DNA of 63,990 nt from positions 186,001 through 249,990 of the forward strand of contig JBDOQK010000048.1 of the NCBI GenBank assembly GCA_040437565.1. The letters are read 5' to 3'. Source of the stretch: Albugo candida (taxonomy: Eukaryota). Shown piece by piece: positions 1 to 63,990 of this stretch; position 1 is the first letter of the stretch; each line of letters begins with the position of its first letter. The notes under the pieces were generated by a model that saw only the letters and a program-made list of their open reading frames with translations, made no database searches and was not told the origin of the DNA. Position numbers and translations under genes: made by a program.

Positions 1-1129
1 CGTAACAAGGCGGATTCGCTTTTGTGAGGGAGTCGATGCTCGGAAGAGGATCAAAATTAGATACTGTTTTAGATGGAATGATTGGAGAAGTGAACGACTC
101 GTTCAGCATGAGAGTGTACAAATCGATTAAGCTGATGGTACGATTCCGGTTCGCTTCGAGCTCCTGAGGCTTGCTCCAAAAATCGATTCCTTTGATCCAT
201 TTTCCCTCCTCAGTGGCCTCAAACTCGATTCCTCCATCTCGACAGAACTCGGCAAAGTCTTGATACGTTTTGCCAGACGTACTTTTCATCGAAGTTATTC
301 CCACGAGGTCATCGAGTGCAACGTACCCAAGTACTTTGTAATTGTAGGTGCAGTCTACACCATTTGGTAATTTATCCATATCACATAACCCACGACGTGT
401 TGATTTTCTACACGATGAAGATTTATTGGGCCAGGCTTGCAACGGGCACGTATTCGGGTAAGAAAACCAAGTGTTATTTGCATATGGTGCGCGTGGGTCA
501 CTTTCTTTTGACTCGCCGCCAATAAATGGTCCCAATTCGGGTTGATTGTTATCGCCGTTGATATAATAACACTCTTCGGAGAAAATATCGACACCGTTTT
601 TTGTGCCGACAGGCGTACACCGTCCAGAATCCATCGGAAGCATCGGCCCATATTCGGTGTTAGTGGTGTTTTGATACAGCGCAAGGGTCTCATTTGTTTG
701 GGCGAATACAATGTGATAAAACACAATATATTTCATGTTATTTTTTCGACGACATCGATCTTCTTTGCCTCGAACTTTATGATTAATGCCTTCTGCCTGC
801 ACATACATAAGCGCACCTTCCACAGATGCAAGATTCACGCTATCCATAAGCCCCACAAAGCCATCTTTCATTGTGTCATAATAGCCGGATACAAAACGAC
901 CATCCTTCCAAACGGGTTCGTCGCTCTGAACTCGGGCCTGGATAGCTTGCACGGGCCGAAAATGATACGAATCACGCGTTTTGATGGGTCGGAGTGAACT
1001 CACAAAATCGGAAGAGGTTTCACTATCAACCGCTTGCAATAATTTACGAAGACCATATGTGTTGCTTTTCAAAGGACAGCATGCAAACACGATGAGAAGG
1101 TGGAAGGTGAAACGTTCAGGTAATTTCAT
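1..1129 (-). CDS. Cys-rich secreted protein of unknown function, paralog of 36867..38672; runs off the window start
   Basis: Not in the ORF track. Hand translation from ATG 1129 is open to position 1: MKLPERFTFHLLIVFACCPLKS...SVEGALMYVQAEGIN...QTNET...EYGPMLPM...QPELGPFIGG...DPRAPY...PNGVDCTY...DDLVGITS...NPPCY. It is colinear with the 36867..38672 protein and has a hydrophobic N-terminus. Confidence 0.9.
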   Translation of the reverse strand, partial: MKLPERFTFHLLIVFACCPLKSNTYGLRKLLQAVDSETSSDFVSSLRPIKTRDSYHFRPVQAIQARVQSDEPVWKDGRFVSGYYDTMKDGFVGLMDSVNLASVEGALMYVQAEGINHKVRGKEDRCRRKNNMKYIVFYHIVFAQTNETLALYQNTTNTEYGPMLPMDSGRCTPVGTKNGVDIFSEECYYINGDNNQPELGPFIGGESKESDPRAPYANNTWFSYPNTCPLQAWPNKSSSCRKSTRRGLCDMDKLPNGVDCTYNYKVLGYVALDDLVGITSMKSTSGKTYQDFAEFCRDGGIEFEATEEGKWIKGIDFWSKPQELEANRNRTISLIDLYTLMLNESFTSPIIPSKTVSNFDPLPSIDSLTKANPPCY

Positions 1130-1512
1130 GATTTGTGATGTGGTGAATACCGGAATGACTTGAGCACCATGGCTACGCTGAGTGACGTGATCCGAAAGTT
1201 TCGACGAACACGAAGAGAAAGTTGATGACTACCACGAAACTGTCAGTTTATCGGCATACGTTGTCCAGCACGTTTTGTGTGGTGACGTTACCACTTCAAT
1301 ATCAAAGTTTGAACGAAAGAGCAGTGCGACATTTCAAGAGTCACCTGAACCGTCAGTAAGACTACAAAACGGGTCAAGCGTACTCATTTTATTGCTTTGA
1401 TCCAGTTGGTGGTATGTGGGCAATACAGATGAGAAAAGATGGGTGACTATACACGTACTCTAAATTTCAAATGATTAAGTACGCGTACCGTATATTCCGT
1501 ACTTAAAAGCCG

Positions 1513-4500
1513 TCAAGTCATTTTGAAAGTCTTGTATTCAGGGAAAACTTGTAATAGTATTTCATCCCAAACACTGAACGCCACGTTTTTGACAAATGTT
1601 TCGTGCTGTAAAAATTCATGCAATTTGACCGCAGCCGCACCACACGAATTCTCTCCAAAAAGTGATACAAAAGTTGTCGGAACACTCGCCAAAATTAATT
1701 TTAGACATTCTTGACGTGCATTTTGTGATTCCGACGCACTCGGCGGCGTTCGTTCTTTTTCCACATATTCTGACTTCATTTGATCCTTTATAACCGCATG
1801 CAGCTCATCAAGAAGCGTTCCCACATGCTCTGGCTCCATGACCGCTGCAAATTGCTTCTCAAAGAGTCGAATATGACTGCTGGTAAGAAACGCGCGGATA
1901 AAGGATCGTGACAGAGCAAATATCTGTCTTCGTACCATCCCAATACCATCAAACTCAAATATCTCATTCAGTACACCAACCAAACTCTCTTCCATGTCCT
2001 GTAACAGCTTTACTTTTCCTTCTTTTGTCTGTGAATTGGCTTCCCAAGGATTCCATTTAGCGCCAAACCATTTGGTACCATCCTTCAACTTGTGCACCGC
2101 TATTTTCGGTACTTCTGATTGGTCCTTTTCAGCTTCCTGTTCATCAGAAGATACCTTTTCATTGGCCATCATGTCCTCATCCGACTCTATTATAGCCAAT
2201 CCGTCGCCAGCATGATCGTCATGACAAAGCGCTTCCAAATTCAGAAATTGCTGCACAATTGGACTTTGGCATAACGTAGACGACCCGGCAAGGTCGGAAA
2301 TGAATCCTTGAAGTATCCCCAACACATCACCATATTCAGTCGACTCCAAATCGCGCGTTTGCAATAGTTTCATCCCTCCGGTGAGATTTCGCACTTCAGA
2401 ATAATCGACGCCTTTATAATGCGATCGATCTTGCGAATGGACTTCAAATCGTCGTTCTTGCTTGCGTAATAGCTCATACAGTTGATTTCCCAGCACTTGA
2501 AAGTCATCAAAGCTCCTAAGAACGCTCCACGCGCATAAATTTTGCGTTTTGGCGGAGAGTAGAAGCTCAAAGGTCCAAGCCTCCTTGTCACTCTCAGTGC
2601 GTTTCCAGCCGGATTGTGCGATAAAATACCTTCCAACACGCACATTGACGTCAATTTTGTGTTTTTGTGTGAGAATCGTATAACATGAGCCACAAACTTG
2701 CTGCTGAATGGAATTTCCAGTCGTCGGATATGTTACAAATGCAAAGAGATTCAAACAATTTTCACACATTGGCTGATAACAATTGCCACAATTTCCAAAA
2801 ATATTCTTTGCATTGCAATGCTCACAATAAATGTCATCTTCCGTTTCGGTCGTATTGCTATTCGGAGACGTCGAAAGCCTATCCACCGATTCAGTTCGCA
2901 CGCGATCTTTCTTCATAAGAGTCATTTTGAGACTCAATGGAGCGCTGATCTCTAAATTTTTGCTCCAGTCTGAAATCTTTTTGGAAATCGCTATGGATCG
3001 ATCGACACTGACAGAACGATTGAATATTCGTGTCATTTTATTGGCTTTCCGACTTTCTTCCATTTCGGTCGAAATCGATTCCAAAATCGTTGGCGAAATC
3101 GCTTCAATTACAAAGGGAAGTTGATACCGTTTTCGGATCCATTTTCGGCGTCGAAATCGATCCAATTTTTCTTCCTTCTCGTGGTACGACGCATCCGATT
3201 CATTAGAGTACTCATAATACTCCAATTCCGCCAACTTCCATGACGATGTCCAAAGCCATTCAGAAGAAGGTAATGCATCGTGACGATCATCGCGTTCTTG
3301 CGTCCAGCCGATTGCGATGTCATATCGTTCAATTTCCCACGCGATCTGAACGACGTTGATCCCATTCCCAAGCTCATTTGTCGAATTCGGATCGTACTCG
3401 CTGTATTGACCTAAAAGACTTTGAATTTCAAAGTGAAAATGGAGATTTTCGAGGCGTTGGAGAATATCACACAAGCGCGTGCATGCGGTTCCATGGGGCA
3501 ACAGAGCCATATCTACATGATAAAATCGAACAAGCTGCTCACGATCACTCGCCAAAATCGATATATGATCGCTTAATTGTCGCTTTTCTAATGCGAGTAA
3601 CATCCATTGAATGCCGCGAGGCGAAAGAAAACGGGAACTGGTGCACGGCGGACACGTACTCGCGACATGCCGCCATAATGCGTTCATTTCTGCATTTCCC
3701 GCACGATCGATTGCTAGGAATTCCCAGTAATATTCATCGGAAGCGATTTCCACTGAAAGAGAGATTTTTTCGGTCATCTCATTAGCAATAGGATGATGGA
3801 ATCCGAGAAGAAACACTTGTTCTAACGCTGCTAAAAGCTCATATAATTCTCCCGATCGAGCGGATGAGAGCATTTCAACTTTTTGATGCACAAATGACGC
3901 AACGACCGATTCCAAAGCCATCAGAACGTGCTCATGATCCTCAGCGATCCGCAGAGATTCCGCGATGGGGAATTTCTCGTCCGAGGACTCGGCTTCTAAC
4001 GCTTCTGATTCAACTGAAGCTCTTCCTTCGGACCAAACTTGTTTCGCATTCTCGTCCATTGTTTCAATGATGTCATTCCGTCGAAGCGCTTTTTGCAGTA
4101 GAAAACCCGGTCGTTTGATCATTTTCGTCGCTTGTGATGACGCCAAAGGCAGCGATTTGTGAAATGCGCCATCCATTACGTTTCCATTGCTAAACGTTTG
4201 GAATCGCTTTTTCACTTTTGTAAGCGAGGAATTTAAACTCGATTGAATGTCTGCTGTCTTATTCCGAAAATCTTCAAATTGAGTCGCGCTATTTGGTGGA
4301 GAAATTGGAAAATTGCCTGAAATCAATTTCGAGCCGATCGAATTGCCTTTGAAAATAGACGCGATCGCCGATTTTTTCTCCAAAGGCGGCGTCAGTTCAC
4401 TTTGATCGTCAGTCTTGGACGTCCAATGTGGCTCCAGCGATACTTCAGACTCGTCCATTTCGCGTGTGCTTTTCTTTGACCACGATGATGAGCTCAATTG

Positions 4501-5811
4501 CCCGACATTATTGGCGGTTGATGCCGCGCTTGCTGCTGCGCTGGCCGCAAAATCTGCGATCAATGAAAAGACTGCTTCAGCATTCCCAGCGCTCTGCTGA
4601 CTCGCATGATAGAGAAATTCGGCTGGATTAAATTCGAGTTTGCGGGATTTCTGATAATCCAAAAAAGTATTTGCATTTGGTAGAAATGCTTCGTCTTTAA
4701 TTTCCGCGTTTGGAAATGGAGTGGCGTATCGTTTCAATGTCGCGCATATAATTTCCGTAATGTATGGAGGACTCAAATATTCGATAAGAGGCGATAGACA
4801 TTGAGTGACAAGCACTTCGCGGAGAAGAGCAAAAGCAGCAGAATTACAAAAATTGCTTTCAGGCTGAATGGAGAATTCCGGGCTGATATTTTGAAAAATT
4901 TGCATTACGAAATGGCGCAGATAATTTGTTTCAGAATCGGAACTTGTGGAAATTTCCGAGTTGTATTGAGAAGTTGAGCATGCAGGATGTAAGAAAGAGG
5001 ATTCTTTGGCATAGGAAGCCAATAATTGCTTTTGTAGAGCCGATTGTGCTGCGGAGGCGTCCTGGGAGTTTGTGGATCGAAATGCGTCTGGAAATCTTCG
5101 AGATTGAGAAGCATACGCTTCCCGGAACCATTTGAAATGGAGACGAAGAATATCAAGAATATTGGAGGTTAATTGAAGTGCTTGGAAAGAATTAATTGCT
5201 AAACATTTTGCAATTAATTGTGTTGAAAGTTGCGTAAGCAAATATTGAATTTGGGATGGAAATTGCGGGTCAGCGCTAATTGGTGTGTACCACGACGTGA
5301 TATATTCCGAAACTAATGTGTCAATTAATTGTACCACTTTGGTGGAAATCGGTTCGGGGAGGTCGCAAGTGTGGAGGATGACATGATCCTTAATTTGAGT
5401 ATGCTGACTTGAATTTGTATGAACAAATATACGATCCGTTGCATGGTCTTTGGTGTGAATCATTTCTTTCCATCGGGCATCCGAAGACGAAAATAGAGCT
5501 GCTAGTAGCTCAGCGACAACAGTACTGGGATCATACACGTGCCCATTTTCCTGATATCGCTGATAGAATCTGCATTGTTGGACGATTCTCTTATAAATCG
5601 CAGTCTCAAAGTCCATTTGCCTCGAGCGAATCCACCACCAGAAAAAGACGCCACCACATAAAAAGAAAATCAAATGAAACACATGGAACACCAGATAACA
5701 CATAAGAATCCAAAGCTCATGGGTTAGCATTCTACATGCTGGCGACCACACAAGCGTCACCACAGATAAGAAAACAACGGTCCAAGTCAGACAACATTGG
5801 TGTGCTGGCAT
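1513..5811 (-). CDS. PXA-PX-Nexin_C sorting nexin (SNX13/14/Mdm1-like) with RUN, DysF-like and FYVE-like inserts
   Basis: 1432-aa ORF with two N-terminal hydrophobic segments. Motifs: PXA EYITSWYTPISADPQF; RUN-like LEQVFLLGF...RGIQWMLLALEK; DysF-like WEIERY..GW...WLWTSSW...RRRKWIRKR; Cys cluster CEHC..CGNC..CENC..VCGSC; PX-like WSVLRSFDDFQVL...QQFL; Nexin_C LNEIFE...EFLQHETFVKNVAFSVWDEILLQVFPE. Confidence 0.85.
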   Translation of the reverse strand: MPAHQCCLTWTVVFLSVVTLVWSPACRMLTHELWILMCYLVFHVFHLIFFLCGGVFFWWWIRSRQMDFETAIYKRIVQQCRFYQRYQENGHVYDPSTVVAELLAALFSSSDARWKEMIHTKDHATDRIFVHTNSSQHTQIKDHVILHTCDLPEPISTKVVQLIDTLVSEYITSWYTPISADPQFPSQIQYLLTQLSTQLIAKCLAINSFQALQLTSNILDILRLHFKWFREAYASQSRRFPDAFRSTNSQDASAAQSALQKQLLASYAKESSFLHPACSTSQYNSEISTSSDSETNYLRHFVMQIFQNISPEFSIQPESNFCNSAAFALLREVLVTQCLSPLIEYLSPPYITEIICATLKRYATPFPNAEIKDEAFLPNANTFLDYQKSRKLEFNPAEFLYHASQQSAGNAEAVFSLIADFAASAAASAASTANNVGQLSSSSWSKKSTREMDESEVSLEPHWTSKTDDQSELTPPLEKKSAIASIFKGNSIGSKLISGNFPISPPNSATQFEDFRNKTADIQSSLNSSLTKVKKRFQTFSNGNVMDGAFHKSLPLASSQATKMIKRPGFLLQKALRRNDIIETMDENAKQVWSEGRASVESEALEAESSDEKFPIAESLRIAEDHEHVLMALESVVASFVHQKVEMLSSARSGELYELLAALEQVFLLGFHHPIANEMTEKISLSVEIASDEYYWEFLAIDRAGNAEMNALWRHVASTCPPCTSSRFLSPRGIQWMLLALEKRQLSDHISILASDREQLVRFYHVDMALLPHGTACTRLCDILQRLENLHFHFEIQSLLGQYSEYDPNSTNELGNGINVVQIAWEIERYDIAIGWTQERDDRHDALPSSEWLWTSSWKLAELEYYEYSNESDASYHEKEEKLDRFRRRKWIRKRYQLPFVIEAISPTILESISTEMEESRKANKMTRIFNRSVSVDRSIAISKKISDWSKNLEISAPLSLKMTLMKKDRVRTESVDRLSTSPNSNTTETEDDIYCEHCNAKNIFGNCGNCYQPMCENCLNLFAFVTYPTTGNSIQQQVCGSCYTILTQKHKIDVNVRVGRYFIAQSGWKRTESDKEAWTFELLLSAKTQNLCAWSVLRSFDDFQVLGNQLYELLRKQERRFEVHSQDRSHYKGVDYSEVRNLTGGMKLLQTRDLESTEYGDVLGILQGFISDLAGSSTLCQSPIVQQFLNLEALCHDDHAGDGLAIIESDEDMMANEKVSSDEQEAEKDQSEVPKIAVHKLKDGTKWFGAKWNPWEANSQTKEGKVKLLQDMEESLVGVLNEIFEFDGIGMVRRQIFALSRSFIRAFLTSSHIRLFEKQFAAVMEPEHVGTLLDELHAVIKDQMKSEYVEKERTPPSASESQNARQECLKLILASVPTTFVSLFGENSCGAAAVKLHEFLQHETFVKNVAFSVWDEILLQVFPEYKTFKMT

Positions 5812-5954
5812 TTATGAAAAGTAGGATTTTAGTCACTAGTCAGAGCAAATGTTCCCCAAATGTACACCAAATACGGATTTATGGTAAACGTAAATTCTGC
5901 GAATGACGGTACTACACAAAGAACCGATATACAGGTACAGTATACGGTTTCAGG

Positions 5955-6791
5955 TTACGGTACACAACGTGATGCTTGTAACCCGTACTGGAATAAAACC
6001 TTTACGACTTTATCAACCGATGAGATGAGTACATCAGCTTCCTCTGCCAAATCTTCCAGCGAGGACGCTCCTCCGATGACGCCAACTGACAATCCGCATC
6101 CAGCATTTTTCCCTAAATTCATATCTGTTGATGTATCACCGACCATAATTGTATTCTGAGGCTCCACACCAATCGATTGACATATCGTCCAAATTTGCTC
6201 TGGTGCTGGTTTTGCTGGAAGTCCATCGTCCCCACACGCAATCGCGTCAATCATTGGGAATAAATTCAAGTGTTTCAGCGTCTCAATAGTAGGCGCTCGA
6301 TCGTCAGTCGTACATACTGCAATCTTGATCTGCATATGTTTTATCGTCTTGAATAACGCACTTAAATCGTTTACCAAAGGCCGACTAGTAGTCACAGGAT
6401 CTGGCATACTCCAACACTGTTGAATCACTTGCTCAGCACGATCTGCAGATGTTCCTTCACCAATAAGTACTTTGACTGCGATCTTATACAATTCGCCCAT
6501 CGGAGTACAACATAGCGCCCCTTTACTTCGAATGGATCGATGAATCCAATTGTATCCCATCGCGTCGAAAAGCTTCTCACGTACGGGAAGTCCTGTCGTC
6601 ATTTCCACTTTCCATGCTTGTTGTTCTACCCATCCTCCCCACATCAGATTGAAATCGATCAATGTGCCATCTTTATCGAAAATTACTAAAGAAGGCTTAC
6701 ATCGATCGAGTGTTTTGCTTACGAATGATTGTGAACGTATCGTCGGGAAAAAACGAGGCGCACGAGCGCATACACTGCCGAATCGGTACAT
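5955..6791 (-). CDS. HAD-superfamily hydrolase (phosphoglycolate phosphatase-like), probable mitochondrial presequence
   Basis: Motif I VIFDKDGTLID, motif II CTTD, motif III KPAPE, motif IV MVGDTSTD. The N-terminus is Arg/Ser-rich and free of acidic residues. Confidence 0.9.
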   Translation of the reverse strand: MYRFGSVCARAPRFFPTIRSQSFVSKTLDRCKPSLVIFDKDGTLIDFNLMWGGWVEQQAWKVEMTTGLPVREKLFDAMGYNWIHRSIRSKGALCCTPMGELYKIAVKVLIGEGTSADRAEQVIQQCWSMPDPVTTSRPLVNDLSALFKTIKHMQIKIAVCTTDDRAPTIETLKHLNLFPMIDAIACGDDGLPAKPAPEQIWTICQSIGVEPQNTIMVGDTSTDMNLGKNAGCGLSVGVIGGASSLEDLAEEADVLISSVDKVVKVLFQYGLQASRCVP

Positions 6792-7235
6792 TGTGGCAGT
6801 CGAGGGGATGACAGGCTAACTTCTGTTATGTAGGTGCTGAATGATCGCAAAGAACGATCGAACTTTCCTAATGAAAGCGCATGCTCGAACGGGTTACAAA
6901 TGAATCTCGTTACGGTTACGTGGGTTACGGATGGTCAGCTGTTTTCCCGAGGTAGGGATTCTGAGACGATCAGACTAGGATGTATNNNNNNNNNNNNNNN
7001 NNNNNNNNNNNNNNNNNNNNNNNNNNNNNNNNNNNNNNNNNNNNNNNNNNNNNNNNNNNNNNNNNNNNNNNNNNNNNNNNNNNNNAAAATGAAAGTGTAT
7101 AAAAGATCCAGTTTAATAGCGTCTGTGAGGACATGAAATTATACAACTTGACGGCGCTAAGGGCAATCAAGTTGATCACTACGAATCTAAGTGTGCATGC
7201 AGCGTCTTCTATGCGTGATAATGAATCGTGCGATG

Positions 7236-7787
7236 CTAACAGACCGAGTCCAATGCTGCAAACTGTTCTGAAAGACTGCGACTCAGCGTGTGCAGCAATA
7301 TATTATCCTCTTCATCATCTTGTGCCGGATTCAAGGTCGATAATGCACCCACTTCAAGACAATCATTCTTCACATAGACTTGACATAAACACTTTCCATC
7401 GCGTATACCCAAAAAATCCTTGAGCACTTGAATAACTCCACGATGAGAACTGCATAATTCTATAACTTGAGGCGATACATCACGCGCTTTTGCCAGCAGC
7501 CGATTCAGGAATTCATCGAATCCAATGACATCGAAGGAGCGAAGTGTGAGAACTGCGTTACAATCCGCACACAGCTCACACGTACTTTGCGCATTCCGTG
7601 ATGACATTGCTTGTACCAATTTCAGCATGCTAAGTACGTTCTTGAAGTCATCTTTGGTTTTGTATAGAGAACAGGATTTTCCTTTGCATGTGAGTTTGAT
7701 GCGAAACATTTGTGCGCCACCAATCGCAGGCGCTGCTGACACGCGTGCACTAAGACATGTTGGTTTGAGACCTTCCAATTCCGACAT
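7236..7787 (-). CDS. Small protein with a possible PX-like domain
   Basis: 183-aa ORF with a beta-beta-helix pattern FRIKLTCKGKSCSLYKTKDDFKNVLSML, CELC, FDEFLNRLL and CSSH..IQVLKDFL. It resembles degenerate PX domains by eye only. Confidence 0.5.
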   Translation of the reverse strand: MSELEGLKPTCLSARVSAAPAIGGAQMFRIKLTCKGKSCSLYKTKDDFKNVLSMLKLVQAMSSRNAQSTCELCADCNAVLTLRSFDVIGFDEFLNRLLAKARDVSPQVIELCSSHRGVIQVLKDFLGIRDGKCLCQVYVKNDCLEVGALSTLNPAQDDEEDNILLHTLSRSLSEQFAALDSVC

Positions 7788-8145
7788 ATCGATAGCGTGA
7801 CCGAGTAATTGGACAAGAGCGCTCGAGTGAATTGACAGTGCAATTCGAGCCGATTCTGAATTCTGAATGGTGAGGAAAAGGTTGATGGAAAGGTGAGTCT
7901 ATTTTGATGTGTTCTGAGGCATGGTATACATAGAATTGAACGTGTCCTGATTCGACGTAAAAACAAATACTTATTCAGACGTAGGTATAATCTATAGCAG
8001 GTTTTCCTCTCCCGCGCGCGCGTCGGATTGGTTTAAATTCAACCGATTGCAGTATCCAACTTCATTGACTTGACCTTTTTCCAGCGCTTCTTTTCGCACA
8101 CGAAACCAGCAAAACCCATCTCTTTCCATATCAATCGAATCCTTT

Positions 8146-11100
8146 TCATGTGGACATTTCGTCATCATCGTGTTGCGACTGGGTAGTGTCCATTTCTTCC
8201 GAATTTCCATCCGATTCACTCGACTCGCTCATATCCTCTTCCTCGAATTTCACATTCTCAGCACTCAGCGACGATCGAAGCGATGTCTCCAACACTTCGG
8301 GCGAGAACTTTTCTCCTTTATTCCATATTTGCTGTAATGCGATGCTACAGCGACTCCCTGTTTCTTCATTCGCTTCCCGCACTTCTTGAAGCTTCAACAT
8401 TGCTTCATACCGCGCGTCCGAGTCGTACCCCATCTTATAATACGTCGTGTACGCTTCCTCGGCCTTGACGCGAATCGAAGCGTTCCAATGGGACTCAATA
8501 ACGCTCCAAAGTGCGTGTTTGATCACATCAAATGTCTTCTGTCCTAATTTCTCATACTGATTCATGATACGCGTACAAACAGCCGAATTGTACCAAGAAA
8601 TCGCCCGATCCGCAACTTGGAATTGAAAACTTGAAATACATTTTGAAATTCGATACGCCAACTTCATACCGTACTCTCCAAAATCGGTTTCTTCCAGAAC
8701 ATGTTCCAATAATTCTTCCAGTTCGACGATAAAAATCACTTCTTTGATCGAATTTCCCACTGGCCAATACTGCAGAATACCGCGCAGGATTGACCGAAAG
8801 AACTTATGGTGTTTGGCCACATACTGTACCATTGCATACATCAGCTGCTGGTGGTACGATAAGAATGCCGGTGAGCCATGAAGCGGAATCAAAGCCTTTT
8901 CCAGCATTNNNNNNNNNNNNNNNNNNNNNNNNNNNNNNNNNNNNNNNNNNNNNNNNNNNNNNNNNNNNNNNNNNNNNNNNNNNNNNNNNNNNNNNNNNNN
9001 NNNNNNNNGTCTTCTGTCCTAATTTCTCATACTGATTCATGATACGCGTACAAACAGCCGAATTGTACCAAGAAATCGCCCGATCCGCAACTTGGAATTG
9101 AAAACTTGAAATACATTTTGAAATTCGATACGCCAACTTCATACCGTACTCTCCAAAATCGGTTTCTTCCAGAACATGTTCCAATAATTCTTCCAATTCG
9201 ACGATAAAAATCACTTCTTTGATCGAATTTCCCACTGGCCAATACTGAAGAATACCGCGCAGGATCGACCGAAAGAACTTATGGTCTTTGGCCACATACT
9301 GTACCATTGCATACATTAGCTGCTGGTGGTACGATAAGAATGCCGGTGAGCCATGAAGCGGAATCAAAGCCTTTTCCAGCATTTGAACATGCTCCAATTT
9401 GACCGGACACGCGAATCCATTCACAATGCTGCCTAGAATCTCAAGTAATTCCGCGATTCCGTAATGATTGCCCGTCTCATATAAGAACTCGTACAGTTCA
9501 TTTGCAATTTCTGTTCGAATGCGCGCGCGCTGTTGCGTCAACGTGTAATACAATCGATGTAAACCATTCTTTACGAGTTGTCGTTCTTTGTGATTTGGCG
9601 ATTTACATAATGCGATGAAACGACTTGTGAATGTTTCTGAAAAAATACTTTTGCGAAGTGATTTGTCCAAATGATCCATTTGTTCCATAGTTTTCTCCAA
9701 GATATCATAACACGCTGTTAGGAGTCCCCAACTTTGATCTTCCAAGGTGTATTCCATCTTGACCGTATACGTTCCTTCAGTATCCATTGGATCCGTCAGT
9801 GTGTCGTCTACAAACACATTGCATGGCGCTAGTGACTGGAACGGTGGAAAAGGACGAAAAATCATTTTCTCAATCAGATAAATGAGCTCTTGGAACAATC
9901 GGATATCTTTTAGTACGTCTGGATATGTCTCGCAATATGCGTTCAGGTCGTACAGCGTTGTGAGTCGCTTTTCATTTTTTTCGAATCGATTCGTTGGAGA
10001 CATAAAGCGATCATTTGCTCGTGGGAGACAAAATGCGATTTTGTATCGAAAGTAAAACACGCGCTCATGCGGCATACAATCTTCCAACGCACACAAATGA
10101 CAACACAAATCCATCTGATCAGGCTGTACCAGGATTTCCTTGTAATCATTTGTGAGCGGAATCGATGCTGAAAGAATGCAAGACATCCAGGCTTCTCGAT
10201 CATGTGCATTTTTGGCCATCAAAAAGACCGAACGATATCCCTAAAAGACTATAAGAGGGTTGTGATACGATTGGTGAAGAGTGGGAACGCACAGGCAGAG
10301 AAATCTCAAAGCAGTTTTGCCGTTTGAAGCGCTGAAACTCGATCGTGGATACTTGCACATGCTACAAGGTGCACCTTTGAGAATTCATAATTTTAGAGAT
10401 GTAAATACGCACAAGTAGCGGAATGACAGCTCGAGGATACTTTTCATCGCCCATCTATCAAAACACGTGAGGATACAGCAGTTAAAATATGNNNNNNNNN
10501 NNNNNNNNNNNNNNNNNNNNNNNNNNNNNNNNNNNNNNNNNNNNNNNNNNNNNNNNNNNNNNNNNNNNNNNNNNNNNNNNNNNNNNNNNNNCATGCGGCA
10601 TACAATCTTCCAACGCACACAAATGACAACACAAATCCATCTGATCAGGCTGTACCAAGATTTCCTTGTAATCATTTGTGAGCGGAATCGATGCTGAAAG
10701 AATGCAAGACATCCAAGCTTCTCGATCATGTGCATTTTTGGCCATCAAAAAGACCGAACGATATCCCTAAAAGACTATAAGAAAGTTGTGATACGACCGG
10801 TGAAGAGTGGGAACGCACAGGCAGAGAAATCTCAAAGCAGTTTTGCCGTTTGAAGCGCGGAAACTCGATCGTGGATACTTGCACATGCTACAAGGTGCAC
10901 CTTTGAGAATTCATAATTTCAGAGATGTAAATACGCACAAGTAGCGGAATAACAGCTCGAGGATACTTTTCATCGCCCATCTATCAAAACACGTGAGGAT
11001 ACAGCAGTTAAAATATGGTGGCCCAAATGTACCGAACTAATAGCGTAGTAGAACAAGCATTGCCCTCTGAGAATCATCCGTCGCTTTTTCCATGTTTTGA

Positions 11101-11641
11101 AATGATTTGTTTGCTTACTTAATACGCTCGAACGGATACTTGAGCGAGCAAAATCTTCCAAGTAATTCACAGCTCTCCCTAAGGTTGCTAGCGGTGTTGT
11201 GCTGAATGGAATACTTAGCGATGGACGTTTGGAAGAAAGCAGCACATTTGATGGACATGTCAATGAATCTTCTTTACACGTAATCCCATTTCGATCCTCA
11301 CAACTATTACACGCTTCTACTCGAGGCTCGAAGTCCTCCTTCTCCAGCAATGAGCCGGTACCAGGAGTGGTCTTGACGCTTAATGGTGTCATTTCGTCAC
11401 GCATTCGAAAGTCTGCTTGCGCTTCCTCCATTTCATTCCTTCGGGACTGTCGATGTCGACGCGTAACTCGGCTAAGTACGCTTCCTTCTTTATTCATGGA
11501 CCGTCCAATACGAGCTCGATACGATTCATGGGACGTTTTCCGGCTTGGTTCTGCGTCATTACCACTTGATCCAATTGTGTTATGATACAAAGTTCGAAAA
11601 AAGCTACGATCGGATGGTGATTTGGCTGTTTTAGGAGCCAT
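8146..11641 (-). CDS. PPP2R5: PP2A regulatory subunit B' (B56) with an N-terminal PH domain; about 779 aa after splicing and collapsing gap duplicates
   Basis: B56 motifs [59 protein letters not shown], HWN. The PH domain is rebuilt over GT-AG introns 11032-10981, 10938-10888 and 10818-10767 (KQTNHFKTWKKRRMILRGQCLFYY...YPRAVIPL...NCFEISLP GYRSVFLMAKNAHDREAWMSCI). The collapsed CDS is 2340 nt and in frame. Confidence 0.9.
8534..9383. repeat. 375-bp near-identical duplicate flanking gap 8909-9008 (5 mismatches)
   Basis: 8534-8908 vs 9009-9383 compared by eye. Confidence 0.9.
10066..11017. repeat. 426-bp near-identical duplicate flanking gap 10492-10591 (9 mismatches)
   Basis: 10066-10491 vs 10592-11017 compared by eye. 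Confidence 0.9.
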
Positions 11642-11666
11642 TGATTGTGCAGAGAGCTACAATACT

Positions 11667-11683
11667 GAAAAGTTGGAGAATGG
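11667..11683 (-). promoter_or_regulatory. Candidate oomycete INR/FPR core promoter element upstream of the PH-B56 gene
   Basis: Minus-strand CCATTCTCCAACTTTTC lies 26-42 nt upstream of ATG 11641 and resembles the oomycete YCAYTYY + MWTTTNC element. A CCAAT (agccaatc) lies near 11740. Confidence 0.35.
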
Positions 11684-12345
11684 AAACAGAATGATTTGAC
11701 GTAAATTACAAAAAAGTGATTTGTCAGGATCCTTAATTAGCCAATCGCATTTGCGCTTATATTTTATAGTATACGGATTGGATGAAATTCCATCTAACAC
11801 GACCTGAACACTTTTCAGTGACGTAAAGACTTCTCCTCATCGGTATACCGAGAGGCAACCAGTACACGTCGATCATCCGGTCACGTTTCGCGCAAAAGCG
11901 CGTCATAAATGCATTTTCAAACATCGAGCAGGGTACATTACACACCCATTCAAGTTCACACAACTCGGCTGCAACTGCGACAGCCTAATCATTCGCTCTG
12001 TAAAAAACACACAAAATAAACCCTAAAAGCCATCAACAGTACACATTTTTCACATTCATTCTCTATAGAGCACAAACTGTTTTTCTGTCACAGAAAAAAG
12101 AGTCTGAAATGCGCGGAAGATCCATTTACAGCGGCAACAAAGCATCCTCTATTTTCTAATATATATATTCAGCACAGCGACGCTTGACTCTCTCCCATGT
12201 ATTTAAACCTCAATCTTACATATCCCCTTATCTTTACAGCCAACATTCTGGCTCTAGGGTTTATAAGCAGTCAAACCAAAAGCCAGTCCGCGAATGATAT
12301 CACTTCCACAAAACAACTTTTCTGTCCGATCGTCATCCCAACACA

Positions 12346-13725
12346 ATGCTTTGTCTCGGTAAGAAGAAGACATCATCGTCTTCCTTGACCGACATGCAAG
12401 ATTACATCATAAAGTGGGAAGCTGGTCCGCTTGGAATCACACTTCGCCCCGAGCTCGGTCTCGAACTTCCACCTGTTGTGTACCAAATTTTGGACGAGAA
12501 TTCAATCGCTCGTCTCTCTGGTGTGCTGGTCGGCGATCTACTTATCAGTATCAATGGGAAGAAAACCAGTGCCATTGGATTTGATCGCTCGGTGGCTCGA
12601 TTGTATCGCGAAAAACTCCCAATGCTTTTACATTTTCGATCGCCATTAAAAAATAGTTTGGAAGGTCAGCTCAAACTACCAGGAATTTGGCGACAACGAC
12701 ATCTTTCTTTTGATGGATTTACCAATGGAGGCCAGATGCCAATTTTAGAAGACTGGAATTCCACAGCTGAATCCATGACTGCAAGTGATTCTGTTCGAAC
12801 ATCCACACCCATTAGAAAAGCTCCAGTTGCAATGCATATACCAACAGATCTCTGTCAATTAGTCGAGAAACGAAAGTTATCCGATATGGATTACATCTCC
12901 GGAAATGTTGTGCAGTCGGACGATAAACTCCAACGCGGCTTTCGCTTGGATCAAATCAAATCGGCTTCGGGTCGAGCGCGAGAAAGACGAAAACACAAGC
13001 CTGTCAAAGTATATCGAGCTGTATGGCGGTCAGGGAATCTCGGCATCTCTTTTGTTGCCGATAATTTCAACCAGGCTGTTGTGCATTCTATCCCGGAAGA
13101 ATCTAATTTACAGGATCGAGGCGAAGGAATGGATCGAATTGAAGTCGGTGATATTCTCGTTAGAATTAATTCACAAAATACCAAATCATTGGGTTTCGAC
13201 AACACACTTCGATGTCTCCAAACAATGGAAAGACCTCTTAATCTGAGATTCAGAAAAATATCAAAAACACATCCAGCATCCTCGACTTCAGCCGAGTCAA
13301 CTTCTCTCGGCTCAGAACGCTCCCGAACTGATCAGTCAGAAGAGGAGCACGTATCGGTGACACCTGTGAAGTCACCTCTCGAAATTCGGCGAGTATCAGC
13401 ACAAAAGACATTGCTGGAAAATACAGTTAAAACCGCCCCGCGATTGCTTACCTCACGAACGTTTTCAGCTTCCAGCCAGCTCTCCTTTACAGCTTCCATG
13501 ATGATCGTAGCCAAAAGCAGTAATAAACCCATCGAAGATGTTGAATTCGCTGGTGTCCCTCTTCTTCGTATTAAAGAAGAATCCGTACAAGCACAATTAC
13601 TCAAAGTATATGCAAAAGCGTGTCTTGCGAGCAGTCAGACGTCTCAACGACCCAAAAGACCATCCAAAACGATGCAAGTAAACAGTGTGATTCCTATTTC
13701 GGAGAATCATACAAATAAACAGTGA
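12346..13725 (+). CDS. Two-PDZ-domain protein
   Basis: PDZ1 WEAGPLGITLRP...GVLVGDLLISING; PDZ2 WRSGNLGISF...IEVGDILVRINS...RPLNLRF. Confidence 0.85.
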   Translation: MLCLGKKKTSSSSLTDMQDYIIKWEAGPLGITLRPELGLELPPVVYQILDENSIARLSGVLVGDLLISINGKKTSAIGFDRSVARLYREKLPMLLHFRSPLKNSLEGQLKLPGIWRQRHLSFDGFTNGGQMPILEDWNSTAESMTASDSVRTSTPIRKAPVAMHIPTDLCQLVEKRKLSDMDYISGNVVQSDDKLQRGFRLDQIKSASGRARERRKHKPVKVYRAVWRSGNLGISFVADNFNQAVVHSIPEESNLQDRGEGMDRIEVGDILVRINSQNTKSLGFDNTLRCLQTMERPLNLRFRKISKTHPASSTSAESTSLGSERSRTDQSEEEHVSVTPVKSPLEIRRVSAQKTLLENTVKTAPRLLTSRTFSASSQLSFTASMMIVAKSSNKPIEDVEFAGVPLLRIKEESVQAQLLKVYAKACLASSQTSQRPKRPSKTMQVNSVIPISENHTNKQ

Positions 13726-13770
13726 AACCAACAAACACAACTCTCAGTAACATATCTCAATATATTGTCT

Positions 13771-15856
13771 TTATCGTTCGAAATGGCCATCAAAACCCAC
13801 AAATCCTGCGAGAAGAAACACGTGAAAATACGACTTCTTTTCGATTTTGGAGCACCAATTCCAAGCGCTTGTGAGTCGTCCATCAATGCATGATCCAGCG
13901 TCAAAGAAATTATCCGCGCCGCTTCCGTCAAAACCGTGTTTGAAAAAATCACTCAGAATCAATTTTTGGAGAGCGTTGGCACCACCATAGGAGTCGGAAA
14001 TGAAAGCTTTGGTCTCATTTTGCTGCGATAACGCTGGAATTTCTTCGATTGTGCGTACGATGGGAGTCAGAATGCGTGCAACTTGAGTGTACTTATCGAT
14101 GAACAAAAGAGCATTGGGAACGTTATGGTCGCCGAGATGCACTACAGACGACCCGACCCAATGCGGATGCTTGGCTCGCAATTTCTGAAGGATACTGTGC
14201 ATCATTTTGGACGTTTTAGGCGCTATTTGCATGCGTTGAAGCCCCTGACCGGTATCTCGAAGTCGATAAGAAACACCTCCCAACAGATCGTCTTCCACAG
14301 AACGCCATAAACGCAACATTTCCATTGTGATTAAATGCCATAATTGCAGCGATTGTTGCACGTATTCGTATTGTGTTGCATGATTGTGACTCAAACGAGC
14401 ACCATTACGTCCCGCTCGAATTTCAAGACTAAATCCAATCTCTGGTCGAGTTGCATCGAAAAACGTCGATAGAAAATGAAGCATTTTGGTAATTGGCGAT
14501 GTATTTGCACTTAAATGTGAATTGTAATCGTCTATGGACGCCACACATCGTCGAATGTCGGCTTCGGACAGCGTTTCAGAAGTGTATTGATCGATTAATT
14601 CGTTTNNNNNNNNNNNNNNNNNNNNNNNNNNNNNNNNNNNNNNNNNNNNNNNNNNNNNNNNNNNNNNNNNNNNNNNNNNNNNNNNNNNNNNNNNNNNNNN
14701 NNNNNATTGTGATTAAATGCCATAATTGCAGCGATTGTTGCACGTATTCGTATTGTGTTGCATGATTGTGACTCAAACGAGCACCATTACGTCCCGCTCG
14801 AATTTCAAGACTAAATCCAATCTCTGGTCGAGTTGCATCGAAAAACGTCGATAGAAAATGAAGCATTTTGGTAATTGGCGATGTATTTGCACTTAAATGT
14901 GAATTGTAATCGTCTATGGACGCCACACATCGTCGAATGTCGGCTTCGGACAGCGTTTCAGAAGTGTATTGATCGATTAATTCGTTTGAAGCCGCGAGCT
15001 TTTTGGACCGATCTGATGCGAGTACGGATGTGGAAATACAAAGACGAGGGTCCTGCAATAGGGAGAGCGCGTTTTTTTCTTCCAAAAGTGAGAAAACCGT
15101 CTGAATCAGCCGAATGCATGAGAAATTGGTCTGTTCCCGGATATGATTCAGAGTCGAATCTTGTAGCAAATAAATCATTTTTCCGTAGTTTTCTCGCATG
15201 CGTGCTGAGAGTAGATACAGTTAATGGTGTTGATTATGTCAATGGAAGCATAACAGACCTGGATTCATCATTTTATAGCGTCTTCCGACCTCGAATATTT
15301 CTTGGAATAATTTCGCATTTGCTTCAAGCAGTTTGTTTTCGACCAATCGTTTGCCTGATGGAAAATTATCAACCAGTACCATTCCAGATACCGTGCTGAG
15401 CATATCGATCAGTTCTGACAGGACACGTTTGGTTGCGGAGCGGTAGGATAGGACATCGACTTTGTCGGTGTATTCACTTGCGGAGAGGGATGCGTCTAGT
15501 ATTTGGAATAATGAGCGCTCATGCGCATCGAGTCGTAGCGGAATGCATTCTGCATCGTGGAGCAAAAAAGACTCGTACTCAGGCTCAACAATGCATTCAG
15601 TGTGAATGGAAACGTCTCCTTTGGGTGTGGCTGTGTCAAATGGACTGCTACTTCTCATAATTCGACTGGACGCAAGTTTGACCGATTCAATCGATGCGTT
15701 TTGAAGCTTTAATGTGTCTTTCTGGTGATGCAATCGTGATCCTGAATGATGCTGATTCTCGTAACATAATTCGCAGTACACGTCGTCGCAATCACGGCAC
15801 TTGTACAGAGCTTCCGTGTCGTCACATTCGACACAATACAAAAGCGTTAATTCCAT
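13771..15856 (-). CDS. UPF0652/DUF2009-family protein with an N-terminal B-box-like zinc finger; about 549 aa
   Basis: N-terminal CVECDD...CRDCDDVYCELCYENQHHSGSRLHH. Conserved blocks IPLRL, SEYTDKVDV, RRYKMMNP/ARMRENYGK (intron 15258-15205), GARLSHNH, WVGSSVVHLGDHNVPNALLFIDKYTQV, FDGSGADNFFDAGSCIDGRLTSAWNWC. In frame once the gap duplicate is collapsed. Confidence 0.88.
14324..14987. repeat. 282-bp duplicate flanking gap 14606-14705 (unmerged contig overlap)
   Basis: 14324-14605 matches 14706-14987. Confidence 0.9.
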
Positions 15857-16057
15857 GCGAACGTATCTCTAATTACGAATGGGAATTAAGAATCGTATTT
15901 TTTAAGTTCGAAACGCTAACATGCAAATGTATTGATATTCTACCAAGCGCTTCAATGCGAAAACTCAATTTGAATGCTCGCTAGTCGCTCAAAAGATGAG
16001 TAATGTACCCCATCTGACGTTTCCCTCTATACGTAGCTCGGTGTACGCAAAAAGCTC

Positions 16058-16545
16058 TTAGATATCATTGAAATCGAACCCAATATCATCTTCATCGGCA
16101 TCCATCGATAGATCCATTGTGGTTTCATTAATACGTGCGGATTCCGGAAGCTCCCCGTACGCTTTGAGACTTCGAGCTTCGTCGGCGTTGTACTTGTGAA
16201 TGATATCTACTTTTCCATCTTGATACTCGCGAAGACTGACCAAAATGATATCACCGGCACCCACCCATACTTTTTTCCGCATTTTCCCTCGAATATGACC
16301 CAAGCGAGTCACACCGTCAAAGCAGTACGCTTCCAATCGGCCATTTCCCAGCATTCGTACCACTTGTGCGTACTCTAATTGGTGCAGAAACAGCAGTTAA
16401 TACGGAAGTTTCAGCAGCGAGTACAATGTGAAGAAAATAACTTGCGTTGTCCATCTTCTTTAAATTCTAATTCCCGCTTATTTTCTTCATTATCATTCTT
16501 CCCACGTCGACGATTTTTTCCTCCTTTACCTTTATTTTTGGGCAT
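16058..16545 (-). CDS. EIF1A: Translation initiation factor eIF1A (138 aa, two exons)
   Basis: Exon 1 (16545-16446) [33 protein letters not shown]. Exon 2 (16374-16058) [31 protein letters not shown]...[13 protein letters not shown]. Confidence 0.97.
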
Positions 16546-16931
16546 TTCTCAACGTCCCAACAAGTAAAGACCAATGATTTCAAGCCTCTGCGCGTACACT
16601 CGTGCAACCGTTCCTCTTTTCACCCAATCAGAAGCATTAAAGACGCCGCCTCTTTTCAGACGACTACGTACCTTCCTACAACCCAATAGCAGGTTGCATT
16701 GCAGCATCTCGGATTCCACGCGATTTCACCGCACACGCCATCCTCAACATATATCCTGCTGCCACATACTCTCATTATTTTAAAACATACTATCCTTGAC
16801 CTGTTCTCTAAACTATTTCCTGACCTCTTGATCTTCTGCGGTTACCCCAAGGTAACGCGAATGTACACAATCACCATTCGCGAGATTCTTTTATGTGCCT
16901 TCCGTTGATTCCACAGCCGAGAACTCGCGTG

Positions 16932-18467
16932 CTTACGACCTAAAAAACGTGTCAATGGAGTACGAACTCATGTGGGGTGAAGGTCCATTAGGCCTGACAC
17001 TCCGTCCCGATCTTGGCGAAGACATGCCGCCCGTTGTAGGACGAATCACACGCATCAATTCCGCTGCTGCCATTGCCAAAGTCGCTGAAGGACACATGCT
17101 CGTCAGTATAAACGGAGTCGATACCGCCAGAAAAGGGTACGATCACGTTGTCGATATGCTCCAAAAAGTGGCCCGTCCGGCTACGTTACGTTTTCGCGTC
17201 CCGCGCGGTTACACTCCACTTCCTCGACCTTCTCCTGGCCCTTCAGCAGCTCCTGACGCGCTCCCGTCGACCAATGACCCCTCCACGCTAAGAAGATCCA
17301 CCTCCTCTATCCCTTACGCCAATCCGCGGTCCAAAAGAGAACAATATACGATCGTTTGGACCGAAGGACCGCTGGGTATGATCCTCCGACCTGACGATGA
17401 CGATTGCCACATTCCGTGCATTCGAAAGATTACTGGAAAAGGAGTTGGAACAGGAATGGATAAAGCAAATGTTGGTGATGTCTTAGTCGCTGTCAATGGG
17501 CAAGAGACAAAAACGCTGGGATTTCGACGGACGATATCGTTATTAAAGACTATACGGAAGCCCGCTGTGTTGAAGTTTAAACGGATGAGAAGAAGAATAT
17601 CAAGAAAACGATCGTCGCGAGAGGATGCTCTATCGGATGTCCTCCATTTNNNNNNNNNNNNNNNNNNNNNNNNNNNNNNNNNNNNNNNNNNNNNNNNNNN
17701 NNNNNNNNNNNNNNNNNNNNNNNNNNNNNNNNNNNNNNNNNNNNNNNNNCTTACGACCTAAAAAACGTGTCAATGGAGTACGAACTCATGTGGGGTGAAG
17801 GTCCATTAGGCCTGACACTCCGTCCCGATCTTGGCGAAGACATGCCGCCCGTTGTAGGACGAATCACACGCATCAATTCCGCTGCTGCCATTGCCAAAGT
17901 CGCTGAAGGACACATGCTCGTCAGTATAAACGGAGTCGATACCGCCAGAAAAGGGTACGATCACGTTGTCGATATGCTCCAAAAAGTGGCCCGTCCGGCT
18001 ACGTTACGTTTTCGCGTCCCGCGCGGTTACACTCCACTTCCTCGACCTTCTCCTGGCCCTTCAGCAGCTCCTGACGCGCTCCCGTCGACCAATGACCCCT
18101 CCACGCTAAGAAGATCCACCTCCTCTATCCCTTACGCCAATCCGCGGTCCAAAAGAGAACAATATACGATCGTTTGGACCGAAGGACCGCTGGGTATGAT
18201 CCTCCGACCTGACGATGACGATTGCCACATTCCGTGCATTCGAAAGATTACTGGAAAAGGAGTTGGAACAGGAATGGATAAAGCAAATGTTGGTGATGTC
18301 TTAGTCGCTGTCAATGGGCAAGAGACAAAAACGCTGGGATTTCGACGGACGATATCGTTATTAAAGACTATACGGAAGCCCGCTGTGTTGAAGTTTAAAC
18401 GGATGAGAAGAAGAATATCAAGAAAACGATCGTCGCGAGAGGATGCTCTATCGGATGTCCTCCATTT
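16932..18467. repeat. 718-bp duplicate flanking gap 17650-17749 (unmerged contig overlap)
   Basis: 16932-17649 matches 17750-18467; identical translations in the ORF track. Confidence 0.92.
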
Positions 18468-20755
18468 GAATCAAGTTTCCAAAGACTTTGGAGCTTATGA
18501 TGTCGTCTGGAGGGAAGGAGAATTAGGACTTAAATTGAAGCCTGGATCACAGGAAGTCCCCATCATCAGTCGACTTACTGGGAAAGGAACAGCCAGTGGA
18601 CTTCATAATGCAAATGTCGGCGATGAACTCGTCTCTGTGAATGGATCCGTAGTCGAAGGTGAGGCCTATCAGGACACATTACGAATGCTCAAACATTCTC
18701 AAAAACCGGCCATTTTACGATTTCGACCTGGAAAAAATCGAAGGGAATCCATGCTCTCAGTCGTATCGGTTCGATCGAATCCAGCGACCGCAACCGAAGT
18801 TGAGAAAGTGAGAACTCGACATGTGCCTATTTACGACACAGGTCGAGAGCCGACCGAATCGCATATAGTAAAGCCTCCTCCGATCCGGAAGAAGAAACGA
18901 AGGATTCCACTGCAAGTGGCGAAAGAATTAGTAGCTGCAGCGCAAGATGTTGATATCAATCAAGCTGTTTTCGCAGGATTCTTGGTCGGACAGGTACAAG
19001 ACGGCACGCGTGAAGCACATATTCTCCGTGTCGAAGCGAAAAAAATGATTTTGGCCGAAGCAGAAGCACGTCGAAATGGAATTCCAGCCAAGTACGCGCT
19101 CACCCGAGCGGAACGACAAGCAAAAGTGCTGCAGGACGCATTGGATAAAATAAAAAATCAAGCGAAAAAGTATGAGGAAATCTTGAAGGCACAAGAGCGT
19201 GAGAAGATTCTTGCGTCCGCGATGCAAGATAAATCGGAAGAACTCATTGGAAAACAAAACAGTGTCATTGCTGAACTATCACATGTGATCTCTAGGTACA
19301 AACGCGATTCCTACAGCGAGATGGAAATTAACACGATACCGAGTGAAGAAGACCCGCAATTTGTCCGTCAAAGTCTCATTGAAGGGCTTCAAGAGGTAAT
19401 GAATATCCCCGTTGTCGTTCCCCAATCCAAATACTGCGCCGAATGTGGTGCAACTGAGATGGAAACCAAGCTTGATCTCGATGAAGATGGTCAATTTTAC
19501 TGCACCGATTGCTGGGCAAAGTATATGTCTCGGCCTATGGATGCAGTGCACGAGGAATTGTCGATCAAAAGCGTACCCGGTGCCATCTCCGAGTCTGAAA
19601 TCGTCGATGAAGAAGGAGGTGACAGCGTGGATAGTGCAAAAGTTGGCGTACCGCCTTATAATATGAAAGAGCGATTAGAGAAAAAACAAATGGAAGAAGC
19701 AAATGCGCGTATTGAGGCCGAACAAAAGCTATTGGAAATCAAACAATTAAGACAATCTGGCTCACTGACAAAGCTCATGGAACGAGGAGAAGATGTGGAT
19801 TCAGAAGAAAAGGCCCGACGCGATCTTCTCGGTTTAGAAGAACTCGCAAATGCTCTCCGGGAAGAAGAAAATCGAGCGCGAATGGACGGGAATGAAGTTT
19901 TGGCCGATAAATTGAACGCTCAGCGTACTCACATTCTCACTGGCACACCGTCTACCTCGCCATCAAGAGAGAAACAGGCGAATGCTTTATTGTCGGATGA
20001 ATTTCAAGTCACTCACAATGCCCCACGAGAACCTCAAATTCTTGAGGAATCTCAAGAGTGTCGGGAATTTGAGGAGTCTGAGGAGCTTCAAGAGGAAGAG
20101 ATAAAGCAAGAGAGAACGACAAATGGGACGAACGGGTCGTCTGATTCGGAAGGGGATGATCGATTTAGTGAGGGAGATGATGATATGGTTCGTGATTTAC
20201 GACAGAATAATGTGGCATTGGCTCGACAGCTGGAAGAAGCGCATANNNNNNNNNNNNNNNNNNNNNNNNNNNNNNNNNNNNNNNNNNNNNNNNNNNNNNN
20301 NNNNNNNNNNNNNNNNNNNNNNNNNNNNNNNNNNNNNNNNNNNNNCTCAAGAGTGTCGGGAATTTGAGGAGTCTGAGGAGCTTCAAGAGGAAGAGATAAA
20401 GCAAGAGAGAACGACAAATGGGACGAACGGGTCGTCTGATTCGGAAGGGGATGATCGATTTAGTGAGGGAGATGATGATATGGTTCGTGATTTACGACAG
20501 AATAATGTGGCATTGGCTCGACAGCTGGAAGAAGCGCATACTATGGTCGAACGTGCGCGAATGTCGATTTTGATGACTGGGGACGATACAGCTGAAGACG
20601 ATTCGTATGAGCTATCAAACGAGCAGATTCAATTGTTCAAAAAACTGACAAGTCAAGCGGATGAACGCATGTCGATGGTAGATCGATTGCATCCACCTGA
20701 TTCCTCAGACTCAGACTCAGATGAACAATCTGAGGCTGAAGGTGTTTGGATTTAG
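16955..20755 (+). CDS. Three-PDZ protein with coiled coils and a C4 zinc finger; about 895 aa after collapsing gap duplicates
   Basis: Three W(G/T/R)EG(P/E)LG-initiated PDZ repeats, heptad-rich segments, CAEC...YCTDCW and an acidic tail. Removing the 818- and 295-nt gap+duplicate blocks gives a 2688-nt in-frame CDS. Possible 5'UTR intron at about 16852-16916. Confidence 0.85.
20051..20540. repeat. 195-bp duplicate flanking gap 20246-20345
   Basis: 20051-20245 matches 20346-20540. Confidence 0.9.
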
Positions 20756-21056
20756 TGGCAAAGAGAAACAGCGGGCATAGCGCGCTGTTACCATATTATC
20801 GCAGAGAGTTTAGTATACGTTTTATACGCGGCAAATTGTCAAGAAAAGAGATGATGCAGTCTGTACACATGTTAGCAATGCTCTGTATCNNNNNNNNNNN
20901 NNNNNNNNNNNNNNNNNNNNNNNNNNNNNNNNNNNNNNNNNNNNNNNNNNNNNNNNNNNNNNNNNNNNNNNNNNNNNNNNNNNNNNNNNCAGACCTGAGA
21001 AGATCAGTCAGTATCAGACGCTTCTTTTAGCCAATCGTAAATCACCAACCACCAAT

Positions 21057-22754
21057 ATGGCGGCGGTAGTCATTCAGAATGCAAATGAACGCGCTGCAGA
21101 CGTTCCAAATAGCTTCTGGGGTCGTATCTTTCCGTTTCTGCGCATGTTCCTCCTGTGGTACGGATTCAGCGCCGTGATGAAAGCGCTTATTCCGCAGCCA
21201 CAGCAAAACTCTGATACAATTGCATCAACTCCCTTAAAAACTGACAGCGCCAAAACGATTCTGACGAATTCCTTCCGACCAAATGACCCAATGGAACTGC
21301 ATCTTTTCATTACCGCTGAAAGCGAAAGTCTGCCGCAAACGTTTGAAAACGCAATCATAAAATGGTCGCAATCCAATATCACTTACAGTCCGAAATTACA
21401 TAATCATACCGATGGGAACGGATTTATTACAAAAACATTCTACATCGATGGACACGATTTAAGCGCCGAAAATGATCTTTATTACGTTCATATTCTGCTG
21501 TCCAGGAAAGGAATTCCTATCGAATCAATGGACCCGATGGATACTTTGCATCAGAGCATTCCGTTAACTGTCTATCGTCCTCCACCCGTGTCCACCATCA
21601 AGCGGAATTTGGTCTCGAAGATCCAGGCTGATTTTCAACCCCAGAGCTCGACGCTGATTCCAATGTGGAAGCCCGAATTGATCATCAATTACGTATACGA
21701 TGACACAGTGTATTCCAATGATATACCACCGTTTATCCAAAAGCACTTGATAACCGATTTTTCGCGAGCGCTTTATGCGCCGATACTTTATCCAAATGAG
21801 TTCTGGCTCCTGGAAGATCGACTGCTTCCGATGAATAGGAGCGAACGCATGCCGCTGGAGATCAACTTTTATCCTATACCACTTTGGAAATTTGCTTTGT
21901 ATCATCAAATGACGGAGAATCTTGCGCTACAAGAATCCTCCGGCAGCACTTCCCGCAAAGATTCTGACAAAATGAAGCGCTTGTTTCTTGAAACGAATCC
22001 ATACCTGCTAACAGCCACAATGTTGGTGTCAGTATTGCATTCAGTGTTTGATTTCTTGGCCTTCAAAAATGATGTGAGCTTTTGGCGGAATCAGAAAAGT
22101 TTGGAAGGGATCTCTTTACGCACAACTATTCTCAACACATTCTTCCAACTGGTCATTTTTCTTTACTTGTTTGATAACGATACCTCTTGGATGATCTTAT
22201 TCAGCTCATTGATTGGATTCTTGATCGATTTGTGGAAGATTAAGAAAGCTCTTCGATTCCAACAAGATAAAAACACAAAGAAATGGAGTATTGTCATGGA
22301 GAATTCGTATCGGGAATCAGCAACGGCACAATATGATCGCTTTGCAATCACACATCTTACATTCGTTCTGTACCCGCTTCTAGTTGGCAATGCAGCCTAC
22401 AATCTTCTCTATCGCGAGCATAAGAGCTGGTATTCCTGGATACTTTCAAGTCTCACCAGTTTTGTGTACGCATTCGGATTTGTAATGATGACACCACAAC
22501 TTTACATCAATTACAAGCTGAAATCGGTTGCTCATCTTCCGTGGAGAGCGATGGTGTACAAGTCTCTCAACACGTTTGTCGACGATCTGTTTGCATTTGT
22601 CATCAAAATGCCGTGGATGCATCGCTTGAGCTGCTTCCGAGACGATCTTATTTTCTTTGTGTATTTGTATCAGCGATGGGCGTACCCTGTGGATTCTCAC
22701 CGTACTAATGAGTTCGGGCAAGGACCTCAGCAAGAAGCGATCAAAGCAGAGTAA
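21057..22754 (+). CDS. CLPTM1: CLPTM1/CLPTM1L-family multi-pass membrane protein
   Basis: NEFWLL, LETNPYLL, FDFLAFKNDVSFW, MTPQLYINYKLKSVAHLPW, YKSLNTFVDDLFAFVIKMP, CFRDDLIFFVYLYQRWAYPVD..RTNEFG. Confidence 0.95.
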   Translation: MAAVVIQNANERAADVPNSFWGRIFPFLRMFLLWYGFSAVMKALIPQPQQNSDTIASTPLKTDSAKTILTNSFRPNDPMELHLFITAESESLPQTFENAIIKWSQSNITYSPKLHNHTDGNGFITKTFYIDGHDLSAENDLYYVHILLSRKGIPIESMDPMDTLHQSIPLTVYRPPPVSTIKRNLVSKIQADFQPQSSTLIPMWKPELIINYVYDDTVYSNDIPPFIQKHLITDFSRALYAPILYPNEFWLLEDRLLPMNRSERMPLEINFYPIPLWKFALYHQMTENLALQESSGSTSRKDSDKMKRLFLETNPYLLTATMLVSVLHSVFDFLAFKNDVSFWRNQKSLEGISLRTTILNTFFQLVIFLYLFDNDTSWMILFSSLIGFLIDLWKIKKALRFQQDKNTKKWSIVMENSYRESATAQYDRFAITHLTFVLYPLLVGNAAYNLLYREHKSWYSWILSSLTSFVYAFGFVMMTPQLYINYKLKSVAHLPWRAMVYKSLNTFVDDLFAFVIKMPWMHRLSCFRDDLIFFVYLYQRWAYPVDSHRTNEFGQGPQQEAIKAE

Positions 22755-22816
22755 AGAAAATCTGAAACAATTCGATTTTATTGTGACCGCTTGATACTGT
22801 GTTCCATTCTGTTTGG

Positions 22817-23663
22817 CTATCGCTCGAGATGCTGTAAAAGACCTTGACGAATCAGTGGCTCTGCGTCGAATCGCCGTAAGAAATGCGTCGAGTTTGCTTC
22901 CAGATTCACAACTCCAGATTCCGTCATTAGCTCGCCACAATCGTGCAACACGCGGACCTCAATGTAAAGATTTTTAGGTGGAGCCAAATCCTGTAAGAAA
23001 GCGTCAGCGACGACGGGAGATAGAGGATCAGCACGCACGCACAGTGGTCACATCGAGATCGAGATCGGTCATGTAATCGGAGAGTTGCTGGTCATATGCG
23101 TGGAAGAATTGCATTTCAGCTAGAGAAAGACTTGAGGAATGGTGAGGCTTTTCTAGAGAGGTGGTGAGATTGGATGAACCTTTTACGCATTGCATCGGGA
23201 ACTACCGCGCCCACTTCCCACCGCAAAGCTTTGATTTCACGCACTCGAGCCATGCTACAGTGATGGAATCAGATTGACGAATGTTTATTTTTGATGGTTG
23301 AAGTACAGATATGCGAGTAAACAACGTTTGTTGCGTAAGAGACATTGATGTGTGACCACAAGACCACAATGCACAGACGGATGCTGGTCGATTTCATCAC
23401 CAAAAACTCTGACTGCACATAAGAATCAGATCTGAGGATAGTATCAGAATAGTACCTTAGTTTCTCTAGAATTTGATCATGCAGCATGGCCAGTTCCTCG
23501 ACTACCTTCCGCACTCCTTCTTCCTAGAAATGTACGAATTCTGTAACCTATCCATTGATCGGATGAAGGAGTGGATCAGCATGCCTACATTATAGACGGG
23601 AAGCCATTCGCTTCGCTCTAGTTCTCGTATCAGGTCGATGGCTGCGGTGCAAAGCGATGTCAT
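22817..23663 (-). CDS. PSF1: GINS complex subunit Psf1 (multi-intron)
   Basis: Hand-spliced exons: MTSLCTAAIDLIRELERSEWLPVYN / EEGVRKVVEE... / HQCLLRNKRCLLAYL / RVREIKALRWEVG / ...DLAPPKNLYIEVRVLHDCGE...HFLRRFDAEPLIRQGLL. Confidence 0.9.
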
Positions 23664-24459
23664 TTCCACAGTCTAGACAACTTATAAGGTACGGCAGTAA
23701 GTAATAACTTGTGAAATAAGATATATATTGTCAAAAATCAGTATATGAGATGGCTAATCAATTATGACGCATCGCTTCGCACTCATCGATCCAATCGGTA
23801 TACACGTCAATAGGAGCGCTTAAATCTATTCACGACGACAATGTGAGTCGTTATCACTGGCGATATAGCATTACATACAGTGTATGGTGGTTTGAAAAGA
23901 CTCTGTGCACACTCGACAGGATAAGTGGCCAATATTACGGTCACGATCCCTACATAAATTCTTGCGATTAGTTGAAGTCATATTACGCCGTACGTACGAT
24001 ATACACACATTTTACACTCGACTGCGTCATCATGCGAACAAAACGGACATTTAAATACGGTTGCAACCACTTGTTTCTTCCTCGTTTGAATCTTTTTGGT
24101 CGCTTTCTTACGTCTTCCCATTGCTACCTTTACTCACCAATCAGGTATACACATTGACGTGTACCACATGAATCCATTCTCCATCCTACTTTTAATAAAA
24201 CCACACCATATAAATGCTATTTCTAACCAATCGAAACGTTTCACACATCGCATAAGAATGCGACGCTTTCTTTGGCTTCGTTTTTGGTATAAATAGGACC
24301 GATAAATAGCTTTTTCAATACGATATAAAAGGCTGGTAGGATGAAGACGTGAGTCGTTTGCTTCGCCAAGTTCTTACCCTTTGTGTCTTTGAGTGAAATC
24401 GATCTTTCGTTCAGATTGACACAAACCAAAAACTTTCCTTCTGCGAAACCAGTACGAAC

Positions 24460-25473
24460 ATGAACTCGATCCAGACCCAAAAGCAAACCGGAAATACTTC
24501 CATCTCTTCTGAACCACAAAGCACCGCATCGGCAATTTTCCAAACTGTCGTTTTTTCCCGAAAAAATACGCACACGGGCCCAAATGAATTGCGTCAGCGA
24601 CCGACTCTGGCATCATCAGTGCCTCCGGTTCAGAAACTTGCTGATCTGACTCCAAACCCGTTGGCGAGTATCGTTCATCAGGCGGATCGGAATGGGAAGC
24701 AGAAAGAGATTGTGAATGCTCCCAATGTTCGTACGGGATCCAGACGATTGTCACGGCAAGACAGAGAATCTCCACAAAATCATAGCTTCAAAAATCTTCT
24801 TTCCAACTTTTGCACATCATTAAAAATCTCGGAACATCATCAAAAGCCCCAACCGATCAACGATATTGCAAAACCTCAGCATTACTCGTATCGAAATGCG
24901 TCATCCACCCAACTTGAAAGCGTCTTACCACCTCAATTCCCACAAGATATCGGCAAGAAATGCTTGGTGCTCGATTTGGATGAGACTCTCGTTCACAGTT
25001 CTTTCCGTCCAACCTCCAATCCGGATTACATCATTCCCGTAGAGATTGACGGTATGCTTCATCAAGTGTACGTCTGCAAACGACCCGGAGTCGATTTATT
25101 CCTTACTGAAATGGCAAAGTACTACGAAATTGTCATCTACACTGCTAGTTTGAGTAAATACGCGAATCCTCTTTTGGACCGATTGGACCCGGAACGAACC
25201 ATTCGTCATCGATTGTACCGTGAACACTGTGTCTTGCATGATGGAAACTACATCAAAGACTTGTCTCTGATCAATCGCGACCTCACTCAAAGCATCATCA
25301 TCGACAATTCGCCCATGTCATATCTCTTCCACCCACGTAACGCCATTGGATGTTCCAGCTTTATCGACGACCCTCGTGATCGCGAATTGGATTCCATTAA
25401 CCGATTTCTCAAATTGGTATGCAGTGTGGACGATGTACGAAATCACTTGCATGCATGGAATGCTTCATTTTAG
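24460..25473 (+). CDS. Small CTD phosphatase (SCP/Psr1/NIF, FCP1-homology domain)
   Basis: KKCLVLDLDETLVHSSF, KRPGVDLFL, YTASLSKYANPLLDRLD, RLYREHC, YIKDLS, IIIDNSP. Confidence 0.93.
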   Translation: MNSIQTQKQTGNTSISSEPQSTASAIFQTVVFSRKNTHTGPNELRQRPTLASSVPPVQKLADLTPNPLASIVHQADRNGKQKEIVNAPNVRTGSRRLSRQDRESPQNHSFKNLLSNFCTSLKISEHHQKPQPINDIAKPQHYSYRNASSTQLESVLPPQFPQDIGKKCLVLDLDETLVHSSFRPTSNPDYIIPVEIDGMLHQVYVCKRPGVDLFLTEMAKYYEIVIYTASLSKYANPLLDRLDPERTIRHRLYREHCVLHDGNYIKDLSLINRDLTQSIIIDNSPMSYLFHPRNAIGCSSFIDDPRDRELDSINRFLKLVCSVDDVRNHLHAWNASF

Positions 25474-25659
25474 GAAGTTCTCTGCCTGCCTCAATCGTTT
25501 ATAATACCTAATTATATAAAGGAAAGCATCACACTTTTCCGCTAGATTTTTCCTTCATTCCGACAGAGTATCGTACAATTCCGGTTAAGTACGATCTAAG
25601 CCTTTGTCTGTGAACCTATTATTAGTACTGGCAACTTTTCGGCCAAAATCCTTTTAATT

Positions 25660-26816
25660 ATGTCCAGAAAGAACAGTGAGACGTGCGAGAATGACAGTAA
25701 ATCGTGGGCGGACGATATCAAGCGCTACCACGTAATTTTATTGTGTGTGTTGCAGAATGTCTATAAGCTAAGATACTTTAGACGGAGAAGAGGACTCTGC
25801 AATGGCGACCCGAACAGCAGACTCCTGTTCGGCATGTGACTCGATACGACATGGCTCGACAGGAGCGCGCATATGACGTCATTTTGTGCAAAGAACGAGA
25901 ACCTGAACGAGTAAGTGCAATTCTCTCGATGTGATTGGAACACTGCTGGAGGATTGATGTAGGAAGCACAACGACAAAGCAAGGAAAGAAGCGACATCGA
26001 TATGATGCAACAGCGTGGAAAGGTAAGTCTTACATGAGGCAACGGATCAGTTTGACAATAACGATGCACTAGGAGAATCAGCTCAAATACGGGCAGCAGT
26101 ATGACATTATTCATCATCAACCAGTATGCCCTGAAACCACGCCGAGTACGTCGCATATTCCCAACAGAAGTCAGAATAGGATCACTTCGCAAGCAGAAAT
26201 CTTCCAAGAACGAGTTGCTACTCATTCAAATCCGCCTTCCACAGCCGCACAGAAAATGAGAGAATTTGACATCGTCTCAAACAAGTAAGCACTTTACTTG
26301 GACTGTATGTATACTGAAGCGGTATGTAGATTCCATACCAACCATCAAGAACGAGAATCAGCCATTCAGCAAGCTGTACTTCACGATGCTTCTGAAAAGA
26401 TGACCAAAGCGAAGGCTTATGATCCCATCCAATCAAAATACTGCGATGATCTCCAAGAAATGCAAGAAGCCAATCAGCTCTCAGAACGAAGACATCGATC
26501 CGTTCACTTTCCAGCTCAGCGGTCTTATAATATAGTAAATCACCAGTCTTCCGAACAAGATGACTGCGTAATGGGCATGGAGCATAATAACACCAATCGA
26601 GTGCAGAAAGAGGTAGTCGAAGCCCGCATGCGATTACACGGACAGCAAGATCAGGATCGTCAAGAAAACCGGAGGCTTCATCGAGCTGCCCCAAAGCGAT
26701 TGACCGAAACGTACGCTCATGGGTACGACTTGATTACCAATGAATCGTATTCGGGAAGAAACGCCAAGAAGATGGTGTTTCCACCGAAGAATGATTTTGA
26801 TCGAGCAGGAGGATGA
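25660..26816 (+). CDS. Five-exon 319-aa protein of unknown function with repeated [YF][DN]x[IV] motifs
   Basis: Exons 25660-25731, 25782-25910, 25963-26022, 26073-26284 and 26330-26816 are joined by GT-AG introns of 50, 52, 50 and 45 nt (donors gtaatt/gtaagt/gtaagt/gtaagc). The result is a stop-free 960-nt CDS; only the last exon is in the ORF track. Confidence 0.8.
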
Positions 26817-26920
26817 CTCATTATTTAGTGTATTTACATTTATATAGTAATCTTATGTATGACACCTTGAATAAGCAAGCTTACGTGGCACTCAATCCTC
26901 CTCAATTGGCCCAATCACTA

Positions 26921-28168
26921 ATGGCTGCAAGAGTTTCGCTTCTGTTGGCGACTTTGAGCTCGATCTCCTTTCTTTCTTTCGTTCATCCCGACCGAATTCA
27001 GTCCTTCTCATTTAAGGGTCCGTTTAAAGACCTTGATAAGGATGAAGTTCGTGATGTTGGCCCGGAATGGACTTCTGGTGGTCACACCCAAGTTAAAAAG
27101 AGCTTTGTCCGCCTCACGCCCAATCGACAGAGTAAACGAGGACATGTGTGGAATAAGAATGCGATCGATTCTGATGAGTTTTCCGCGATTGTCTCTTTTC
27201 GAATTCACGGAACCAGTCGGTACGTGTTTGCGGATGGCCTTGCCATTTGGATTACACATGAACGAGCACATCGCGATGGTCCAAATCACGGCTTTCTTGA
27301 AAAGTATTACGGTGTGGGCATCGTACTTGATACGTATCACAACTCTGAATACAAAGGTGCTCACAAGGATGTGATCATACAAATTAATGACGGAACCAAG
27401 GACCTCGAGACGCATTACAAAGAAGATGTTAAAGGATGTGAATCTGCTTATCGATATCACAGTGAAAGCGAAGAGTTCGATCCAGTGTACAGCTTCAGTC
27501 GACTCCAACTTGGTATCAAGGGAAACCAACTTATCGTGCAAATGGATCCCAAAGCGGAAGGGCGTTGGCAAGAGTGTTTTAAAACCACACTTCCATTTTC
27601 TTCAAGCTGGTTGCGTCAAGCTACTATTGGAATCAGCGCATCAACGGGCTCACTTGCAGATAATCATGAAATTATCAGCTTTGCTGCATTCAATCAATTG
27701 GTCGACATCAACATGAATGACGAGGATGGGAGTGTACTGCTTCATAAAAGTTCCAAGAATGATGCAGCACGGCTCATGGATCAAAGTTGCGACAAGCATT
27801 GCGCTCTTCCTATCTTAGAAAAATTGGTCGCAAATTTGCATGTTGAATTGGAGCACCGTCTCGAAGAAGTGAAGGAAGCCATGGAGCATACAATTGGAAA
27901 GCTCAAAGAGAAAGAGACCTCTAATCACATCAAAATCGATGCGATGTATGAAAAAATCCAGACGACTTTGGATAGTAAAATTGGCGAAAAGTTTCACGAT
28001 GTGCGTTCCTCTTTGCACGAGAAGATCATTACCAAAGTGGAAGGCGAAGCTCTGGTGGCACATGCGGGATGGCGAAGACCTTTCTTCATCATCGTTCTCC
28101 TTTTTGTGGGGATGGTCGGGTACGCTTACCGAAAATACCAGCGATTGATGCGAACGCACTTGCTATAG
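26921..28168 (+). CDS. L-type lectin cargo receptor (ERGIC-53/VIP36/Emp47-like)
   Basis: Signal peptide MAARVSLLLATLSSISFLSFV. Lectin motifs SFKGPF, VRLTPNRQSKRGHVWN, ADGLAIW, GVGIVLDTYHN, GISASTGSLADNHEI. Coiled-coil stalk, TM PFFIIVLLFVGMVGYAY, and a short tail ending LL. Confidence 0.92.
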   Translation: MAARVSLLLATLSSISFLSFVHPDRIQSFSFKGPFKDLDKDEVRDVGPEWTSGGHTQVKKSFVRLTPNRQSKRGHVWNKNAIDSDEFSAIVSFRIHGTSRYVFADGLAIWITHERAHRDGPNHGFLEKYYGVGIVLDTYHNSEYKGAHKDVIIQINDGTKDLETHYKEDVKGCESAYRYHSESEEFDPVYSFSRLQLGIKGNQLIVQMDPKAEGRWQECFKTTLPFSSSWLRQATIGISASTGSLADNHEIISFAAFNQLVDINMNDEDGSVLLHKSSKNDAARLMDQSCDKHCALPILEKLVANLHVELEHRLEEVKEAMEHTIGKLKEKETSNHIKIDAMYEKIQTTLDSKIGEKFHDVRSSLHEKIITKVEGEALVAHAGWRRPFFIIVLLFVGMVGYAYRKYQRLMRTHLL

Positions 28169-28606
28169 CTCTAGTCTTGCTTTTGTTTCTCAAAAATCAA
28201 ATTGACTTGAAGCGTAAAAGTGTGTCTTTCTGATCTTTTACTCACATTGAAGTGCAAGTGTTATTTACGCGATCGTGCTTGAGAGTGTGTTGGTGGCGTG
28301 TCTCTCTGACGGTAGAGCCGGTTTATCGGTATATGGAGCTGATAAAGTCAGCATAGTGATTGTGCATGCCCTACCACTTTAGATGCATGCGACATGCGCG
28401 CGGAGAAACATCCGTGTCGGATACATAAACTAAGAGAAGTATTGTGTAGAGAGTGCAAAAAAAATGATTGAACTTTCTCCTTTGCGAGTAATCCACAAGG
28501 AGACAAGGCTAAAGCTTGGGCGTTGATGAAGGCGTTGCAGTACCTTCGATTTCTATTTGACTAAAAAACATCGCACATCTCGAATCAAACTTCGTCTCAC
28601 AGAGCA

Positions 28607-28939
28607 ATGGTTTTGATTGCAACCGCTTACAACCGACCAATCAACCAATGCAATACCATCTATCCTGGATTCAATACAATTCAAACATCACAGTGTCGAC
28701 AGCCCGCTCATCGGGTTTCCCAACATGCGACGAACGTAAAAAGGAAAGTGAATAATGAATTCGTAGCGAAAACATGGAACGATGCCAATGGTTCCACATA
28801 CGATTGGCATGATAAGCACGATGAAGATTTTGATGGATACCAGAAAGCAAGCAAATTGCAGCCATTTGCGTTTCATGACTACCCGGCCGGTGACTTGACC
28901 ATTCAGGAAATAGATATGCTACATTACATTTTATCGTGA
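28607..28939 (+). CDS. Hypothetical 110-aa protein
   Basis: Isolated ATG-initiated ORF in otherwise empty intergenic space, with an acidic then amphipathic C-terminus (LTIQEIDMLHYILS). No family recognised. Confidence 0.4.
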   Translation: MVLIATAYNRPINQCNTIYPGFNTIQTSQCRQPAHRVSQHATNVKRKVNNEFVAKTWNDANGSTYDWHDKHDEDFDGYQKASKLQPFAFHDYPAGDLTIQEIDMLHYILS

Positions 28940-29037
28940 AAGATAGTATATTCAGAACTTGACGTGTCGCTCAGTTGTCCATTCCAAAAGTAATGTTATT
29001 TTCAGATTATTGAAGCAATATAGACAACACGAGTTAA

Positions 29038-30081
29038 TTAATTTTGTGACCCACTGGGGCCCTCTATTTCGACCAGAGCCGGCGCGTGACATATAAGCGA
29101 CGTTGCGTATCTCATTACTTCATTCTTGCTGTCCTTGCTGTACATGGATAACCACTGATTCAACGCACCACGCAGCTCTTGTACCTTTCCATAACCCGCA
29201 ACAATGCCTCGATCCGAGCAAGCAAATTCCAGCTCGCTCAAACTCAAATCTTCTGTTCCTTCTTTTATCAGCATTAAATCATCAACGCGTAGCTCTTCCG
29301 CACGCCTGCACAAGTAGCGAACGAGATATGATTTGGGCAAAAACGTATAGATGAAGGCTAATCCTGGATTGCTTGCATGTATTTGAGCCAATAAAGAAAG
29401 ATGATCATCATTCAGCTTTTTGAGACATAATGGACCGCTCTCCTCGAAAAAAGGAGCAATTTTGTGCATCTCCAAAGGCGAAATATTCAGACTTTTATCA
29501 TTGACAAGTAACATATTTTTGTGCTTTTCCGGTCCATCGCTTATGCTCATTATTGGGCGAAGGATCTGTTTGAGCTTGGGATGGTATTCCGTTCGTGTCA
29601 ACGCGTCTTCCTGGAAAAAACGAGTCTTTTGATCATCACTCCAGAATTGCCAAGGAAGCAGTTGCTTTGGAAACTTGTAACCCAGTATTGGGGCAGCATA
29701 TCCGACCAATGGAACCGCAAATAGCACCATTAGAGGCAACGACTTGAATAGATCACGATGAGCTTGCCTCACAATCATCATTTCTCTTCTAGATACGTTT
29801 GTTTGCGGAATCTCTGATTGAGAATTTTTATTGGCCGCTTGTGTCTGCTTTATACGATTACGGATGTGCCAAGCCTGTAGATTTTCTTGATAGAGTCCTT
29901 TGGTACCCTGCACGAATGGCTGCATCCATAGGGCCAATTTCTGCAGCGCCGATCCTTTTGTTTTCAAAGGAGTGTTCCCTTTCATGGAGGACAGACATTC
30001 ACGTGCATCCCAGAACGTTGTCCGGTGGAATTTGCAAAGCACGCGCTTGTGACGCAATGAACATATTAGGATCGAGCTCAT
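29038..30081 (-). CDS. LETM1-domain mitochondrial protein (LETMD1-like)
   Basis: SRREMMIVRQAHRDLFKSLP + TM + FPKQLLPWQFW; RRAEELRVDDLMLIKEGTEDLSLSELEFACSDRGI...LNQWL; presequence-like N-terminus. Confidence 0.88.
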   Translation of the reverse strand: MSSILICSLRHKRVLCKFHRTTFWDARECLSSMKGNTPLKTKGSALQKLALWMQPFVQGTKGLYQENLQAWHIRNRIKQTQAANKNSQSEIPQTNVSRREMMIVRQAHRDLFKSLPLMVLFAVPLVGYAAPILGYKFPKQLLPWQFWSDDQKTRFFQEDALTRTEYHPKLKQILRPIMSISDGPEKHKNMLLVNDKSLNISPLEMHKIAPFFEESGPLCLKKLNDDHLSLLAQIHASNPGLAFIYTFLPKSYLVRYLCRRAEELRVDDLMLIKEGTEDLSLSELEFACSDRGIVAGYGKVQELRGALNQWLSMYSKDSKNEVMRYATSLICHAPALVEIEGPSGSQN

Positions 30082-30194
30082 TGGAATAGGAAAAATGAAT
30101 GGTGTGGCACTAAAATGATGTAACCACCTTAACTACATGATACGAAGCTACCAACTCCACTTTTTATACAAAAAAGCAAGCCAAATTGTGACAA

Positions 30195-31184
30195 TCACCA
30201 ATCAGCATAATTATCCAAAATGTATGGGGCAAAATACGTGATCAGAATGCTGGCTCCTGCACGTAAAAGACTCATATGCGCTTCACGAACGATAGAGTTG
30301 AATGAATCAGTAGAGCTCCCATAATCTTGTATCATTTTGTACTCACCAGACACGATATAACAAGCTACCGGGACGGTTTTCTTGGCGGCAAATACACTAA
30401 CAATATCTCCATAGAACAGCGAAGGTTTGACAATGACAAAATCTGCACCTTCCGATACATCTCGATCAAACGCCAACATTGCGTGAGAAGTGCTACCAAC
30501 AGGATGCTGATATCGTTGGCGATCGCCTTTAAATGTGGATTCGACAGCGTTACGGAATGGAGCATATAAGCATGAAGCCTTTTTAGAGGTGTACGCCATT
30601 ATCGATACATGCTGAAAGTTGTGCTCATTCAAAATAGTTCGTATAATTGCAATGCGATTGTCCATCATGTCAGAAGGACAAATCATTTGAGCACCAGCTT
30701 GTGCGTAAGCAAGCGCAATTATAGCCAGTCGTTTAACACTTTCCTGATTATCAATAACGAGTTCTTCTCCGACGGTACGCAAAATACCACAATGACCATG
30801 ATCGGTATACTCACAAAGGCAAACATCACAAGCAACAAGGAGACTTGGTATTTTCACACGAAGCTGTTGGATACACTCGATCACAGGCGTTGTCACAGTA
30901 TCTGCACACTTTCCCGACGAATCTTTATCTTGAACTACTCCAAATAGCATCACTGCTTTTAGGCCTTTCGCTTGTGCATCTTTTAGATGCGCAATAAGCG
31001 TAGAGAAAGAACCATCAGGTTGTCGGCCCCACTGCTTGTTGGGCTCCAATCCTTTGATATCACAGTCTTCATCACGTTGCGTCACGAATAAAGGGTAGAT
31101 CAATTGAGATGGGTGAAACGAGGGCTCACTCCATCGTCTTTGTGCCGGGTGATGTAGACTCGAATGGAGAGCACTCCTGCTCAT
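30195..31184 (-). CDS. ALAD: Delta-aminolevulinate dehydratase (porphobilinogen synthase), Zn-dependent type
   Basis: LIYPLFV, Zn site CDVCLCEYTDHGHCG, PSDMMDNRI, Schiff-base lysines in YTSKKAS and VIVKPS, VSGEY. Confidence 0.96.
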   Translation of the reverse strand: MSRSALHSSLHHPAQRRWSEPSFHPSQLIYPLFVTQRDEDCDIKGLEPNKQWGRQPDGSFSTLIAHLKDAQAKGLKAVMLFGVVQDKDSSGKCADTVTTPVIECIQQLRVKIPSLLVACDVCLCEYTDHGHCGILRTVGEELVIDNQESVKRLAIIALAYAQAGAQMICPSDMMDNRIAIIRTILNEHNFQHVSIMAYTSKKASCLYAPFRNAVESTFKGDRQRYQHPVGSTSHAMLAFDRDVSEGADFVIVKPSLFYGDIVSVFAAKKTVPVACYIVSGEYKMIQDYGSSTDSFNSIVREAHMSLLRAGASILITYFAPYILDNYADW

Positions 31185-32677
31185 TTTTATTAATTGAAAG
31201 AATACGATTGGTCTTTAAGTATCCAATTAACCTACATCATTACATTGTTCATAGCGATTCAAATTGGTTAAAACATTTGGTTGCGTGGTTGTTAGTGTTT
31301 ATAGGGTCCCTGCTGGGTTCTCAGGTACTGATTTGTCGTAACCAATGCATTGTAGTTCCCCGTGCGAATTTTCATCTATGTTCTGACTAGCATGCGAATG
31401 AATGGTATTATAGTCAGTACAGTTAGTAAGTAGGAATTGACATCTTTCGTGAGTGTTAAAGCTTTTCTTTTTCGTTGTAACAAGTGACTACCCAAAGAGA
31501 GTAAATATCCAACGCATCTAGCACTTCCATACTATAAATCTCTGTCAGATGTGTCGAGACCGCCAGCAACCTGCCCCGGGTATGACGAATTTCAAACGAA
31601 CTGATATTTGGGGCAATGGTATTTCAGCGCTAGTCACCGTCATAGAAGAAATGGCTACTTCGCAAACGATCTATTTCACATGACACAATGCATTTGTTCG
31701 ACATCTATGTATATTATATTACTAAGTCAGATAGTAGCACAATAGAGCTGCCACTTTTGTGGTAGCGACTCTTTAAACAGACCAGCCGCGAACATGGAAT
31801 AAATCACTGCAAGAGGAATTGTCGGCGGGATTGTAATGGTTGAAGAATTTATTGTTACTTTTGCTACACACGCTTCTTGATGTGGACTTAAAACGTCTAC
31901 TACTAGTAATTTACTGTATCGATCGATTTATGGAATTATTCATATCGCACGTATAGACAATGCTCTCGTAAGTGCTATTTCAGGAATCTAATTTGGCTTA
32001 AAGAGCATTGGGGCATTATGAGCATATACTTCCCACCTTTTGGCGCATTCTGCGTTAGTTCTGAGCGCAACCTCGAAGTGATAAACGAGCATGATTAGTA
32101 CAGCTTCTGTGAGCTGCTTCATAACATTTTGTTTCACACAAATATGGGTAGCCAGCAACCGTACACATATGGGAGCACTAGATGTCGCGCACTTCGTGTT
32201 CGATTATCATTTCATCAGTTGGTATTAATCAGCGAATGCTTCCACGTAATCACTCCGCTTCAGCTTACAGGCAGGTTTAAATCAGACGATATAGACCTGT
32301 GTTTGCATCATATCCTATTTGTAGAGAAATATCTCTACAGGTAAGGATTACCAACTGAGAGTACCATTAGTACGGGTCAGCGTACAGTCTATTACTGCAA
32401 TGATACCACACGCACAATCCTTTCCGAAGGGTAATTCTTATAGTAGCCCCCAACACCAGCATTCACTCATCGTACGTAAACGCTTTCTAGCTCAACTTGC
32501 CTAAAACTCATGCTTGCGGCTTGATGCATACTCGAGTCATGAAAAGCTCTCGCCCAAGTCCTCTTCGTATAGGCTCTGTCCTCTTCATGCTGAGACGCTT
32601 CAACTCGCGTCTATTCATACAATTCCAATCAGTCCGCTGACAACTCTCTGCGTACATGCGGGCAAAGTCGCTACAAC

Positions 32678-35600
32678 ATGGGCGACAACGATACTCTCAC
32701 ACAATTGAGACATGTTCAACGCGCACATATTTCTGCTAAAATCTCCTGCAATCCATTTCCATCAGTTCGAACGCACACCGCAGAAAAACAACGCGCGCAT
32801 TCACAAAGCACATTCGAGACGCGCCGTTCTCAGCGCAATAAACTCGCTATGTCATCCCCACTCTGCAATTCTGTTGTCGACACTTTGAGCGCAAGAATCC
32901 AACATCCACGCATATCGACACTTTGTGCATGCATTTCGATGCAGCAGGAAGAAATACAAACGTTGAGACAGAATTTGAGAGAAACGCGATTCGAGCTGCT
33001 ACGAAGCGAAATAGAATATCAGGAGTTGTTTCAAGAGCGTAAGCTGATTCAAATCGAGACAGACGCACTCAATACCGACGTACAACGCTTAACGATGGAG
33101 CTCGGTCAGCGAGGTGAGCAAGTACGAAAGCTGTTAGAAAAGAGGAACCAATATAAAGCAAAGTATAAGCATTCGGAGCGGGAGAAACAAGTATCTGAGC
33201 GAAAAATACACGAAATTCGCGCTGAAAGCGATCAATTACTACAGCAAGTACAAAAAGCTCGTGACGCGCGAGACCGCATGCAACATCTTTACATTCAGCT
33301 TAAAGACGCTGCAACTTCTTCACTATCCGCACAGTTGTCATCGCAAGTCGCAATTGAGCCCGTATCGGAAATCTCTCTTGTAGAGTGGAAACGAATTTAT
33401 CGGCGTCGTATCCATAAAGTTGCGGTGAGCACACTTTTGGGCATGCGGACGCTCCGGAAGTCTTTGTTTTGTATTCGGGCTCCTGCATTCGAGCTTCGAG
33501 AAGAAATGCTGAGGTTCACAGCTGCGTTACACGGTCCATTAATGAGTCTTGTGAAGCACTCACAAAAGGCTGAGAGTGCGTGTGCCAAAGCTTTATTGTT
33601 GGACAGTTCTTTACAAAGCTCACAACTCGCACGCTGTCAATTACAGGAAGAATTGTGGAGGTCACGGAACAACGTCTCACTTGTGTGCCAATTGTATTAT
33701 CCGTATGAAAATACAGAGGAAAACCCAGGCAAGAAAGTCGTTTTTCTGGAGGAAAACACGCACGACGGTCTTTTGGATGTGTCGATCGATGAGGCAAATC
33801 GACAAGTGGTCCTACGGGATCACAGTCGATCTCAAAAGCGGGAAAAATGCTCGACACTGGAAATTCGGCTTGACTGTATCGAGTCGGATGGACCGGGTAT
33901 TCAAGACGTTGAGAGTTTCTGTCCCTTGTTGGAAAGTGTGTTGGATGGGTACAACGGCCTTTGTCTCTATATTGACACACTCGCATCCACCGGATCATTT
34001 GAAGACGGTCTGAAAGTCTTAAATGCACTTTACGATAAAAGTGCACGCAAGTCTTCTCAGGGCGCTTTGCGTCATTTTAAGCTGAAAATGAGCTTTGCTG
34101 CTGTTTACGGTGACAATGTTTGCGACTTGTTGACGTCGAATCTGAGCGTTCTTCCAGTGACAACTGAGTACGAACCGCTGCTTACTTTTGTGGAGAGAGA
34201 TTTCGATGAGGCTAGTGATCTGATGATGAAAGGAGTGGCCAGGCTGAACACTGAAAGTGGACACAGTATGCGATCAGCGCATCGAGTCCTTACAGTGAAC
34301 GTGATATTTGAAAAAGGGTCGACTGCGTACACCACAAAACTTCAAATTCTGCAATCGACTGGAAAGCAGATTCCTGAAATTGGAGCTCTTCTACAGCTTT
34401 TAGAAGATGCTCGTACCAGCGAGGAGATCGAGACACATCAAAATCGGGCTCTCCTTTCACTTCTGAAAGATACCACGCGATCGAACGATAAGCTCCTTTT
34501 GGTGTTGAACGTACCCGCTACCTCCACTCAGCGCTCGCTTCCAATCGATTCGGACACATTCCGCATGTTTCAGGCAATACAGGGTATTCGTGTAATAAAT
34601 CGACAGCAGATACCGCCCATATTCGAAGCTCATCCACCAGGGGCACCACATACGCTCCCCAAATCCGAAAGCTTAAACGACACACACGATGAAAAACCCG
34701 GTAGAATTCGACCACAATCTCCACAATATTCCGTGTATGCAAAACAGCTAACAGAGCGCCTGAACGTCAAAGCCTCAGCTCAAATGAAACCCTTATCGAA
34801 AGAAAATAGCGAGACGAAAATGAGTGAAATTCCGAGAATTCCGCCCAAATTGCTGCTTGATTCCTCAATAAAGAGAATTGCATCGCGAGCACCGTCTCCA
34901 CTCAACAAACATGCAGACAGATGTCTTTCCGCTTCCAAAATTCGCGTTCCTCAGGGAGCAGCAGCTCGAATGGATGCTGTCAAGGTGATAGAGCCAAAAC
35001 AAAGGGTACAAGAAAGATTGGGCGGCGTCTTATTAAGCACAAAACAGGCACAAGCGTATGAGAAGCAAATTGTCGAAAAAAACAAACTTTTGGCTTCTGA
35101 TTCCTTTCGCACACTTTCCAGTCGTCCAACTGTTCCACAAATCGGAATTAATCGAATTCGAACACCGACATCTAACGCGAAAAACGCTNNNNNNNNNNNN
35201 NNNNNNNNNNNNNNNNNNNNNNNNNNNNNNNNNNNNNNNNNNNNNNNNNNNNNNNNNNNNNNNNNNNNNNNNNNNNNNNNNNNNNNNNAACCCGGTAGAA
35301 TTCGACCACAATCTCCACAATATTCCGTGTATGCAAAACAGCTAACAGAGCGCCTGAACGTCAAAGCCTCAGCTCAAATGAAACCCTTATCGAAAGAAAA
35401 TAGCGAGACGAAAATGAGTGAAATTCCGAGAATTCCGCCCAAATTGCTGCTTGATTCCTCAATAAAGAGAATTGCATCGCGAGCACCGTCTCCACTCAAC
35501 AAACATGCAGACAGATGTCTTTCCGCTTCCAAAATTCGCGTTCCTCAGGGAGCAGCAGCTCGAATGGATGCTGTCAAGGTGATAGAGCCAAAACAAAGGG

Positions 35601-35815
35601 TACAAGAAAGATTGGGCGGCGTCTTATTAAGCACAAAACAGGCACAAGCGTATGAGAAGCAAATTGTCGAAAAAAACAAACTTTTGGCTTCTGATTCCTT
35701 TCGCACACTTTCCAGTCGTCCAACTGTTCCACAAATCGGAATTAATCGAATTCGAACACCGACATCTAACGCGAAAAACGCTCAGCAACCACAGCGAAGA
35801 GCGCCATTCAGATAA
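32678..35815 (+). CDS. Coiled-coil protein with a degenerate kinesin-14 motor-homology domain (start uncertain; later ATGs at 32849 and 32939)
   Basis: A long coiled coil is followed by ordered relics of kinesin-14 motifs (EELWRSRNNVSLVCQL, PLLESVLDGYNG, SFAAVYGDNVCDLL, HSMRSAHRVLTV, LLSLLKDT...KLLLVLNVP), with no P-loop and no DLAGSE. 594 nt of the tail is gap plus duplicate. Confidence 0.8.
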   Translation: MGDNDTLTQLRHVQRAHISAKISCNPFPSVRTHTAEKQRAHSQSTFETRRSQRNKLAMSSPLCNSVVDTLSARIQHPRISTLCACISMQQEEIQTLRQNLRETRFELLRSEIEYQELFQERKLIQIETDALNTDVQRLTMELGQRGEQVRKLLEKRNQYKAKYKHSEREKQVSERKIHEIRAESDQLLQQVQKARDARDRMQHLYIQLKDAATSSLSAQLSSQVAIEPVSEISLVEWKRIYRRRIHKVAVSTLLGMRTLRKSLFCIRAPAFELREEMLRFTAALHGPLMSLVKHSQKAESACAKALLLDSSLQSSQLARCQLQEELWRSRNNVSLVCQLYYPYENTEENPGKKVVFLEENTHDGLLDVSIDEANRQVVLRDHSRSQKREKCSTLEIRLDCIESDGPGIQDVESFCPLLESVLDGYNGLCLYIDTLASTGSFEDGLKVLNALYDKSARKSSQGALRHFKLKMSFAAVYGDNVCDLLTSNLSVLPVTTEYEPLLTFVERDFDEASDLMMKGVARLNTESGHSMRSAHRVLTVNVIFEKGSTAYTTKLQILQSTGKQIPEIGALLQLLEDARTSEEIETHQNRALLSLLKDTTRSNDKLLLVLNVPATSTQRSLPIDSDTFRMFQAIQGIRVINRQQIPPIFEAHPPGAPHTLPKSESLNDTHDEKPGRIRPQSPQYSVYAKQLTERLNVKASAQMKPLSKENSETKMSEIPRIPPKLLLDSSIKRIASRAPSPLNKHADRCLSASKIRVPQGAAARMDAVKVIEPKQRVQERLGGVLLSTKQAQAYEKQIVEKNKLLASDSFRTLSSRPTVPQIGINRIRTPTSNAKNAXXXXXXXXXXXXXXXXXXXXXXXXXXXXXXXXXXPGRIRPQSPQYSVYAKQLTERLNVKASAQMKPLSKENSETKMSEIPRIPPKLLLDSSIKRIASRAPSPLNKHADRCLSASKIRVPQGAAARMDAVKVIEPKQRVQERLGGVLLSTKQAQAYEKQIVEKNKLLASDSFRTLSSRPTVPQIGINRIRTPTSNAKNAQQPQRRAPFR
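34695..35782. repeat. 494-bp duplicate flanking gap 35189-35288
   Basis: 34695-35188 matches 35289-35782. Confidence 0.9.
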
Positions 35816-35827
35816 TAACATTAAAAA

Positions 35828-36703
35828 ATGACAGTACACATTTCGGAAAACGCAGATGACGTGGGGAAAGCGGTAGGCGCATTGGTGGACACATTGAGCT
35901 CAAATGCGATACAAACAAACGGGCGATTCACAATCGCCATCTCTGGAGGATCCCTCCCCAAAGTACGTCCCAATTGCTGCAGTCTCAAGCATTTAGTGAA
36001 CGTCATGACAGATTTTACAAAGCGGATTGGAAGCGATGGCGTCGGCAAATATCGACTTTACAAAATGGCACGTATTTTTCGCAGATGAGCGTTGTGTGGC
36101 TTTGGATCATGCTGACAGCAATTATAGAGCGTGTCATGAAGCGTTCTTCAGTCGGGTAGGTTTTCGAGTCGCAAAACAGCTTCTAAGCAGTTTTGTTGTT
36201 GAAAGGTGTCGATCCCAAGAGATCAGATTTACACCATCGATTCCGTCGACGATTCGAGCAAGGCAGCAAAGATTTATGAAGACCAGCTCCGTAATGTGTT
36301 TGGCGAGCCTGATGTACCCACTTTCGATCTCATATTGCTGGGAATGGGTCCAGACGGACACACTTGCTCATTGTTCCCCGACCATCCTCTGCTCTTGGAG
36401 AAGACGAAATGGGTCGCTAGAATACAGGATTCACCAAAACCACCAGCAGAACGCATCACATTGACGCTTCCTGTGGTCAACAATGCACATCATGTAAGGC
36501 CTGTGATCGCTTATGGATGTTTGCTTATAGTCGTTCTTCAGGTCGCTTTTGTCGTCACGGGAGCCAACAAAGCAGAAACACTACAAGCGATTTTGCAAAA
36601 CGAAAAGATCGTGGAAGCTCAAAAATTACCTGCAGGGATGATTCAACCTCGTCAAGGCAAAGTTGAATGGTTTCTGGATGCAGCAGCAGCTTCCAAATTG
36701 TGA
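35828..36703 (+). CDS. PGLS: 6-phosphogluconolactonase (242 aa, four exons)
   Basis: Introns 35963-36011, 36156-36205 and 36494-36541. Motifs [65 protein letters not shown]. Confidence 0.96.
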
Positions 36704-36866
36704 TCAAGTGTTTGGGAGCATGGCAGCCTGTTGATAGTCAAGTTCAATCGATGATAACCTTTCGGAATGAATAAAGTGGTATGGAACAATACGACGAAAA
36801 GCACTTTGGAAGCTAATATATCTCTCAATATCAATACGTTTGAAATCAAAATGATCTGGTGCATTG

Positions 36867-38672
36867 CTATCCAACCAATACGAGTCCAAAAGTCAATCCG
36901 AACGCAAGCATCCAAATAGGAGACAAATCGGTCGCTCCATTGCGCTTGGATCTCGTCGTTGGGACGCTCAACACGTCAGTGGGATATTGAGATGCATCAA
37001 AAGAGCGTAGAGCCGGTGTAATCGTTTCTTCTTCACTCAATGCCGCTTTTGCTTTGGCCAAAATTGGGAATGTAAAGTTGCCAGTGTCACACTTTTCTTC
37101 GGATTTGCACGGCTGACATATCTGCACGTAACCGTTCCGTTTGCACCCATTACCGCTTCCGCACTGCTTCACGTTATAATAACACGGCGGATTTCTCGCA
37201 GTGAGCTCGTCGAGCGTCGGCAGAGGTCGGAAATGCGCAATCACATTCGATGGAATTTGCNNNNNNNNNNNNNNNNNNNNNNNNNNNNNNNNNNNNNNNN
37301 NNNNNNNNNNNNNNNNNNNNNNNNNNNNNNNNNNNNNNNNNNNNNNNNNNNNNNNNNNNNACTTTTCTTCGGATTTGCACGGCTGACATATCTGCACGTA
37401 ACCGTTCCGTTTGCACCCATTACCGCTTCCGCACTGCTTCACGTTATAATAACACGGCGGATTTCTCGCAGTGAGCTCGTCGAGCGTCGGCAGAGGTCGG
37501 AAATGCGCAATCACATTCGATGGAATTTGCAGTGAGCTTTTCGATCGATAGATTTCCGTATACGTCTCAATGACTTTTTGGACACGTTTCGCGTTTGCGG
37601 CTTCACTGGTGGCATTCCTCCAAAACGATAAACCTTGTTCGAACGTGCCGGTTTTATTATCCGCAGCGAATTCGACGTGACTTTCGCTTGCATTACACCA
37701 GTCACTAAAGGTTGTAAACGGTTTTCCCGTACGTTCGTTGAGAATACTTGTGATTCCAACAACATCATCGATCGGCACCCAGCCTAGAATCGAGTATGCA
37801 AACGTACAATCTACGCCATTTGGTGCGACTCCAAGCTCACAAAGTCCAGGTCGACTCGCTTTGCGACAATCTTCTGTTTTCCCGTTCTGATTTGATTTTG
37901 TTGAACAGCTGTTTGGGAAGGAAAACATGAATGCACCAGGATACGGAGCACGCGTGTCGGTGATCGTATTCGCACCAACAAATGGACCCAGATTCGGCTG
38001 CCCATTCTCGCCACTGAATTGGTAACATTCGACGGGAAGTTTGCCCGAGTCGTCTAATGGCTCACACTGACCGTCTTTCATGGGAACCAAAGGACCATAC
38101 TCGTTCACTTTCCACGACTCTGCGAATTGGGAAATGGTCTCGTTAGTTTGCACCATTTCAATGCTGTAAAAGACGAGATTTTTCGCTCCATATTTGCGCT
38201 CACACCGTTTCGACGGAGGACGCTGATGTGAATTGATACATTCAGCCTGCACGAATCGCAAGGCCCCTTCGATGGAAAACGTGTTGACAGTGTCGAGTCC
38301 GGCTTGATACGCTTTGGCCACGTCGTTCACATTCAGTCGGGTCGATGAAACGAAGCGATCATTCATCAAAACGGGATGCTCATTCTCCACACGACTGTGA
38401 ACAAATCGCACTTTCTTCATCTGATACGCATCTCCGGTCGGTTTGACCACATTTCCATCAAGCGGATCGGGAAAGTAGCCGTTTATATCGAGCGCACTTG
38501 ACTTGATCGAAGAGTTTGGTAGCTTCTCACTCAGTGTTCCAGAATACAAGCTGCTTGTGGATGAGATCATCGTATTCAGAATTTGACCAGGAACGCAATC
38601 CAAGCAGCAGATAAGTACCATCGATACGCTTTTAAGCATTCGCTTCGTATTGATTTGAGCTGAAGACGCCAT
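36867..38672 (-). CDS. Cys-rich secreted, probably GPI- or membrane-anchored protein of unknown function (about 511 aa collapsed); paralog of 1..1129
   Basis: N-terminal hydrophobic stretch, many Cys, and a C-terminal small-residue site plus hydrophobic tail (NGATDLSPIWMLAFGLTFGLVLVG). Colinear identity blocks with the 1..1129 protein. Confidence 0.85.
   Translation of the reverse strand: MASSAQINTKRMLKSVSMVLICCLDCVPGQILNTMISSTSSLYSGTLSEKLPNSSIKSSALDINGYFPDPLDGNVVKPTGDAYQMKKVRFVHSRVENEHPVLMNDRFVSSTRLNVNDVAKAYQAGLDTVNTFSIEGALRFVQAECINSHQRPPSKRCERKYGAKNLVFYSIEMVQTNETISQFAESWKVNEYGPLVPMKDGQCEPLDDSGKLPVECYQFSGENGQPNLGPFVGANTITDTRAPYPGAFMFSFPNSCSTKSNQNGKTEDCRKASRPGLCELGVAPNGVDCTFAYSILGWVPIDDVVGITSILNERTGKPFTTFSDWCNASESHVEFAADNKTGTFEQGLSFWRNATSEAANAKRVQKVIETYTEIYRSKSSLQIPSNVIAHFRPLPTLDELTARNPPCYYNVKQCGSGNGCKRNGYVQICQPCKSEEKXXXXXXXXXXXXXXXXXXXXXXXXXXXXXXXXXXQIPSNVIAHFRPLPTLDELTARNPPCYYNVKQCGSGNGCKRNGYVQICQPCKSEEKCDTGNFTFPILAKAKAALSEEETITPALRSFDASQYPTDVLSVPTTRSKRNGATDLSPIWMLAFGLTFGLVLVG
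37091..37530. repeat. 170-bp duplicate flanking gap 37261-37360
   Basis: 37091-37260 matches 37361-37530. Confidence 0.9.
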
Positions 38673-38875
38673 ATTTTATAATGAGCATCCTCAACATGAA
38701 AGTCCACGGCCACATTCTATAGAATCCCAAAGAGTGGGACTTTGACACAAAATTGAATCTTTAAATCGCTGCGTCATACTCCCGGCATCCAATCCCAAGC
38801 TCTACACATTTATATCTGGCTATCTTGGACCGGATATTCCCACTCTTCCGGTTGTGACACGTGCAAAGTCCTGTG

Positions 38876-41800
38876 TTACCTGACAACGCGAGTATTGAAA
38901 ACCCATTCGCGCATATTTTTGCTTCGATAGTGAGGATACGCTTCCAGAATCTTCTCATAGTTATCGAGCGTGAGACAGAAAACACTGCAAGTATGAAGGG
39001 CGATACATGTAGCTGTTCTCGGAGTTCCAAAGATGAGAGAACGCTCTCCAAAGTACCCAAATGATCCGATGACGCGTTGAGCTTCCGTCGTTTTCACCTG
39101 CACTTGTCTTGCTGTGTTTATTTCGCCCGAGTTCTTTGCTGGAGGCGCATTGACAGCTGGACTGATCTCTGTCGTTTTTTCAGCAGCATTTCGACTGCTT
39201 TCCTCACGCTGTTGCGTCATGGCCACCATATCGATTGTGGGTCCCTGAATCCAAGCTTTTGACTTGGAAAGACGTGCTTGATCCTGTAGTGTCTTGGCTA
39301 TTGAGTAAAAGTTGGGGGCTGCAAGAATGGATTTCTCGAGCATTTTGGTCGCTTTCTGATGATCGCTGTCTTCGGCCAGCGCTGCTGTCAACTCTGGCGT
39401 GACTTTGACGATATTCCCTTGCTTCTCAGCTTCTTGTGCTTCGCGTGACGCAGCTGGCACAGTTGACACTCGGACAATTCTTACGGATACCAGACCGCTC
39501 TCAATGATGTACAGACTTCTGCCCAAGTCTCCGTGCTGAATGATGACGTCATTGGTGACGTAGATCTCGTTCCGCATCGCTGTGACGATGGATTCAGCAA
39601 AAGAATACTCACAAGTGTCAAAAAGTCGAACATTTCGAATGAGATTCCCGTGGACATAGAGAGCAATTCGTCGCTTCACTGAAGCTGTAAGTCCTCGCAG
39701 CATCTCTTCCTCATTCATCCCTTTCGTTTCATGCCAAAGAAGCGAGAAATACGCCTGCATTTGCTTCCAGCTTTGACTTGGAAATTCATGGAAAATCATG
39801 TAATGATTCGCCTGCGCTACCCGCTGCTCAAATTGAGCTCTGCGGCCTACTTCCATTTCAAATATCTTGAAATAAACACCCGAAAGCATACTGAAGACCC
39901 CGATCGACAGGAAAATCACGACAAGTGTCACGATATTTTCAAAATAGTTCATGGGTAAAATGTCGCCGTAGCAAACGGTTGTGATGGCTCCGATGCTGAA
40001 ATGCACCGAGCGCGAATATTTAGATAAGATTGGAAAGTCGTACAGCTCGTCCAGGTTCTTGAGACCGTGAAATGACAGCATTCCCGGGGCCGTAAGCCAG
40101 GACGCCATGTTCTGATGCTTATAGTAACTCCAGTAAGATGAGCTGTAAAACACACACGCAATCCAATGCGTTCCAATGATGAAATCAAGCATCAATTGCC
40201 CGAGATAAAAGTACGTCGGTGATAATCTGGCCACTTTACGTTCATACAGCACATAGTATTTGATTTTCTCGTGCAATTGATGCACTTCCAAGCCACGTAA
40301 CACCTTTGTAACACGGAATGTCGAAAGAGAGTACAGGAAATGGTCAATGAAAAATGAAGACGTCAGATGTACACGGAACAGGAAGCACGCAAAAGTCGGG
40401 ACCAATTCGAATGGAAGGATTGCAATCAAATCGCGGACATAAGACCCGTGTTCGTAATAATTCCGAGTGATTTCTGTGCGATCTGTCACGCGTTCACCTT
40501 CACGCAAAAACGTGAAATAATTGCGACAGAGAATGAAATTCATAACACTGACAACGTCGATCACTGCGAACTCGATCGCAAACCACATTAGAAATTGAGC
40601 TCGGTGATCACTACTGTCCAAACGATCTTGAAGAAAACTCGCACGAAAAGGGATCGCGAATATGCAATAATAGTCAACAAGCAGCATGACGATGTCCCAT
40701 CCGTGTCGAAATTTAGGTGCATTCAGAAACGAGGCAAATGTTCGGGTCGGTGGAACAGCCCAAATCAAGTACGGATTCACTCCCGAGTCCTTGCTGGACC
40801 CTAATAAGCCTGCGGCCTGTGGGATTCGAGAGGTATGAAGGGATTGTCTGCGTCCCTGTGAAAGCGCTGGTATGACCGATGCAGCACTCTTCCTAGACAT
40901 TGTGCGCTGGATTGTGGATTTGTAAGACTCAATTTGACGCTTGGAGGCGTATTCATTCGCACACGACCATTTGTTCTCAATCTGCTTTACTATTCGTGAG
41001 AGATAGACTTCGATTTGGTCCATGTTGAGCAAATTCTGCTTCCGTGCTTGTTGAACGTCTCCAAACGAATGTCTGCGTTTCAAACGAGGCTTTGACTCAA
41101 CTTCCACAATATCAAAGTCACATCGAGCTTTGTTATCGAAACGATACTGTCCCTCGTGATGATTATTCAGTTGTTTACTGATATGATGCCACAACGTATC
41201 AATTAATCGAAGAGCCCAAACTCGCTTCAGGTGGCGACGCCATCGAACGACTACATCACTAGAAAATCGCACTTTCACCTTCATTTTTCGACACTTTCGC
41301 GTACCACCGGATGCTTGCAGTCTACGGGTCAGATTCGAATTTTGCTTTATTCCACTAACTATCGACTTTAACGTTTTCGGTGCATCCAAAGCCGGGCCCT
41401 GCATCAGCCGTCTTTCAGATAATGGAAGCGAGGGCGATTCCCTAGTGGACGCTTGACTTTTTTCATAAAGGTCTTTGGACGAGCAAACAAGCCCAAGAAT
41501 CTCTGCTGCTTCGACTTTAAATGTGTCGGGCATCTGATGCACTTTGTGAGTACTGAGACTTACTTTCTTTTGTAGCTTCTCACGCTTTGAAGTAGATCTC
41601 CCGCCATCATTTTGTGATCCCTTCTCTGGGTAAGAGCTTGCCAATTTACTCACAAACACATCGATGGATGAGGAATGAGCTTTGATGCTTCTACCGCTTC
41701 GTGGCTCAATATCAGCCCTTGTCGATTTCACAGACGTCGGAGTATCCGCAGTTTGAGGCTGAATGGAGACGTAATTTTGCTGCTCTAAAGAATTCAATTT

Positions 41801-44800
41801 GTCATGTGTACCTTCAAAGCCACAATACGTAAGGGAATCGAGTGCTTGCAAATTGATTCCTGTGCCTCCATCAAAGAACCAATCGTCCGATACGGATACG
41901 GTGGATCCTTCAGCTCTGGAGGCGAAATTCTTCATAATGTTCAAATATGACAGAGCTACTCCATGATACTTTTTCTTCAGCCTTGTAACGATTTTATTCT
42001 CCAGCTGCATGCGCTGAGCTGGAGGCCATAAACGCTTCCAATTATTCTGATTCAGAACTAATAACTGCGAACTATGAGCAGCTCGCAGGGATGCTAGACG
42101 AACGGAGTTAGGCAGGAAGAAAGAGAACTCGCCAAACATATCCCCGGGACTGAGTGCCGCAAAAATCAAGCGAGATCTTGGCGCAAAAATCTCACCACAG
42201 CCATCCTTCAATATGTATACATTTCTTCCTGCACAAGTCGCGTCCACAATTACATCACCTTGGAGGTAAATTTCGAGTGTCAAAACTGAGGCGACGGCCT
42301 CGACTTGGGCATTGGTGAGCATATCAAACTCTGGTAAGGCTCGAACGAAATCCCCATACAGCTCTTCAAAGAGCTGAATATGCAGCGATGGAGGCAGTAA
42401 GTCGAAAACTTCATGTGGAATTAATTGAAGATAGCATTTCGACTTGTACTCGAGACTGGCCATCGCATGTCGACGCAACGCTGAGGGAAGGTTTCGACGT
42501 TTGGCATATTGCTCAAAACTCTCGACACGCTCATGCTGCTCTTTCGAAGCTTTGTCCAGAGTTATGATCAAAGTGCTAATTCGACCGATAACTTGCCCGA
42601 TAAAGATCCATCCCAAAATGCATATGAAAATAGAGAACACCGTTTCTAAAAAATTTCGAGCCACAATGTCACCAAAGCAATCGACTGTGAACTATTCAGA
42701 GCAGACGAATAAGAGAGAGCTTGTGGAGAAGTCAAGACATCACGTACCGTTGACAAGCACCAATACATTGCTCGTAGATAATGTATCGAAATCGAATCTG
42801 GGTATTCCAAAAGAATCGAATCCACATTCACCCAGCTCTGGTCCGCGATACCGTGTTTCAGCTGAAGTACACCGAGCATGTAATATAAACTTGCGACGTA
42901 ATGAGCCGTGGATAGAAAAATGATGAAAAATTTGAATAAATCAAAAAGACTTGACGCCATTGTGCTTCCATGCATATACTCCTCCTGAATCTTTTTTTGG
43001 ACGTTGTTGACAAAGTCGCTGAGTTGGGGACTTCGCAATAATCTCGGGAGACGAGCTACAGTCGCCAAATAATAGTTGTTTCCGACATAATAGATCGGCA
43101 GCATACTCCAGCAGTCGAGTGTAAACCATCCTTTTTTCCTGTATCGCTGTCGTATCAAAACGGGATCGAGAATTTTCTCTCGATATTCAGTATAGCCAAA
43201 GCGTTTGAGCTTCCAGTAAATGTCCAGGTACAAACAGAAATCGCATGAATAATCGATAATTGTGAGTTTGAGCATTGTAGAAGATGATGGTTGTGGCAAG
43301 AATGCGAGTCGGAACACAATTTGATAAAAGTTGTACACGACAATCGCTGTAATAACGCGATGCCAATAGACCACAAAAGTGCTCTTTGGGTCGAAAATAA
43401 CTGACCTGCTGGTGCCCACATTCGTCCCTACATTCGAAGGCCGAAGCTTTGGCGTCACATTTCGTAAAATATGGTTCAGACTCGTTTGTATCCAGGCTGT
43501 AAACGATAAAGATATGACTCGTGACTTGGACGCTAAAAACGAGCTTCGAGCATTTTGACTCATTCCGCATTGCCTTGTGATTTTCGGATACTTTATCAAA
43601 TTCTGCCCAATCTTTTTCAAAATCTCTTTTTCTTCCGCCACGTACCCATTGATTGCATAGTAGACGTCAGCAAAAACACTTGGGTATTTTTGTACAAGGT
43701 TTAGAAAATCTTGTCGCTGGATAACTGTAATCTGAACTCCAGATACTGCTCGCGCGCTGAATTGATATAAATGTCTCTGTGACAAGATACTCTCTTCACC
43801 GAAACAATCTCCACGTTTCAGAAAAGTGATGGGAACAGAGAAGCGATCAAAATCCGCTCTTTGATCGAAACTTGCGCGGGGAGTTGCAAAAATATGTCGA
43901 TTCGACTTGTGGCCAATTTTTAAAGCTTTAGGGCCTTTGGTGAAATGGGTGCTTGCCAATGTCACCGCATTACGTTTGTGTCCGCTTGTTGTGTGATTGT
44001 TCTCACTTTTGCGTTGGAAATAGCCTCGGATACCGCTAGCTGGATATCGCGTGCTCGATGAAAGAGCATGAGATGACAATGCGCCCAAATTTGCCAAAAG
44101 TTCCACTTCACCGGTCTGAACGATAAACATGGCTGACGCCATATGCTCTGCACGCATGATAACAACATTTCGAAGAAAAATCTGTGTCTTTGCTACTTGA
44201 GCTAATTCTTGGAGCACAATCCCCTCCATTCCATACAACGTGTCACAAGCGAGTGATCGGAAGGAATGAGAATGTTTTAAATCATCTGCGTAGATGGAAG
44301 CACAAACACGTTTTCTCTGTGAAGGCGGAAAATGTTCTTCCATCTCGTCTTCATCAAGCGCGCTACCATTAAGCTTCCACATTGTCGCATAATACTGGCG
44401 GATAATCGCTTTGGTAGAGCTAGATACTTGCGTCATTGTTAAAAGTGTAAGGTTCTGTCGCTCCAAGCGTTCGCGGCGAACAGCTTCGAGAATGTTGACT
44501 TGAGACAAAGCGCTTGTGATAATAGAGCCCATCAAATAACATACGATGGCGCCCATGAAAATCCAAATGCTTCCAACAATTGTTTCCTCGGTCGAAAAAG
44601 ACACGATATCGCCAAAGCCGACAGTGGATATCAATACTATGCTCCAGTAATACGAGCGCGTGAATGGAGAATCAATTTTATATGTGCTCTGATCATACAG
44701 ATACCACGAACAGTTTCCATGTACGCTTGCATCTCCAAGACAACTATACGCGGATGAGACTTGGACATTCTCATCGCGATGGTAGCTGAACTTGTCAGAA

Positions 44801-47587
44801 GCCATGTAGAATAGACTTCCCGCTAACATTGTCATGGCGAGACAGAAGATCGTCGCGTTGATCAGAAATTGAAGTGCGGTCGAAATCCCGGAATCCAACA
44901 TGAGCTTCCGAATCTTATATTTAAGATGACGGACCCGGATCAGCTTCAGCAAACGGACAAATCGAAGGGAATTCACAACATTCACCGGCAATTTTTCTTT
45001 GTCTAGAACGTCCCAAATCAGCGGTAGCGGAATGTTAGCCGCCACATCGGCCAAGTAGCCTTCCGTCTCAAGATAGTGCTCGAAAATGTTTCTGTGCTCG
45101 ATAATCAACCCAGCCTCGCTAGAAATCTGTGTAAAGTCGTGAATACTGTGAACCAATATATTGTTATTTTGTCTCGTAGGCGCATGTGTCGACCGAACAA
45201 AACAACGAGAGCGAAAGTAGAGATCTAAAAGGAAGAAACCTTCGACCGCAACGTTCCAATAAAATTCAAATACCCTGACGTAATGTACAAACGCGCTTCG
45301 TAATGATGATCTTGATTCATTCAATAAGCCAAATTCTCGTTCAAATGCAATGTAATAAGGCACCTGTAGTACTATATAGCACATAAGAACGCATTCCGCC
45401 ACAAGCCAATTCTTTTGAAACTTGGAATGAGGAAGTCTCCATGTAGCTATACCACTCAAAGCGGATCCAAAATCCTTGAACATTTTACCCTGTCTTCCAC
45501 GCATTGCGTTAGATTCTTTCAGCGGTACTCCGGCTGAAGCTTTTCTGACTGCAGATGCTTTGTCATTTCGCAACATTCCGGATCGTTCTGGTTCAATAGA
45601 GTTTGGAACTGCATTTTTGTCTTGCAGTGCGGTGGCATAAGATACGCGTGGGAAATGCTCATAGAGAGTTTGTTTGAATGCAAGGCGAGGCAAGAGCCAA
45701 ACTTCACAAAAAGAGTCAGCCACCAGATAATGAGACGATTTTGACTTTTGAGCCAGTGCATGCTCTGCATACGTGCTGCCTGCAATCAAACGGCCACAAT
45801 CATCCATATTTTCATCTTGCACACGAATTTCACCCGACGACACTATGAGCATTTCTTCCGGTTCGCCATACTTGAGAATCGACTGGTTCGGTACAAAGCA
45901 GTCCCATCGTAAGCCTGCCAAAACAGAGCGCAAAAAAGCTCCATGACGGTTTTTGAAAAGAGTTATCTATAAGAATAATCATCACATTTGTATACAGATC
46001 CAAAAACAAGCGTGTGATACCTTTTCCAAATGCTTATATTTTACGAAATTCGCGCACCTCATTCGATATTGCTCCGGAAGATTCGATAATATAAGCTCTT
46101 CCTCGACTCCGTGACGTGTTCGCTGCATGTAACGAAAATACGTATTAAGATCAGCTGTCAATTGATTTGAGATTTTCCGCGACGACGTAAACTGTTGAGA
46201 ACAATCTAAGCCGAAAAATTTCAGGAATCAACGCAATTCAAACCTTCATCATTTGTGCGAGTCGAGTTGTGATGTTGATATGCATATTGGCGTCAATGTA
46301 GCTAAAGTGGAAAGAGCATGCTGTCCCGATTGCAGTTGCCCATAAACCCGCTACAAACTGTATAAATATTCGGTAGTTTGTTTCCAGCATTGTCGTTGGA
46401 ATCAGGTCTCCTTGTCCTAACGTTGTGACTGTCTTGCATCCCCAATACATGGATCGAAGATACTTTCGCCAAAAAGATCCTTTTTCCAGATTATCTCGCA
46501 GCACCCAGGACCCCGGGTACGGGTCATTAGAGCACCAGGTAAAGTTCAGACCACATTCAATATGTGCGATGAGCATGTAACCTGATCCAGCCAAATGTGC
46601 AAGATATATTCCAAGCACAGTGAGATAGACCAACATTGCGGTGGTGCTGAAAGACAATAGCTGAACAAGTGTGGAAGTCCCGCTTCTACTCAGGATGACA
46701 CGATTAAACCTTCTAGGGAGGTGGTATGCTGCTTGAATGAATCGAATCAAACCCATGATATGCATCAGATTGAGATCTGAAAGAAACACGGCTTCCCAAG
46801 GAAGTATATCGGCCAATATGACAAAAAGGGCCAATTTTGATTGCGTACTTGACTCTCTCTCTACAAAAGTCGACTGCTGTAAGGAATTGGATCCATAAAC
46901 AAAGCTGTGTTGGTTGATAGACGTAATCGCATCTTTACTTTCGCCTGTTGAGTATTCACTTGATGCACTGCTAGTGGTATCAAATAGCTCACTTGAAATC
47001 GGATGCAATTTGAACCTTGCCAGCAAGCCATGTACTTTTTTAAAAAAGAATTTGATCTCTCTGCGCCACGCAATCGCTCGAATCACACAACCCATTGTGT
47101 CGGACAATAAGAATACTTTGTTCGCAAAAGTCAAAGATGCTGTTGTTTCTTCAAACAAAGGATCGAAAAAAAAACCAACTCGGAATGGAACTACTACAAG
47201 TATGTAGATTGTATCGACGAAACTCCATAACGCGAAGAATGGCTCCTTCCTTCGTTTTATGTACATATGAGCTTTGTTTTCGAATTTGATGAAAATCGAT
47301 TTCGAAATTTGCAAAAGCGGTGCGCTTATACTTGGACATGAATAATTGAAGATAGTTCTCACCCTGTGCGCACCAAGAGAGCGATCTTCAGAGTGTTGAT
47401 GTCCATTTCGAGCTTCTACCGGTGCAATGATCCCAGCATCCGAGGATCTATGCTTTATTCGAGCTTTCGACATCATCCAACTACCTTTTCCTCCAACTAA
47501 TGTAGGCAGCGCTGGTGTCACCTGTTTTTTTCGATTTAGGTAAGATTGATCCAATATTGACGAAGGCGGACCCTTTCGTGCAGACAT
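38876..47587 (-). CDS. Four-repeat cyclic-nucleotide-binding-domain cation channel (4 x [6TM + C-linker + CNBD]), 2849 aa
   Basis: Exons 47587-46244, 46191-46021, 45966-42748 and 42691-38876 are joined by phase-0 GT-AG introns of 52, 54 and 56 nt, fusing three ORF-track entries. Four pore loops (TTLGQGD, STVGFGD, TVDCFGD, TTVCYGD), four C-linkers and four CNBDs. Confidence 0.9.
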
Positions 47588-48462
47588 TATATTGCGTTAG
47601 AAAAACGAGCCAAATCCTGATGTATTTATAGGATCCCCTACAGCCGAAGGTAGCATTTTCAAGTTTGAATACAATGTGACGCCTTCATGCGTTCAATCGT
47701 CCGGACAAACCAAGATGACGACAAAACAAATTACGTTTCTATTTTGCAGCTAGTAAAACGTAGCAATTTCTCAGCTATTGGTGTCAATCTTTGATGCACA
47801 GAGAACTTCGGTGTCAGAACTTTATCACGTCCGTTTAATGGTAACACAGGATGCTCCATCACTCTTTGCATGCGCTGATGACGGCATTAAAAACGCAGCA
47901 AATGCCTCTGCAAATAATCTATCAAGATGTGCCCTTCTTTGGGCGGTATACGAGTAGTGCTCCGTCGCAGTAGCGTTAGGCATACTTTGGTACGGGGTGA
48001 GCTCGCTACAAGTCGTCTTATTAAAATGCCAGGTCTTGTAAGGTAAGCATTCGCTGGTCAACAATTCATGACTTAAATGCGATCTCACGTGCGGGATCAG
48101 GTATGATGGAGAGTACCCAAGTGAGCAGCGAGGGTCGATGACAGGCAGCATTATCACGCATGCTGCGACAGTATTACGCTATCTTCCATGCAGAGCCCTT
48201 TTCGATGACCTAGGATGCCCAGGATGAAGAGCAAGAGTGTGTATGAATTCCGGTCGGTAGGAGAATAGAGACCAATTGAGGAACATTGACTAGCGCTTCA
48301 CACAAGATAAGATAAAGCATCTGGTGGCTCCAACAGATCGTCATGAAGAGAATCACAAGCAATTTTTGACTTGCTGAATCAAAATCGGCCGATGAATATT
48401 TATTGATTTTCGAAAACCTTTGCAAAATACAGAATATATATATATAATTAAGAGCGGGGGAG

Positions 48463-48933
48463 TCATATTTCGACTCTGTTGATCAAGACTTCATAATCGT
48501 CGACAGTGGTGGGTGATTCAATTTCCGCTTTCTGCTGAATCTCTTCCTCATACGTCTCAGAACCCATTGATTTCAGCTTATTCAATGCGACATGATTCTC
48601 AATCGCGTCATACCACAAGTCTTGGTTAGTGTCGGTCCCACAGTCGACGTACAAGTCGCGTCCATTCTCCAGCCTTATGCATAGACCGAAATTCCGTCCG
48701 CCCCACGTAATGACAGAAACAACCGCGGAAGATTTGATGGCCTGACTTTCGGGTTTGTTGTCATGTCTCCATGACAAAACGCCCTGATCCAATATCATGT
48801 AACGTTTTTTCCAGGTCGTAAAGATCTCACCGCGTTTTCGAAGGTATCCGCTCAATTTCGGCGCTTTTTCCTCAAGACGCTTTATTTTTGCCGAAAATGT
48901 TTCAGATCGTAGCCGCAAAACTGTAGCATTCAT
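48463..48933 (-). CDS. Small PH-domain protein (ORF extends to 49089; start uncertain)
   Basis: LSGYLRKRGEIFTTWKKRYMIL...GRDLYVDCGTDTNQDLWYDAI. Confidence 0.85.
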   Translation of the reverse strand: MNATVLRLRSETFSAKIKRLEEKAPKLSGYLRKRGEIFTTWKKRYMILDQGVLSWRHDNKPESQAIKSSAVVSVITWGGRNFGLCIRLENGRDLYVDCGTDTNQDLWYDAIENHVALNKLKSMGSETYEEEIQQKAEIESPTTVDDYEVLINRVEI

Positions 48934-51537
48934 ATGTAATCGATTACTTGGTCGCTTCTGATTTTGTGGGAATTGAGCTATGATACAAGCAGATGTTACA
49001 TACAAATTGGATGAGTTGTCACGCAGGGATGTTACAACGCATATGTCCCTTGTGATTGGACGATATACGACGAGTTTTGGTGAGTTCATTGAAGTCGATG
49101 CATCGTTATGACTCTACGTGCCCACCTCCTTGACGTGGCAGACTACAAACAGTTGATGGTACACCTCATCTTTTGGGTCATGCAATTGTCAATGAAGGAT
49201 TTTCCTGCCTTACTGGGAATTGACACGTCTGCATTTTGATACTCTAATTCGTATCCATTTGACTCCGTCTATACATGTAGAGAAAGATGCAGAGTGATTA
49301 TTTTACTGCCTAAGGAAGAATGCATAACATAAGTGCGTTGAATTCTGAATCAAGACGTGATGATGTTGATCGGAAGGAATATCACTAAGAAGAGACGAGT
49401 CAGGGAAGAAGCTTCAATATATGCTGTAATTGCTCAAGCTGTGCGGGTCATAACACTGCCGCTGTATGTGCTAAACACACATAAGTCATCGATGCAGCTA
49501 CACCTATAGGTTCCAATCTAATCTGAACGGATAGTCTACACTTCCATTTCGTCTAGCTGAAGCGAGTCATTACCGGCACCGATGCATATCAAAGATCCTC
49601 ATTTATAAGCCTGCTTAGTGGCGATATGCACAAGATGTATTTTCACATAGACGTTCTAGACTGCAAAAAGTCACTCATCGAAACTTTCTACATTTCTCAG
49701 GATATGTGCTCACACGACGTTTGACGATACAAAAATGAGTGAAGCCGCGTGGCAAATTCATATCTTTATACAGGGATTTGGTAACTATTAAGTGAACTTC
49801 AGCTATCTTTTTGGCTCAGAACGAGGGAGTTTTCGGACACGTCGTATGAGAACACATCGGACAAAGCGTGAGCACAAAACAATTCACGAAGGAAAACGCT
49901 CTCGTCAAAATAAATTCGTCCAGCCGCACTCTGATCAAATCTTGGCAACTTCTAGTTTCCACACTCTGTTTATGAGTGCTCATAGTACCGCACACGTAGA
50001 AGCTCAAATAAGCAGGAGTAAATGTCTCCAACAACCTGACATCACACAATGGATCACAGAGGACGGAGGAATATGACTCTCCCTTTAATGCATCAAATAC
50101 GGGAGAAAAAAAGCAGGTAGCAAAGAATCAAAAGTGTACAAAGCTGACCAGTAGGAGTAAGCATCTTATCCGGAATCTCGAACGCCACTATGGATATGAT
50201 CAATCCGGGGAATTGGCTTTCCGGTCACAGCGACACACCATCGGGTTGCTTCTGTCGATGTTACTTCGACGCATAACCGGCGTAGAAAACTTCTCATTGA
50301 ACGAGTTACCCGGCTTTTAAACTTCGTACGTATTGAATCTGCATTTAGTAGTGAGATCCGAGCCGGTATGGCTGTCTTACCAGGTGACGAACGTGAGCGA
50401 AACGCATTCGAGAGTCACATTCGTAAAGTACGCCCTGTTTCGGGTGGTGATAGTAGAGCGCTGACGCTGCTCAAAGTGAACTTTGCAGTTAATGTGGAGA
50501 CATATCCAAGCATCCGACATGTATCGATGCAGAGCACCAACTATTGGAAACTGCGCGCTTCACTAGAGTTATGCGTTTCATGCGAAATGTGACCAACCCC
50601 ATTTCTGCTCCCACCATATCAAAGCAACATGCCGATGAAAATCGGCAAAATGTCGACATGGTGGCATCACATTGATACCAATTAGTGGAATGCTCCAAAG
50701 TCGAGTGTAACGCATCAATTAATTTGTATCTCATACAAATTGTAACTTGGTATGTTTCTCAGCTTATAGGTGTCATATGTCGCTATGAATACACCTCAGA
50801 ACGAATTGATTGAGCATGAGATGCCGTCGTTGAACAGGCCATGATTTTTGCCACCAATTATTTCCTAAACAACGTTCTCACACGAAGAGAAAAATGAGAA
50901 AAGCACCATAGAGATGATCTTCAAGGAATGAATTGATCTAATCACCATTCAGCAACTAACTAAATGTGATCACAAGGTATCTGACCGACCCATCCTGGTG
51001 AAAGGATCGTGGCTACTAAATAGGCGACACATTTGTTCACAACTTGGTAACACAAGAACGACTTTTACAGATTGTCCTTGACTCCTCAGCCTTCAAAATC
51101 TCGCCACAGGATGCCAAGCTGAGCTTCTAGAGGAGAGTCGATATGAATGGAGTCCTCAGCACCATAAAAACTGGGTGCTAAATCTTGTCGAGTGGATCGC
51201 CCTGCTTGTCACCTCTAGAAGAAGTCTCATGGGTGAGAGCGATATAATCAATCACCAGCGGAATGCTCGTTTTCTGTCCAGAACTATGTCGGCCTAATGA
51301 TCGAACTTTCACCGTTATATATGTGAAATCAATCTGCTGAATACTGCGCTATTTCAAAGTCGAGAAGAGGTGCACGCAAAATTCAATGAAATAGTAAAAT
51401 GTGGTGATTGAGCTCTACTTAATCAACGTCAAGCTGATGTGCCGTAACTGCTTCGATAAGTGGTCGAGTAAAGAGCCGGCCCCCGAACTTGGGTCAAAAT
51501 TCCTGAAAGCGGACTATGATGGCGACACAAATCAAGC

Positions 51538-52371
51538 TTAAAGTAAGTTAATCAGATTGGGTGCTGGAATAAAACGATGAATACACACGTACAGCGGAAT
51601 CCAGGACATCCAGGACAAGCTTCGTTGCACCCATGAAAAGGTGAATAATAGGCAAATTAACACGAGACCTTGCTTCGCACACGCACGTACACCGTATCCT
51701 TTTCGCCCATCCAACTCATCAATATCCGATCGGAGTGCCAGTCCTGCCAGGGCCCATAGAACGACTAACGTAAAAGCTGTATCCTGAAGCTGGCTACACG
51801 TGTAAGCTCCAGAAAATACAAGGATAGATAGCATAACGATATACACTTCCAACGAAAGATAGGTGCCTTTTATCTCTTGCATCGAAACTGCGATACTGAT
51901 GAGCACTGCTGCTGAGGTCCATGCAAAGTATAAAACAATCGATAATTCACTTCCAATGTAGCGATTCCATGTAAAAAAACCTCTTTTCCACTGCAACATA
52001 ATATGCCCGTACAGAATCAGCAGGCAGCTCCATAACACGATCAGCACAGCTGTGGCGGTATGGACATAGTCGTTTGTAAAGACAAGAAGCCATAATGAGT
52101 TTGCCACACAGGTTATCGCAAACAAAGAGCGCAAAATCCGGGGATATGGTGACGTGCTGTAGAAAGATAGACTAGGGAAAAGACAATCCATAATCACAGT
52201 CAACGTCATCATCGAGTAGATCAAGCCCCAAATTGAGAACGCAAAAGAAGATGGGGTAAGAAGCGTATCATGACGATGAGATGTCACTCCGATCCGCGAG
52301 CCGAAAAGACGGTTCAAAGCCAGCTGGATGGCAAAAAGTGCTGCATTGAGCCATGCAAACCTGAAGCTCAT
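51538..52371 (-). CDS. Multi-pass membrane protein, TspO/tryptophan-rich-sensory-like; the 3' end may be spliced
   Basis: About 8 hydrophobic segments; TLLTPSSFAFSIWGLIY, ANSLWLLVF, LYFAWTSAA, FTLVVLWALAG. Possible donor GTACGT near 51590. Confidence 0.75.
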   Translation of the reverse strand: MSFRFAWLNAALFAIQLALNRLFGSRIGVTSHRHDTLLTPSSFAFSIWGLIYSMMTLTVIMDCLFPSLSFYSTSPYPRILRSLFAITCVANSLWLLVFTNDYVHTATAVLIVLWSCLLILYGHIMLQWKRGFFTWNRYIGSELSIVLYFAWTSAAVLISIAVSMQEIKGTYLSLEVYIVMLSILVFSGAYTCSQLQDTAFTLVVLWALAGLALRSDIDELDGRKGYGVRACAKQGLVLICLLFTFSWVQRSLSWMSWIPLYVCIHRFIPAPNLINLL

Positions 52372-53379
52372 TTCGGAGGCCACTAATGATATATGTGGTT
52401 ACACCAAGTAAGTGAATGCATAATTGGATTCTGCGCACACATAAGGCTTTGTGTAATGTTGAAATGCAGAGAGGTAGGATAGTATAGGACTAGCTTCATA
52501 GCTTACGTCCTATCGCACGATGATTATAGTGCGCTTTTATATATCAGCGTCGTCCGCGCTCGACCAGAACTAGCAAATTCCGTAGGACACCGACGAGTAA
52601 TCTTGCGTCAAACTAGTTTTCAACGCTACCTTTTCAGCGCAAATGGAGCTATCAAAGCGGATCGTATGTCTTTCCGCAAGTGCAAAAAGCATTAGTAATA
52701 GACGCTTCAACGGCGCATATCTCTTCATGCCGATATGCATGAAGAGCGTCAATTCTAATACAGAGAAGGTACAAGAACACTGCTGGAGTCTCTTATGCAT
52801 TAATCACTTGTGTAGAGGCAAGTTCGGGAGAAAACTTCACATGTGCATCAGGATTGCTCAAGCGGATACATTCGATCGTGATGCTTTATTGTGAGAATTA
52901 GTCGACCTATTCAGCTCATTTTGAAGTACAATCGATTTATCAGCTCAAACCAGACCGTACAATCTCTCCCACACAATTATTACTTCGTTTGACACGATGG
53001 TCTCGCGCCGATTGAAGAATATCAAGTACTTTTGTACTTTTAATGGTTTCGGGTAGAGTGCGACTTTGTTTTTTCTTTATTGATTGATGCGAGTATGGCG
53101 TTTCTCAGCTTGCACCTTGTATCCATCAAGTCGGAACCGCTCATCCTGATTGATGTGCCAGAGTATAGTCTCAACCCATTTCAACTGCGATGAAGGCTTA
53201 TCTAGAGGTCGATTGCGCAACATCACGCCAGATCTGGATTGATTTTCCGAACTCGGAAGGCTGTGCTTGCATTTTGCTTATCTGGCTCCAACAGATAGGT
53301 GATTTATATTGATGCGAATTTGCAGATCTAGAAATGACTCACCAGGACCTCGGTTCCCGTATGAACCAATCCCTTCTTA

Positions 53380-53713
53380 TTGACCGAATCACGGAGTTGC
53401 AGACGACCCTCTTTCAGATTTGAGATCATCTTGTACAAAGTTGATGATAGTACCGACTTAGATATCTCGCACATTATGTGTAGTCGTATCCTTAAANNNN
53501 NNNNNNNNNNNNNNNNNNNNNNNNNNNNNNNNNNNNNNNNNNNNNNNNNNNNNNNNNNNNNNNNNNNNNNNNNNNNNNNNNNNNNNNNNNNNNNNNTTGA
53601 CCGAATCACGGAGTTGCAGACGACCCTCTTTCAGATTTGAGATCATCTTGTACAAAGTTGATGATAGTACCGACTTAGATATCTCGCACATTATGTGTAG
53701 TCGTATCCTTAAA
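53380..53713. repeat. 117-bp duplicate flanking gap 53497-53596
   Basis: 53380-53496 matches 53597-53713. Confidence 0.9.
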
Positions 53714-54316
53714 TGAAAAATCTTCAGCAATGCCCCATCAAGGGATCCTCAATCTTGAAATTATCGTGAGAAGCATTCGCATTGGCTGTCAAGAACCGAG
53801 GGTTTGCAAAAGCCTCATGAGCGTATGTTTGTTTTTCTTGTTCGATTTCCGAAATTATTACACAGAAGTATCCATTTTACAAACAGAATCGCTGAAGCAT
53901 TACTATGTTCCCCGTGACAAATTTAACGCATTTGAGGAAGTGCAAAGATTGATAGACGATGGCGTCGAAGTAGTGCATGCTGAGGCGACACTTCTACTCG
54001 TAAGGACCTTGGTTTCCACAAATGTGCGAAGGTATTGGAAGGTTCTGACAATCAAAGCGATACATCTGGGTCCTTTGTTGGAGCCGAGTGCAAAGTGACT
54101 TTTCTCGTTTTTTGTTTCGTCTGTCCTGCATCCAACATGCGCATACGAGCGAGTGTAAATGCTTTTTTGAGCGAAAGAGTGAAATACTTGACATCAATTT
54201 CGTCTTGATGCACCGAGAGCATCATCACTTTCCATGACAACGTTGATGAGTCCAATGCAACTCATTCAGTGGTTGTGTTCATACGTCATATACGCATAAC
54301 ATCACTGGTCGATCTC

Positions 54317-54548
54317 CCAAAAACTACATTTGTACAATTACAGATGTCTTGACATCAGCTGGGTCAATGATGATTACCTTGTNNNNNNNNNNNNNNNNNN
54401 NNNNNNNNNNNNNNNNNNNNNNNNNNNNNNNNNNNNNNNNNNNNNNNNNNNNNNNNNNNNNNNNNNNNNNNNNNNNNNNNNNCCAAAAACTACATTTGTA
54501 CAATTACAGATGTCTTGACATCAGCTGGGTCAATGATGATTACCTTGT
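54317..54548. repeat. 66-bp duplicate flanking gap 54383-54482
   Basis: 54317-54382 matches 54483-54548. Confidence 0.9.
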
Positions 54549-56505
54549 AACCATCATATCAGCATACTTGGCAAGATGCAAAACGTGAGGATGGAAGTGA
54601 GCTGGATACTAGTAGAAACTAAGCTACAATGGATAGCTTGACCATAGCTGAATGCTGAATAGCAAAGCATGCATCCAGATATTCTCTACCTGGATAGGAG
54701 ATCCCATCTCAAGAATTCGTAATCTACGCTCGTGATCAAGCCTATTCGAGCATTTTACGGAACTTTAGGAATCGCATACTCATTGGTATGACCCAGGGCG
54801 GTGTTTTCACCACTTTTGATCATCATCGACAGAGCATTGCACCACGACCCGATTAGATGCTTGTAGTATACTACTTTCGAGACGCTGGACCAACCTCAAG
54901 TGGTCAATCTGAAACGAGATCATGTCATTACTAGAGCTTTAATTCGAACGACCAAAAATTCCGTCGCATTCAGACGTACAAAAGCCTCCTTCAAACAAGA
55001 GACACTGACTTTAATAAGTTATTTGATACCCCCGTTCATTCTTCTGTTGTGAGTCATATAGGAGTACAGCCTTCGTCGATCTGCTCATCTTATGACTGGC
55101 ATTTACTTTTCTCTCTCACATCGATCCTTTCATTCACCTTTGAAGCAGCATAAACACTTGAGTCAGCAGCATTTCCCGAGATTATCTCTTCACGTACTTT
55201 ATTGCCATAGCCCTTCATATTGTCCATGTTTGTCAACCAGTGTATGAGGAGGAAGAAACGTATCAATTATCCTTAGACGGATCTGACACAATAATGATTA
55301 ACGTGCGAGTAGTATGATTTCGGAACGAATGAGGTCAGCCGTCTTTACACAGGTTTCACTTTTCTGCAGCGAAAAGCTTGAAAAAAGGATGCCGCTTTTT
55401 TGCGCGCAGAAAGCATTTCATTCTATCTGAACGCTCAAATGCGTAATACACAATCTATACTTCCAGCAGCACTAAATGGTAGCAGACAAGATCTTTTCCT
55501 AGGCTACTGTTGTTATCTATCTTGATCGCGTGTAGTATTTCTTAGCTACAGCTATGACAAAGGATGGGTTTTGTGGTTATCGCTGGATCATTGGCGCACA
55601 ACGCTGCGCTGCCGTGCACGTAGCTTTTAGCGACCTAGTCGCTGTGTCGAAGTAATAACTTATGGAAAGTGTTTTAGACTCTGCATTATCTACCTCGACA
55701 ATGCCATGTTCCTTCACGTAAAATCTTCAGCAAGCTAGATTCTGATTCCGTCGTGAATTGCATTTGATTCTATCTTTGTCTTTAACTTTTCGAAAGCAAT
55801 CTCCTCAAATACATTGAAAATATGTAAAGACACGTTATGTGCAATACTTCTCCATTTGAACTGATGATGCCAACCAATTCAGCAAAATTGACAGCTGCCA
55901 TTCGGCTCCATCACAGCTTTCAAGTAGAATCAAACAATTATTAAATGCCTGACATGAGGATTTCTTGATTTCTGGCGACAATGCAATGTGGAAGTGCTTT
56001 GGTTTCGTCCCAACTTGATAACGGTGACAGCAGTGCGTTCCCAACTGTATGTAAATCGGACTAATGAACGGCAACCCGATCATACAATGTATGGTGCAGG
56101 GATTCACCGAAATGAAGCGAATTCAGGAAGCGCTTCTCCGGGCTGCGATGATAATGGACGGCATGTTCAGTAGAAATTTAATGTCAATCAGGAGAGGCCG
56201 GCGATAAAATAAGGGTGAACGACGAGTTATGAGCGCGAAGGTCTAAATATGTAAATATGGTGTTGGATGCACCACATGAAGACGAGCGCACTTAGACGGC
56301 TCAACGGTGTCACAAGAATCGACTGCCGNNNNNNNNNNNNNNNNNNNNNNNNNNNNNNNNNNNNNNNNNNNNNNNNNNNNNNNNNNNNNNNNNNNNNNNN
56401 NNNNNNNNNNNNNNNNNNNNNNNNNNNNAAGAGTTTTGCGGACTAAGGTAGTCTTATAAGTCCTATAAAGCATTTCATCATCCGAAGGAGTTTATAGACG
56501 AACGA

Positions 56506-57733
56506 ATGACTCAAATTGACAAGCGCCATGCAGATGGTGAAGCTCTGACGGAAGATGTAGTTATACATGAAAACCGATGCATAACAGAGTCGTCAGAGAA
56601 GCGCTTAACTAAACGTTGTCGATTCTCTGATATCGTTCCTGTCGACTCGCGAGCGGTGACAATCAAATCCGCAACCGATCGAACATCCAAGTTACTAGCC
56701 CCAACAATGCTTTTATCCGGTCACGATGCAGCAGTGTACTCAGTAAAGATAGATCCGTCAGGAATGCACGTCGCGTCGGCCTCTTTTGATCAACGAATTC
56801 GTAATTTATTCATTAGTTTTATTTCTATTTGATTTCTAAGTCACGTTTGTTCAAGTGCTTTGGAACGTACACGGGGATTGTTGTAATTATGGCGTGTTAC
56901 TTGGGCATAAGAACGCAGTCTTAGAGGCTGACTGGAGCTACGACAGCAGCAAGATCACATCGGCTTCAGCGGACAAAACGGTTGCTTTGTGGGATGTCGA
57001 GGTTTGCCAGCTTCACATACACTTGAGTTCAAAACTTTGATTTTGTTCAACTTAGACGCAACAAAGGATTAAGCGATGGAAAGATCATAAAAAAGTGGTA
57101 AACAGCTGCTCATTAGTTCCAAAAGGCCCAACTCTCATTGTGAGTGGGAGCGATGATGGGACAACCAAGTTGTGGGATGCGAGACTTAAAAAACGAGCGG
57201 TCAAGACGTATGACTCTTCCTTTCAAGTTACTGCGGTATGCTTTGGGAAAGACTCTGGTCAGATCATATCGGGTGGATTGGACGGGCTGGTTCGCTGCTG
57301 GGATGTCCGCAAAGACGCGGTTTCGATGATACTCAGAGGCCATCAGGACATTATTACTGGGCTATCCTTGAGTCCTGACGGCAATCACTTGTTGACAAAT
57401 GCTATGGACTCTACGCTATACAGATGGGATCTACGGCCATATTTACCAGCAGATCAAACGTCACGATGTACAATGCACTTTGGTGGAGCAAAACACGGAT
57501 TCGAACGCAATCTTATCCGCTGTGCATGGTCACATGACACTCGCTATGTTGCATCTGGTTCAGCTGATCGGAATGTTTATATATGGGACGCTGAGAGCGG
57601 TAATTTACGATATCAGCTTCCAGGCCATACAGGAAGTGTGAACGCTGTTTCCTTTCATCCGGAAGAACCTATTATCGCTTCCTGTGGAAGCGACAAAGAA
57701 ATATTTTTGGGTGAATTGAGCGGCTTTGAATAG
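56506..57733 (+). CDS. SNRNP40: U5 snRNP 40-kDa WD40 protein (372 aa, three exons)
   Basis: Introns 56801-56855 and 57002-57055. RTSKLLAPTMLLSGH, LWNVHGDCCNYGVLLGHKNAVL, NAMDST..RWDLRPY, HGFERNLIRCAWS, YQLPGHTGSVN..FHPEEPII..SDKEIFLGEL. Confidence 0.95.
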
Positions 57734-57782
57734 AGGATGCTCGCAAATTATTGGAGCCCCTATGAATAGCTGTATTCTTTAT

Positions 57783-60700
57783 CTAGTTTACGATGCGAGG
57801 GCTGTCTGCTTCTATGCTATTTTCACGGCCCTCTGGAAGTGGAGAATTGCAAACACTTTGAATTCCCGGAATTTTTTCAAGCGCAAGTATGATCACTTTG
57901 AGTAATGACGCGCTACTGAGAAGCACTGTTTCGAGCTCAGCGCCAGATGAGCTCACTGTTCGGTGTGTGGTGCGATCTTCAATGAGAAAGTCGAACACTT
58001 GGGTGCCTTCATCTTCCATCTGTAGTCCGTACCGTTTAATCTCAAAAAAGCCACTACTGCTTTCTGAGATGACGTTGCAAATGTCTTTCAACAAGTCATG
58101 GTTCGGCAGGGCAAAGCGCCGAATCACATCATGACTCGCTCCATCAACATTGTGTTCATGTCGTATCGGGTCTTTTGCTTTGACTTGAAGCAGAAACATC
58201 AGCGACATATCGCGCTTTGTTGTAGCTCTATCGTCTGTCTCGAACGACCCAGGATTACTTTTTACAGCTCTCGAGCATTCCAGTTGAAGTGGTGCTAACG
58301 AGTTGAGCTGTTGATTGTTACCACTACTGACACGGATCGAGCGATACAAAGGGGACGCGATACTCTGGTACACGAGACTTTGTTCGTACAATTCTTCACA
58401 CCATTCAACCAGAGCATTTGCACCTGGACGATCCATTGGATTTTCTGACAGCAGTCGCTGCAGTACACTGATTAATTCCGGGCAGCGTTTGTACCATACA
58501 AATTCGGACGGGAATATGGATTCACGAGCTTTACGAAGCGTAGTAACTCGTTCCATAGTCGTCACAAACGGAGGATGACAAAGCTCGAATAAGATCATTC
58601 CCAAAGAGTACATGTCCGTCTTGGCGTTGTATCGCTTCCCTGCAACTTGTTCCGGACTCGCGTACATATACGTCCCCACGCCAGCGGTAATTTCGAGACT
58701 TTCATTGTTGTTTGTCAACGAGAATTCCTGCCACACAGAAGAGGACCGTCTCTCACCTGTTGATGCTTCCATGTTAGCGGAACTTTCGTCACCCGCACAC
58801 CCCGAAGGTTGCAAATTCACATTAGTTGCATATCGGGAGAGGCCGAAATCCCCCAATTTGATCGCACCACCTTCGAGATCCGCGACGAATATGTTTGCCG
58901 GTTTCAGATCACGATGAATCAACCCGCATGAATGTACATGTGCCAACGCGCTCGAAATCTGTAGAAAAATCTTCAGCAGCTTGGACAGGTCCATGGACCT
59001 TGTGCTGATTGCCAGATAGTCTGACAAAGTTTTCCCAGCGCAATATTGCATTTGGATGTAAAGCCAGTGATCGCATCGATCATAATTTGTAGAATCGGTA
59101 TGGTCGACGATATCGCTTCGAAGCCTTGAATTCGGGACCAAAAGATCTTCTTCTTTCCATCCATCTTCCTCCTCACTTCCACGTTCCCACTCAAATCCAT
59201 CATCAGCAAACTCCGACATGCTAGTGTTGTACGCCAGCTCCTTGCGTGAGATATCCGTGATGTCCAGCACTTCCTCTGTGCGATCCAAAAGATTTTGAGA
59301 TGATCGTTCCGAGCTGGAGATGTCCAAATCGAGAGATTGCTCTCGAGTTGTTTTCTTATGGTCGGTGTAAAAGACAGACGTTTCGGCGCTATGATTTTCC
59401 ACTCTTTCTAACCAAGCTTGGTAATACCGAACGATGTGAGGATGATCCAATAGCGCCAGGATTTTGACTTCCCGCAGAAACTTTTGAAGTGTTTTTGATG
59501 TCTGGTTCTTTAGATAAAGACCAACACGTTTGATCGCGTACTTGCGTCCATCTAGGCGATTTTCAGCGAGCACGACTTGCCCGAATCCTCCTTCTCCTAT
59601 CAAGGAGATTTTCACAAATTCATTCGCGAAACGACTCTGGCAAACAACTGGAAACAAAACTTGTGTCTCATCATTTGTAGGGATTTGCGGGTCATCATTT
59701 TTCGATTCGATGCTGACGGTCGAAGATACTTCGTCGTTTGATGATTCAGTGGCATTAGATTTCGAGACGGAATCGAGCTGCCGGCTGTCCTCTTCATCTT
59801 TAAGCACCAAGATCTTTTCTTCAAGAGCAATATCCTCTTCAGCCCGCATCTCACCGTCTTGTGCATCTTCACATATAAGAATCCCGTCGGTCAAAGAATG
59901 CTCAGCTGCGACGACTGAATTTGTGGCATCGAATTCATCGAAATAAATAAATGCCGCGTTCTGCACAGAAGTCTCTTCTGACTCTATGACTCTCTCACAG
60001 TATGCGTTCTCAACACAAGTTTTGCTTTCGCTTCCATCGACAATCGACTCATTTGACGCCATCGGTAAAGCAGGGTAGCTTTTACTTATTTGACGGGATG
60101 GTCCCTCGAGCTGTAGAACTGACACACTTTTTGAGTTTACGAGTTCTGTTTCTGCAAGTAATTTGCCTGCGACAATTGTGGCCGCTTCCGTTGCCATAAC
60201 CTGAGTGAATCTCTTCATCAGTATTAGCTCAGCCTCCTCATCGACATCGTCCAGAACCGATCGACTATTTGACCCATCCCAACTGCAATCACCTCCCCTA
60301 CCGGCGTCAAATCCACGAGACTCCTTGAGTGATAAAGATAGGAAAGACTGGTGAGGCTCAACCTCAACGGTCTCATTGGCGTCAAAGATATTAGAATGAG
60401 CCAGTGACGCACTCATAAATAATTGGCGACTGACCAGGCTTGAGATTGTGATGGGCTCGACACCTGGACGCTCGATCGTAAGTTGATGCACATGACGACG
60501 TACCAATGAGTTACTTTTTTCCAGTGCTGTTGCGATACGACTTCGAGTAAATGAAGATGATAAGCCTCGTGCATAGCAGCTCCATGCGATGAGCCCCCAG
60601 CAAAAAGATGTACCAAAAAGTATCGCTACCACATTGAAGAATGTGATAAAAAAGCCGTCATCGCCGTGATCTGTCATCCTGAATGCAAATGCGATTTCAT

Positions 60701-62093
60701 TCAAGTTCTTGCGCGATCTCGGTAATTCCGGAGATATTGGAGGGATTGGTCGTGGTCTCCATTGTTTTGTGACGATGTTCCGATCCACAGAACCAGAGTG
60801 ATCAGCAATGAGGCGCACACGCGAAGCTTTGTGATGGCCGAGAAAATAATCTTTACTTTTGTCGTAGCCATCAGACTGTGCACCTAGTGCTTCTCCACCA
60901 AAATGACCATTTATCCACCCTGTGGTCTTTGAGTCAAGAAGTGGAAAGGTACGCCGAGTGGATGTAATTCCACCCAGTCCAGGCGGACTAAGGCTGGCAC
61001 TAGATGACGATTTTGCTGACAGTGTCGATGGCCCATCAACTTGCCAGTGAAAAAAAGTCTCTCCACGATTTGTATTGACACCAAAGACAGCAACAACATC
61101 GACATCGGTCATCTCGTGCTCCCAAAGCAACTTTTTGGTTTGTGGGTGATATGCTGCAACGATGGAGGCTTCTTTTTCCAGATCATTTTCTCCCTTTGGT
61201 AAAACAAGAATGACGGGAGTGTTCTCTGCCAGCCTTCGTTTACTCTTGTTTGAAAACGGTGGCTCCTGCATATATTCAGGTGTGCACGTTGGGACCTTAC
61301 TCAGATGAAGAAAGTACTCGGATATTTTAAAGCACTTCGAAGCCGATCGATTCCTTCCATCGATAGCTCGTGTTGAATACTCCGATCGGCCAAATATAAA
61401 TGTAGCTCCTTCGTCGCTGCATGATCCTGTAAACGGCTCTATCACACCTTTCTCTACGTCTAATCCAAAAATCTTGGTGTGCTTTTCCCCCGTAAGATAA
61501 ATATCGAACCACTTTGGTCTCGGACATGTACCTGAGTCTTTGGTATCCATATCGGGAACAATTTGTACAGGTCCGTTAGCATTGATAATGTCTACGATCG
61601 ACATCTCTACTCGCTCCAGACCATTTTGTGTGAGATGGTACAGGTATCCGTCATACGAAGGCATCAGACCGGCCACAAGACTGGGGGTTGTCGCATCGGA
61701 CTTTACTATCACCTCTTTGCTGGCGACATTATGACGTTTTGTTTCAGTACCTTTGCACTGACGTTCGGCCTGATGAATGGGAGGAAAACAGCGCGAGCTT
61801 TCGATCATAGAGCCACCAGAATCAAAACTCCATGCAAAGTCACCTGTCCATGCATTTACACCATACACAAGTCCATCAATACCTCCAATTATTAATAAGG
61901 CATCGTTGCTCGGTCCGGTTGTTGCGATGGTATCCGGTGCGGAATAAACTGTATAAACTAATGAATTGATGCCGAATAATAGAGTGTGATATGGAGCCAT
62001 TCGCATTGTGTGACCAATTTGGCTCCAAAAGCGGAGCGTGATCGCAATGAAATATGCGATTGTGAAAACGGCGTGATGAGTAATCACATTCAT
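57783..62093 (-). CDS. PERK-like transmembrane eIF2-alpha kinase with an IRE1/PERK-type luminal domain and a C-terminal ACT-like domain (start may be ATG 62006)
   Basis: Signal-like N-terminus. Luminal LLIIGGIDGLVYGVNAWTGDFAWSFDSGG...LMPSYDGYLY. TM at about 60571-60654. eIF2AK kinase SRFANEF..IGEGGFGQV..NRLDGRKYAIKRV, LREVKILALLDHPHIVRYYQAW, long insert, LYIQMQYC, HRDLKPANIF, KLGDFGL, GVGTYMYASPEQ. Confidence 0.92.
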   Translation of the reverse strand: MNVITHHAVFTIAYFIAITLRFWSQIGHTMRMAPYHTLLFGINSLVYTVYSAPDTIATTGPSNDALLIIGGIDGLVYGVNAWTGDFAWSFDSGGSMIESSRCFPPIHQAERQCKGTETKRHNVASKEVIVKSDATTPSLVAGLMPSYDGYLYHLTQNGLERVEMSIVDIINANGPVQIVPDMDTKDSGTCPRPKWFDIYLTGEKHTKIFGLDVEKGVIEPFTGSCSDEGATFIFGRSEYSTRAIDGRNRSASKCFKISEYFLHLSKVPTCTPEYMQEPPFSNKSKRRLAENTPVILVLPKGENDLEKEASIVAAYHPQTKKLLWEHEMTDVDVVAVFGVNTNRGETFFHWQVDGPSTLSAKSSSSASLSPPGLGGITSTRRTFPLLDSKTTGWINGHFGGEALGAQSDGYDKSKDYFLGHHKASRVRLIADHSGSVDRNIVTKQWRPRPIPPISPELPRSRKNLNEIAFAFRMTDHGDDGFFITFFNVVAILFGTSFCWGLIAWSCYARGLSSSFTRSRIATALEKSNSLVRRHVHQLTIERPGVEPITISSLVSRQLFMSASLAHSNIFDANETVEVEPHQSFLSLSLKESRGFDAGRGGDCSWDGSNSRSVLDDVDEEAELILMKRFTQVMATEAATIVAGKLLAETELVNSKSVSVLQLEGPSRQISKSYPALPMASNESIVDGSESKTCVENAYCERVIESEETSVQNAAFIYFDEFDATNSVVAAEHSLTDGILICEDAQDGEMRAEEDIALEEKILVLKDEEDSRQLDSVSKSNATESSNDEVSSTVSIESKNDDPQIPTNDETQVLFPVVCQSRFANEFVKISLIGEGGFGQVVLAENRLDGRKYAIKRVGLYLKNQTSKTLQKFLREVKILALLDHPHIVRYYQAWLERVENHSAETSVFYTDHKKTTREQSLDLDISSSERSSQNLLDRTEEVLDITDISRKELAYNTSMSEFADDGFEWERGSEEEDGWKEEDLLVPNSRLRSDIVDHTDSTNYDRCDHWLYIQMQYCAGKTLSDYLAISTRSMDLSKLLKIFLQISSALAHVHSCGLIHRDLKPANIFVADLEGGAIKLGDFGLSRYATNVNLQPSGCAGDESSANMEASTGERRSSSVWQEFSLTNNNESLEITAGVGTYMYASPEQVAGKRYNAKTDMYSLGMILFELCHPPFVTTMERVTTLRKARESIFPSEFVWYKRCPELISVLQRLLSENPMDRPGANALVEWCEELYEQSLVYQSIASPLYRSIRVSSGNNQQLNSLAPLQLECSRAVKSNPGSFETDDRATTKRDMSLMFLLQVKAKDPIRHEHNVDGASHDVIRRFALPNHDLLKDICNVISESSSGFFEIKRYGLQMEDEGTQVFDFLIEDRTTHRTVSSSGAELETVLLSSASLLKVIILALEKIPGIQSVCNSPLPEGRENSIEADSPRIVN

Positions 62094-63990
62094 GACCCTG
62101 TCAGTGCTCGCACACTATCAAACCATAAAACGCGACAAAATCGATGCTTGTAGGAGAATGATTACAAAGCGAACAATAATTTAAGATATACGCAAAGGCT
62201 TTTGAGAGGTGTTATTTCAGCTTTGTCGCCACGTTAGGAATGCTCAATTACTGACCGCTTTCTTCTTTTCAAAATGTCAGAATTTCACGTTATAACGTTT
62301 CTACTTTCGTTAAAGGAACTGAAGAAGCAACTGATAGGGAAAAGGTCTAGATGCTATAACGAATTGGTGTTTCAATCGTCGTCCTTATACAAAGAATAAA
62401 ATACATGATCTCTCCTGCTTTTGTTAGCGGCTCGCTCGAGAATATGTCAGACACCAACTACGGCGTTGTTAAGATACAAACATGTTGAACTTGGCTATAG
62501 ACAGCTATGAATGTGGGTTGAATTGCGAAATTGCGAGTAAAAAATACTAAACGCGGTATTCAAATGGCCATTAAATGCCAAAGGCAAAAGTGAGCTGAAG
62601 TTTAAGACCCTGTAAAGAACTTAAAGAAGTGAAAGCAAAAATCTTCGATGCAGCACTTACGATTTAAAGACGAGACAGACTTTAGTTTTAAAGAAGAGCT
62701 AGGAAAGAAATTGTGACGCTGTGATATATGAGTAGAGCATGAACCATCATGTAATGATTTCTACCTTAAGGTCTACAAGGACACCTCGTTAGCGGACTAA
62801 TCAAATGTTCTTACTGCGTAGAACAAGTGCAAGATGAGAAAAGCGGTTTATGCGCATGTCCTTGATGTGAGAGACCATCCGGCAACGAGAAGCGGTAGTA
62901 GCGCGCGCCTAGCCGCCAGCGGAATATAGGATATCCTCATTTGGCGTTGTCAACCAAGCTGAGATACTTGCCGATGAAGGTCGTCATCTGAGTCAACACG
63001 ATATCCTGCAACCTTCCAGTGCTCTTCTTCCTCATCTGGCCTCTTCACATCATTGGCAGCACAAATTTAAAACACACGTCACCCTCGGTTGCCTTCATGT
63101 CCACGGACATGATAACCGAGCTCATCGTGATGCCGTACAATGCAAAAAGTGTTTTTTTACAGTGATGGCTTGCACATTAGCGAACTGAGTGTCCAGGAAA
63201 ATGCAAATATAATTGATATTTTAGAGGCTTGCTCGTCATTGACTGCGATAAAGTCAAAAGACACCATCGACGTGGCTTCCTCCACGTGGATGGACGTGTT
63301 TATGTAAAGGACACATAATCTCTTCACTCAAGTATGACTCTATGGGCGTTCGTATGGAAAGTTTTTTATGCACTTGTCGTCGGATAAAAGCTGCATTATC
63401 GGGAAGCTGATCACGTGGCTGAGCTTGTCCTTCTTTCTCTTTCCTGGTGCCAACTAATTTCACCATTCCTTACCATTGGCCTCTGAAATTGGAGATTTAC
63501 AAACTTGTTGTACTCGACGAATTTATTTAGATAAACAAGTCGAAGTCAACGTGCTCAATCTTGTTCGTATCTGTATCCTTCATACCCTTAACTCCTACCC
63601 TTCGATGATTGTATCACTGACACTGTAGACAATAAGAGACTTATACAAGCAGGATTTACAGCCAGATAGGTCTTTCATTAGGATCGTATTGACCAGAGCT
63701 CTCCAGCTACATTTTTTGATCTCTCGCAACGGGTGTAAGTCGGATATGCACCTGGTTGTGCAGGACTTTCGGAAGAAATGGGTAATAGTTTGACGCAAAA
63801 CTCAGAAAGGCCCGCTGCCAACAGAAATGCAGAATTTGCAAATCTCGTTAGACTATCTTCAAAATGGATATACTATAAATCACACTTCCTGTGGGACAAC
63901 GCTTTAAACAATAATAGTATGTACGAATCAATCCACACAATACGGTAGCATTCTGTACTAATGATCACTCAATAAAATTCTGGTTCTGGT

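Follow-up and report, generated by a model that had tools for sequence, protein, structure and literature searches.

A spliced Albugo candida gene encoding a single-chain putative channel of four CNBD units

The gene and its transcripts

The window analysed here, a stretch of 63,990 nt from the genome of Albugo candida (contig JBDOQK010000048.1), carries on its minus strand a gene of four exons (1344, 171, 3219 and 3816 nt, Table 1) that join into one reading frame of 8,550 nt, i.e. 2,849 codons and a stop, with no internal stop codon. All four exon lengths are divisible by 3, hence all three introns, each of the GT..AG type, lie in phase 0. The start codon at 47587 agrees with where the A. 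laibachii protein described below begins, and an in-frame TAA is found 9 nt upstream of it. The minus-strand open reading frames contributing to this model are 46238..47596, 42646..45966 (with CNBD1, repeat 2 and the first part of repeat 3), 38876..42691 (with pore 3, CNBD3, a linker and repeat 4), and a small frame, 45982..46227, which contains the hidden 171-nt exon. For the given base composition, the chance probability of an open frame is about 4e-12 at 452 codons, 1e-28 at 1106 and 8e-33 at 1271, and that of the domain-free linker of 370 codons alone is 5e-10. Chance is excluded as the source of the coding frames.

Contigs of X1, a probable RNA run, skip exactly the three introns of the model, and those of X2 skip two of the same (introns 1 and 2), the RNA nature of X1–X3 being an automated guess, with no run on record as RNA. 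X4 contributed a DNA-like contig of 72 kb that is unspliced across the gene. Between them, the X1 contigs cross each of the three introns and cover 38800-47031 except for 44551-44594, a gap which, together with 47032-47304 and 47476-47587, is left among the contig pieces listed, no single one of which spans the whole coding sequence. The contig depths in X1 (116 versus about 6) are whole-contig means, and record 1 extends 5.8 kb into neighbouring genes, so that the difference in depth was not taken as a sign of separate transcripts.

The existence of one real, spliced protein-coding gene for a single chain of four units is confirmed. The model proposed in an earlier note on this DNA, with four exons, three phase-0 introns and 2,849 aa, agrees exactly with the joining of the exons. 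Its hidden exon, assigned to the C-linker of repeat 1, falls in the alignment columns occupied by the C-linkers of the other repeats, and the intron said to split pore 3 does so, between ...YWCLST and FTVDCFGD.... The proposed succession of four 6TM-pore-C-linker-CNBD units in one chain is likewise borne out by the single frame and by Pfam domains in all four units.

Table 1. Features of the channel gene, in order of transcription (positions in the window).
Feature	Position	Strand	Remarks
Exon 1	46244..47587	-	448 codons; N-terminus, then S1-S6 of repeat 1 including pore 1 (TTLGQGD, 46406-46426)
Intron 1	46192..46243	-	52 nt, GT..AG, phase 0; skipped in X1 record 3 (side 171) and X2 (side 27)
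Exon 2	46021..46191	-	171 nt, 57 codons; repeat 1 C-linker; shares 91% identity with A. laibachii
Intron 2	45967..46020	-	54 nt, GT..AG, phase 0; skipped in X1 record 3 (side 171) and X2 (side 20)
Exon 3	42748..45966	-	1073 codons; CNBD1, repeat 2, repeat 3 S1-S5 and pore helix
CNBD1	45664-45897	-	exon 3
Repeat 2 TM	44482-45426	-	exon 3
Repeat 2 S4	44905-44964	-	regularly spaced R/K
Pore 2 STVGFGD	44608-44628	-	exon 3
CNBD2	43612-44229	-	insert of ~85 aa
Intron 3	42692..42747	-	56 nt, GT..AG, phase 0, within pore 3; skipped in X1 record 1 (side 255)
Exon 4	38876..42691	-	1271 codons and stop; pore 3 filter, S6, C-linker, CNBD3, linker, repeat 4
Pore 3 filter FTVDCFGD	42668-42691	-	exon 4
CNBD3	42029-42268	-	PBC 42089-42136
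Linker repeat 3-repeat 4	40772-41881	-	370 aa, without Pfam family
Repeat 4 TM	39866-40711	-	exon 4
Pore 4 TTVCYGD	39962-39982	-	exon 4
CNBD4	38879-39628	-	insert of ~110 aa; PBC 39008-39052

Four specialised units and their relatives

The four CNBDs score 36.1, 42.1, 39.2 and 45.2 bits with the Pfam model cNMP_binding (PF00027), all above its cut-off of 27.5 bits. Ion_trans is above threshold in repeats 2 and 3 (38.7 and 39.2 bits), and Ion_trans_2 in repeat 4 (26.5 bits). The transmembrane region of repeat 1 falls below the Pfam thresholds for both (17.7 and 19.0 bits, respectively); this repeat was recovered with repeat 4 of the same protein as query (4e-13), and its AF2 model, of moderate confidence (mean pLDDT 61.8), contains a pore helix in addition to the helices of S1-S6, with AKT1, GORK and HCN1 as best Foldseek matches (E 1e-5). 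The model of repeat 4 (pLDDT 75.7) superposes on CNGA1 and CNGA3 as entire subunits (E 1.5e-20; TM 0.69-0.77 by target). Sequence matches in the PDB, which include CNGA3, SthK, CNGA1, hERG and HCN and reach down to 5e-25, span the unit from S1 to the CNBD, and a search of the ESM Atlas with repeat 4 returned generic CNBD-channel clusters only. The inserts in CNBD2 and CNBD4 were modelled as disordered.

With 6TM and pore, C-linker and CNBD in every unit, the protein belongs to the CNBD-channel superfamily (CNG, HCN, KCNH and SthK type). Each unit resembles the tetrameric CNG, HCN, KCNH, SthK and plant AKT/GORK channels in sequence and predicted fold, but these are built from four separate subunits, whereas the Albugo units are fused in a fixed order. 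By homology with the tetrameric CNG, HCN and KCNH channels, the four units would form a pseudo-tetramer around one central pore. The pore motifs differ between repeats (TLGQGD, TVGFGD, TVDCFGD and TVCYGD in repeats 1 to 4), with a canonical K+ signature in repeat 2 only, and these differences are conserved: among 13 family members, pore 1 is kept in all, as is G[FY]GD in pore 2, pore 3 in 11 and pore 4 in 12. Such an asymmetric filter suggests a pore whose selectivity for K+ is probably not strict. Nav, Cav and NALCN channels similarly combine 24 TM per chain with a fixed asymmetric filter contributed by four different pore loops, of the EEEE/DEKA type. They have no C-linker or CNBD, however, and kinship with them is no closer than the voltage-gated-like superfamily: membership in their family was ruled out by the presence of CNBDs in all four units and by best PDB matches confined to CNBD channels.

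The closest relative is an annotated protein of Albugo laibachii (82% identity, 2,319 of 2,812 aligned residues) with the same three junction residues, in keeping with the oomycete-type genome suggested earlier. Annotated orthologues of about 2,500-2,900 aa occur in Albugo, Lagenidium, Pythium and ten species of Phytophthora. The gene is thus already present in databases in the form of annotated oomycete orthologues, and the rarity implied in the earlier note was overstated, as four-repeat relatives are also common among eukaryotic sequences: each of the 15 matches above 2,226 aa is a four-repeat protein, and exactly four large repeats were found in 75 of the 176 proteins examined. Repeats group by position in 55 of these 75 proteins (repeat 3 in 55/55, support 0.976), and it is these 55 that we define here as the protist four-repeat CNBD family. 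Each of the four Albugo repeats falls in a clade of a single repeat number (for repeat 3, clade SF_R3, 12/12, SH-aLRT 95), and a diatom protein (P0190) joins the clades of repeats 1, 2 and 3. The family, diatom included, probably descends from one ancestral four-repeat gene separate from the ancestor of CNGK. The literature searched places pseudo-tetrameric CNBD channels in animals and choanoflagellates only; it contains no description of a four-repeat form from oomycetes or other stramenopiles, and credits oomycetes with two-repeat forms only.

Possible role and gating

The reading that we consider probable is that of one gene with four specialised units, belonging to a protist family apart from CNGK and encoding a putative cation pore gated through CNBD3 and/or CNBD4, likely in spores or zoospores. 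Spore or zoospore signalling as the physiological setting would give oomycete biology a definite candidate for what connects membrane potential to the cyclic-nucleotide machinery induced in spores. Alternatively, the protein could be a hyphal cation or K+ channel of a general kind, which we hold to be possible but doubtful: about one quarter of the cation-channel genes of Phytophthora infestans are mostly hyphal in expression, whereas its cyclic-nucleotide genes, with CNG-type channels as a class, are nearly all expressed mostly in sporangia or zoospores (both according to the accessible part of PMC5322657). This last point argues against a hyphal channel indirectly, as does the depletion of PF00520 genes in downy mildews described in the accessible part of PMC6264045. 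Hyaloperonospora and Peronospora are also absent from the named matches, a weak and indirect indication in the same direction since the searches were word-limited; the names Bremia, Saprolegnia and Aphanomyces are absent there as well, and such absence is not evidence of loss.

The canonical phosphate-binding cassette (PBC), with Gly-Glu followed by Arg, served as the standard for comparison of the CNBDs. It is present only in CNBD4 (FGE...PR[NT]AT, the Arg conserved in 11 of 13 family members) and, less cleanly, in CNBD3 (FGE in 10/13, Arg in at least 10/13 by eye on the alignment). CNBD1 lacks both Gly-Glu and Arg, and CNBD2 the Arg, in all 13. Between the two Albugo proteins, CNBD3 and CNBD4 share 90-93% identity in their C-terminal parts. 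As judged from these motifs, the most likely mode of action is ligand gating at CNBD3/CNBD4: binding of cAMP or cGMP at CNBD4 and/or CNBD3 would open the putative cation pore, with CNBD1 and CNBD2 possibly acting as structural or regulatory modules.

It is rather unlikely, in our view, that none of the CNBDs binds a cyclic nucleotide, and that gating occurs by voltage, pH or another signal, as in KCNH or zebrafish CNGK. The degenerate cassettes of CNBD1 and CNBD2 would fit such a mode of gating, as would the long inserts interrupting CNBD2 and CNBD4 and the S4 of repeat 2, the only one to have remained strongly charged, with R/K at every third position. Zebrafish CNGK, moreover, is pH-gated and insensitive to cyclic nucleotides, but a single functional CNBD suffices in sea-urchin CNGK (both in the portion of PMC4749565 available), and the conservation of the cassettes of CNBD3 and CNBD4 and of the C-terminal parts of both domains also argues for ligand binding.

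Origin of the four-unit architecture

CNGK, known from the sperm of sea urchin and fish and from a choanoflagellate, likewise consists of four 6TM-pore-C-linker-CNBD repeats per polypeptide, and there too not every CNBD appears functional, only the third in sea urchin (PMC4749565, portion available). The same portion of that source gives GYG or GFG for all CNGK pores, whereas the Albugo protein is canonical in pore 2 only. It also differs from CNGK in the linker between repeats 3 and 4 and in the large inserts of two CNBDs. Of the earlier description of the protein as CNGK-like, the four-repeat single-chain architecture therefore stands, but only one of the four pores has the K+ signature in canonical form, and the protein lies outside the CNGK clade.

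The animal reference group was taken as CNGK by taxon and architecture only; it includes a protein of Owenia fusiformis (2,233 aa) with G-Y-G in all four pores. The repeats of this group form one clade from which the Albugo repeats are absent (16/16, SH-aLRT 100; 31/32 in a larger tree, support 1.0). Same-numbered orthology with the Albugo repeats was rejected by the AU test, with groups named once the tree had been seen, both for all four repeats constrained (delta lnL 270, p-AU 2e-5, with trees from fast IQ-TREE searches under LG+F+G4) and for repeat 3 only (p 0.025). On the basis of the exclusive animal-type clade and of this rejection, repeat-by-repeat phylogeny favours the independent quadruplication that the earlier note had raised as a possibility.

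One ancient quadruplication shared with animal CNGK, followed by homogenisation of the CNGK repeats through gene conversion or by their slower evolution, is unlikely. The architectures are identical, the repeat tree is weakly supported at its deep branches (SH-aLRT 81-86, drawn open), and repeats are far less diverged from each other in the Owenia protein (29-34% identity) than in the Albugo protein (18-20%), all of which would be compatible with common origin. Identity between the two proteins is also slightly higher on the diagonal (repeat 1, 22.4%; repeat 3, 24.3%; repeat 4, 19.9%), with row-and-column maxima in three of the four diagonal cells. This positional correspondence was not upheld by profile matrices, which recover positional signal in a within-family control (3 of 4 rows) but none in the comparison with the animal group (a narrow lead in 1 of 4 rows). 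Besides the exclusive animal-type clade and the much poorer likelihood of the constrained tree, repeats within the animal group still sort by position (repeats 2 and 3, 4/4 each), so that any homogenisation was not recent. Gene conversion between CNGK repeats in the distant past would give the same picture as independent origin.

If the protist family is real and independent of CNGK, it would represent a second, separately evolved fusion of four ligand-gated subunits, in which divergence of the subunits has gone far enough to fix an asymmetric pore. It would then offer a natural experiment on the origin of Nav/Cav-like asymmetry and on the number of ligand sites needed per tetrameric channel. 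More tentatively, and with less confidence than we place in the narrower reading given above, it may be an ancient 24-TM CNBD family of oomycetes, diatoms and other protists, independent of CNGK, with a GQG / GFG / DCFG / CYG filter and a role in zoospores or gametes. Such a channel would be cyclic-nucleotide-gated and not strictly K+-selective, might pass Ca2+ or Na+, and would be read out via one or two of its four CNBDs to steer zoospore or gamete behaviour. The four-repeat protein type is absent from plant hosts, and in this broader proposal would be absent from animal hosts as well.

The tandem CNBD channels with two repeats that were described from oomycetes in 2020, and proposed as oomycete-specific targets, belong to the same superfamily and the same organisms, and their repeats are likewise specialised by position, but they have two repeats compared to four in one frame here (PMC7576140, accessible part). 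That our model fuses two or more separate genes, e.g. two channels of this published kind, is scarcely credible even though no single listed contig spans the whole gene and two-repeat forms are what the one paper found on such oomycete channels describes, given the absence of a stop codon between CNBD2 and repeat 3 and between CNBD3 and repeat 4, the X1 contigs crossing all three introns, the annotation of twelve named oomycete proteins at 2,503-2,901 aa, and eight in-family two-repeat matches that each comprise two successive repeats, as fragments would. Six two-repeat proteins form a separate clade, and the other two-repeat matches look like fragments of four-repeat proteins.

Gene structure and splicing of the channel gene

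Stop-free frames of 452, 1106 and 1271 codons, with a short 81-codon frame between the first two, occur on the minus strand within 38876-47596. At the base composition of the window, the chance of such long frames staying open is about 4e-12, 1e-28 and 8e-33, respectively, and that of the domain-free 370-codon stretch between repeats 3 and 4 (R3 and R4) about 5e-10. The ATG at 47587 is preceded by an in-frame TAA 9 nt upstream. When the gaps were read in the DNA and the exons joined by script, a 2,849-aa product with no internal stop was obtained, which reproduces to the residue the four-exon model of the earlier note. The introns (52, 54 and 56 nt) all show GT..AG limits, and since each exon length is a multiple of 3, all three are of phase 0.

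Exons of the channel gene and open reading frames (ORFs) in its neighbourhood, in window positions
Feature	Position	Strand	Remarks
Exon 1	47587-46244	minus	1344 nt
Exon 2	46191-46021	minus	171 nt
Exon 3	45966-42748	minus	3219 nt
Exon 4	42691-38876	minus	3816 nt, stop included
Upstream neighbour ORF	48463-49113	minus	PH domain, E 5.7e-9
602-aa ORF	36867-38675	minus	no Pfam family
1073-aa ORF	32594-35815	plus	no Pfam family
Delta-aminolevulinic acid dehydratase ORF	30195-31214	minus	Pfam ALAD, E 1.3e-97

The closest database relative, an annotated Albugo laibachii Nc14 protein of 2,821 aa ("Voltage-gated Ion Channel (VIC) Superfamily, putative"), is identical to the joined model at 2,319 of 2,812 aligned positions (82%), and crosses all three junctions unbroken with the same flanking residues. 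Contigs from four public sequencing runs (X1-X4) were also aligned to window 38800-47700. Those of run X1, whose label "RNA?" is a guess of the tool, omit precisely 42692-42747, 45967-46020 and 46192-46243, with CT..AC ends on the plus strand, i.e. GT..AG on the gene strand. A single 1,933-nt X1 contig bridges both introns 1 and 2, and intron 3 is spanned by an 11,345-nt X1 contig covering 38800-44364. Joints 1 and 2 are also present in X2, a run of the same study, where the shorter flank measures just 27 and 20 letters. The entire stretch is unspliced within one 72-kb contig of X4, like genomic DNA. The best explanation for copies that lack the introns at exact GT..AG limits is cDNA. Among the X1 pieces listed, 44551-44594, 47032-47304 and 47476-47587 are without cover; no one molecule in the contigs listed extends across all four repeats, and contig depths are not comparable.

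The 11,345-nt contig continues for about another 5.8 kb past the channel gene's 3' end, and X1 contigs therefore fuse adjacent genes. Such merged contigs fit with very short intergenic spacers. The next downstream gene, the 602-aa ORF, begins about 200 nt past the stop of the channel gene. The window also features twelve runs of exactly 100 N (6986-7085, 8909-9008, 10492-10591, 14606-14705, 17650-17749, 20246-20345, 20890-20989, 35189-35288, 37261-37360, 53497-53596, 54383-54482 and 56329-56428), which represent scaffold gaps or else masked sequence; two of these runs lie inside long ORFs adjoining the channel gene.

Four different CNBD-channel units in one frame

In a piecewise Pfam scan of the protein, cNMP_binding passes the cut-off of 27.5 bits in all four units (36.1, 42.1, 39.2 and 45.2 bits), Ion_trans in R2 and R3, and Ion_trans_2 in R4. 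The membrane part of R1 is under the Pfam cut-off (17.7 and 19.0 bits), and the scan assigned no family to the 370-aa R3-R4 linker. Used as a query, R4 matches R1, R2 and R3 of its own protein (4e-13, 6e-13 and 3e-11) and detects four repeats in each of 15 long homologues. Sequence matches in the PDB are to channels of the CNBD family only (CNGA3, SthK, CNGA1, LliK, hERG, HCN and the plant KAT/SKOR/GORK, down to 5e-25), with alignments extending from S1 into the CNBD, and the stretch encoded by the 171-nt exon aligns to the C-linker of the other repeats. An AlphaFold2 model of R4 (mean pLDDT 75.7, pTM 0.59; insert at residues 452-553 disordered) superposes on entire CNGA1/CNGA3 subunits (Foldseek E 1.5e-20; TM by target 0.69-0.77). 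The exon 1 model (mean pLDDT 61.8) has the helix order expected for S1-S6 and a pore helix, with a disordered S2-S3 insert, and matches AKT1, GORK and HCN1 (E about 1e-5, TM about 0.4); as judged from modelling, there is moderate support for R1 being a complete channel unit. A single frame, spliced as predicted, encodes four different CNBD-channel units.

The specialisation of these units was followed in a 13-member alignment of the window's family of four-repeat homologues (the window protein and those of A. laibachii, Lagenidium, Pythium brassicae, five Phytophthora species and four others). The filter region reads TLGQGD in R1 (13/13), G[FY]GD in R2 (13/13, as TVG[FY]GD in 12), FTVDCFGD in R3 (11/13) and TVCYGD in R4 (12/13), such that the canonical K+ signature is found in pore 2 only. 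S4 of R2 carries five to seven Arg or Lys residues at three-residue intervals, compared to about three such charges in S4 of the other repeats. The canonical phosphate-binding cassette of a CNBD consists of Gly-Glu followed by Arg-[Thr/Ser]-Ala. CNBD4 features the cassette FGERSL.FGTPR[NT]AT, with the Arg present in 11 of 13 members, and CNBD3 has FGE in 10/13 and, with the alignment read by eye, the Arg in at least 10/13. In CNBD2, FGE is found in 10/13 members and the Arg at the aligned place in none of the 13; CNBD1 displays YAE or HAE, again with the Arg in 0/13. The two Albugo proteins are 79-97% identical in their domain cores and 54-82% in linkers and inserts.

Relatives and origin of the four-repeat architecture

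A search for longer proteins yielded 15 matches, in each of which both Ion_trans and cNMP_binding are present. Named oomycete proteins account for twelve of the 15; these measure 2,503-2,901 aa and come from A. laibachii, Lagenidium giganteum (two), Pythium brassicae and eight Phytophthora species. In a near-length search, further matches were fragments in Globisporangium ultimum, Pythium oligandrum, Nothophytophthora, P. ramorum, P. cinnamomi and P. megakarya, along with a 2,200-aa sequence from the diatom Thalassiosira sp. An exhaustive HMMER search with R4 returned 6,923 proteins at E <=1e-3, of which 146 at E <=1e-30; many of the best 150 of these 6,923 matches range from 2,000 to 3,900 aa and match in several stretches. 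A search from one such match, P0035, led to proteins of 2,233 aa from the annelid Owenia fusiformis and 2,045 aa from Vanessa cardui, and to a second, distinct P. infestans T30-4 protein with four repeats (2,296 aa). With a repeat HMM built in this analysis, exactly four large repeats were detected in 75 of 176 proteins.

The P. infestans T30-4 protein belongs to a second oomycete family of four-repeat CNBD proteins (P0172, P0173, P0070, P0060, P0059, P0076, P0050, P0043 and P0058), whose asymmetric pores (LLGYDD, AVGYGD, LVGSRE, TLFYGD) are unlike those of the window's family. The Vanessa protein (P0177, a butterfly sequence by name) is a divergent four-repeat CNBD protein, with its first repeat outside the animal-group clade described below, and may represent either a genuine insect gene or a contaminant. 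In P0092 (1,011 aa), the repeat HMM matches eight times in tandem by its CNBD end, and a channel part is lacking.

In a FastTree phylogeny of 300 repeats from the 75 four-repeat proteins and 9 single-repeat rows, the repeats of 55 proteins cluster by position, with R3 complete (55/55, support 0.976) and R4 joined by six fragments (55 + 6, support 0.939). Of these 55, 16 belong to the window's family and 9 to the second P. infestans family; two EukProt proteins and sequences without a name are also among them. The first three repeats of the diatom protein are placed in the R1, R2 and R3 clades of this 55-protein family (supports 0.878, 0.412 and 0.965). Eight two-repeat matches within the 55-protein family each carry neighbouring repeats (R1R2, R2R3 or R3R4), the pattern that fragments would show. 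A separate clade is formed by six two-repeat proteins of 1,241-1,959 aa (P0139, P0133, P0116, P0163, P0168 and P0102), which are candidates for the genuine two-repeat tandem channels of PMC7576140. Our reading of the repeat phylogeny is that the channel gene would derive from an old four-repeat ancestor common at least to oomycetes and a diatom.

The CNGK-like repeats around the Owenia protein (animal group), equated with the sperm channel CNGK by taxon, length and G-Y-G pores only, keep to themselves: 31 of 32 form one exclusive clade (FastTree, support 1.0). The repeats of a group around an MMETSP transcript, and those of another small group, likewise keep to themselves. A smaller IQ-TREE phylogeny (LG+C20+F+G4, quick search, 87 rows) agrees, with all 16 animal-group repeats in one clade (SH-aLRT 100) and all 12 R3 repeats of the 55-protein family in another (95). 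A tree constrained to unite R3 of that family with animal R3 is 59.6 lnL worse (p-AU 0.025), and one constraining all four same-numbered pairs 270 lnL worse (p-AU 2e-5; LG+F+G4, fast searches), for groups picked after the tree had been seen. Profile scores of the window's family carry a positional signal in three of four rows against distant family members, and a diagonal peak in only one of four rows, by a small margin, against the animal group. Ancient gene conversion among CNGK repeats is a possible process that would mimic a separate origin; identities between the window protein and that of Owenia are slightly higher in three diagonal cells, and the deep nodes of the repeat tree are weak. 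On the repeat clades and AU tests, a separate origin of the animal four-repeat channel is probable, in keeping with the independent quadruplication suggested in the earlier note along with the architecture, which holds.

Proposed working and comparison with CNGK

Functional claims on the channel are all ones that we infer. As suggested by the family, the four units would ring one pore in a fixed order. This pore would be lined by four different filters, which argues against strict K+ selectivity; PMC7576140 likewise cautions that selectivity is not readable from sequence. Judging from the cassettes, cAMP or cGMP may be bound at no more than two sites (CNBD4, perhaps CNBD3), where ligand would drive opening via the corresponding C-linkers, with CNBD1 and CNBD2 as putative structural or regulatory modules. 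These few putative ligand sites echo sea-urchin CNGK, opened via its third CNBD alone (PMC4749565). The charged S4 of R2 might allow voltage modulation.

Albugo forms zoospores. A zoospore setting for the channel may be envisaged by analogy, from context provided by other genes and species and none by the channel gene itself. Cyclic-nucleotide genes of P. infestans, CNG-type channels as a class included, are expressed chiefly in sporangia and zoospores (PMC5322657), the zoospore membrane proteome of P. parasitica features cyclases and ten voltage-gated-type channels (PMC12223298), and downy mildews are depleted in PF00520 genes (PMC6264045).

The channel protein is already present in public databases under generic names, and annotated in relatives. 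CNGK is on record from animals and a choanoflagellate (PMC4749565, PMC6259924), and tandem CNBD channels with two repeats from oomycetes and dinoflagellates were reported "for the first time" in PMC7576140. In the literature searched, largely without subscription journals and supplements, four-repeat CNBD channels were not found described for oomycetes or any other stramenopiles. The four-repeat architecture in the oomycete lineage, the broad protist family whose repeats are orthologous by position, and the conserved asymmetric filter all appear to be undescribed. The window protein would share with CNGK a pseudo-tetramer type of working, but differs from it in two of its defining features, pore signature and clade membership, and adds a second lineage, far more diverged, to the fused CNBD channels.

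Follow-up and report, generated by a model that had tools for sequence, protein, structure and literature searches.

A four-repeat CNBD channel of Albugo candida with four unequal filter loops conserved in oomycetes

A gene of Albugo candida encodes a single chain of four tandem repeats, each with a 6TM domain, a C-linker and a CNBD, whose four filter loops differ from one another, and the unusual residues in these loops are kept across oomycetes. The gene lies in the window analysed here, a stretch of 63,990 nucleotides of contig JBDOQK010000048.1. We are close to certain of this anatomy and of the conservation of the filters. That ion selectivity is altered through the asymmetry of the filter, so that Na+ and perhaps Ca2+ would pass the pore, is argued by analogy with other channels, and we favour it with moderate confidence.

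Gene structure and family membership

Coordinates are collected in Table 1. Splicing the four exons in silico gave a single uninterrupted frame of 2849 aa, and the Albugo laibachii Nc14 protein P0004 is 81% identical to the product over its full length. A six-frame scan with the pore profile matched this gene alone in the window. The gene is expressed, as spliced RNA-like contigs: all three predicted introns are exactly joined in contigs of the public run X1. It is from the spliced contigs alone that expression is deduced, and the RNA status of the runs is a guess ('RNA?'). Intron 3 interrupts the P-loop of the third repeat (R3) directly before the filter (...YWCLST / FTVDCFGD), and the ORF fragments of nine relatives are interrupted at the identical point; an X5 contig reads through this intron unspliced.

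Table 1. Position of the gene, its exons and introns, and its filter, voltage-sensor and ligand-binding elements in the window
Feature	Position	Strand	Evidence
Whole gene, 2849 codons + stop, four exons	38876..47587	-	ORFs; exon joins from sequence; spliced frame
Exon 1: N-terminus and repeat 1 (S1-S6, pore)	46244..47587	-	start agrees with N-terminus of A. laibachii orthologue
Intron 1, 52 nt, GT..AG	46192..46243	-	46191-46244 joined in contigs of X1 (side 171) and X3 (side 27)
Exon 2, 57 codons: repeat 1 C-linker	46021..46191	-	exon joins from sequence; spliced frame; contig joins
Intron 2, 54 nt, GT..AG	45967..46020	-	45966-46021 joined in contigs of X1 (side 171) and X3 (side 20)
Exon 3, 1073 codons: CNBD1, repeat 2, CNBD2, repeat 3 to pore helix ...YWCLST	42748..45966	-	Pfam: cNMP_binding 4.1e-20 (2 stretches), Ion_trans 1e-17
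Intron 3, 56 nt, GTACGT..AATAG	42692..42747	-	42691-42748 joined in X1 contig (side 255)
Exon 4, 1271 codons + stop: R3 filter and S6, CNBD3, repeat 4, CNBD4	38876..42691	-	Pfam: cNMP_binding 1.7e-22 (3 stretches), Ion_trans_2 1.3e-06
R1 filter TTLGQGD; Gln for Tyr	46406..46426	-	motif located; TLGQGD in 24/24 clade proteins with complete R1 loop
R2 filter STVGFGD; ordinary K+ type	44608..44628	-	motif located; G[FY]GD in 25/25
R3 filter TVDCFGD; Cys for first Gly, Asp for Val, Val for Thr	42668..42688	-	motif located
R4 filter TTVCYGD; Cys for first Gly	39962..39982	-	motif located
R2 S4 voltage-sensor helix, strongly charged, LRFVRLLKLIRVRHLK	44920..44967	-	string located; charge count
CNBD4 phosphate-binding cassette FGERSLIFGTPRTAT, canonical, Arg retained	39008..39052	-	pattern match
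CNBD3 phosphate-binding cassette FGEFSFFLPNSVRLAS, Arg retained, then Leu	42089..42136	-	pattern match

Odd filters might also come from decay or artefact: the gene could be a pseudogene, its model could be mis-spliced, or the assembly could be wrong. Two facts would suit such an origin: the draft sequence of the window contains 12 gaps of 100 N, and R1, alone among the repeats, lies beneath Pfam cut-offs (19 and 18.1 bits). No gap falls inside the gene, however, the 2849-codon frame is open, contigs join across all three introns, and 26 database proteins from several genera share these residues, which already contradicts this explanation. We regard it as scarcely credible.

Pfam matches across the gene were Ion_trans (1e-17), Ion_trans_2 (4.8e-06 and 1.3e-06) and cNMP_binding (4.1e-20 and 1.7e-22). 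Two hallmarks of the CNBD-channel superfamily are present, a 6TM domain with a P-loop and, after S6, a C-linker followed by a CNBD. The closest solved chains were CNGA3, SthK, CNGA1, hERG and HCN, with E values from 2e-12 to 5e-27; no Nav, Cav or NALCN chain was found among the matches considered, which were all 15 chains for R2 and the best 60 each for R3 and R4. Solved CNG, SthK and HCN chains align over S1-S6, through the C-linker and into the CNBD. HMMER aligns R3 to CNGA3 two residues out of register (FGD against IGE), so the residues of R3 can be equated in more than one way. We conclude that the gene product is a single-chain member of the CNBD-channel superfamily with four 6TM/C-linker/CNBD repeats.

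The best matches of each repeat are single-repeat CNBD channels (CNGA1-3, SthK, HCN, KCNH/hERG, plant KAT/AKT), which have the same succession of S1-S6, C-linker and CNBD. These assemble from four subunits, whereas here the four units are fused and individually specialised. Like Nav, Cav and NALCN, the product is a 4 x 6TM chain whose pore loops are not equivalent and whose voltage sensors are unequal, but those channels have no CNBDs, other P-loops and no close sequence relation to it. The presence of CNBDs sets the gene apart from the Nav/Cav type, and the parallel with Nav/Cav channels drawn in the original prediction holds as an analogy only, the closest solved relatives being CNG, SthK, HCN and KCNH channels.

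The four filter loops and their conservation

All four filter motifs that the original prediction had placed on the minus strand were found there. The pore-helix (Y/H)(W/F) stands 12 residues ahead of the filter motif in each of the four repeats, which align here without gaps, and the repeat alignment gives a T-x-x-x-x-G-D spacing common to all four loops, with GD invariant. The K+ signature T-x-G-[YF]-G is found in one of the four loops, R2, here as in orthologues. R1 retains both filter glycines. R3 alters Thr, Val and Tyr of the K+ signature as well as the first Gly, and the R4 pore helix lacks Trp, having HF in place of YW. Two repeats with Cys for the first Gly (R3 and R4) and one Asp in the filter (R3) had been read correctly, and the idea of a pseudo-tetramer with a truly asymmetric filter is supported. 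The accompanying statement that no repeat keeps TxGYGD is literally true in this species, but overstated, because R2 keeps a standard GFG/GYG loop. The uneven charge of S4 was borne out: R2 has 9 K/R in its 26-residue window, R3 has RxxRxxR and R4 RxxKxxR, while S4 of R1 is weakly charged and poorly conserved.

Filter states were tallied over a clade of 27 distinct proteins from Albugo, Lagenidium, Phytophthora and Pythium. The first filter glycine of R3 is replaced by Cys in 22 of 22 distinct clade proteins. At the corresponding position of R4, Cys occurs in 16, Ser in 5 and Thr in 1, and Gly in none of the 22; Ser is the residue of the sister paralogue group, with Thr in one member. Paralogues with Ser or Thr in place of the R4 Cys mean that the Cys pair is not a family requirement, and the suggestion of a redox-sensitive or disulphide-forming filter, which found no support, was dropped for this reason. 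The R2 filter of Lagenidium reads GYGD, against GFGD in this Albugo, and in four orthologues read at full length the filters are identical or nearly so. An alignment of filters across oomycete orthologues had been proposed with the original prediction, canonical orthologues being the outcome that would speak against it; the orthologues proved not canonical. As the odd residues are kept across Albugo, Lagenidium and Phytophthora, they are not private decay.

Conservation of the loops also bears on whether the central pore conducts at all. Ions might instead flow through a voltage-sensor domain, or the protein might serve as a cyclic-nucleotide sensor or scaffold: zebrafish HCNL1, reported to have a dead pore and to pass protons through its voltage sensor (PMC7306766), offers a precedent, and three of the four loops are non-canonical here. 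The filter columns are nevertheless the most conserved part of the repeats, with 24 of 36 invariant across 8 orthologues against 284 of 1476 (19%) of the other aligned columns, and GD and the pore helices are retained, all of which a dead pore would hardly explain. The data examined gave no sign of a sensor pathway either, and we consider a non-conducting pore improbable. Together with the Pfam domains, this conservation of the filter columns also shows that the motifs are no chance occurrences.

Origin of the four-repeat build

Repeat-level trees assign the gene to a large family of protist CNBD channels with four repeats (families A-D), where the first filter glycine of R3 was already missing. 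Kinship of the repeats position by position is seen for R2 and R3, which each form one side of a branch of the repeat tree (89 and 87); R4 requires 2 changes and R1 requires 3 for the same grouping. Across the family the R3 filter reads VVVIGD, VVCFGD, LVVYGD, VVNYGD or V[DV]CFGD. Exceptions are family C, where LVGSRE retains Gly in an altered context, and P0032, with ALDYRD and hence Asp at that place. For a family-B member, a protein atlas returned vague taxa only (Chlorophyta, Haptophyta), which were not relied upon.

The filter states nest on a tree of 32 proteins built from concatenated repeats (per-repeat alignments set end to end, 1310 columns in all), for which a root on family B was assumed. 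R3 lacks Gly in all families branching ahead of a polytomy (99*) and in three of the four lineages of that polytomy. Loss of the R4 Gly marks a 22-protein group that contains the oomycete clade (99*), the R1 Gln is limited to clade A (100*), and the R3 Asp is confined to the orthologue group (99*). The changes are thus stepwise and retained, which indicates function rather than decay.

An alignment-based homologue search gave 8 matches; its new contributions were one EukProt label and the named fish CNGK P0166. CNGK (tetraKCNG), a sperm channel found in marine invertebrates, fish and choanoflagellates, belongs to the same superfamily and likewise carries four 6TM + CNBD repeats on one chain. 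A small number of functional CNBDs is probably a further likeness; sea-urchin CNGK opens on one cGMP. The CNGK paper treats GYG or GFG as canonical, and reports one or the other in all four pores (PMC4749565; fish CNGK P0166), whereas here R2 alone has such a loop, against GQG in R1, CFG in R3 and CYG in R4. All 16 CNGK repeats fall into an exclusive clade (98*, SH-aLRT 98) that adjoins single-repeat channels and stands apart from the repeats of the protist family. Forcing the R3 repeats into one group was rejected by the AU test (p-AU 0.00027), for a group named after the tree had been inspected and under a quick-search model. Because the CNGK repeats are separate and a joining of the R3 repeats is rejected, the four-repeat architecture is convergent, having arisen independently of animal CNGK.

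Oomycete tandem CNBD channels have been described with two repeats and TVGYG-like filters (Pozdnyakov 2020, PMC7576140), and passages of that paper present strong filter deviations as rare, occurring in single channels rather than clades. Organisms and superfamily are the same as here, and each repeat again forms its own lineage, but the present proteins have four repeats and clade-wide deviations, a distinction drawn from the text of that paper alone. In the literature searched we found no description of four-repeat CNBD channels in oomycetes, none of pseudotetrameric cyclic nucleotide channels with Phytophthora, and none of CNGK in oomycetes, stramenopiles, diatoms or Phytophthora; among the papers found, Pozdnyakov 2020 alone treats both CNGK and oomycete channels.

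Predicted selectivity, gating and role

If CNGK, Nav and Cav are a guide, the four P-loops would line one central pore, to which R2 would contribute the single standard K+ loop. With Gln for Tyr in R1, Cys at the first glycine of R3 and R4, and Asp in R3, a four-fold K+-type stack of carbonyl sites should be unable to form. Such a pore would be wider and would select poorly for K+; Na+ would permeate alongside K+, and Ca2+ might do so too.

The first filter glycine stands at a position that requires a backbone geometry open to glycine only, as is known from work on KcsA. Residue G154/G156 of GIRK2 we take to be this first glycine of GYG. Its change to Cys or Ser is reported to abolish K+ selectivity (bioRxiv 10.64898/2026.07.28.741201; PMC9001731): in G154C the filter is widened, K+ selectivity is lost and Na+ passes (bioRxiv 10.64898/2026.07.28.741201), and for weaver (G156S in mouse, G154S in human) a PK/PNa of about 2 is given, against at least 20 for the wild type (PMC9001731). 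The same glycine is replaced by Cys or Ser in R3, R4 and the paralogue group; the GIRK2 changes, however, are disease mutations that affect every loop of a homotetramer, while here two of four are changed, as a conserved natural state. Plant HKT transporters are a natural pseudo-tetramer in which losing a filter glycine from a single loop is accompanied by a shift to Na+: the mostly Na+-uniporting class I (SGGG) and the Na+/K+-symporting class II (GGGG) are described as separated by a Gly-to-Ser change in a single loop of the four (PMC7918770), although their architecture is unrelated (four M-P-M units, no voltage sensor, no CNBD). On the precedents of GIRK2 G154C/S and HKT SGGG, altered selectivity appears to be the best-supported reading.

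Selectivity is stated not to be predictable from filter sequence alone, Kv TVGYG and HCN CIGYG differing in function (PMC7576140), and the channel might still select or strongly prefer K+ and act as a hyperpolarising cyclic-nucleotide-gated K+ channel like CNGK. Both glycines are present in R1 and R2, and in R3 and R4 the backbone carbonyls of Cys could still line sufficient sites; the common loop spacing with its invariant GD and the canonical R2 loop agree with this. Moreover, the weaver phenotype is reported to be rescued by a wild-type partner at some GIRK1/GIRK2 stoichiometries (bioRxiv 10.64898/2026.07.28.741201), and Pozdnyakov et al. conclude from near-consensus motifs to at least K+ permeability (PMC7576140). 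We find retained K+ selectivity unlikely nonetheless: two adjacent repeats, R3 and R4, lack the very glycine whose replacement by Cys or Ser is reported to destroy selectivity in GIRK2, such a change in a single loop of the four is described as the main sequence divide between HKT classes, R3 is altered at Thr, Val and Tyr too, and R4 has no pore-helix Trp.

If selectivity is altered as proposed, opening of the channel would depolarise the cell, since Na+ and possibly Ca2+ would enter, unlike the hyperpolarising CNGK. CNBD1 and CNBD2 lack the phosphate-binding Arg, so gating by cAMP or cGMP would probably act through CNBD4 and perhaps CNBD3. The CNBD4 Arg is retained in 11 of 11 pattern-matching orthologues, two further orthologues giving no pattern match; the residue that follows it is Thr in Albugo and Asn in Lagenidium and Phytophthora, which leaves ligand binding less than certain. 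R2, the sole strongly charged voltage sensor, may contribute modulation. The likely setting would be spore or zoospore signalling: as a class, and not for this orthologue in particular, cyclic-nucleotide-gated channel genes of P. infestans are reported to be expressed mostly in sporangia and zoospores (PMC5322657).

A wider proposal is put forward tentatively. The gene would belong to an undescribed ancient protist family whose K+ filter became asymmetric stepwise, in R3, R4, R1 and then by the R3 Asp, independently of CNGK and of Nav/Cav; in Albugo and Phytophthora, its member would be a Na+/Ca2+-permeable channel gated by cyclic nucleotides and driving depolarisation or Ca2+ entry in spores and zoospores. 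It has long been asked how a symmetric K+ pore becomes an asymmetric Nav/Cav pore, and few living intermediates are available. The family forms a natural gradient: its related members have one, two or three loops altered, every state is conserved, and the question of pore asymmetry thereby becomes testable by expression and loop swaps. The published picture of oomycetes, of two-repeat tandem CNBD channels with near-consensus filters, is corrected. In oomycete spore stages, genes of cyclic-nucleotide and Ca2+ signalling are strongly induced, but the channels themselves are, to our knowledge, uncharacterised; a candidate cyclic-nucleotide-gated cation entry path for these spores can now be named. 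If the proposal is true, nature would have turned a K+ pore into a Nav/Cav-like one by a second route, and the channel would provide a pathogen-specific target that is missing from plant and animal hosts.

Gene structure and the four filter loops

Three large ORFs on the minus strand (47587..46238, 45933..42646 and 42664..38876) are all parts of one long gene, in which they are joined by short GT..AG introns read from the sequence. When the four exons listed in the table were spliced by script, the result was one uninterrupted reading frame of 2849 codons. Contigs from public sequencing runs confirm this exon model. In run X1, one contig has 42691 spliced directly to 42748 (56 nt removed, 255 nt on the shorter side), and a second contains the joints 45966-46021 and 46191-46244. 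The latter two are also present in run X3, with short sides only (20 and 27 nt), and a contig of run X5 is unspliced across 41954..43066, as expected of DNA. No further splice joints within the channel gene were reported in these contigs. That the runs are RNA is a guess, and the contigs were used solely as proof that spliced forms exist.

Coordinates of the channel exons, selectivity filters and scaffold gaps
Feature	Position	Strand	Basis
Exon 1	47587..46244	-	ORF and GT..AG introns
Exon 2	46191..46021	-	GT..AG introns read from sequence
Exon 3	45966..42748	-	ORF and GT..AG introns
Exon 4	42691..38876	-	ORF and GT..AG introns
R1 filter TTLGQGD	46426..46406	-	motif located in sequence
R2 filter STVGFGD	44628..44608	-	motif located in sequence
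R3 filter TVDCFGD	42688..42668	-	motif located in sequence
R4 filter TTVCYGD	39982..39962	-	motif located in sequence
Gap 1	6986-7085		100 N
Gap 2	8909-9008		100 N
Gap 3	10492-10591		100 N
Gap 4	14606-14705		100 N
Gap 5	17650-17749		100 N
Gap 6	20246-20345		100 N
Gap 7	20890-20989		100 N
Gap 8	35189-35288		100 N
Gap 9	37261-37360		100 N
Gap 10	53497-53596		100 N
Gap 11	54383-54482		100 N
Gap 12	56329-56428		100 N

None of the twelve scaffold gaps of the window, each exactly 100 N, lies inside the channel gene. Identical stretches of 66-195 nt abut both sides of the gaps at 20246, 37261, 53497 and 54383, and one flank is repeated within about 400 nt at 8909 and 14606; these repeats look like unmerged assembly overlap. 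Gap 9 sits inside the neighbouring ORF 36867..38672, so that in this ORF a 56-residue stretch is repeated, flanking a run of X. The first X1 record is a spliced 11345-nt contig spanning the 3′ two-thirds of the channel gene (38800-44364), with a depth of 116 versus about 6 over the 5′ part, and running on about 5.8 kb beyond 38800 into neighbouring genes. As it is probably a merged contig over closely packed genes, this depth was not taken as an expression level. A 208-aa ORF (48463-49089, minus strand) is found immediately upstream of the channel gene.

Pfam searches on the exon products returned Ion_trans, Ion_trans_2 and cNMP_binding, R1 by itself being under the curated cut-offs. Queries against solved structures were the R2 and R4 modules and, for R3, the corresponding module of the A. 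laibachii orthologue; they matched best to CNGA3, SthK, CNGA1, hERG, HCN and KAT/AKT (E values 2e-12 to 5e-27), in alignments extending from the transmembrane domain via the C-linker into the CNBD. Because of these domains and matches, the protein is four CNBD-channel subunits fused into one chain. Comparison of the cassettes showed the CNBDs to be unequal. In CNBD4 the phosphate-binding cassette is canonical, FGERSLIFGTPRTAT; its Arg is conserved in the 11 orthologues matching the search pattern (2 others gave no pattern match) and is followed by Thr in Albugo and Asn elsewhere. The cassette Arg is kept in CNBD3 and absent from CNBD1 and CNBD2, the latter having Tyr at this position in a HMMER alignment to SthK.

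All four filter motifs lie where the original prediction had placed them. The pore segments align without gaps, with the filter 12 residues past the pore-helix YW (HF in R4) and the same S6 start after it in every repeat. In this frame T-V-D-C-F-G-D of R3 stands opposite the consensus T-T-V-G-Y-G-D; with HMMER, R3 is alignable to the CNG filter in a shifted register. Since intron 3 cuts the R3 loop (...YWCLST / FTVDCFGD), the reading of this filter depends on the splice confirmed by the contig. Nine ORF-type fragments from relatives (P0015, P0016, P0019, P0020, P0022, P0024, P0025, P0034 and P0059) read ...YW[CS][LM][SE]TV or ...YWCLSAV, then unrelated sequence, exactly at the end point of exon 3 (intron 42692-42747), and the family seems to share an intron that splits the R3 P-loop just 5′ of the filter. 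The claim that no repeat keeps the K+ signature has to be limited to the other three loops, as R2 is a normal K+ loop (GFGD in Albugo candida and Phytophthora, GYGD in Lagenidium); both GYG and GFG are counted as canonical in the CNGK paper (PMC4749565). The uneven S4 charge was recovered, with 9 regular Lys/Arg in R2, three in register in R3 and R4, and a weak R1, variable among orthologues.

Conservation of the filter asymmetry

Longer proteins were sought with a word index; 11 of 5143 candidates matched, namely proteins of Albugo laibachii Nc14, Lagenidium giganteum and six Phytophthora species, plus three distant ones. With the A. laibachii protein, identity amounts to 86% in exon 3 and 81% for the full length. 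An exhaustive HMMER search found 2033 proteins at E<=0.001, 150 being the matches listed. With a pore profile built on five proteins (four loops each), the filter columns of every fetched protein were read. The immediate clade holds at least 27 distinct proteins, the Albugo candida one included; the tally was drawn from 29 ids, two of them the window's own exon products, and five truncated or mis-modelled loops were excluded.

R1 was TLGQGD in 24/24 distinct clade proteins and R2 was G[FY]GD in 25/25. Cys occupied the first filter glycine of R3 in 22/22 (VDCFGD 15, VVCFGD 4, IDCFGD 1, LVCNGD 1, VVCMGD 1), and in R4 this glycine was replaced by Cys in 16, Ser in 5 and Thr in 1, Gly being found in 0/22. 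Among eight orthologues, 24 of 36 filter columns are invariant, versus 284 of 1476 others. By the tally and these columns, the asymmetry is conserved in the oomycete clade; private decay beside canonical orthologues, the outcome set beforehand as refuting, therefore fails as an account, the odd residues being shared across the clade.

Family history and relation to CNGK

Clade A, the oomycete clade that includes the Albugo gene, falls into an orthologue group (VDCFGD / TVCYGD) and a paralogue group (VVCFGD / TVSYGD) that includes one gene from [Pythium] brassicae and two from Lagenidium. Among the Lagenidium giganteum proteins P0005, P0026 and P0173, the orthologue and one paralogue have consecutive locus tags and share a longest-contig figure of 148863; the third four-repeat gene, its tag 16-17 numbers lower, has the same figure. 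The three would form a local paralogue cluster. A six-frame scan of the 64-kb window with the pore profile found no channel gene besides the Albugo one. A third family, in Phytophthora, has GYDD, GYGD, LVGSRE and FYGD in R1 to R4.

Repeats of families A-D (our labels for protist four-repeat CNBD proteins) cluster by position within a large four-repeat protein set, both with FastTree (232 repeat modules; 56 proteins with four repeats and 8 with one) and with IQ-TREE (86 repeat modules). Their R2 modules lie on one side of a branch with support 89 and their R3 modules on one side of another with 87, R4 needing two changes and R1 three. Because of this grouping in both trees, the sequences point to one ancestral four-repeat gene for families A-D. 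Filter states nest along a concatenated-repeat tree (32 proteins, 1310 columns) whose root on family B is an assumption: family B (GFGD / GYGD / VVVIGD / GYGD), family D (VVCFGD in R3 and both glycines kept elsewhere: R1 GLGD/GFGD, R2 and R4 GYGD), the protein P0041 (R3 LVVYGD), a group (99*) having lost the R4 glycine too, clade A (100*), where R1 has Gln, and the orthologue group (99*), where R3 has Asp. Family C does not fit: Gly is present in its R3, though in a changed context. Many four-repeat CNBD proteins among the matches listed carry further conserved odd loops, for instance R3 TLVVVVIGD, in a large family, the set R3 TLTLVGSRE with R4 V[FW]YGD and R1 GY[YD]D, and the set R2 TVAYGD with R3 VVNYGD.

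Named animal CNGKs were found in a fish and in amphioxus, six further proteins clustering with them; every complete loop of the named CNGKs has GYG or GFG. The oomycete channel resembles CNGK in build but not in membership. In the IQ-TREE analysis the 16 CNGK repeats make up a clade of their own (98*), alongside single-repeat channels and separate from the A-D repeats. A tree constrained to unite the R3 repeats of the two families was 89 log-likelihood units worse (p-AU 0.00027, for an R3 group named only after tree inspection). On these trees, the four-repeat fusion of the oomycete channel arose independently of that of CNGK.

In the available portion of Pozdnyakov et al. 2020 (PMC7576140), oomycetes have two-repeat tandem CNBD channels, four-repeat CNGK is confined to animals and choanoflagellates, and strong filter deviations are rare and occur in single channels; in the available portion of a review on Ca2+ signalling in oomycetes, the only mention is of many CNG/HCN homologues. 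We found no literature on four-repeat CNBD channels in oomycetes; such proteins are already in databases under generic names. The Phytophthora models P0180-P0182 (P0181 being P. infestans T30-4, 1458 aa) have two pores only (GYDD / AVGYGD), which match the first half of the family C four-repeat proteins (GYDD / GYGD / LVGSRE / FYGD). Some database, perhaps published, "two-repeat" oomycete channels may be truncated models of four-repeat genes.

Predicted selectivity of the pore

The first glycine of GYG is, we assume, the GIRK2 site mutated in weaver mice and in the human variants G154S and G154C. GIRK2 G154C is reported to widen the filter, abolish K+ selectivity and admit Na+, with 3-8 mV per decade versus 57 (bioRxiv 10.64898/2026.07.28.741201), and the weaver PK/PNa is given as about 2 versus at least 20 (PMC9001731). 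In HKT pseudo-tetramers, a single Ser-for-Gly change among the four loops reportedly marks the mostly Na+-uniporter class versus the Na+/K+ symporters (PMC7918770). Because two adjacent loops of the oomycete channel lack the glycine, one of these also carrying Asp, and a third loop has Gln in place of Tyr, we lean towards a non-K+-selective cation pore as the most likely reading. This reading is tempered by the shifted HMMER alignment of R3, by the GIRK2 selectivity data being those of homotetramers, with rescue by wild-type partners reported (bioRxiv 10.64898/2026.07.28.741201), and by selectivity being described as not predictable from filter sequence alone (PMC7576140). Retention of a K+ preference, ranked second, appears rather unlikely. 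A non-conducting pore comes after it and seems improbable. A redox-sensitive filter, suggested in the original prediction, found no support, since paralogues carry Ser or Thr in R4. For the channel, with a pore that would most likely be non-K+-selective, we infer a role in spores, from class-level P. infestans expression data only (as reported in PMC5322657).
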